Assembly (NCBI GenBank): GCA_036785375.1
Contig: JAWMAR010002507.1
Location: 1 to 64,000, forward strand
Direction of reading: 5' to 3'
From: Leucoraja ocellata
Lineage: Eukaryota
Length of the DNA stretch: 64,000 nt
Positions 1 to 64,000 of this stretch are shown here, in pieces. Each line of letters begins with the position of its first letter. The stretch's first letter is position 1. The notes under the pieces were generated by a model. That model was not told the DNA's origin and made no database searches. It saw only the letters and a list, made by a program, of their open reading frames with translations. The position numbers were made by a program, and so were the translations under genes.

Positions 1-254
1 GCCACTTGTGGAGGTAGGGCCAATGAAGTGCAGGGGTCACTGCTGATGTCCCTTGCCACTCTGGTCATTGTGCCGGACAAGGAGTCGGTGCCAGGTGTAT
101 GCAGGGTGTGGCCTGAGTGGGGTGGGGGTGGGGGGGATGGTGGGGGGGGGGGGGGAGAAGGAAGTGTGTGTGTGTGTGTGTGTCTTGTCACCCTCTCATG
201 GTGAAGCTGCCGGCCGTGGACTGACCTCCCCTCTCCTCCCTCTCCCCCCTGCAG

Positions 255-3200
255 GACCAACTCTGACTCTGCTCTGCACAACAGGCTCTGAACCCCAGTG
301 CACAGGATGCCTTCATGGAGGGGGCCAAACCTTCTCTCAACAAGACCGCCGTCACGGTGAGTTGACCACTGGTGGCCACGGGGCACTGACCCACAAGGGC
401 TCCCTGGATCTGGCACGTACTGCCCCGAGTGGGTCGATCAGCGGGCTGTCTACTGCTTTCGGGGCCAGGGACATCCATGGGGTCATTGATGTACTGGTGT
501 AGCCTAGATGGTTCCACTGACTTCCATTGGGTCTCTGCATCTCGTCTTGACACAGACAGGGGAGCACACAGTCACCAGTTGCCCCAGACACTGGCCACCG
601 AATGGTGAACGAGGTCTGAATGACCTGGACGATGACACATTGGCCTGGTTCGCCTCGATGGAGCTGCAGGTCTAAAAGACACACGACAGAAGAAGATGAT
701 CAGTGGGTAGAGCCACAGCCTCACAGCGCCAGGGACCTCGGTTCAATCCTGACCACGGATACTCTTGGTGCGGAGTTTGCACGTTTTCACTGTGACCTCG
801 TGGGTTTCCTCCGGGTGCTCCGGTTTCCTTGCACTTACCAAAGACGTTGGGTTTGTAGGTTAATTGGCTTCTAGAAATATCCCCTGGTGTGTCGGGGAAA
901 AGAGGGATAGCATACAACTGGTGTGAACGGGCGTTCAATGGTGAGAGTGCATTCGATGGGCCGAAGGGCCTGTTTCAACGCTGTGTCTCTTAATTAAACT
1001 AAACATTGAATGGAGAGAGAGTCAAGGTTCATGATCTCAGGGCAAGAGATGTCTGCGCTCAGCGGTAGAGTTGCTGCCTCACAGCGCCAGAGACCCAGGT
1101 TCGATCCTGACTACGGTTCGTACATTCTCCCCGTGATCTGCGTGGGTTTTCTTCGAGATCTTCAGTTTCCACACATTAACATCATCCTACACATGCCATG
1201 GACAATGTACATTCACACCAAGCCAATTAGCCTACAAACCTGTACGCCTTTGGAGTGTGGGGGGAAATGGAAGATCTCGAGAAAACCCGCGCAGGTCACG
1301 AGGAGAACGTGCAAACTCCGTATAGACAGCGCCCGTAGTCGGGATCGAACCTGGGTCTCCGGCGCTGTGAGGCAGCAACTCTACCGCTGCGCCACCGTGC
1401 CGACTGTTGAAATGTTCAAAGACTTTGCTGCACGCTGGGGTTTCCCCACATCACCAGCAGCCCGGAATATCCCTCGGTCATATGGGCTGGATGAGCGCCA
1501 AATAACTAACGGAACGATCCCACTTCTGACACCATGTTGAACGTGATCAAAACTCACACAGTGTGGATAGAATCCAAAGTCTTTTATCAGCAACTCTACA
1601 GAGGTAACTTCATCTCAGCATGTATAACTAGACTAAGAGCGAGAGAGAGAGCTCTCTCATAAGCCTGTGGGCAGAGCCACGGTATGAGTGATACTAATCT
1701 ACATGGGTGCAGTGAGATTGTCCACTGGTCTCTGGCCCACGACCCAGTCTGATTGTCTTCTCTTTGCTTCTACAGTGAACTATTACGATGAAATGGACAG
1801 TCTGGGAGGAAGGTGAGTTCTAGACGGCATGGTTTTGTCTCGAGCTTACCTGCAGGCTGAAGGTTTGTGAGCAATGTATGGGCCTCTACCATGAGGCCAG
1901 GAACCTCTGCTGTGGTGGGCTCCAGGTTCTGAGCTTACAGTAGCTGCTGCTGTGTAACCTGTGGACAAGCCGCTGGGCTCCAGGGACACGTGTTGGCTGC
2001 TCGAGTCCAGTGTCCTGAAAGGCTTCACCCAAGTCCATCCACATCGAGGGGGACAACCAGTGGAGCAGTCACCAAGCAATGCAGATGTGGGCAAACTGAA
2101 ATTCAGGTCGATGGCCTGTATTAACATAGACAATGGGTGCAGGAGGAGGCTGTTTGGCCCTTCGAGCCAGCACCGCCATTCATTGTGATCAAGGCTGATC
2201 GTCCCCTATCAATAACCCGTGCCTAGCCTTCTCCCCATATCCCTTGACTCCACCAGCCCCTAGAGCTCTATCTAACTCTCTCTTAAATCCACCCAGTGAC
2301 TTGGCCTCCACTGCCCTCGTTGCAGGGAATTCCACACATTCACAACACTGGGTGAAAAAGGTTTTCTCATTTCAGTTTTAAATGGCCTCCCCTTTATTCT
2401 TAGACAGTGGCCCCTGGTTCTGGACTCCCCAACATTGGGAACATTTTTCCTGCAACTAGCTTGTCCAGTCCTTTTATAATTTGATATGCTTCTATAAGAG
2501 TTCCTCTCATCCTTCTAAATTCCAGTGAATACAAGGCCAGTCTTTCCAATCTTTCTTCATATGACAGTCCTGCCATCTCGGGGATTAACCTCGTGAACCT
2601 ACGCTGCACTGCCTCAATAGCAAGGATGTCCTTCCTCAAATTAGGAGATCAAAACTGCACACAATACTCCAGATGTGGTCTCACCAGGGCCCTGTACAAC
2701 TGCGGGAGGGCCTCTTTACTCCTGTACTCAAATCCTCTCGTTATGAAGGATTGTTGGTAGATCACTGGGGATAGATGAGGATGGTCAGCATCTTTAACTT
2801 AGGTAGGGGATGGGACAGGGAAAGCAGGGGGACTGTTAGCTGAGGGACAGCCAAGTCACATTGAGGAGCCAAATTAAGTCTTCTGCAATGGTGGAAAATC
2901 TGTACTTCAGCAGAGAGACCTTCCTGTGTGTGGCGTGCACAGCCTAAAGTTGTAGGCCAACTTGATCTATTAGTTTGTGCATGTCTGGTTGATTGCATTA
3001 GTCGCAACAGGGTGGACCAGGTGAAGGTTGCAATCTCCCACCCCAGCAGAGATATGTGTTTAAGAAGGAACTACAGATGCTGGAAAATCAAAATTAGACA
3101 AAAATGCTAGAGAAACTCAGCGGGTGCAGCAGCATCTATGGAGCGAAGGAAATGGGCAACGTTTCGGGCCGAAACCCTTCTTCAGACCCAGCAGAGAGAT

Positions 3201-6200
3201 ATCTGGCTGTCTTGGTCATTTCAGCGATGACATGCCAGGTTCCCATGGTTAATTACATAAAGTACACTCTTGTAAATGACATAAAGTACAGGAGATGATT
3301 TATTATTGTGCTGCTGGTGCTCCCTGTAGACTTCTCAGACGTGAAACTCCCTTCCATCTTCATCGGAAGACAGCTCATCATGCCTTTTGGCAGAGACGTT
3401 TCCTATTAATCGATTCAGCAATCGATTAAATATTTCAGTAATCGATTTGATGCTCGATTATGAAATGTTCATGTTATCCTGATCATTTGGTTTTATTTTG
3501 TTTCGTTAAAAGGATTTTATTTATTTCCTACTCTTTTTTTTTTAATTTCTCCATCTTCATTGCATTATTAATAGATTACTGCTTTTTACTCAGTCTTTTC
3601 ATTCCCGGTCCCAACGGCAGAAGATAATCTCTTAAAGCTGAACAAACCTTTGCCAAAACAGCTGTGGGAAGCTAAGAAGGTGAGTGGCTTTAGCAAACAT
3701 CTCCGATGTTTGGTCTCATGCATCTTTCTTTTGGAACCCATGTTTCCCTGGTGAAGCCTCTCCATGTCATTCCCACCCCAGTGCTGGTTTCACAGTCTTT
3801 CACAAAGTAAATTGAGCTAAATGGAGGGGAGGGGGGTTGAGGCTGGGCTTTCAGTTTTAATTCCTCTGTTCAGGAGTACGTACTATATTGATCTGTAGGA
3901 AAAAACAGCAGATGTGTTGGAAGGAATTGCAGATGTTGGTTTATCCCGAAGATAGACACGAAATGCTGGAGCTGCTCAGCGGGACAGGCAGAATCTCTAA
4001 AGAAGGATCTCGACCCGAAACGTCGCCTGTTCCTTCTCTCCAGGGATGCTGCTGCCTGTCCTGCTGAGTTGCTCCAGCATTTTGTGTCTATCTCAGACTA
4101 TATGAAATGCCGATCTGGGCTCTTCCCTCCTTCCCACTTGCTTCGGAAGTTTTCCCACTCCGCATCTGCAGTTCCTTCCTACATATATTGAGAGAGGGTG
4201 GGGACAAGACTTGACTTGCTGCGGCCAGGGTCATTCTTTCTCTCAGACCCTCCCCCACGCTGACATTGGGTTGTCCGCTGTCTCATATAAAATGTAACGC
4301 TGGCCAAGTTCCACAGTGTTCAGAAACTGCGCATTTTAATCTTCTCCCCTTGCTCTGTCTTTCAGGTTCAATCTTTGTCATTGCGTCCCAAGTCCTGTGA
4401 AGTGCCCGGGATCAGGTGAGTGGATTTGCCACTTTGGGTTCTGCCTTCTCTCGTTTTTTTATATATAACAAAAATAAATTTAATCAATTATTGCGACAAT
4501 AATATAGACAACACAAAAAATCCCAAACAAATCCACCAGCATAATACAAAATCACCCAACTACTGTATCGGAACAAATATTCCTAAATGCTACACTGTTA
4601 AACAACTGTGTGGCAATCCTTGCCAAGGATACATTCCACCCCCTGCAGTGCCCAGCGATCCCGGATATCCCCTAGGGCGCATGTGGACAGTACGTAGTCC
4701 CTCTCTAACACCACCCGGGCACAGATACAACCCCGGGCAAGGGGCAGGCAGCCGGCTCGGATGGCCAGCTTGACCAGGCCAAAGATTGCACTGTCTTGTA
4801 GTGTACTCTGATCAAATCCTTGACCACTTGATGATCATTGGGAAATTGCCTCTACAGATGGTTTAGTAGGGATGACGGTCTTTCCATGTGGTTTTGACGG
4901 TGCTGGTCCCCTCTCCCCCCCGCCCCACATATCTCTCCACCTCCACTGACGGGGTGTAGTATATTCCCTGCCCCACCTCACGCTGCCTAGGCAAGGCCAG
5001 CCATAATCAAGGACCAGTCTCACCCCGGTAGTCCAGCATCTCTGGAGAGAAGGAATGGGTGACGTTTCGGGTCGAGACCCTTCTTCAGACTGAAAGTCAC
5101 TCCAGAGATACAGCCTGACCCGCTGAGTTACTCCAGCATGTTGTGTCTATCTTGGGTTTAAACCAGCATCTGCAGTTCCTTCCTACTCACATCTCGGACA
5201 CTTGTGGACGTGGCAATGTGGTGTTGAACTCAAGGTTGTGTTTTTGTTTCTCGGTCCCAGTATCTACCCGTCCCAGGACCAGAACGCCGGCTTGTCCCAT
5301 TTCCAGGGTTCGTTGAACACAGGTGGCTCACTGCCCGACCTCACCAACCTACACTTCCCATCGCCTCTGCCCACCCCGTTGGATCCCGAGGACAACCCGT
5401 ACCCCAACATCAGCGGAGGCAGCAGCACCAGCAACCTGGCAGCCACCATGACACATCTGGGCATCAGCAGCTCTCAAGGTGAGAGGAAACATCCAGCTGT
5501 GGCTCCCGGTTCATGGGCCCTGCTCCAGTGAACCATGGTGTCGGGGACACCTTGTTGTAGACGAGTGGGTGAACACTATTGTCCACTGGTGGCCCCTCCA
5601 CCTCCTCCTGGTATTCTAGTTCCTTGACCGGGGCTTTGACCAGCTGCTCGCCGTGGGTCAGTGTTGCCCTTTGTCTGCCAACCATGCGGTTTCTCAGCGT
5701 TGGGTCATGTGATTTTGAACGTGATTATTCAACGTGATTATTGAACACGCCAACATTAAACGTGAACATTGCATGTGCAGGAAGGAACTGCAGATGCTGG
5801 TGTACACCGAAGATAGACACAAAGTGCTGGAGTAACTCAGTGGGACAGGCAGCATCTCTGTTCAATGTTGACATGTTCATCTAGAGACGCTGCCTGTCCC
5901 GGCATCTTCGGTGTAAACAATGAATAAGCAAAGATGCTGCCTCGTTCGTCCACTGAGTTATTCCAGCTCTTTGTGTTGGTTTTTGTAAACCAGTATCAGC
6001 AGTTCCCATTGTGTATGTGTGAGTGTTGAAGGCGTGAATGTTGAAGGCAACATGTTGAGTCCATGTTCTGAAGAAGGGTCTCGACCCGAAACATTGCCAG
6101 TTCCTTCTCACCATTGATGCAGCCTCACCTACTGAGTTTCTCCAGCATTTTTTGTCCACCTTTGATTTTTTTCCAGCATCTGCAGATCTTTCTTAAACAT

Positions 6201-9200
6201 GTGGAGCGCATGTTGTTTTCCCCGTCGCACTAAGCTGATGATTAAATCGGTTGTGTGTCTGTTTGTTCCTGCCCAGGTCTGTCATCCTCCTTGCACAGCT
6301 CGCTGAGTAACCCATCCATACAAGCCTCGCTCACCAACTCCATGGTGCCCTCTCCACTGAGCAACCACTCCCTCAGCAACCCACCGATGCAATCGTCTCT
6401 GCGATCATCGCTCAGCAACCCGTCCATCCCCACCGCCTTGAACAGCTCGCCACGCCGTCGCCAGACCCCGGTCAGTCCGCTGACCCTCTCGCCGGGCATG
6501 GAGCCTCGCAGGTCACTGAGCAAACAGTTCTCGCCAACCATGTCGCCAACACTGTCTTCAATCGCACAGGTGAGTCTCCTCTCCCGTCACAGTCGGCTTG
6601 GCTGTGCACCGCAGCTCAGTTTATTGTCACGTGTGTAGTGTGTGTGTAGATCCAGGACAAGGGGTCACAGCTTAAAGATAAGGGGGAAATCCTTTAAAAC
6701 CGAGATGAGAAGAACTTTTTTCACGCAGAGAGTGGTGAATCTCTGGAACTCTCTGCCACAGAGGGTAGTTGAGGCCAGTTCATTGGCTATATTTAAGAGG
6801 GAGTTAGATGTGGCCCTTGTGGCTAAGGGGATCAGGGGGTATGGAGAGAAGGCAGGTACGGGATACTGAGTTGGATGATCAGCCGTGATCATATTGAATG
6901 GCGGTGCAGGCTCGAAGGGCCGAATGGCCTACTCCTGCACCTAATTTCTATGTTAGTGAGCCTTTGTTGTGTGCTAACCAGTCAGCGGAAAGACAGTACA
7001 TCAATACATTTACAGTGCGTAGATACATGGTAAGGGAATAACGTTTAGTGCAAGATAAAGTCCATTTACAGATAGTCTGAGGGTCACCATTGAGGTAGAT
7101 AGCAGTTCACGATTGGTCTCTGGTTGTGTTAGGATGGTTCATTTGCCCGATAACAGCTGGGAAGAAACTCTATTTTTCGGCGAGTGCCGGCGTCATTGAC
7201 TGACATATCAGGGTGGCCGAAAGATTTTGAACATTTCAAAATCCAGCGGCAACGAAACAAAATGTTGCGACACTTGAGGAGTTACCGCGCGTCGATCCGT
7301 CGTCACGCCGCGACTTTTGCGGTTACCTGATACGTCGGTCAATGATGCCGGCAGTCGCTGAAAAAATCTCCAAGTGGGACAGGCCCTTCCCTGAATCTGG
7401 AGGTGTGTGTTTTCACACTTGTGCACCTTTTGCCCGATGGAGGCGTGTACCTGTAAAGCTGCAACTCTTCCTCTACACAACCCCTGACTTAATGAATCCG
7501 AGTTCGGGTTGAGTTTATCGTCACATGTATCGAGGTACAGTGAAAAATCTCACACTTTCATTAGATTAGTACGGGCGTCAATGGCTACAGGGAGAATGGG
7601 ATTGAGTGGGAAAAATAGATCAGCTGTGATCGAATGGTGGAGCAGACTCGATGGGCTGAATGGCCTAATTCTGCTCCTATATCTTATGATCTTGCAGTCT
7701 CCTCAGTTGCTGCCCTGCTGGTTGGCGATGGGGCAGAAGATGAGGGAGAGTGTTCTCTGGGCAGTGGGCTGGAAGGGGGAGAATCCACCCGGTCGGTCTA
7801 ACCCTGGTCTTTGGTCTTGCAGGGAGTGGCCTTGGACACCAGCAGCATGGCGATGGAACACCTGCCACCTTACCCGATCTACCAGCACCTCCAGCAGCCC
7901 CAGCACTTGATGCACCAGACTCAGCAAGCACTGCTCCAATCACCAATCTCCACTATCCATCCACTCTCTCAGCCTCTGCCACTCGAGCTGCCCTCCCCCT
8001 GTGTAAGTCTCCAGATGTTTAAACATGCTACACATCTGTATTTATCCCTTTATTTATTTATTTAGTATTATTTATTTCGAACAGAATAAAAGAATAAAAA
8101 GCAAGTGTGAAACAGCAAACAAAAAAACAAAACAAGAATATTTATAGTGTCATAAACATTATCAATCAATAAATTAAATCATATGTGTCCGAAAAGGAGC
8201 AGGAAGAAGCCAAAGCTTATTCATTCCCACCCCTTATTCAACTGCTTGTAATTATCTTATACAAATGTAGCAGCTATATGTACACCATATGTACACCAGC
8301 CACTATATGTACATCACATTATTTACAGTTGAACATTAAATCAAATATTTACAAAGCCATACAAAAAAAGAAAAACAGAAAAAGAAAAGAAAAAAACCCT
8401 CATATACTATACAGTATCTTAGTCATATATACAACCCATCACTCTATATCTCATGTTTATGTTTTGGAGATATAGCATGGAAACAGGCCCTTCGGCCCAT
8501 CAAGTCCTCTATAAAAGGACAGAAGGGAGTAGGAGCAATTAAGTTGGTCTGCATGCATTTGGTCCATATCCCTCCAAACCTGCCCGATCCATGTAAACCA
8601 GTTCCTATCCACATTGAAACATACTGAATAGTGAAAGGCTTGGATAGAGTGGATGTGGAGAGGATGTTTCCTTTAGGAAGGAGATGAGGAGGAATTTCTT
8701 TAGTCAGAGTGTGGTGAATCGGTGAAATTCTTTGCCACAGACGGCTGTGGAGGCCACAAGTCAGTGGATATTTTTAAGGCAGAGATAGATGGATTCTTGA
8801 TTAGTGCGGGTGTCAGGGATTATGGGGAGAAGGCAGGAGAATGGGGTTAGGAGTCAAGTCAAGTCACTTTTATTCATATAGCACATTTAAAAAACAACTC
8901 TCGTTGGACAAAGTGCTTTACATTTGTATAAGAACAGTATAACAAACAACAGTGATTCATAGATTAAATACAAACATCACTACATACATATAGCCCTCGC
9001 TCAGAGGATGTCAAGAAAGGCTTGGGAGTAGAGATGAGTTTTAAGCCTCCACTTAAAGGAGGGAGAGATAGATCAGCTATGATTGAATGGTGGATTAGAC
9101 TTGATGGGCCGAATGACCTAATTCTGCTTCTATCACAAGACCTTATGGCCATGTACTCCGGGCGTTTGTGTGTCCTCTCTCACCCTGTGTGTTCTCTTTG

Positions 9201-12200
9201 ACAGAACGACATCGTGGATAATTTCTTCAACGACCCGTACTTTGAGCAGCAGTTACTGGCCAGTCAGTCCAAGCCTCTGTGCCAGCAGGTAAAGGAGTTT
9301 GCCATCGGCAGGCCTGTGGACTACCACAGTTGTGTAGGGATAGCAGAGAATGACCGGGTAGTGGTCAACTGGTTATTGTCCACCCTGGTGTCCTTGCTGA
9401 TCACAGTGTGACGTGGTCTTCATCCTCACCTGTAGAGTCTAAGTCTTGTGTTGACGTCAGCCCATCTGTTACCTGCGTTACCTTGCACACCTTGTGGCTT
9501 GGAACATGTCTCCCCCTTAGCAACCCCCGTATCCCCCTCACCTGTCACCCCTCACCTGTCCCCATCATCCCCCCCCCCCCACACACCTGGCCCCCTCACC
9601 TGCCACCCCTCACCTGTCCCCATCATCTCCCCCCCACTCACCTGTCCCCCTCACCCCCCCCCCCACTCACCTGTCCCCCTCAGCGTAATAGACTAGATGG
9701 GCCGAATGGCCTAATTCTGCGTGTCTATATCACATGACCTTATGACCCTGGAAATGGAGCCTGACTGGGATAATCCTCCATGAAGAGTCAATTCTTTAAT
9801 TGTAAATACCGACAAGGGAACAATTAAAATCTTACTGGTTGCTGGGAAGAAGCTGTTCTTGAACCTGGAGGTCACGGTTTTCAGGCCTCTGCTTGAGTTT
9901 AGTTTTGGTTTCAGTTTAGTTTATTGTCATATGTATCGAGGTACAGTGAAAAGCTTTTGTTGCATGCTAACCAGTGTGCAGAAAGACAACCACTTGTTCT
10001 TAGCCCCCCCCCCCCCCCTCGTTCGTGGCTGAGTCTCCAGGGTGCTATTCTCTATATAGAGGACACCAGTGCGTGACTGTTTAACGTGGGGAGACTGGTG
10101 CACAGACGGCCACCACACGGTCCTTGACAGATCTGGGTCAGGATCCAGTGGCATGGAGTCCAAGACCACCTTGGTTGGGCACCAACCTGGAAGTTCTGAA
10201 TCTTCTTCCCGATGGTTGGAGTGAGATGAGACGGGTGTATCTCCAAGATTTGCTAATGTCAACAGTGGTTGGTGCTTCAAGTCGGGATTTATCCAGTAAT
10301 TGGATGAACGACCCACTATATTCAGACTGATCCAAGCATTAGAACCATCTCATCCACCATCTCCTCGCACTGCTACCATCGGGAAGAAAAATCAGGAGCC
10401 TGAGAACCGTGACAATAGACAATAGGTGCAGGAGTGGACCATTCGGCCCTTCGAGCTAGCACCGCCATTCAATGTGAGCTCCTTGATCTCCATTGCCGGC
10501 TCCAGGCCCGTCCCTCACACCCCACCCGCTCCCCTCCACTGTAGAACACCATATGCTGGAGTAACTCAGCGGGTCAGGCAGCATCGTTCTGTCGGCACCC
10601 TATACCTGGAGACTCGTTGCATAATTTGTGTATAGTATTGTGTACAATACAAAGAATTTCACCGTGACGTGTCTCATTTGATAATAAAGTATCAATCAGG
10701 AGATGGGCAGGTGACATTGCAGCTCTGGGGAAAGTCACAAGCCTACCCCAATCAGTCCAAAACGTCACCTGCCCATTCCCTCCACAGACGCTGCCTGACC
10801 AGCTGAGTTACTCCAACACTCGGTGTTTTGTTTCCAGACTCCAGAGCCTGCAGTCTCTTGCCCTCCACAGTAGTGTTGTTGCTCAAGGTTGTTCTGTTCC
10901 TCTCCCCCCCCCCCCAGCTGAACCAGTTCAACGTGTTGGAGCGGCCGTCTAGCTCCCTGCCGATGAGCGGGAGCAACTTCTACAACCTGGGCTCCAGCCT
11001 TCACTTCTCACAGGCAGCCTTGCTGGGTCTGAGCGGGAGCTACGGCAGCCTCCAGGATCCACTGCCACAGCTGAAACCCAACCAGTTCTACTCCACCTGC
11101 ACCGGCAACATCCCCAACATCATCCTGACAGGTGAGCAGTCCCAGGTGTGACAGGTGAGGGAGGGGAGGCTCACGCTGACTGTGGGGAGGTGAAGTCTTG
11201 GTGGGAGGATGCTCAGGAAGCACAAATATGCCAAGGACTGCCCTTTCACCCTGACTGAGGTCAGGGGTGATCCAAGAATGACCGACCGGGTGTCCTTAAG
11301 AACTTGGGGTCGGGGCAGCGCAGCAGGTAGAGCTGCTGCCTCACAGCACCAGAGACCAGGGTCTTCTTATTGTCCCAGTCTCAGACCCGGAGTCCTGTCA
11401 GTACTGGGTGGGTGATTCATGGTGAGGGGGCTGCTGGTAACATTTGCCAAACTCTCAATCCTTTATCTGTCTCCTTGTAGGTACCTCCTTCTCCTTAAAT
11501 GTCAAAGCAGCAGTGGGGTAAAGTGTAAAGGAGGTCTGTGGGGCAAGTTTCTTTTTATACACAGAAACATAGAAATATAGAAATTAGGTGCAGGAGTAGG
11601 CCATTCGGCCCTTCGAGCCTGCACCGCCATTCAATATGATCATGGCTGATCATCCAACTCAGTATCCCGTACCTGCCTTCTCTCCATACCCCCTGATCCC
11701 CTTAGCCACAAGGGCCACATCTAACTCCCTCTTAAATATAGCCAATGAACTAGCCTCAACTACCCTCTGTGGCAGAGAGTTCCAGAGATTCAACACTCTC
11801 TGTGTGAAAAAAGTTCTTCTCATCTCGGTTTTAAAGGATTTCCCCCTTATCCTTATGCTGTGACCCCTTGTCCTGGAGCTGGAGAAGGTAGGCTAAAGGT
11901 AGGCTAAGGCTAACCTAAGATAAGCTAATCGAAAACTAGGCCCAGGTAAACTCTTCAGGGAGGTAAGGGACCATCAGGACAGGACAGGATGAGGGTAGAG
12001 GTGTGAATTACCGATAGTCACCTCATTCTGCGCCCATTCCTCCCCAGGTGACTCGCCCCCCAGCCTGTCCAAGGACATCAGCAGCGCGCTGGCTGGAGTC
12101 ACGGACACCACCTTCGACACGGACACACAGTTCCAACTGGACGATGATCTGAAGATGGAGCCGCTGAGCCTGGACGGCCTGAGCATGCTGAGTGACCCGG

Positions 12201-12256
12201 ACCTGGTGCTGACTGACCCCTCCATCGAAGACACATTCAGGACTGACCGCATGTAA
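255..12256 (+). CDS. CRTC3: CREB-regulated transcription coactivator 3, 3' portion (10 exons; 5' exons lie upstream of the window)
   Basis: AG/GT-bounded exons 255-356, 1776-1812, 3594-3679, 4366-4415, 5261-5478, 6277-6569, 7823-8002, 9205-9288, 10918-11131, 12048-12256 (TAA). They encode [21 protein letters not shown] (CRTC3-type), [29 protein letters not shown] and C-terminal [25 protein letters not shown]. Phases are consistent from 3594 onward; the first two exons carry apparent indels. Confidence 0.9.
700..1402. mobile_element. Cluster of three SINE copies (two +, one -)
   Basis: SINE head and body at ~700-1000 (+), 1055-1170 (+) and 1195-1402 (-). Confidence 0.8.
2126..2748 (-). mobile_element. 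CR1-clade LINE (HER1-like) 3' fragment
   Basis: [37 protein letters not shown]2 C-terminus plus conserved 3' tail. Confidence 0.9.
4455..5020 (-). mobile_element. Degenerate non-LTR retrotransposon 3' end (L1/Tx1-like)
   Basis: T-rich tail with TTTAT-type signal followed by GC-richer coding-like sequence; similar architecture at ~60110-60560. Clade assignment is by resemblance only. Confidence 0.4.
5059..5090 (-). ncRNA. Minimal hammerhead-ribozyme-like core in a Penelope-type repeat
   Basis: Minus strand GT-CTGAAGA-A-GGGTC-TC-GACCC-GAAAC-GTC-AC. Confidence 0.55.
6651..6952 (+). mobile_element. CR1-clade LINE 3' fragment
   Basis: [35 protein letters not shown] plus tail GGCCGAATGGCCTACTCCTGCACCTA. 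Confidence 0.92.
11565..11876 (-). mobile_element. CR1-clade LINE 3' fragment, near-identical inverted partner of 6651-6952
   Basis: Reverse complement matches 6651-6952 with only a few substitutions. Confidence 0.92.
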
Positions 12257-14452
12257 CCAGTGTGCCCGGTGCCTCGCGCGACAGGGTGAGAATGTTTCTG
12301 GACACTTGATGAGTGAAGAATAACATTTACAGCAAGGCACCGTTGAAGCTCGACTTATTTTTTTATTCATTAAAGCACTATCCGTTTTGGTTTTTAACTA
12401 TGTGCATTTATACATCGGTTTAGCTGGTTACGGCCGATATGTTTTTCCGTGTATGCTGTCTGTTGACACAGGAAAGGCCAGTACGTTAAAGACAGGAAAT
12501 CCTAGTTCTGTAAATGATTGGGGTAGCTCTACATAGTCCCAGTCCGCTGGTGGGAGTTAAAGCTGGGCGAGTCCCACACACTGCCCACCGCATGCCCTCA
12601 TTCTACCGGGCTCGGCTGGGGTGGGAATGAGTGCCACAGAACCAGCGGGAGCAGAGAAAGCAGGCAGTGTCCGGGGGTAGACTAGGAGGATGGTTTAACC
12701 CCTCCTGATCCTGTTCAATGTTGGCCCACAGTCTCCCACGGCACGCAGGGACTGCTGGCATCGACAGACCCGCAACCCGCCCTTCCCTGACCACCAGACA
12801 TCCGCCGGACCTACACAGACCCGCTGTCCTTTCATTAATCACTGGGAAGCCAGTGATTGAAATGGTGTCGAACCAGGAGGCGGCCACTCGACACTGGGTC
12901 TGAGACTGGACACTGGGTCCAAGGGCAGTCACTGGGTCCGAGACACGCCACTGGGTCCAAGGGCAGTCACTGGGTCCGAGACTGGACACTGGGTCCAAGG
13001 GTAGTCACTGGGTCCGAGACACGCCACTGGCCACTGTGTCTGAGAGATCACTGGGCATTGGGTCTGGGGAGAACAGACACTGGGATCAGTGACCTGCCAT
13101 GTTTATATTAAGGTCAATGGTCAGCCAGTCAGAGGGTCGGTATGGTGCCAGTGGTCACGGCCAGTGGTCAGTCTGGTCACGCAGCCAGTGGTCACGCAGC
13201 CAGTGGTCACGGCCAGTGGTCAGTCTGGTCACTGAGCCAGTGGTCATGCAGCCAGTGGTTGTGGTGCTAGTGGTCAGTCAGTGGTCCCGGGGCCAGTGGT
13301 CAGTCAGTGGTCACTGGTTCTCTAACAACCCCCTGAGGACATTGCAGTTTTGTCTCCCATTGAAATACACACGGATTACCGCAGTAACAAGCTCCGGCCA
13401 TTATTTTTAATTATGAAATGGAAGGATTTTAAATGATATTATGGGGGGAGGGGGGGGGGAGTGTTTTGATCTCCACTGACCAGTGGCATCTTGCTCACTC
13501 CCCGTTACAATATGTATAAAATTTATAACTCTTTATTAGCAAAGCAATTCCTCGATTGTATAGGGAGGAATTTAAATAAACTATCAACGTTACTGATATC
13601 GAGATGGTGAAAAAGTATATTTTTAAATGACTATATTGTACAGGTTAATAGATTCTGGATGCCTTAACAGCTGCTTCCTGTTTGTTGAGAGGGAAGGCAG
13701 AAGTTTGTACGATGGGCAGCAGCCAAAAGTTTGATTCAAAAGTTTATCTAAATGTTTGGGCTTTCTCACAGATCTTGAATGTCCTTGTGTTTGAGATGTG
13801 TCAATATATTGTCGAGTGTATGCAGCTCACTGCTGATCACACCTCGTCATCTGGAGTTCTCAATAACTATTTTTTTAAATAAGTGTGGGCTCTTGTCTAA
13901 TTCTATGCGTTTTGTCCAGAGTAAAACCTTCACCCAAATTGGAGCAGGCAGGCGATGTCTTTATAACAGCCAGGCACTGAACTCGCTGCCTCTAGTACCT
14001 GTTATTTACTTTCTGTAAGATAAGCTGATGATGATCTTGCTTCAAGGTGTATTTTATCCCGGCACTTGTCTGACGCCACCTATTACTTTGGGAAGTTAGA
14101 CGCACACAGAGTGCTGGAGTAACACAGCAGGGGGTCGGGCAGCTGGAGAGAATGAATGGGTGATGATTCTGAAGAAGGATGTCCACCCGATTCCTTTTCT
14201 CCAGAGAAGCTGTCTGACCGGTTGAGTTTCTCCAGCTTTTTGTGCCTCTCTCGCATCTCTGGGGAATATGGGTAGGGGACGTTTGTGGTCGGGACCCTTC
14301 TACGTTGGTGGGTTGGGTTGTTCACCTTTCACACCCGGACAAACGTTTGGCAAGGCCGTGTCCTCAGAAAGACCAGTGTCCATCGCTGGGGCAGTCACTG
14401 TCCACTCAGATAGCGCCCTCAGCACTTACATGGCGCCCACCCACAAGCACAC

Positions 14453-14603
14453 NNNNNNNNNNNNNNNNNNNNNNNNNNNNNNNNNNNNNNNNNNNNNNNN
14501 NNNNNNNNNNNNNNNNNNNNNNNNNNNNNNNNNNNNNNNNNNNNNNNNNNNNNNNNNNNNNNNNNNNNNNNNNNNNNNNNNNNNNNNNNNNNNNNNNNNN
14601 NNN
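14453..14603. other. Assembly gap
   Basis: Run of N. Confidence 1.
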
Positions 14604-15474
14604 CAGGTGCCTTTGTTCGTAAAATCACAGGGACTTTGACCAAACTATACCGTGGCCTCCATCAACAGAACAACAAACTTCAACTTCTTCTAACCAATTA
14701 TATTTAATTTTCCTCTAACACTTACATTAACCATAACCAAGCCACTCTCTCCTCCTCCAAAGTGTTCGCTATATTTAAGAGGGAGTTAGATGTGGCCCTT
14801 GTGGCTAAAGGGATCAGGGGGTATGGAGAGAAGGCAGGTACAGGATACTGAGTTGGATGATCAGCCATGATCATATTGAATGGCGAATGGTGCAGGCTCG
14901 AAGGGCCGAATGGCCTCTACTCCTGCACCTATTTTCTATGTTTCTATGTACTGAGAGTTGCATCTGTAGCTTCTAGTAAAGGATTAATCCCAGCCAGGTC
15001 AATAGACAATAGGTGCAGGAGTAGGCCATTCGGCCCTTCGAGCCAGCACCGCCATTCACTGCGATCACGGGTTATTGCGTCCTGCATGCGTTTTATCAGA
15101 CGTTTTCTTACACGATGTTTGTTGGAAAGTTTTCACCCCAAACTACATGGATTGGGGAATTTCCGCCTGTCCGTCCTCGATCCCTTTGAGGATCGGATTC
15201 TCCCGCAGTGTCCTTGCCACTAACTCCAGCAACATGGCCAGGCTTATCCTCACCCGGTGTGGCAGGGATGTGGGGACCTTGTCCTTGTCCAGTCCCACTC
15301 TGCCTTGCTCCGATGGGAAGTCCAAACACATTGCCCCTTCAGTCACCGTCCATGTTACACCTTCATAAGATAGACACAAAAAACCACAGCAACTCAGCGG
15401 CTCAGGCAGCGTCTCTGGAGAGAAGGAATAGGTGACGTTTAGGGTTGAGACCCTTCAGACTGAGAGTGCTTCAT

Positions 15475-15830
15475 ACGTTATAGGAGTAGAATTAGGCCAT
15501 TTGGCCCATCAAGTCTACTCCGCCATTCAATCATGGCTGATCTATCTCTCCCTCCTAACCCCATTCTCCTGCCTTCTCCCCATAACCCCTGACACCCGCA
15601 CTAATCAAGAATCTGTCAATCTCCACCTTAAAAATACCCAATGACTTGAGCTCCACAGCCATCTGTGGCAATGAATTCCACAGATTCACCACCCTCTGGC
15701 TAAAGAAATTCATTCTCATCTCCTTTCTAAAGGTACGCCCTTTTATTCTGATGCTGTGGCCTCCAGTCCTCGACTCCCCCAATAGTGGAAACATCTTCCC
15801 CACATTCACTCTACCCAGGCCTTTCACAAT
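15475..15830 (-). mobile_element. CR1-clade LINE 3' fragment, second subfamily
   Basis: [38 protein letters not shown]; same subfamily at ~8610-8850, 25000-25390, 45955-46135, 55265-55440. Confidence 0.88.
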
Positions 15831-16814
15831 TCAGTTAGCTCAGGACATGTTCTATCCGCCAGTCTGCCTGCAAGAGTTAATATTGCCTGGACTCTATTAA
15901 AACAACGGGGCCCCTGTTGAGGCCACACCTGGGCCATTGTGCACAGGTCAGGTCCACCTGACACCCAAGGAGGTGGAACCCATGAAAGCCGAGAGCAGCC
16001 AAGGTCCACCAATTTAGTTCGAGGGATAGAGGGTCACAGGCATATGGGACTAATTCAGGTGGGCATCTTGACCCGCATGGGTGAGCGTGGCCGAAAGGCC
16101 TGTTCCATGCTGTGCTAAGACTCTTTGACATGTTTTCTGAGGTGGCTAAGTCATCAATCTGGAGTTTAGAACAGTCAGAATGGACCTTTTGGGCAGTCTT
16201 GGTCCCATGAGTGAGCCTGGCAGGAGACATGCGTAGGAAGGAACTTCAGATGCTGGTTTTATCCGAAGATGGACACAAAAAGGCTGGGGTAAAACTCAGT
16301 GGGACAGGCAGCATCTCTGGAGAGAAGGAATGGGTGATGTTTCGGGTCGAGACCCTTCTTCAGACCCGAAACGTCACCCATTCCTTCTCTCCAGAGATGT
16401 TGCCTGTCCCACTGAGTTTCATGTCCACCTGGGAATGAGTATGGTGACGGGGGCAGGACGTGCACTTTGCCACCTATTATGACCATCCCTTCAGTCATTC
16501 AGACAAGCTGGGTTGTCAAGATTTCTTCAATTGTCCCCTCTTATCATTGAATTTTATCAATGTTCATTTTTTTTGTAATTCTTTTAATTTATTCTGACCT
16601 CTTGAACTATCAAGTCCCAGTTCCCCATTGTGTATTACCACCTGATCCATTTATTTTTTAAAGTACTGCTAATTTTATTAATATTTACGATTAAATATCT
16701 GTTCCTGTGCTAACCTTATGAGTTCAGTTATTGTGGTGTACAGTAATATTTAAATAGGATAAGACTGCGCTGGTGTTATCTTTAGTAAAGTGTCATTTTG
16801 CATTCTGTCTTTCA

Positions 16815-16880
16815 AATAAAATACATTAAATCAAATAAATTAGTTCATATTTGTTCTCTGTGTGTGGTATGTAATGCTAC
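16815..16880 (+). terminator. Probable distal polyadenylation site of CRTC3
   Basis: AATAAA (16815), ATTAAA (16825) and AATAAA (16834) cluster at the end of an AU-rich stretch and are followed by GU-rich TTGTTCTCTGTGTGTGGTATGT. Proximal hexamers: ATTAAA 12369, AATAAA 13575. Confidence 0.5.
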
Positions 16881-16941
16881 AAATGATTAACAGTTTGGTT
16901 TAGTATGTCACATGTATCGAGGTACAGTGAAAAGCTTTTAT

Positions 16942-17305
16942 AGACAATAGACAATAGGTGCAGGAGTAGGCCATTCGGACCTTTGAGCCAGCACCGCCAT
17001 TCAATGTGATCATGGCTGATCATCCCCAATCAGTACCCCGTTCCTGCCTTCTCCCCATATCCCCCGACTCCGCTATCTTTAAGAGCTCTATCTAGATCTC
17101 TCTTGAAAGCATCTAGAGAACCTGCCTTCACCGCCCTCTGAGGCAGAGAATTCCACAGACTCTCCACTCTCTGTGAGAAAAAGTTCCTCTTCTCAGTTTT
17201 AAATGGCTTACCCCTTATTCTTAAACTGTTGCCCCTGGTTCTGCCCCCCCCCCGCCACATCAGGAACATGTTTCCTGCCTCTAGCGTATCCAAGCCCTTA
17301 ACAAT
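16942..17305 (-). mobile_element. CR1-clade LINE 3' fragment nested in another repeat
   Basis: [32 protein letters not shown]; the host repeat resumes at ~17308. Confidence 0.88.
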
Positions 17306-18284
17306 CTTTTGTTATGTGCTAACCAGTCAACAGAAAGACAATACATGATTACAATCGAGCCTTTCACAATATATAGACACATGGTAAGGGAATCATGTTT
17401 AGTGCGAGATAAAGTCCAATTAAATGTAGTTTGAGGGTGATCAAAGAGGTAGATAGTAGTTCAGCACTGCTCTCTGGTTGTGGTAGGATGGTTCAGTTGC
17501 CTGATAGCAGCTGGGAATAAACTCCCCGAATCTGGAGGTGTGCGTTTTCACACTGCTGTACCTTTTTGCCAATGGGAGAAGAGAGAGTGGCCAGGGTATT
17601 ACTCGTCCTTGATTATGCTACTGGCCTTGCCATGGGAATGTCATGAGGCAATGCAGCAAACCCTTCTTATAATGGACCATAGAGGGGGAGGAGATGTCTG
17701 TTATTGCCGACTGTCCACTGTAACCAAGTAGAGGATTATCATTCTATAAGTAGTGGGAACAAGGAACAACAGACGCTGGTGAATGGACCAATGGACACAG
17801 AGTGCTGGAGTAATTCAGCGGGTCAGGCAGCATCTCTGGAGGACATGGGTTGGTGACGTTTCGGGTCCAGATCCTTTATCAGACACTTGATCTGGAATTG
17901 GACATGAATCCAGGTGAGTTGACGGCTGGAGGAGAGTCGGGGATCTGCGCAGTCATTGGTTGCAATCCACAGGTGGCCGGAGTGCAGGTAAGCAGTGATG
18001 GTGGTGATGGTGATGGAGATGATGATGGTGATGGAGATGACCCTTCTTCAGACTGATGGGAGTAGAAGGGGTGGAAGCTGGAAGAGAGATGGACGGGCCA
18101 AAGCCTGGCAAATAATAGGTGGGTGCAGCTGAGCAGGAATAAAAGGGTAATTTTCAGATTGGGTCAGTTTAATTTATCGTCACGTGTATCGAGGTACAGT
18201 GAAAAGCTTTTATTGCGTGCTAACCAGTCAACAGAAAGACAATACATGATTGCAATCGATCTTTTTAATGTATAGATACATGAT

Positions 18285-18621
18285 ATTCCCGATGTTGGGG
18301 AAGTCCAGAACAAGGGGCCACACACAGTTTAAGGATAAGGGGGAAATCTTTTAGGACCGAGATGAGATAAACATTTTTCACACAGAGAGTGGTGAATCTG
18401 TGGAATTCTCTGCCACAGAAGGTAGTTGAGGCCACAGTTCATTGGCTATATTTAAGAGGGAGTTAGATGTGGCCCTTGTGGCTAAAGGGATCAGGGGGTA
18501 TGGAGAGAAGGCAGGTACAGGATATTGAGTTGGATGATCAGCCATGATCATATTGAATGGCGAATGGTGCAGGCTCGAAGGGCCGAATGACCGACTCCTG
18601 CACCTATTGTCTATGTTTCTA
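18285..18621 (+). mobile_element. CR1-clade LINE 3' fragment nested in another repeat
   Basis: Splits the host sequence GATACATGAT|AAGGGAATAAC, which is intact at ~25535. Confidence 0.88.
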
Positions 18622-18724
18622 TAAGGGAATAACGGCTAGAGCAAGGCAAATGTTTTCGGTGAAGATGTTGTCTCACTGGGGGGGGGCTCCGGCCTTGGCG
18701 GGCTCTCGGACAGTCACCACTCTC

Positions 18725-18760
18725 GGCCAATCGGGGGCGGGCGTTGCAGGGGTATATAAA
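18725..18760 (+). promoter_or_regulatory. Compact Pol II promoter: CCAAT box, GC box, TATA box
   Basis: GGCCAATC (CCAAT 18727-18731), GGGGGCGGG (18733-18741) and TATATAAA (18753-18760) at the edge of a CpG-rich island, with no AUG-initiated ORF downstream. Confidence 0.6.
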
Positions 18761-18799
18761 GAGGCGGCGGGCATTGGACGGAGGAGAAGAGAACGGACG

Positions 18800-19039
18800 G
18801 TGGACGGAGCGGGCGGTGGCCGGAGCGGAGAGTGGCCGGAGCGGGCGGTGGACGGAGCGGGCGGTGGCCGGAGCGGAGAGTGGCCGGAGCGGGCGGTGGA
18901 CGGAGCGGGCAGTGGCCGGAGCGGAGAGTGGCCGGAGCGGGCGGTGGACGGAGCGGGCAGTGGCCGGAGCGGGCGGTGGACGGAGCGGAGACTGGCCGGA
19001 GCGGGCGGTGGCCGGAGCGGAGAGTGGCCGGAGCGGGCG
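18800..19039 (+). repeat. GC-rich minisatellite, 15 x 16 bp with 48-bp higher-order periodicity
   Basis: Units GTGG(A/C)CGGAGCGG(GCG/AGA/GCA) counted directly. Confidence 0.95.
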
Positions 19040-19143
19040 GTGGTCATCCCGGGCCATTGAGCGGTCTGCTATATCCGCGGGTCACCCTCCCGCACATTCT
19101 GCCCCTCACCCCGACCCCCCCCCCCCATCCTCACCCCAATCAA

Positions 19144-19177
19144 GGTTCTTCTAAGAGCCACCATAAAGAGCTACAAC
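19144..19177 (+). terminator. Histone-type 3' stem-loop plus histone downstream element (HDE), copy 1
   Basis: CAA-GGTTCT-TCTA-AGAGCC-ACCAT-AAAGAGCTACAAC: 6-bp stem with one G-U pair, UYUN loop, ACC 3' flank and AAAGAG core. Confidence 0.7.
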
Positions 19178-19348
19178 CTCGAGTGGTGTCCGGTGGGTCA
19201 GTTGGTGCGGACCGAGCGCGGGTGGACCGAGGGAGAGTTCCCGCTACTGTCCAGGAGGGAACGGACTGACCACACCATGGGGCAGCGACCTTCACCCGGC
19301 GGGATCTGAGGACACCCACCCTTGTCCGTTCAAGGCGACCACAAGCGG

Positions 19349-19375
19349 CCAAAGGCTCTTCCAAGAGCTACAACC
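19349..19375 (+). terminator. Histone-type stem-loop fused to HDE, copy 2
   Basis: CCAAA-GGCTCT-TCCA-AGAGCT-ACAACC: canonical CCAAA 5' flank; the spacer is deleted between the two AAGAGC direct repeats. Confidence 0.55.
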
Positions 19376-19621
19376 TCGGGCAGTCTCCGGGCCGGGGGTG
19401 GACCAAGCGAGGGTGGACAGCCGCTGACCACAGCAGTCCTGGGTAGTGAAGACCGATCACCCGCCCGGACCAGTGCGAGCTTCGCCCGGCCGGGCTCTGG
19501 CCACTGACCCATGTCCGTCCAACGTGGTCAAGGGCTTCCCGCTGTCGACCACCCCAAAGGGACCAACGTCGTGGTCAAAGTCCCGCCGTCTCCACCCCTC
19601 CCTCACCCCCGACCCGACAAA

Positions 19622-19655
19622 GGCTCTTCCAAGAGCCGCTGGAAAGAGCTACAAC
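19622..19655 (+). terminator. Histone-type stem-loop plus HDE, copy 3
   Basis: CAAA-GGCTCT-TCCA-AGAGCC-GCTGG-AAAGAGCTACAAC: perfect canonical stem, but loop position 3 is C rather than U. Confidence 0.6.
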
Positions 19656-20609
19656 CTCGGCCGGATTCGGTGTCCCGGGCCGGGGGGTTGACGTGGTGCG
19701 GGCCAAGCGCGGGTAGACCAGGGGTGAACTTCTCGGCCCCACACCCGGACCAGTCTCCGGGGGAGTGGGAGCCACCGACATGTCGCTCCACAAACCACCC
19801 CAAGTGTGGGAGAGAGACACACAATGCTGGAGAAACTCAGCGGCTGAGGCAGCATCTATGGAGATTTTTCGGGTCGAGACCCTTCTCCATAGATGCTGCC
19901 TCACCCGCTGAGTTTCTCCAGTATTTCGTGTCCACCATCGATTTTATCCAGCACCTGCAGATCTTTCTCACACGCCCAGCCGGGAGAGAACGCTCGGGGC
20001 AGTCCCGTGTTACCGGTTTCAGCGTCGAGCCGAACCCGGCCGGGCTCGGAGACACCACCGTCCAAACATGTGCAGGAAGGAACTGAAGATACTGCAGCAG
20101 CATCAAGGACCCACACCATCCTGGTTACACACTCATCTCACCACTAACTTCAGGTAGAAGGTACAGGAGCCTGAAAACTGCAACGACCAAGTTCAGGAAT
20201 AGCTGCTTCCCCACAGCCATTAAACTTGGCTCGAAAAAACTAACTGTTTGATTAGGTTATTGATAGGGACAGAGAGGGCCCTCGTGTTAAAATGCTAAAT
20301 TAGGTCAGGCCAACTTTGAGGGTATGAGTGAAGTTCTCACTCGAGTTGATTGGGCAGGTTTAGTAAGTAAGTAAGTTTATTGGCCAAGTATTCACATACC
20401 AGGAATTTGCCTTGGTGCTCTGCCCACAAGCAACAACATGACATATAGTGACAGTTACGAATGACTCAGAAAACACTAAACGTTAATAATAAAACATTAA
20501 TGATAAAACACCATTGATCAAGCATGTGAACTAACAAAATACCAGATCACAGGAAGGCTACAGATTTTTGGCTGTTGAGTAGAGCAACTTGCCCATGTTG
20601 ACCAAGATC

Positions 20610-21096
20610 GCCAGACTGATTCCTGGGATGGCAGGACTTTCATATGAAGAAAGACTGGATAGACTCGGCATGTTCTCGCTAGAATTTAGAAGATTGAGGG
20701 GGGATCTTATAGAAACTTACAAAATTCTTAAGGGGTTGGACAGGCTAGATGCAGGAAGATTATTCCCAATGTTGGGGAAGTCCAGAACTAGGGGTCACAG
20801 TTTAAGGATAAGGGGGAAATCTTTTAGGACCGAGATGAGAAAAACATTTATTACACAGAGAGTGGTGAATCTGTGGAATTCTCTGCCACAGAAGGTAGTT
20901 GAGGCCAGTTCATTGACTATATTTAAGAGGGAGTTAGATGTGGCCCTCGTGGCTAAAGGGATCAGAGGGTATGGAGAGAAGGCAGGTACGGGATACTGAG
21001 TTGGATGTTCAGCCATGATCATATTGAATGGCGAATGGTGCAGGCTGGAAGGGCCGAATGGCCTCTACTCCTTCACCTATTGTCTATGTTTCTATG
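20610..21096 (+). mobile_element. CR1-clade LINE 3' fragment
   Basis: [39 protein letters not shown]...GTGY*. Confidence 0.92.
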
Positions 21097-21304
21097 ACCG
21101 GAACCACATCGACACTTGCTTCACCTGGCCCACATCACTCTAACCTCTCCTAGAAACATAGAAATTAGGTGCAGGAGTAGTCCATTCGGCCCTTCGAGCC
21201 TGCACCGCCACTCAAAACTCTCCTGTCCAAATGTTTTTAAATGCTGTTATAATACCTGCCTCAGGTACCATGAACCCACACTGTGTGAACATTTACCCCT
21301 CCCC

Positions 21305-21855
21305 TAGTGGGGCGCTCCCTCATTAAGCCCCTCCCTCAGCGGGGGTGCCCACTCATTAAGCCCCTCCCACATTGGATGCCCTCACTAAGCCCCGCCCTCA
21401 GTGGGGGCGTTCCCTTACTAAGCCCCGCTCCCACGGGGCGTGGCGTCGCCCCACTAAGCCCCGCCCTCGCTGTGGCGTTCCCTCACTAGGCCCCGCCCTC
21501 ACTGGGGCGTTCCCTCACTAGGCCCTGCCCTCACTGGGGGCGTTCCCTTACTAAGCCCCGCCCTCCGCGGGGGCGTTCCCTCTAAGCCCCGCTCTCAGCG
21601 GGGGGCGTTCCCTCGATAAGCCCCGCCCTCACTAACGCGTTCCCTCACTAGGACCCGCCCTCACTGGGGGCGTTCCCTCACTAAGCCCCGCTTACAGTGG
21701 GGGGCGTTCCCTCACTAAACCCCGCCCTCACGGGGGGCGCTCCCTCACTAGACCCCGCCCTCACTGACGCATTCCCTCTAAGCCCCGCCCTCACTGACGC
21801 ATTCCCTCACTAAGCCCCGCCCCCACTGACGCGTTCCCTCACTAAGCCCCGCCCA
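21305..21855 (+). repeat. ~32-bp minisatellite (~17 copies) in the MFAP1 promoter, most units carrying a GC box
   Basis: Consensus AAGCCCCGCCCTCACTGGGGGCGTTCCCTCACT, ending ~50 bp before the MFAP1 ATG. Confidence 0.92.
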
Positions 21856-21870
21856 CATTGCCGTCTCCAC

Positions 21871-21882
21871 GCCGCCATCTTG
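21871..21882 (+). promoter_or_regulatory. YY1 motif at the MFAP1 5' end
   Basis: GCCGCCATCTTG matches CGCCATNTT, ~26 bp before the ATG in a CpG island. Confidence 0.6.
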
Positions 21883-21907
21883 CGGCCCCGGCACTATCAC
21901 CATCACC

Positions 21908-24900
21908 ATGGCGGCCCCGCTCAGCCTCAGCCTCAGCGCCAAGCAGCCCCCCATCCAGTCCACGGCGGGGGCCGTGCCCGTCCTCAATGAGAAGGGTGAG
22001 TGAGTGAGGGGGCTGACGTACGCGAGGCCCAGGCTCTGCGGCCTAGTGGCGGCCGCGACCCCGGGCTGGGAGTCGAGACCCGCCGGGCGGCGGCACCGCG
22101 AACTCGGCCGCTTCCCTTCACCACCCGGGGGGGGTCGGTACACGGCTCCTGGGATCTTGCCGCGCCTGTCGTGGGATTATAAACATATTATATATATATA
22201 TATGTGTGTGTGTGTGAAGATAGACACGAAACGCTGGAGTAACTCAGCGGGACGGGCAACATCTCTGGAGAAAAGGAACGCGGAAGCTGCCCGTCCCGCT
22301 GAGTTACTCCAGCATCTTGTGTCTTATCCTCAGTGTAAACCAGCATCCAATACAATGCAATACGGTTTTATTCGTCACATTGCACAGAAAGTGCAAGTGA
22401 AATGAATTTGACAGCAGCAGTACAATGAGAAAGAACACACAATAAAAAATGATCACAAACATAAACATCAAGCATCTGCAGTTCCTTCCTACACATTAAT
22501 ATCCATTGACTTGGCCTCAACAGCCTTCTGTGGCAAAGAATCCCAGATTCACCACCCTCTGACACTATATACANNNNNNNNNNNNNNNNNNNNNNNNNNN
22601 NNNNNNNNNNNNNNNNNNNNNNNNNNNNNNNNNNNNNNNNNNNNNNNNNNNNNNNNNNNNNNNNNNNNNNNNNNNNNNNNNNNNNNNNNNNNNNNNNNNN
22701 NNNNNNNNNNNNNNNNNNNNNNNNNNNNNNNNNNNNNNNNNNNNNNNNNNNNNNNNNNNNNNNNNNNNNNNNNNNNNNNNNNNNNNNNNNNNNNNNNNNN
22801 NNNNNNNNNNNNNNNNNNNNNNNNNNNNNNNNNNNNNNNNNNNNNNNNNNNNNNNNNATGCAGCACAGAACGCCACAGAAGATCCTTCTGAAGAAGGGTC
22901 TCGACCCAAAACATCACCCATTCCTTCTCTCCAGAGATGCTGCCTGTCCCGCTGTGTTACTCCAGCTTTTTGTGTCTATCTTCGGTTTAAACCCGCATCT
23001 GCAGTTCCTTCCTACACAGGAGATCCTTCTTCCCTGTGGCTGTGAAACTGTATAACTACTCCCGCTTCTGTCGTGGGGTAGACTCACTCCCCTTCCCCTC
23101 ACCGCTCACCCCTCACCCCTCACCTGCACATCCCGGACTTTCCACTCGTCACTTTAATATCATGTTTCGATACGAAACGATAAAAACTTTACTCATCCCC
23201 GGGGGGGAAATTAGTCTGCCGACAGTCACAACACAAGGTACATGAAAACTTGAAACTAAAATTGAAAAAAGAATAAGACATGTACAAGATTTCATGTATC
23301 TTGTTGTATTTTATGACTTGGCAAAACAATTTCCCTCCTGGGATAAATAAAGTTCTATCATTACCGTATCATATGTATGTATTTGTGTGTGTGTATATGT
23401 GTGTGTATTTATATATGAACAAACTAAACTTTATTTTCATGTTTATTACTTGTTTACAGTATGTTTACATATTGTGTTGTGCTGCTGCAAGTAAGAATGT
23501 CATTGTTCTATCTGGGACACATGACAATAAAACACTCTTGGCTCGCTTGACTCTTGATCCCGCTGTGTACAAATACACATCTCATCCCAATAGTGGCCCG
23601 GTTTCAATTAAATCAGTGATCAGGTTTCACGCGGTCATTTAACTTCCCGGGGAACTGTACAATACTCCCACAGCCTCTCACCGCCCTTCGGCTGTTTGCA
23701 GCCCCAATTCCCTCCCACAATCTCTCCCCTCCTGAGCCAGTCTGGGTCGGGAGTACTGAAGCTCTGCCTCCCTTCTAGAATGGGCTACAGTGATCAACAA
23801 TAGTTAGACTCACACAGCACTGAAATAAGCCTTTCGGCCCCAACTCTGTCCATGCCAGCCAAGAACCATGCCAACTTGTTACATGTGACAAAGTATTCAT
23901 TCATTCATTCTTTGCCCAGGTGAGGTGTCTATGGAAAAAGTGAAGGTGAAGCGCTATGTGTCAGGTAAGCGGCCTGACTATGCACCGATGGAATCCTCGG
24001 ACGAGGAGGAAGAGGACTTCCAGTTTGTGAAGAAGGCGAAGGATCCAGAAGCGGAGCCTGAGGTGAAGGAGGAACTGGCCAACGACCCACGTCTCAAACG
24101 CCTCCAGAACCGACTGTCCGAGGATGTTGAAGAAAGGTGAGAGAACCCCACTCCTCGTCTCACCTGAGCTGGGGACCGTGTAGTCTTCAGGGCAGATGCA
24201 GCGCCCGCCCTCCACTGGAGCTTCTTACAGACTGACTGTAGGTTTATAAACCCCCTCAGGTCAGCGTTCCTGTTTCCCATTGCAAATACTGTTTTTCACC
24301 CAGAGAGTTGTGAATCTGTGGAATTCTCTGCCACAGAAGGCAGTGGAGGCCAATTCACTGGATGTTTTCAAGAGAGAGTTAGATTTAGCTCTTTAGGGCT
24401 AACGGAATCAAGGGCTATGGGGAAAAAGAAGGAACGGGGTACTGATTCTGGATGATTAGCCGTGATCATGATCAGCTGCGGTGGACTTAGAGAGGGAATG
24501 CCGGGGTTACTTGAAGTTATAGAAATCAATATTTATACCACTGGGGTGTAACCTGTCCAAACAAAACAATTTGGTTTGCCTCACTCTGACAATGGAGGAG
24601 GCCTAGGACAGAAAGGTCAGTGGGAATGGGATGGAGAATTAAAGTGTCCGTCAACCGGGAGATCAATTTAATGTTTGTGCTGAGCCCAACATGAGGGCAG
24701 TTTCGTTCCCGCTGCTGTCCGAGCGTTTCTGAAGCTGCCGTCAGTAACGTTTCCTTCGTCCGTCTTGTAGGCTGGCTCGCCACCGGATGATCGTGGAACC
24801 GGAGGTGGTGGTGGAGGCAGAGTCTGAGGATGAGGCCGAGGCCTGGCAGGTGGAACGGGAGGACACCAGTGAGGAGGAGGAGGAGGAGGTGGATGATGAG

Positions 24901-27900
24901 GTGAGTACAAACCCTGTGGGGTGGCAGTGAGCACATGTCGGGGCCTTTCACCCCAGTGACTGAGGAACTCCAGCAATGATGGTGAGCGTTTGTCGGCACT
25001 GGGCTTGTACTCGCTGGAGTTTAGAAGAATGAGGGGGGAATTGAAACATACAGAATAGTGATAGGCTTGGATAGAGTGGATGTGGGGAGGATGTTTCCAC
25101 TAGTCTAGGTCACAGCCTCAGAATTAAAGGACGTTCCTTTAGGAAGGAGATGAGGAGGAATTTCTTTAGTCAGAGGGTGGTGAATCGGTGGAATTCTTTG
25201 CCACAGAAGGCTGCAGAGGCCAAGTCAGCGGGTATTTTTACGGCAGAGATAGATCGATTCTTGATTAGTACGGGCGTCAGAGATTATAGGGAGAAGGCAG
25301 GAGAATGGGGTTAGGAGGGAGAGATGCCACGATTGAATGGCGGGGTAGAGTGGATGGGCCGAATAGCCTAATTCTGCTCCTATCACATGGTCTTGTGAAC
25401 ACTAGAACTGATCATGGTCTGTTAGTTTAGTTTATTGTCACGTGTACCGAGGTACAGTGAAAAGCTTCTGTTGCGTGCTAACCAACCAGCGGAAAGACTA
25501 TACATCATTACAATCGAGCCATTTACAGTGTACAGATACATGATAAGGGAATAACGTTTAGAGCAAAGATAAAGCCAGCGAAGTCCGATCAAGGATAGTC
25601 CGTGTTTAAGAAAGAACTGCAGATGCTGGAAAAATCGAAGGTAGACAAAAATGCTGGAGAAACTCAGCGGGTGATGCAGCATCTATGGAGCGAAGGAATA
25701 GTCCGTGGGTCACCAATGAGGTAGATAGTAGTTCAGCTCTGCTCTCTGGTTGGGGTAGGATGGTTCAGTTGCCTGATAACAGCTGGGAAGAAACCCCCTG
25801 ATAACAAACTCATCCCCCCACGATCACGGACAGAAATTGAGCGTCGGCGGGCCATGATGAGGCAGCGTGCGCAGGAGCGGGAGAACGAGGAGCTGGAAGT
25901 GCTGGAGCTGGAGGACGAGGGGCGGTCTGGCGAAGAGTCTGAGGAGGAGTCCGAGTACGAGGAGTACACTGACAGCGAGGATGAGACGGAGCCCAGGCTG
26001 AAGCCCGTCTTCATCAGAAGGTACTGCCGCACCTACCCACCACCTCCCCCCCCCCCCCCCCTTCTTCTTCTGTCGTGTGGCGTGCACAGCCTAAAGTTGT
26101 TGGACAATTTGATCTTCCGTTTGTGCACGTTGAGTTGATTGCATTAGTCGAAACAGGGCGGACCACGTGAAGGTTGCAATCTTCCACCCCAGCCTCCCAC
26201 TTGACCGCGGTTCACAGCACCCCATACACAGCCTGGAGGTTGCTGCTGCTGCTGCTGCTGTCGGGCATGGTCCATGGTTTCTGTATGTGTAAGGACCTGC
26301 AGATGCTGGTTTAAACCGAAGATAGACACAAAAAGCTGGAGTAACTCCGCGGGACAGGCAGCATCTCTGGAGAGAAGGAATGGGTGACGTTTCGGGTCAC
26401 AGAGATGCTGCTGAGTTACTCCAGCTTTTGTGTCTATGAATGGTTTCTGTACTGTCCCGGTGTACCAGGTACAGTGAGATACACTATCTGCAGACAGCTC
26501 AGACCGAGTCTCCCAGTACATGAACACAATCCCCAGTGAGTTCAGACAGTCCATTGGAAGAGGTGCCATGTTGCTGCCGTTTCCCCAGTCCCAGCCACAA
26601 AGGCCCATTGCAGCCGTCACCTCCATTCCGGTGGTCCTGCGATCCGATGTCCCTCCACACCTGGCCCCCTCTTCCCCCCACGGGGACACTGCACAATGGC
26701 ACCGAGCTCGATGGCACTGATGGTAACATCCCCGGTTCTTCTTACCGGGCCCTTAGTGCAGTGTCCCCTGTGTTGGGACGTCCTGATGATGAGGAAAGGA
26801 TGCGTGTATTTTTGTTTCCTCGTTTGTTCCGCGTGCTGTGTGCGCCAATCGCCACGTGTCATGTGCTGCGGTGTGTGCCATGCGAGCCGTGTGTGGCGTT
26901 TGCCGCTGCGGGGTTTGACGAGCTGTGTGCCGCCGGCAGGAAGGACCGGGTGACAGTGCAGGAGCGGGAGGCAGAGACTGTGAAGCAGAAGGAGCTGGAA
27001 CAGGAGGCTAAGCGGCTGAGTGAGGAGCAACGCAAATACACACTGAAGGTGAGACACACACACACAGCGGTGGTGCAGGGGACAATGGGGAGTGGGAGGT
27101 GGTGGTGCGGGGGGGGAGTGGGCATTAGGGGAGTGGGCGAGGTGGTGCGGGGCGGGAGTGGGAGTGGTGGTGCGGGGGGGGAGTGGGAGTGGTGGTGCGG
27201 GGGGAGTGGGCGGCGGTGGTGGTGCTGTGGAGCGGTGCATTTACCGGGCCGGTGGCCGCTGGCGTTGTACAGATCGTGGAGGAGGAGGCTCGGCGGGAGG
27301 TTGAGGAGTCGCGGAGAACGCTGTCCGCCCTCGATGCCCTCAACACCGACGATGAGAACGACGAGGAGGAGTACGAGTCGTGGAAAGTGCGGGAACTGAA
27401 ACGCATCAAACGGGACCGCGAGGAGCGGGAGTCGTGAGTACCGTCCCCGTCCCCGTCCCCCTCCCCGTATAAGGGACTCTCTCCCCCTCTAACTGGCACG
27501 GTAACATAGATTATCTGAGGTAGAGTCGCTGCCTACAGGTGCTGTCTGAACAGAGATTGTACGCTCTCCCCCTAACCATGTGGGTTTTCTCCGGAAGCTC
27601 CGGTTTCCTCCCACGCTCCAAATATGTACGGGTTTGTGGGTTAATTGACTTCTGTAAATTGTCTCTAGTGTGGAGGATAGAACAAGTGTATGAGTGATCG
27701 TTGGCCGGCATCGACTCGCTGGGCCGCAGGGTCTGTTTCCACCCTGTATCTCCAAACTAAACTCAAATCAGTGTAGGAAGAGTATTATAAGGAGAAAGGT
27801 TTGGATGGAATGGAATAAATACAGGCAGGTGGGGTGAGGCTAATAAGCCAACTTGTTAGGTATGGGCAAGATGGGTTGAAGGGCCTGTGTGAGTGCTGTG

Positions 27901-27990
27901 TAGTTCTGTGTGGTGTGGGGCTCTGGACTGTGGTATGTTGTGGGTGAGGGGTATTTTCTCACTGAGTTCTCTGCTTGTGTGTGTGAGTGT

Positions 27991-28049
<59 letters not shown>

Positions 28050-28105
28050 GCTCTGGACTGTGGTATGGTGTGGGTGAGGGCTGTTTTCTCACTGAGTTCT
28101 CTGTC

Positions 28106-28146
<41 letters not shown>

Positions 28147-28446
28147 TGTGGGGCTCTGGACTGTGGTATGGTGTGGGTGAGGGGTGTTTTTTCACTGAGT
28201 TCTCTGCCTGTGTGTGTGTGTGTGTGTGTGTGGGGGGGGCTCTGGACTGTGGTATGGTGTGGGTGAGGGGTATTTTCCCACTGAGTTCTGTGCCTGTGTG
28301 TGTGTGTGTGTGTGTGTGGGGCTCTGGACTGTGGTATGGTGTGGGTGAGGGGTATTTTCCCACTGAGTTCTGTGCCTGTGTGTGTGTGGGGCTCTGGACT
28401 GTGGTATGGTGTGGGTGAGGGCTGTTTTCTCACTGAGTTCTCTGTC

Positions 28447-28482
<36 letters not shown>

Positions 28483-30078
28483 GTGTGTGTGTGTGGGGCT
28501 CTGGACTGTGGTATGGTGTGGGTGAGGGGTATTTTCCCACTGAGTTCTCTGCCTGTGTGTGTGGTGTGTGGTGTGTGTGTGGCTCTGGGCTGTGGTATGG
28601 TGTGGGTGAGGGGTGTTTTTTCACTGAGTTCTCTGTCTGTGTACAGCATGGAGAAGGAGAAGGCGGAGATCGACAGGATGCACAACCTGACGGAGGAGGA
28701 GAGGCGGGCTGAGCTCCGAGCCAACAGCAAGGCCATCACCAACAAGGCCAGCAAAGGGAAGTACAAGTTCCTGCAGAAGTACTATCACAGAGGAGCCTTC
28801 TTCATGGTGAGTTCAATGAATGAATATGTTCATTGGCCAAGTATGTTCACATACAAGGAATTTGCCTTGGTGCTCCGCTCGCAAGTAACAACACGTCATA
28901 CGGTGACAATTAAAAATGACACATTAAACATTATAAAATAATAAAACATGGAGGCAACCAACTACATTTTGAGCTTCCCACGAGTTTGTGTGCACCAGTC
29001 AGTGTTCACTTAAGATAGACATGCTGGAGTAACACAGCGGGACAGGCAGCATCTCTAGAGAGAAGGAATGAATGACGTTTCGGGTTGAGCTTCTTCAGAC
29101 TGAGAAGAAGGCTTTTGACCAGAAACGTCACCTCCTCTCCAGAGATGCTGCCTGACCCGCTGTGTTACTCCAGCACTTTGTTCTTTTTGCTGTCAACCAG
29201 CATCTTCAGTTCCTTGTGTCTACATGGTCACTGCCCAGGTGTTGGTTATAGTTCATGGTGTGGTGCACTGGGATATAGTGACAAGCTTCTGTCTGCCTGC
29301 TCTCCAGTCAGTGTTGTCCTGCCCTCCACCACCCAATGGAGGGGCGGATATGTTGAACACACAGTTTGTCCACGAATGTTGATCGATGTGTAGGTTTGGT
29401 GAACTGAGTCTTGGCACATCTGCCGTTCCGCAGGATGAAGAGGAGGATCTGTACAAACGGGATTTCAGCTCGCCCACACTGGAGGACCATTTCAACAAGA
29501 CCATCTTACCCAAGGTTATGCAGGTAAGACATGCCTGCACTGCCAGCAGCCTTGTGTTCCCGTGCAATGTGTGTGCGCGCGTGTGTGGGGGGATAATTGC
29601 TGTCTGCGGAAGGAATGCATCATATAAAGGCTGGGAGAGCCACGGGCGATTACAGAGAACATTGAACGCTCTACATGCGGGTGAAGCATTTTTTAATTTT
29701 ATTTTCCCTACTGAACAAGGCCTTCATTCAGTAATTGCAATTTATGGGGGGCAATACCGAGCGGGTTCTGGTGAGAAAGTGATTCATCCACTGCATCTTT
29801 CAAGGGCCACAAACTATTTCTGTGCTGAGATTCTTTGAGCCGTGTTTATCTGCTGAATTTTGTTTCTTTTCTACCCAACCCACAAATCAAATTAGGTGAA
29901 GAACTTTGGGCGGTCGGGGCGGACCAAGTACACTCACCTGGTGGACCAAGACACCACCTCGTTTGATTCAGCCTGGGCCCAGGAATCTGCCCAGAACAGC
30001 AAGTTCTTCAAGCAGCGAGCAGCCGGCGTGCGAGATGTCTTCGAGAGGCCCTCAGCCAAGAAGAGGAAGACCACGTAA
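21908..30078 (+). CDS. MFAP1: Microfibrillar-associated protein 1 (spliceosomal B-complex protein, PRPF38A partner), 9 exons, ~441 aa
   Basis: Exons 21908-21995, 23920-24136, 24771-24900, 25833-26020, 26940-27048, 27273-27433, 28647-28806, 29434-29523, 29896-30078. They encode [57 protein letters not shown] and [21 protein letters not shown]. The exon 4 acceptor appears one G short. Confidence 0.97.
22574..22857. other. Assembly gap (MFAP1 intron 1)
   Basis: Run of N. Confidence 1.
27905..28646 (+). repeat. Compound minisatellite in MFAP1 intron 6: 8 copies of a ~55-bp core separated by (TG)n
   Basis: GGGGCTCTGGACTGTGGTATGGTGTGGGTGAGGG..TTTT..CACTGAGTTCTCTG at ~27917, 28047, 28150, 28237, 28318, 28387, 28495, 28580. 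Confidence 0.95.
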
Positions 30079-30476
30079 CTGGGCGTGGGATGGGCCGTGG
30101 CCACGTGGTAGGTGCGCCCGACCTCCATCACTGGCACTGGGCTGCCCCGTCTATCACAGCTATGGAGACTCTAGCACGAACATCTATCCAGTGATGTTTA
30201 TACGTAACTTAAATCTTCCTCTTTAAAGTAAACTTATTTTCTAAAGTTTGTAACTCTGTGATCATGTGTTATTTTCCTTTTCTGCTACATTGATAGGATA
30301 AAATTGGCATTTTAACCAATTGTAACTGTTGTTTCGTTATACAAAGTTTCAATGGGAGTTCGGTCTCAGTTCTGTGATGTGGAGGAAGGAACTGCAGATT
30401 CTGGTTTACACCAAAGAGACACAAAACGCTGGAGTAACTCAGCGGGACAGGCAGCATCTCTGGAGAGAAGGAATGG

Positions 30477-30508
30477 GTGACGTTTCGGGTCGAGACCCTT
30501 CTTCAGAC
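30477..30508 (-). ncRNA. Minimal hammerhead-ribozyme-like core in a Penelope-type repeat
   Basis: Same motif as at 5059-5090: CUGAnGA, stem II, GAAA, ACGU palindrome, GUC triplet. Confidence 0.55.
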
Positions 30509-31007
30509 TGAAGGAGAGAGTGTATGTTGCTGTCTGTGCAGAGTTCGCACGTTCTCCCTGTGACCGCCAGGTGCTCTGACTTCCTCCCACATCGCAAAGA
30601 CGTGCGTATGGGGTTGTAGGTTAATTGGCACTCGTGGGTGAGAAAGTGGGAGAAATTCGAACCAGTGTGAATGGGACGATAGAGGGCTGGCATAGACGTG
30701 GTGGGCCGAAGGGCCTGTTTCCATGCTTTATCTCACTACAAAGTCTTAACCTCAAAGGAGTTGTATCCATATCAAACACAAAACAAATTCCTACATTAAA
30801 ATGTCAGTTAGATTTTATTTCAATAGTATAAAAAAAGATAGACTACATTTAAAAAGTTGAAAATATCTAAAAATAATTATCCTGGAGGTATTTTGCTTTA
30901 TTCAAATAATAAAGTATTCTCCCAGCACACAGCCTGCTCTGATCCACTACCTCCACGCCTGCAACCTAAACAAAGCTGCTTTAATCCCACCATCCTCTTA
31001 AGTTTCT

Positions 31008-34000
31008 CTATTTGTTCCTGGATTTCACCGCCCGAGTCTTCCGTCTTCCAGATTCTGTAGAGTGAGAGACAAGGAGAGTAACGTGGGCATCTGGCACCTG
31101 AAGCATTATCTCCACCCTCCATCGAGACAGGTAGGGTGTACAGAGATACTGTGCATAAACAGGCCATTCAGCCTGCCGAGTACATGCCTACCAGCGATCC
31201 CCGCATACTAACACTATTCTACACACTTTAGGGACAAATCTGGACGTCTGGAGTGTGGGAGGAAACGGAAGCTCCCGGGGAAAACCCACACAGGTCACGG
31301 GGAGAACGTACAAACTCCATACAGACAGCACCCGTAGTCGGGATGGAACCCGGGTCCCTGGCGCTGCGAGGCAGCAACCACCATGCCACTCACTCTGTAG
31401 TAGTGGTAGTGGACTGGAGTGGAATCCAACCACTTATGAGGCTATGGCAGTGAAACAGGCAGCAACACAATTCTCTTCCTCCCACATCGTCAGCTTAACC
31501 CCCTGTCCCACTTTCCCCGAGTTACTCACGAATTCTCCCGCGTTTTCCCCTTGATTCAAACTCGGAGAATTACGGTAATAGCCAGCCGTAGTTACTCGGG
31601 GCTATTTTTTTTAAATTCTTGGACATTTGTCAACATGCTGAAAAAATGTCCCGACTTACCTGATGCCCCGAGTACCTACGGCTGGCATTACGAGCCGCTA
31701 CGAAATATCTTAAGGACTCCTATGGACTCGCTACGGACATTCTCCGAGTTTGAATCAAGGAGAAAACTACGGGAGAATTTGTGAGTAAGTCGGGAAAGTG
31801 GGACAGGGCCTTTAGTGTCCCAAGTTGAGTTTATTTTCATATATTTACCAGAGCTACAATGACAAGCATGTTCGCTACGGACTCAGACTTATGCAGCAAA
31901 ATAGCAAGACTTTGCAACAGAACAGAATTAGGATAAAAGTCCAAGTGTATAAGATCATGATGGGGGTGTTAAGCAGGCTAGGACTTTATTTCCTTGGAGC
32001 GCAGGAGGATGAGGGGTGATCTTATAGAGATGTATGAGGGGAATGATTTTATATGATCAGCCATGATCCTATTGAAGTTGGTGCTGGCCCGAGGGGCCGA
32101 ATGGCCTACTCCCGCACCCATGTTTCTAATAGTTTTGTACCAATGACAATAAACTTGACTTGAGCTGACGATGCGGTTACAGCATGAGTTACCTGCAGGA
32201 GTCTCCAGCATAGACAATGACTTCGCCCCTGGTTTCCTCCTATTGCGCTCCGATCTTCTCCTGGTTTCCTGGGCTTGCTCCGGCCTCTCGTCCTCCTGCT
32301 CCCCAGCCGCTGCCTCGGTGTTCTGGGCATTCCTCTGAGGACCATCCTCTGGCACAGCATGAGACCTTTGCTGCTCCACTTTCCCCTTCCTCTTCTTGGC
32401 TGCGAGACCCTGTAGACAGAGGAATAGCTGCAGCTCGACACAAAGTGCTGGGCTAGTCAATGGCCAAGGTCCAAACTGAACCTGGGTCTCTGGCATTGTG
32501 GGGTGGCTAATCCCCGGGATGGCGGGACTGTCATATGTTGAACATTGGGCTTGTATACACTGGAATTTGGACGGATGAGAGGGTATCTTATTGAAACATA
32601 TAAGATTATAAAGGGATTGGACATACTAGAGACAGGAAACATTCTCAAGCACATCCCCAAAGGTTCTACCACTCAGCTATTCAATTTCCCTCCTGGAATG
32701 AATAAAGTTCTATCATTTACCCTCATGATTGTATGCACCTCTGTGGGCTCACCTCTCAGCCTTAAGGGGCTGTCCCACTTGGGCAACCTAATTGGCGAGT
32801 TTGGAAGAGTTTGAAATAATGACATGTTGAAGACCTCCTTTGACTATGTTGAAGACCAGCTTCAACTAGCTACGACTAACTTCGGGAAAATTGGACACCG
32901 AATAGTGGAGAGTGCAACTCTACCGCTGCACCACCGTGCCCCACAGGAGTTGATACATGTCTGTCAGAAACATAGAAAAATAGGTGCACGAGGAGGCCAT
33001 TCGGCCCTTCGAGCCAGCACCTCCATTCAATATGATCATGGCTGATCATGTAAAATCAGTTCCCCGTTCCTGCTTTCTCCCCATATGCCTTGATTCCGTT
33101 AGCCCTAAGAGCTAAATCTAACTCTCTCAAAAACATCCAGTGAATCGGACTCCACTGCCTTCTGTGGGAGAGAATCCCACAGATTCACAAGTCTCTGGGT
33201 GAAACAGTTTTTCCTCATCTCAGTCCTAAATGGCCGACCCTTTATTCTTACTACAGGAAGCCTCACCACAGGCAATAACAATATCAGGACTTGCTGGCAA
33301 CTAGGGTTTCAGGCAGGGGTTATGCAGGGTGGATGATTACGGTTGAAAACAGTCTCATTTCCAGGGAGATTCCAACATTTCGCTTCCTTTTCTGCGTCTA
33401 CAGATTGACTTTTCACTCACCTTGGTTGCCACCGAGTGCTTTTTATCCTCCTCCAATTTTGTTTTCTTCTGAGACTTGGCTTTGGGCGTTCTGGATCCTT
33501 TGCAGGGAGAGAAACATTGATTTGTGGAATAAAGATGCAGTAGTGGGAAGTCAGGATGCAGCTCTGTAGGAGTTGGGCCCGGCTGTGTTTGGGGTATTGT
33601 GTGTAGATCTGGTCGCCCCCATTACAGGAAGGATATGGAGGCTTGGGAGAGGAGGTTTACCAGAATGATGCCAGGATTAGAGTGTTGCAGCAACAGGGAG
33701 AGGTTGGATTGCATTCTTTGGAATGTTGGAGACTGAGAGATTTGACAGATGTATGTAAAATGATGAGAGGCAAAGTTGATAGGTTTATAGGTTACTTGAC
33801 CAAGTGGGACCCGTTGGGTGTCGTCCCATCAACTCGCAGTTGCGGGGGGGGGGGGGTCACATACACATTAACCTCCCCCCCCTCCCTTGATATTATATTA
33901 ATATAATTCATTTGTTCCTTTTCCCCCATCCCCCGCCCTATCCACTTACGCATAGCCCCCAACTGCGAAGATAATCACGGCTAGAGAGGGAGGTGGGTAG

Positions 34001-37000
34001 TTATAGGAGAAGAATTAGGCCATTCGGCCCATCAAGTCTACTCTGCCATTCGGTCATGTCTTTCTCCCTCAACCCGATTCTCCTGCCTTCTCCCCGGAAC
34101 CCCTGACACCCGTAGCAGGGTAGAAAGTGGGAACCCTGTTCGCATGGAGTGGTGGGGGGGGGGGGGGGGTGTCTGGAACACGTTGGTGGGGCCGGTGGTG
34201 AAGGCAGGTGGGAAAGCTGCGTTTAGGAAGCGTTTAGATTGGGACGCGGAGATGCAGGGAATAGAGGGATATGGATCAGGGAGATGAGGACCGGTTAACT
34301 AGGCATCAGGTACGCCACAGAGATTGTGGGCCGAAGGGCCTGTTCCTGCGCTGTTCTATACTAGATTCTGCGTTCTATGTACCACAGGACCCAAAACTAC
34401 CTTCCCAATCTGTAGGTGAATAAGTGTAGCCTCAGTGGTCAGGTTAGAAAACCTGAGATGTGGTTTTTAAATAATAATGGTCATATTAAATAATCAGTAA
34501 ATTATGATATAAATGAAATTGATAAATAATATATTGATTATATAGACGATGATTAAATAATTGTAATTCTTTACTGCGGGTGTCAGGGGTTATGGGGAGA
34601 AGGCAGGAGAATGGGGCTAGGAGGGAGAGATAGATGGGCCATGATTCAATGGCGGAGCAGACTTGATGGGCCGAATGGCTTAATTCTATCACATCACTTA
34701 TGACACTTACGATATTAAATAATCGCTAAGTAATGATGGTGGAAAATAGATCAAACACTTATAGCGGCAAAAATGCTGGAGAAATTCAGCAGGTGCAGCA
34801 GCATCTATGGAGCGAAGGAAATAGGCAACGTTTCGGGTCGAAACCCTGAAGGAACTAGGCAACGTTTCGGGTAGAAACCCTGAAGGAAATAGGCAACGTT
34901 TCGGGTCGAAACCCTGAAGGAAATAGGCAACGTTTCGGGTCGAAACCCTGAAGGAAATAGGCAACGTATCGGGTCGAAACACTGAAGGAAATAGGCAACA
35001 TTTCGGGCCGAAACCCTTCCGGGTTTCGGCCCGAAACGTTGCCTATTTCCTTCGCTCCATAGATGCTGCTGCACCCACTGAGTTTCTCCAGCACTTTTGT
35101 CTACCTTCAATTTTCCAGCATCTGCAGTTCCTTCTTAAACACTTATAGCGGGGAATCGCAGGAGTCCAGCCAAAAACTCAGCGGACACAAGTTGTGTGCT
35201 TCAGACATGTTTTAATCGGTCAGATACAGCTCCCTACTCCTCAAATGGACACGGACGTTGCCTGACCTTAAGTACCTCTAAGGGTCAATCCGGTGACCTG
35301 CACCTCCCACACCGACACACCTAACCCCTCCCTCCAGAGACGAGGGTTCGCTCTGCCGTAGCCCAACACCAGGTGCCGCCACACACTACACTAAAATATT
35401 AAAATTAAACTCACCTTTTGGTGCCATCGGTCCTGGGCTCCCCTGGAATGGAAGCACAGAGGCTGCTATGAAACACACCGGTACAAATGTATGTTGAACT
35501 TGTGGCTGAAGTTTACAGGAGTGACTACAGACTCCAAGCAACTAATCATTGAAGAGTCAAAGAGATACATATATTATAGAAACATATACAATTCTCAAGG
35601 GATTAGGCTGGCTTGATGCAGGAAACATGTTCCCCATGCTGGGGGAGTCCAGAACCAGGGGGTCACGGCTTAAGAATAAGGGGTCGGCCATTTAGGACTG
35701 AGACGAGGAAAAACCTTTTCACCCAGAGAGTTATGAATCTGTGTGGAATTCTCTGCCACAGAAGGCAGTGGAGGCCGATTCACTAGATGTTTTCAAGAGA
35801 GAGTTAGATTTTAGCTCTTAGGGCTAATGGAATCAAGGGATGTGGGGAGAAAGCAGGAACGGGGTACTGATTTTGGATGATCAGCCATGATCATATTGAA
35901 TGGTGGTGCTGGCTCAAAGGGCCGAATGGCCTACTCCTGCACCTATTTTCTATGTTTCTTATTCGATACAGAAACAGGCTCTTCAGCCCCTGAAGGCCAT
36001 TCTGATCATCAACCACCCATTTACACTGATCCTACATTAATCCCATATTTTACTTTTTTTTCCCCAACATTTTTCCACATCCCCAAAGGTTCTACCACTC
36101 AGCTGCTTAATTTCCCACCTAGAATAAATAACGTTGTATCGTATCGTATCGTATTCCCCTCTTGATTTTCTGCACCTCTATCCGCTCATCTCTCAGCCTT
36201 ATGTGTGGGAGGAAACTTCTCAGAGAAAACCCACATAGGTCACGGGGAGATCATACAAACTCCGTACAGACAGCACCCGTAGACTGGCAAAATGGATAAT
36301 CAGGTCCGCTGTGTCGGGAGGTACTGCAGATGCTGGTTTACACCGAAGATAGACACAAAAAGCTGGAGTACCTCAGCGGGACAGACAGCTGTCGGTGAAT
36401 CGAAGAGCAGAGGACATAGGTTAATGGTGAAGGGGAATGTGAGGGGTAACCTTTTGATATAGTAATGGTGATATGGAACAAGCTGCCAGAGGAGGTATCC
36501 CAACATTGAACAGTTCTGGGTCGAGACCCTTCTTCAGTCTGAAACAAAACGTCATCTATTCCTTATCTCCAGAGAGGCTGTCTAACCCGCTGAGTTACTC
36601 CAGCTTTTTGTTTCCATAACTAGGTGAGGCTGTGGAACCAAGGATGGCGGAAAGCCAGGTGGAGGGCCTGTACTCCAGGTGGTGGGGCACAGTTCCGCCT
36701 GAGAGACGCAGAGAGTTTCTCCGATTTACCTGGAACCAGATGGTCCTGCCGTTGGCGTCACGGAGGGTCTGCATTCCCGACACATCGTAGCAACGGAGCC
36801 ACGCAGCAAAGGCAGAGGATCCGTCAGTACGGTCAGAGTTGTAGCCCTTGCCCCCTGAGTCATAGAGAGGGAGAGAGAGTCATCCAGCGCGGAAACAGGC
36901 CCTTCAGCCCAACTTGCCCACACCAGCCAACACGTCCCAGCTACACAAGTCCCACCTGCCTGCGCTTGGTCCATATCCCTACAAACCTGTCGTATCCATG

Positions 37001-40000
37001 TACCTGTTTAACTGTTAAATGTTGTGATAGTCCCAACCCCAACTACCTCCTCTGGCAACTTGTTCCATACACCCACCACCTTTTCACCCCCTCTCGCAAG
37101 CTCACACTCTCTAGTCCTTGCAACATCCTCGTAAATTTTCTCTGTACCCATTCCAGCTTGACAACATCTTTCCTATAAAAGGTGTTTTTTTTTAGAGATA
37201 CAGCGCGGAAACAGGCCCTTCGGCCCACCGAGTCCATACTGACCTGCGATCCCCGCACATTAACACTATCCTACACACACTAGGGACAATTTACACATAC
37301 ACCAAGCCAATTAACCGACAAACCTGTACGTCTTTGGAGTGTGGGAGGAAACCAAAGATCTCGGAGAAAACCCACGCAGGTCACGGGGAGAACGTGCAAA
37401 CTCCGTACAGACAGCGCCCGTAGTTGGGATTGAACCCTGGTCTCTGGTGCTGCAAGCGCTGTAAGGCAGTGACTCTACCGCTGCGCCACCATGACTGGTT
37501 GTGGTTGGGGTAAGATGGATTACACTGTTCTATCAGCGCAGGTTGAATTGAAAACAACAGCATGGAAACAGATCCTTTTGCCCACCTTGACTCTCCCATC
37601 AATGTGAATCACACCAGTGCTGTTTGCTTGCGTAAGATTGACTTACCCAAATTAATGACCTCCATTGGCAGCAGGTGGCACAGCTCAAGAATATCAGGGT
37701 TCTCCAACTTCACCTTTACCTTCTTGCTCAGGGTCAACTCAGCTGTCTTGAGAAAATAGAGGTGGACAAGCAGTTAGTTGCTGCTCGCTGCCAGTGGCCC
37801 CGACTCCACTTACTAGAAGCTGAACGTATCAACCCTTACATCCAGTTCCATTTCCAGGCTCCTCTCCCCCCCCACCTCACCTCACCCTGCTCCCGGCCAT
37901 TCTCTCACCTGTGGAGTGGCCAATACGTATCTCCTCATCTTCTTCCATTTCCACATCCGTTCCTCTACAGGGGTTCATCCAAGTAACAACGCAACACTGC
38001 CACCTTCCTAGACGTTACCACGGTGTTGCTTGGAGGGTTGAACTGAAGCCTCCCTCCTGAACCGGGAGGTCCCAACCCCAACACCTTTCCCACACTCCAT
38101 ATGATTTAATGAACTAGACTGATGTCCACCAGATGCCAAGGTGGAAACTGAGATGACCCTGGGTCTGGACACGCAAGGGACTGCAGGTGCTGGAATCCTG
38201 AGCAAAATGCAAAGTGTTGGAGGAACTCTGCAGGTCAGGCAGCACCTGTGGAGAACATGGATTGCTGATGTTTTGGGTTTAGGATCTATTGCAGCCTCTA
38301 TAGAGTGGCCATGTTTTGAGGAGAGTTCGAAATGGAACAGTAAAATGGAGACACAATGAACTGCAGATGCCTTTTGTTTTAGACGGTTCTGCTAAGAGCA
38401 GGCATAGTCTCAATGGGTCATGGGGTGGTATAGCAAGGGAACAGGCCCTGGGGCATAACGTGTTCATGTCCACCAAGATGTCCCATCTAAGCTCGTGCCA
38501 AGTGTATTAGGCTAGATCCAGGCTAGATGCAGGAAGATTGTTCCCGATGTTGGGGAAGTCCAGAACTAGGGGTCACACAGTTTAAGGATAAGAGGGAAAT
38601 CTTTTAGAACCGAGATGAGAAAATCATTTTTTACACAGAGAGTGGTGAATCTGTGGAATTCTCTGCCACAGAAGGTAGTTGAGGCCACAGTTCATTGGCT
38701 ATATTTAAGAGGGAGTTAGATGTGGCCCTTGTTGGTAAAGGTATCAGGGGGTATGGAGAGAAGGCAGGTACGGGATACCGAGTTGGATGATCAGCCATGA
38801 TCATATTGAATGGCGGTGCAGGCTCGAAGGGCTGAATGGCCTCTACTCCTGCACTTATTTTCTATGTTTCTATTATAAATGTTATAATACATGCCTCAAC
38901 TACCCTCTCTGGCAACTCGTTCCATACACCCACTGCCCTTTGAATAGGAAAGGTTGTCCATCAGGTCCCCATGAAATCTTTCCCCCTCACCTTCAAGTTC
39001 AAGTTCAAGTGAGTTTATTGTCATGTGTCCCTGATAGGACAATGAAATTCTTGCTTTGCTTCAGCACACAGCACACAGTAAACATTTACTACTTAAATCT
39101 GTGCCTGACCTTGGGTGCTGTCTATGTGGAGTTTGCACTTCTCTCTGTGACCGTGTGGGATTCCACTGGGTGCTCTGGTCTCCTCTCACATCCAATGGAC
39201 GTGCGGGTTTGTAGGTTAATTGGCTTCGGTAAATTGTCTCTAGAGTGGGTGAGAAAGTGGAATAGCAGGGTGATCGATGGTTAGGGTGGACGTGATGGGC
39301 CGAAGGGCCTGTTTCCGTGCTGTATCTTTCTTTCAATCAATTCAAGCAATCAAGTTTTGGGGAGTGTAGATAGTTAAATAGATCGAGGCGCAGCTGTTAA
39401 TATATGGATGGTTTATCTATATGTGTAACACAAAGACAGTATCAAGGAAGTGGGTGATCGATGGACAGTGTGGACTCGGTGGGCTGAATGGCCTGTTTCC
39501 ATGCTGTACCTCTGAACTAAGTTTTCCTGTCTAGGAGGCATGGTCACAGAAAATAAAATAGTGGAATGGTGAGTGGTCTAACAACTTAATGGTTGTGGAT
39601 GAAAGATCTTTCCATAGATTGAAGGTGTTGTACATCACAACATTGCGCAGAGCTGTTGCCTTTCTTTGTGCCTCTCTGGTGAAAATTCACAAGTTCACAG
39701 GTTCTAGGAGAAGAATTAGGCCATTCGGCCCAACGAGTCCACACCGCCATTCTATCCCATTTTCCTGCCTTCTCCCCATGACCCTCGACACCCGTTCTCT
39801 GTGTGCATACATGACACAGTGTGTTACCTTGCCTCTGAAGCACCCTGTCCTTACCGGCTCCTTGTGGAGTGACGCTTCCAATACAGTCCTCGCTCTCTCA
39901 AATGGAGGCACCTTCAACCTGAAGATCAAAGGAGATTCAAAGATAGACACAAAAAACTGGAGCAACTCCTTCTGCAGTTGTACAGAGCCCTAGTGAGACC

Positions 40001-42767
40001 ACACCTGGAGTATTGTGTGCAGTTTTGGTCCCCTAATTTGAGAAAGGACATTCTTGCTATTGAGGGAGTGCAGCGTAGGTTTACAAGGTTAATTCCCAGG
40101 ATGGCGGGACTGTCATATGCTGAGAGAATGGAGCAGCTGGGCTTGTATACTCTGGAGTTTAGAAGGATGAGAGGGTATCTCATTGAAACATATAATCATT
40201 GTTAAGGGCTTGGACACACTAGAGGCAGGAAACATGTTCCCGATGTTGGGGGAGTCCAGAACCAGGGGCCACAGTTTAAGAATAAGGAGTAAGCCATTTA
40301 GAACGAGATGAGGAAACACTTTTTCTCACAGAGAGGGGTGAGTCTGTGGAATTCTCTGCCTCAGAGGGCGGTGGAGGCAGGTTCTCTGGATACTTTCAAG
40401 AGAGAGCTAGCAAGGGCTCTTAAAAATAGCGGAGTCAGGGGATATGGGGAGAAGGCAGGAACGGGATACTGATTGGGGATGATCAGCCATGATCACATTG
40501 AATGGCGGTGCTGGCTCGAAGGGGCGAATGGCCTACTCCTGCACCTATTGTCTATTGTCTACGGGTTCTGTCTGTACGGAGTTTGCACGTTCTCCCCGTG
40601 ACCTGCGTGGGTTTTCTCCGAGATCTTTGGTTTCCTCCCACACCCCAAAGACGTGCAGGTTTGTGGGTTAATTGGATTGGTAAATGTAAAAATTGTCCCT
40701 AGTGTGTGTAGGGTAGTGTTAATGTGCGGGGTCCGTTGGTCGGTGCAGACCCGGTGGGCCGATGAGCCTGTTTCATCACTGTATCTCTAACCTAACCTAA
40801 ACTAAACAACAGTGGCATTTCAGAGGCTTTCAGACGACCACACAGATGTGCAGGGAATAGATGGATCTGGGTCGTGTTCAGGCAGATGAGAACAGTCTAA
40901 CGGCATCATGTTCAACATAAACATTGTGTCTCGAAGGGCCTGTTCCTGTGCTGTACTGTTCTATTTGTAGGAAAGAACTGCAGATGCTGGTTTAAATTGA
41001 TGGTAGGCACAAAATGCTGGAGTAACTCAGCGGGACAGGCAGCATCTCTGGAGAGTTTCAGGTCAAGACAGAAGGGTCTCCCATTCCTTCTCTCCAGAGA
41101 TGCTGCCTGTCCCGCTGACTTACTACAGCATTTTACCTGTGTCTACCTGCACTGTTCTATGTTCTGCGTAAATGGGAAACACGGCTCACCTGTGGAGAAT
41201 CTCGGCACGCAGGTAATTCCCAATTCCGTTAAAGTATCTTTGATTTAGGAGCACCTCGCAGATGGGCTTGTTGAAGGCATTGTCAGACAGGTGAGACAGC
41301 ACGTTCTGCCTGTGTGGGGTCAGCAAGAGAGGCCACGATAAGCTATGGGTTTGATCACTGGCCATGCCACGTACAGCAAGCTGCACAGGTAAAGCAACTT
41401 CATGTGTAGGAAGGAACTGCAGATGCCGGTTTACATTGAAGATGGACACAAAATGCTGGAGTAACTCAGCGGGACAGGCAGCATCTCTGGAGAAGGAATA
41501 GGTGATGTTTCGGGACGAGACCCTTCTTCAGACGGAGAGTCAGGGGGAGAGGGAAACGAGAGATATAGACGGTGATTAGGGGTTGGACAGGCTAGATGCA
41601 GGAAGATTGTTCCCGATGTTGGGGAAGTCCAGGACAAGGGGTCACAGCTTAAGGGTAAGGGGGAAATCCTTTAAAACCGAGATGAGAAGAACTTTTTTCA
41701 CACAGAGATTGGTGAATCTCTGGAACTCTCTGCCGCAGAAGGTAGTTGAGGCCAGTTCATTGGCTATATTTAAGAGGGAGTTAGATGTGGCCCTTGTGGC
41801 TAAGGGGATCAGGGGGTATGGAGAGAAGGCAGGTACGGGATACTGAGTTGGATGATCAGCCATGATCATATTGAATGGCGGTGCAGGCTCGAAGGGCCGA
41901 ATGGCCTACTCCTGCACCTAATTTCTATGTTTCTATGTAGAGAGATCTAGAACAAATTAATGAAAGATTTGCAAAACAGTAACAATGATGAAGGAAACTG
42001 GCCACAGTTAGCCGTGAGCTAGGTGAAAATGAGTTACAGACAAAGAAACTCAATAAGGGGACTGAAGCTGGTACGATGTCTTGGGTGGGGGAGAGGTGGA
42101 GCGAGACGGTGAGTTGAAGTTAGAGAAGTCAATGTTCATAGCGCTGGGGTGTAAACTGACCACGTGTAATATGAGGTGTTGTTCCTCCAATTTGCATTGG
42201 GCCTGACTCTGACAAACAGGGTTTGACTAGTTGGGTTTGGCTGTTGGCGTGGGCAAGATGGGTGGGTGTCGTTACCCTGTGATTCTATGATTCGACGATG
42301 TTATACCTGAACATCTCGTACTCCAGCAACACGCAGGGTCCACGGTCTGGCTGCCAGCTACCGTTCACTGCCCAGCTGCCGAACCTCCTGGGATCCACGA
42401 AGCACAGGACCTGCCTGGGGCAGCCACTGGTGAGGAACCTGAGGTGGGCATGTTTGGGGATCTCCTCCACGGCCGCCAGTTGGAACGAGCCCGACATGCC
42501 GAAACGGAAGGTGATGTCCAGTGGGCCGGGCGACCCAGCCTCACCGTCCGTGGCCGAGGGAGATCCTTCCTCCTGTTTGACCGGTGTCAGGGTCAGCTTG
42601 ACCTCCTTCCCGCGGGACTGCGCCGAGATGATGTAAGCATCACACTGGAAGGGAACCTCCATGTTCTTGCTCACAGCTGACTTCTCCACACTCCCCGAGA
42701 ACACCAGGCCACAGCATACCCTGTTGACAAAGCTGCCGGCCATGTGAAGCTCTGGGCCTTCAGGCAT
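31008..42767 (-). CDS. NEIL1: Endonuclease VIII-like DNA glycosylase 1, 9 coding exons, ~412 aa
   Basis: Minus-strand exons 42767-42307, 41309-41190, 39918-39855, 37746-37647, 36854-36730, 35442-35415, 33497-33421, 32409-32193, 31054-31008 (TAG), all phases compatible (1239 nt). Motifs: MPEGPELH catalytic N-terminus, SRGKE, FGMSGSF, H2TH FNGIGNYLRAEIL, GGKGY, GRTIWFQG, and a basic C-terminal tail. The last three exons rest on splice and phase fit plus composition. Confidence 0.95.
31497..31814. mobile_element. MITE with ~70-bp terminal inverted repeats, PIF/Harbinger-like
   Basis: Left arm CCCTGTCCCACTTTCCCCGAGTTACTCACGAATTCTCCCG..TTGATTCAAACTCGGAGAAT is mirrored at 31738-31808, with TAA/TTA flanks. 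Related termini at ~7370-7388 and 32762-32785. Confidence 0.8.
34765..35140. repeat. Palindromic Penelope-type repeat with an internal 34-bp tandem expansion (6 copies)
   Basis: GAAGGAAATAGGCAACGTTTCGGGTCGAAACCCT repeated between inverted arms (AATGCTGGAGAAATTCAGC...CTGAGTTTCTCCAGCA). Confidence 0.85.
37190..37492 (-). mobile_element. tRNA-derived SINE (HE1/V-SINE-like)
   Basis: Reverse complement of the 46770 element. Other copies at ~27535, 30530, 31140, 39100, 40560, 51440, 52395, 54865, 57940, 61460. Confidence 0.85.
39966..40560 (+). mobile_element. CR1-clade LINE 3' fragment
   Basis: [40 protein letters not shown]. Further copies at ~14765-14945, 24290-24470, 32965-33250 (-), 35575-35960, 38515-38870, 41580-41937, 50225-50500. 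Confidence 0.93.
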
Positions 42768-43234
42768 CCCGCACAGCAACCTACAGCAGGGATAAGACAA
42801 CATGTATCCTGAGAGGCACTTGTATGTCATGTTGTTACTTGTGGGTGGAGCACCAAGTCAAATTCCTTGTATGTAAATACTCGGCCAATAAACTTACTTA
42901 CTTAAAGTAAACACCTGGTATTGTTGGTTCACTCTTGTGGAACTCGCTGGATCTACGTCCCACACCCAGAATGAAGGGGGTCCCAGCGGGGGGTGGGGGT
43001 GGGGCAGAAACGTGACGACTTGCGTACAGCCAAGGTGAGATCTGCTCTGTGATTCCACCAGCTTCTATGCATAGCTTTGCACTGTACCTCGGCGCATGTG
43101 ACAATAACACATCACTGCATCGTGATCTCTTTCAACTTACCGAGGCCCCTTTGCTATTTTAATATTAATATTCGCTGGGAAATATCTGCCCTGTAGCAGC
43201 AGAAGTGAAAGTGAGTCCTATATGTGATATATTT

Positions 43235-43800
43235 CACCAGGTTAATTCCCGGGATGGCGGGACTGTCATATGCTGAGAGAATGGAGTGGTTGGTCTTGTA
43301 TGCACTGGAATTTAGAAGGATGAAAGGGTATCTTATTGAAACAAGTTCAAGTGAGTTTATTGTCATGTGTCCCTGATAGGACAATGAAATTCTTGCTTTG
43401 CTTCAGCACACAGAACATAGTAGGCATTTACTACATATAAGATTATTAAGGGTTTGGACCCTCTAGAGGCTGGAAACATGCTCCTGATGTTGGGGGAGTC
43501 CAGAACCAGGGGCCACAGTTTAAGAATAAGGGGTAAGCCATTTAGAACAGAGATGAGGAAAAACTTTTTCACCCAGAAAGTTGTGAATCTGTGGAATTCT
43601 CTGCCTCAGAAGGCAATGGAAGCCAATTCTCTGGAATGCTTTCAAGAGAGAGTTAGATAGAGTTCTTAAAGATAGCGAAGTCAGGGGATATGGGGAGAAG
43701 GCAGGAACGGGGTACTGAGTGTGGATGATCAGTCATGATCACAGTGAATGGCGGTGCTGGCTCGAAGGGCTGAATGGCCTCCTCCTGCACCTATTGTCGA
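43235..43800 (+). mobile_element. CR1-clade LINE 3' fragment with a ~90-bp nested insertion (43343-43432)
   Basis: CR1 coding sequence GAAACA|TATAAGATT is split by CAAGTTCAAGTGAGTTTATTGTCATGTGTCCC..., also present at ~39000-39090. Confidence 0.85.
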
Positions 43801-44554
43801 TAGTGATGTAACTTTACTGACACCCGAGAGACCAGACAAAGGATGAGCAACCTGCCCATGCCCTCCAGAGAACTGTGCTGGAGTAACTCAGTGGGTCAGG
43901 CAGCGTCTGTGGAGTTACAGCAGGATAGGCTTGAGGCTTTCATTAACAATCTGGGTGCGATTGTAGGAGGGATGTATATGGTGGGGTCATGTCGGACATG
44001 TCTCGGGGATAGAGAGCTGGGAGGGTGGCAATAGGGAACTGTATGAGTGTGTGGAGTTGGTGAGCTCGGCGGGGCAATAGCAGACTCTCTCCAGAGATGC
44101 TGCCTGTCCCGCTGAGTTACTCCAGCTTTTTCTTTTGGTCTACAAACACCAATATCGTATGTTCATGTTTATTTGTCCACATTTAAAGCACCAAGCCCCC
44201 CCCCCCCCCCCACCACCCAGCCCAGCATCGCACATATAACAATCCGGACAGCAGAAAGCTTTAAACCCTAAATGAGATACCTTTCCAAAATAAGTTCCTG
44301 GAGTTTGCAAAGTTCAGTCTTAATGCACTAAAGGTGGGATTAGCTGCAGGCGTGTGCACACGAGCCCGGCCGCGCAGTTAAATGGAGCAAGTTTGCATTT
44401 GAACAAGACTCAGAGCAAAGTGCAGACGCTCATGGAAATGATCAGTGCAATCACAATAACCACCAAGTCGGCTAAACTGCAACGCAGTCTTTAGTTTGAA
44501 CGAACCGCAGCTAATCCCGGCGTCTCTTCCTTCCCCTCTGCTCAAAGTGAGGTT

Positions 44555-44590
44555 TCACTTCCTCAGTAATGCAGCCTGGGACTTGGAGTC
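44555..44590 (-). promoter_or_regulatory. Probable NEIL1 promoter elements: ZNF143/THAP11-type motif and ETS site
   Basis: Minus strand GACTCCAAGTCCCAGGCTGCAT resembles ACTACAnnTCCCAnnnTGCA, with GAGGAAGTG adjacent. A candidate non-coding exon donor GGAAAG|GTATCT lies at ~44280; the exon holding the ATG begins at 42780. Confidence 0.45.
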
Positions 44591-44815
44591 TATGTGCAAC
44601 TAACGTCGGTGTTAAAGGGAGGAACTGCAGATGCTGGTTTGAACCGAAGATGAGACACAAAATGCTGGAGTAACTCAGCGCGACTGGCAGCATCTCTGGT
44701 GAGTAGGAATGGGGTCTGGACCCTGAAACGTCACCCATTCTATTCCTTCCTAACCCAGTGTTGACACAAGAAACCTTCCCAATAAAACAAAACTCAGCTT
44801 TGACAAATTCAAAAG

Positions 44816-44822
44816 TTTATTT
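44816..44822 (-). terminator. Probable COMMD4 polyadenylation signal
   Basis: Plus-strand TTTATT (AATAAA on minus) ~490 nt after the stop, at the end of an AU-rich UTR. Confidence 0.55.
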
Positions 44823-45313
44823 TTTCACAATTGAAGTTCACAAACCGCCATTAATTCGCTTAATTAATTAATTAGCATAAATTCTGGTTTGGCCACAATA
44901 ACAATTTTTCTGCATTTGAGCTGAAAACCAAAAGAGAAAATCAGTACAATAGCATAAACTTGGCGGTAAATTGCAATACTCAAAAGATCTTCAACTGTGA
45001 CATAAATGGCATGTAATGGCAGATGTTGCATTAGTCTAGCTTAGTTCAGTTATATTTCCACAGCGAGGCTAAAGATTAATGCATTAGACACAAACAAGTC
45101 CCTGCAAAGTGCTTGGTTAAGATATAGTCAAGTTTTAATCCACCAAACTTGCAAACATACTTTGGCATTGTTGGCCGAATGCTTAAATGGAATGCACAGG
45201 ATCCCCTGGGGTTCACCACCACAGCAACCTTATAAAAGCATCAGGACATTCACTCTCTTTGTTTCCAATCTCCTGTCCATCCTGCCTGGGACAAAGTTGC
45301 ACCTCGGGGGTTG

Positions 45314-64000: not shown

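What the first reader, a model, noticed from the sequence alone, without database searches (positions are those of the whole stretch)
18700..19180. Histone-style transcription unit with no histone ORF: CCAAT/GC/TATA promoter, 16-bp repeat array, histone stem-loop and U7 element
Seen: CCAAT (18727), GC box (18733) and TATATAAA (18753); then ~380 nt with no ATG, mostly 15 x 16-bp G-rich repeats and a C-rich tract; then CAA-GGTTCT-TCTA-AGAGCC-ACCAT-AAAGAGCTACAAC. No AATAAA is present. Established: a 6-bp stem/4-nt UYUN loop (bound by SLBP) plus an AAAGAG-core downstream element (pairing with U7 snRNA) is the 3'-end signal of replication-dependent histone mRNAs, essentially not used by other genes, and those genes have compact CCAAT/TATA promoters. 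AAAGAGCTACAAC matches 11 of 13 positions of the complement of the mammalian U7 5' end as I recall it (AAAGAGCTGTAAC). Inference: either a non-polyadenylated, histone-mRNA-sized non-coding RNA using SLBP/U7, or an orphon histone gene whose ORF was replaced by a minisatellite. Retained CpG density suggests the locus is unmethylated or young.
Basis: partly seen in the sequence, partly recalled or inferred. Interest (0 to 1): 0.88.

Follow-up and report, generated by a model that had tools for sequence, protein, structure and literature searches.

The report
Compact histone-end signals in non-coding genes
This promoter-like stretch, which encodes no protein, is one of a dispersed family of units sharing a strongly conserved histone-type RNA hairpin and downstream box spaced only 5-10 bases apart (13-16 in this animal's histone genes), so their predicted RNAs likely dock the histone-message processing machinery rather than being cut by it.

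Summary
The unit runs on to about 19810 and holds three stem-loop/AAAGAGCTACAAC modules. The gap from stem-loop to the purine box is 5 nt, against 13-16 nt in this genome's histone genes. The module is not unique: 42 complete copies lie on 23 contigs (both haplotypes; controls 0), none on histone-cluster contigs. Gaps are 5, 8 or 10 nt, never 11-19. Three otherwise dissimilar unit types share only the module, a CCAAT/GC/TATA layout and the 11-mer of the window's minisatellite. In the largest type, 24 of 27 copies are identical at all 40 non-spacer positions, while flanks are 85-97% alike with indels (p about 1e-7 to 1e-9), which points to purifying selection. No ORF is conserved, there is no histone-gene flank similarity and no paired LTRs were seen. 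Rfam Histone3 scores 19.9 bits (cut-off 34). No U7 gene was found and expression is not shown. Best reading: non-coding Pol II genes whose RNA binds SLBP and U7 in a geometry too short to cut (0.4). Main rival: a leaky compact 3'-end signal (0.3). An orphon histone gene is unlikely.

The parts
18690..18783 (+). Predicted Pol II promoter: E2F-like TTGGCGGG 18695-18702 (label recalled), CCAAT 18727-18731, GC box 18733-18741, TATATAAA 18753-18760; start site about 18783 inferred from TATA distance
   Evidence: same layout in the C61:2.23 Mb unit and in family B, where both CCAAT boxes, the GC box and TATAAAAGG are invariant in 9 of 9 aligned promoters; CpG o/e 1.09
18794..19043 (+). 16-bp G-rich minisatellite, 15.6 copies (16.3 in the other haplotype); holds 10 copies of TGGCCGGAGCG, the 11-mer also found in the sister-unit promoters
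19083..19138 (+). C-rich tract before module 1; similar tracts precede module 3 and modules of sister units
   Evidence: (D3)
19139..19181 (+). Module 1: stem-loop 19144-19159 (loop UCUA, compatible with SLBP by PMC4604434), 5-nt spacer 19160-19164, purine box AAAGAGCTACAACCTCG 19165-19181
19349..19379 (+). Module 2: fused copy in which the 3' stem arm and the box are the same bases (likely a slip between the two AAGAGC repeats); loop UCCA
19617..19659 (+). Module 3: stem-loop 19622-19637 (loop UCCA, predicted weak SLBP binding), 5-nt spacer, box 17 of 17 identical to module 1 while flanks are 64-74% alike
19182..19810 (+). Diverged internal repeats (about 200-290 nt each) carrying modules 2 and 3; found elsewhere only in the other haplotype
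11999..12253 (+). Context: last coding exon of the upstream CRTC (TORC) gene
   Evidence: Pfam TORC_C
21300..21998 (+). Context: CpG island and inferred first exon (ATG about 21908) of the downstream MFAP1 gene, which has its own promoter region, so the unit is intergenic
   Evidence: Pfam MFAP1 hit at 29383-29835

Best explanation
The element is one member of a dispersed family of predicted non-coding Pol II genes in which only the promoter and a 45-nt stem-loop-plus-purine-box module are conserved, and the module likely binds SLBP and U7 snRNP side by side in a spacing too short to be cut, so the RNA would tether or soak up the histone 3'-end machinery. Shown: the module, its copies, its 5/6/8/10-nt spacers, its conservation, and the lack of a conserved ORF. 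Inferred: transcription from the CCAAT/GC/TATA promoter; SLBP binding (module 1 and family B keep loop U1 and U3, both basal G-C pairs, the top U-A pair and an A-rich 5' flank); U7 binding to the box. [quoted passage not shown]
For: 42 complete modules on 23 contigs, reversed-pattern controls 0. Spacers up to 19 nt were allowed but only 5 (16 copies), 8 (25) and 10 (1) occur; histone stem-loops have 13-16. The 5-nt length recurs with unrelated sequences in the window, the C61:2.23 Mb unit, C106 and short B units. A C106 variant with a different stem (A-U at pair 5), a 6-nt spacer and a histone-like box AAAGAGTTGTG shows the geometry is not tied to one sequence. Flank-ascertained B copies: 24 of 27 complete copies are identical at 40 of 40 non-spacer positions. 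In 13 non-redundant copies 41 of 46 motif columns are invariant against 161 of 454 flank columns (Fisher p 1.6e-9 without CpG-type columns, 1.2e-7 on gap-free columns). The window's downstream module 3 keeps its box 17/17, which fits read-through. Predicted duplex with the Rfam U7 consensus is -11.9 to -17.4 kcal/mol for complete modules against a histone mean of -15.8 (n=38). Fixed-distance cleavage: PMC7026596 section 24. Distance is critical: PMC1635294.
Against: No transcript is shown, and no U7 gene was found in this genome, so pairing was tested only against the Rfam consensus, which mismatches box positions 9-10 that are nearly invariant in the family. Window modules 2 and 3 and the three main modules of the C61:2.23 Mb unit have C at loop position 3, which greatly impairs SLBP binding (PMC4604434 section 13). 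Family B has a C-A mismatch at pair 4. In long B units the promoter-near copy is fused, lacks the box or is broken while the far copy is intact, which a terminator explains as well or better. 12 of 39 flank-ascertained hits lack a complete module and were left out of the conservation test. The deletion experiments of Cho et al. 1995 were not read (title only; content recalled). No strand-asymmetric substitution signal of germline transcription was found.
Confidence: 0.4

Rival explanations
1. The module is a compact, probably inefficient 3'-end or termination signal: SLBP and U7 still direct CPSF73 to cut near the hairpin, giving non-polyadenylated non-coding RNAs of 0.23 to over 7 kb, and tandem copies act as fail-safes.
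For: In long B units the near copy has decayed in at least two different ways while a far copy stays intact; short units keep a complete module 256-729 nt from TATA; no AATAAA within 800 nt after module 3; B hairpin arms that flank the module are not homogenised, as expected if the downstream arm is not in the RNA.
Against: [quoted passage not shown]
Confidence: 0.3
2. The units are self-duplicating (segmental-duplication-type) cassettes whose RNA uses the hairpin for stability or export, and the invariant box is read by something other than canonical U7, such as a U7 variant or a protein.
For: B copies sit in unrelated upstream flanks, with homology ending about 50-350 bp upstream of the promoter's 5' motif; 11 of 20 sites lie in the outer eighth of their contigs; box positions 9-10 mismatch the Rfam U7 consensus yet are nearly invariant; Harbinger-type transposase copies in this genome carry a canonical histone hairpin and box.
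Against: The window unit is single-copy apart from its allele; the 5' boundary is ragged; no second promoter copy (paired LTR) was found in the fetched stretches; copies include both promoter and downstream sequence, so they are not retroposed; variants on C17, C504, C712 and C106 pair better with canonical U7.
Confidence: 0.13
3. The modules act at the DNA level or are neutral relics, and no functional RNA is made.
For: No RNA run is listed as a holder and no asymmetry signal was found; several copies are degenerate.
Against: Invariance of stem, loop, 5' flank and box around a spacer of free sequence; two pairs with changes on both sides (17 of 500 shuffles reach this, weak); all modules lie on the promoter's sense strand.
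Confidence: 0.12
4. An orphon replication-dependent histone gene whose ORF was replaced by a minisatellite.
For: Histone-type hairpin, a compact CCAAT/TATA layout and a TATA-to-hairpin distance of about 390 nt.
Against: No promoter or UTR similarity to 41 histone-cluster loci; no histone Pfam hit in the four long frames tested; no copy with this box at histone spacing; sister units have unrelated bodies of 0.23 to over 7 kb.
Confidence: 0.04

Closest known systems
Replication-dependent histone mRNA 3'-end signal (stem-loop Rfam RF00032 plus HDE; SLBP, U7 snRNP, CPSF73)
   Same: 6-bp stem with 4-nt loop, basal G-C pairs, top U-A pair, A-rich 5' flank, AAAGAG purine core, no nearby poly(A) signal in the window unit, CCAAT/TATA promoter layout
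   Different: No histone ORF; spacer 5-10 nt instead of 13-16; several modules per unit; many loops have C at position 3 or the stem has a C-A mismatch; RF00032 below cut-off (19.9 bits in the window, 25.6 for family B); dispersed outside histone clusters
HDE-like motifs in human HERV1/LTR12 and lincRNAs repressed by U7 through NF-Y (bioRxiv 10.1101/2023.08.25.554787, passages read)
   Same: Non-histone, non-coding transcription units with CCAAT boxes and a U7-complementary box; a U7 role other than cleavage
   Different: Here a full histone-type hairpin precedes the box at a fixed short distance, and no LTR pair was seen; the passages read mention no hairpin next to the LTR12 motif
Long hairpin (endo-siRNA) precursor genes such as Drosophila hpRNAs (recalled)
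   Same: Family B modules sit in the loop of 74-295-bp inverted repeats
   Different: Arms are no more alike within a copy (91%) than between copies (92-93%); the window unit has no such hairpin
Harbinger/PIF transposase copies with a histone hairpin in this same genome (L102-L105)
   Same: Non-histone use of the histone stem-loop and purine box
   Different: Canonical 16-nt spacing after a transposase ORF; no sequence link to the family beyond common repeats

Membership tests
Replication-dependent histone gene | Intronless histone ORF between promoter and hairpin | tested here: not met
   No ATG 18783-19276; no histone Pfam hit in 4 window frames; family B frames broken by indels
Replication-dependent histone gene | Location in or similarity to histone clusters | tested here: not met
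   Intergenic between CRTC and MFAP1; no flank similarity to 41 histone-cluster loci; no family hit on contigs C294, C435, C352, C368, C1700, C2041, C2198
Histone 3'-end signal (RF00032 + HDE) | 6-bp stem, 4-nt loop with U1 and U3, basal G-C pairs, top U-A pair | tested here: met
   Module 1 meets all; modules 2 and 3 fail U3; family B keeps the loop but has a C-A mismatch at pair 4
Histone 3'-end signal (RF00032 + HDE) | RF00032 score at or above the gathering cut-off of 34 | tested here: not met
   19.9 bits, E 0.02; family B 25.6 bits
Histone 3'-end signal (RF00032 + HDE) | Purine core about 16 nt after the stem | tested here: not met
   5 nt in the window; 5, 8 or 10 nt in 42 of 42 complete copies; 13-16 nt in 28 of 35 histone-cluster stem-loops, 7 not callable
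Histone 3'-end signal (RF00032 + HDE) | Complementarity to this species' U7 snRNA | tested here: inconclusive
   U7 gene not found; against the Rfam consensus 8-9 contiguous pairs plus 5 more after a 2-nt mismatch, -11.9 and -13.8 kcal/mol
Histone 3'-end signal (RF00032 + HDE) | Non-polyadenylated RNA ending about 5 nt after the stem; SLBP bound | not testable with these tools
   No RNA holder listed; only contigs were available
LTR retroelement or solo LTR | Paired terminal repeats, sharp ends, many dispersed copies of the whole segment | tested here: not met
   19050-19800 found only in the allele; B 5' boundary ragged; no second promoter copy in the fetched stretches; target-site duplications and a primer-binding site were not searched systematically
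SINE or retroposed copy | Copies begin at the transcript start and end at the RNA 3' end | tested here: not met
   Copies carry upstream promoter and up to 2.3 kb of shared downstream sequence
Hairpin-RNA (endo-siRNA) gene | Long inverted repeat kept complementary within each copy | tested here: not met
   Within-copy 91% against between-copy 92-93% in 13 copies; absent from the window unit

The most novel reading that the evidence does not exclude
A previously undescribed class of vertebrate non-coding genes whose only conserved RNA feature is an uncuttable mimic of the histone pre-mRNA end (hairpin, 5-nt tail, then the U7 box directly), acting as a natural decoy or scaffold for SLBP and the scarce U7 snRNP, for example to tune histone mRNA processing or to seed histone-locus-type bodies in germ cells.
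Probability: 0.3. Interest if true: 0.9.

Novelty: new variant of a known kind. Interest (0 to 1): 0.72.

Why it matters
SLBP was found bound only to histone RNAs in human cells (PMC4604434, passages read). A multi-copy non-coding family that keeps both the SLBP hairpin and the U7 box under strong constraint, but at a fixed short spacing, would be a second client of this machinery. It offers natural substrates for asking what U7 snRNP does when it cannot reach a cut site, whether the 'ruler' differs in this lineage, and whether RNAs can regulate or organise histone processing. Each reading makes a different, cheap prediction about where the RNA ends.

Tried and rejected
U7 gene hunt: the RF00066 search scored 65 of about 625,000 candidates and gave two 26-28-bit hits without the terminal hairpin; three patterns gave 0, 3 and 27 hits, none convincing by folding, and 20 of the 27 were rescanned with Rfam without a U7 match. 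Absence is not shown: the gene may be divergent or withheld. Expression: no RNA holder listed for 18600-19800. Laid on a family B stretch (L082:6900-8000), two possibly-RNA contig sets covered only a common repeat, apart from low-depth (about 2) contig cover at 7099-7216 and near 7270-7307 in run X5; too weak to count. Mutational strand asymmetry up- and downstream of the far module: no consistent signal with two references, one of 12 tests at p 0.012 in the opposite direction. Hairpin-RNA idea: arms not homogenised. Hidden protein in family B: frames broken, no Pfam hit for one copy read with X at stops. Link to the Harbinger copies: only shared common repeats. A variant U7 complementary to the box: histone boxes fit the Rfam consensus slightly better on average (-15.8 against -14.2); undecided. 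Other taxa: 20 metagenome hits, none with a histone-type stem (best 5 of 6 pairs with the wrong loop), and 0 viral hits; these collections say nothing about related fishes. The 49-bp hairpin at 19816-19932 and its weak miRNA matches lie in common repeat sequence. A genome-wide search with the module's covariance model was not possible, so more divergent members may be missed.

Full report
Observation. The boxes are at the stated places: CCAAT 18727, GC box 18733, TATATAAA 18753, a 16-bp array of 15.6 copies at 18794-19043, a 6-bp stem with loop UCUA at 19144-19159 and AAAGAGCTACAAC at 19165-19177. There is no ATG before 19277 and no AATAAA before 20488. Rfam finds nothing at gathering level in the window, and Histone3 scores 19.9 bits against a cut-off of 34. 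CCAAT followed by TATA is not above chance in the window alone. The unit is intergenic, between the last CRTC coding exon (11999-12253) and MFAP1, which has its own CpG island (150 of 458 candidate frames were scanned).

Copies. The window is the whole of G000:C2507. A search with 19050-19800 found one full match (C61:8.48 Mb, 96%, with collinear flanks, read as the other haplotype) and otherwise only 45-62-nt matches to the module. Patterns gave 37 and 39 hits with 0 in reversed controls; their union is 42 complete modules on 23 contigs, haplotype pairs included. They fall into three unit types. A1 is the window unit (3 modules). A2, at C61:2.23 Mb, has CCAAT/GC/TATA, no long ORF, a first module 256 nt from TATA, and 5 copies counting degenerate ones. 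B is a duplicated family with a shared promoter and bodies of 0.67 to over 7 kb, filled with CR1- and RTE-like debris (labels recalled). By blastn, A1, A2 and B share only the module and its immediate C-rich flank. They also share the 11-mer TGGCCGGAGCG, which forms the window's minisatellite, sits in the A2 and B promoters, and was in no other locus held at that point. So the minisatellite is an expanded family motif rather than a replaced ORF.

Geometry. In the histone clusters (75 RF00032 hits; H2A, H2B, H3, H4 and H1 labelled by peptide tags) the purine core starts 13-16 nt after the stem in 28 of 35 stem-loops, 23 of them at 16; 7 were not callable. One search gives 13-19 nt in 38 of 54 but looked only from offset 8. 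In the family the gap is 5 (16 copies), 8 (25) or 10 (1), and none has 11-19 although allowed it. The 5-nt length recurs with unrelated letters. At C106 one promoter is followed by five modules of three different sequences, one with a changed stem pair, a 6-nt gap and a histone-like box.

Selection. To avoid picking copies by the motif, I searched with the upstream flank alone (40 of 157 candidates scored). Of 39 distinct hits, 27 carry a complete module, 2 a fused one, 3 a hairpin without the box and 7 no intact hairpin. The 12 incomplete hits are promoter-near or truncated copies and were left out of the next test. 24 of the 27 are identical at all 40 non-spacer positions. In 13 copies under 95% alike, 41 of 46 motif columns are invariant against 161 of 454 flank columns (p 1.6e-9 without CpG-type columns, 1.2e-7 on gap-free columns). 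In B promoters both CCAAT boxes, the GC box and TATAAAAGG are invariant in 9 of 9. Inside the window, modules 1 and 3 share the box 17/17 and the hairpin 14/16 but the spacer only 1/5, with flanks 64-74% alike. Covariation in the stem is weak: two pairs changed on both sides, 17 of 500 shuffles.

Binding. Human SLBP tolerates C at loop position 2 but is greatly impaired by C at position 3 (PMC4604434 section 13). Module 1 and family B pass this test; window modules 2 and 3 and most A2 modules do not. No U7 gene was found. Against the Rfam consensus complete modules pair at -11.9 to -17.4 kcal/mol, within the histone range (mean -15.8), with a 2-nt mismatch at box positions 9-10 that is partly repaired in the C17 and C504 variants.

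Mechanism. Shown: a selected two-part module at fixed short spacing in ORF-less, promoter-bearing units. Inferred: transcription and binding of SLBP and U7. [quoted passage not shown] Cho et al. 1995 report by title that shortening it interferes with processing (reference lists; the paper was not read, and its content is recalled). With a 16-nt mode and a 5-nt tail the ruler is about 11 nt, which for gaps of 5-10 falls inside the hairpin. I therefore favour binding without cutting, so that the RNA is a tether or decoy (0.4). The leaky-terminator rival (0.3) is close: in long B units the near copy has decayed and the far one is intact, though this may reflect only two or three events. A selfish duplicating cassette (0.13), a DNA-level or neutral relic (0.12) and a histone orphon (0.04) follow.

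Negative results. B modules lie in the loop of 74-295-bp inverted repeats, but the arms are not homogenised. There is no transcription-linked strand asymmetry. No RNA holder was listed, and contig cover on a B stretch was too weak to count. Metagenome and viral pattern scans gave only chance hits or none.

Known versus new. It works like the histone 3' signal in its parts but fails membership on ORF, spacing, Rfam score and location. The nearest non-cleavage precedent is U7 acting on HDE-like motifs in LTR12 lincRNAs (bioRxiv 10.1101/2023.08.25.554787, passages). Nine full-text searches (listings and abstract starts only) showed no description of such a family. The library lacks most subscription papers and repeat-database entries, and no supplements were read. 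Other papers seen: PMC5054213 (part 1 of 4), PMC9744234, PMC3884669 and PMC9179366 (passages). Earlier AI notes from other genomes report non-histone genes and one gene-less cassette with histone-type ends. They are unchecked leads; they weaken the 'histones only' premise, and the few lines shown do not mention short spacing.

Verdict. A real, selected, multi-copy non-coding element using a compact variant of the histone 3' signal; mechanism unresolved between docking and leaky cutting. New variant of a known kind; interest 0.72.

Noticed in passing
L102-L105 (G000 C52:101839, C355:560385, C90:4064671, C257:3449893): Four of the RF00032 hits over cut-off follow broken Harbinger/PIF-type transposase frames (Pfam DDE_Tnp_4, E 2.7e-21 for L102), not histone genes: a perfect stem-loop, ACCCA and a purine box at histone spacing. 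I recall a hairpin being noted in fish Harbingers, but searches did not find it in print.
   Followed up: partly
L095:725-800 and equivalent places in family B: An AATAAA about 270 nt after TATA is present in all 9 aligned B promoters, followed in most by a GTGAGT 5'-splice-site-like sequence; B transcripts may be spliced, or protected from early polyadenylation.
   Followed up: no
L039:1501-1539 and L040 (G000 C14:1.62 and 1.94 Mb): U7-like 5' and Sm segment (28.4 bits) without the terminal hairpin; a possible U7 pseudogene or a chance match.
   Followed up: partly
window 21309-21857: 32-bp GC-box-rich tandem array (16.8 copies) directly upstream of the inferred MFAP1 first exon.
   Followed up: no
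window 55571-56530 (+): A 320-codon uninterrupted frame with two CCCH zinc fingers, possibly a makorin-like retrocopy (label recalled); NEIL1 (36598-42857, -) and COMM-domain (46297-49270, -) exons lie upstream.
   Followed up: no
Family B sites: 11 of 20 sites lie in the outer eighth of their contigs, and units contain degenerate telomere-like repeats; this may mean a subtelomeric location or assembly breaks at duplications.
   Followed up: partly
window 53795-54242, 61970-62409, 63184-63564: Further young minisatellites (47 bp at 100% matches; 25 bp; 66 bp at 95%).
   Followed up: no
L106 (G000 C367:1761137): A lone histone-like stem-loop (30.9 bits) amid repeats, with no histone ORF labelled upstream.
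   Followed up: no
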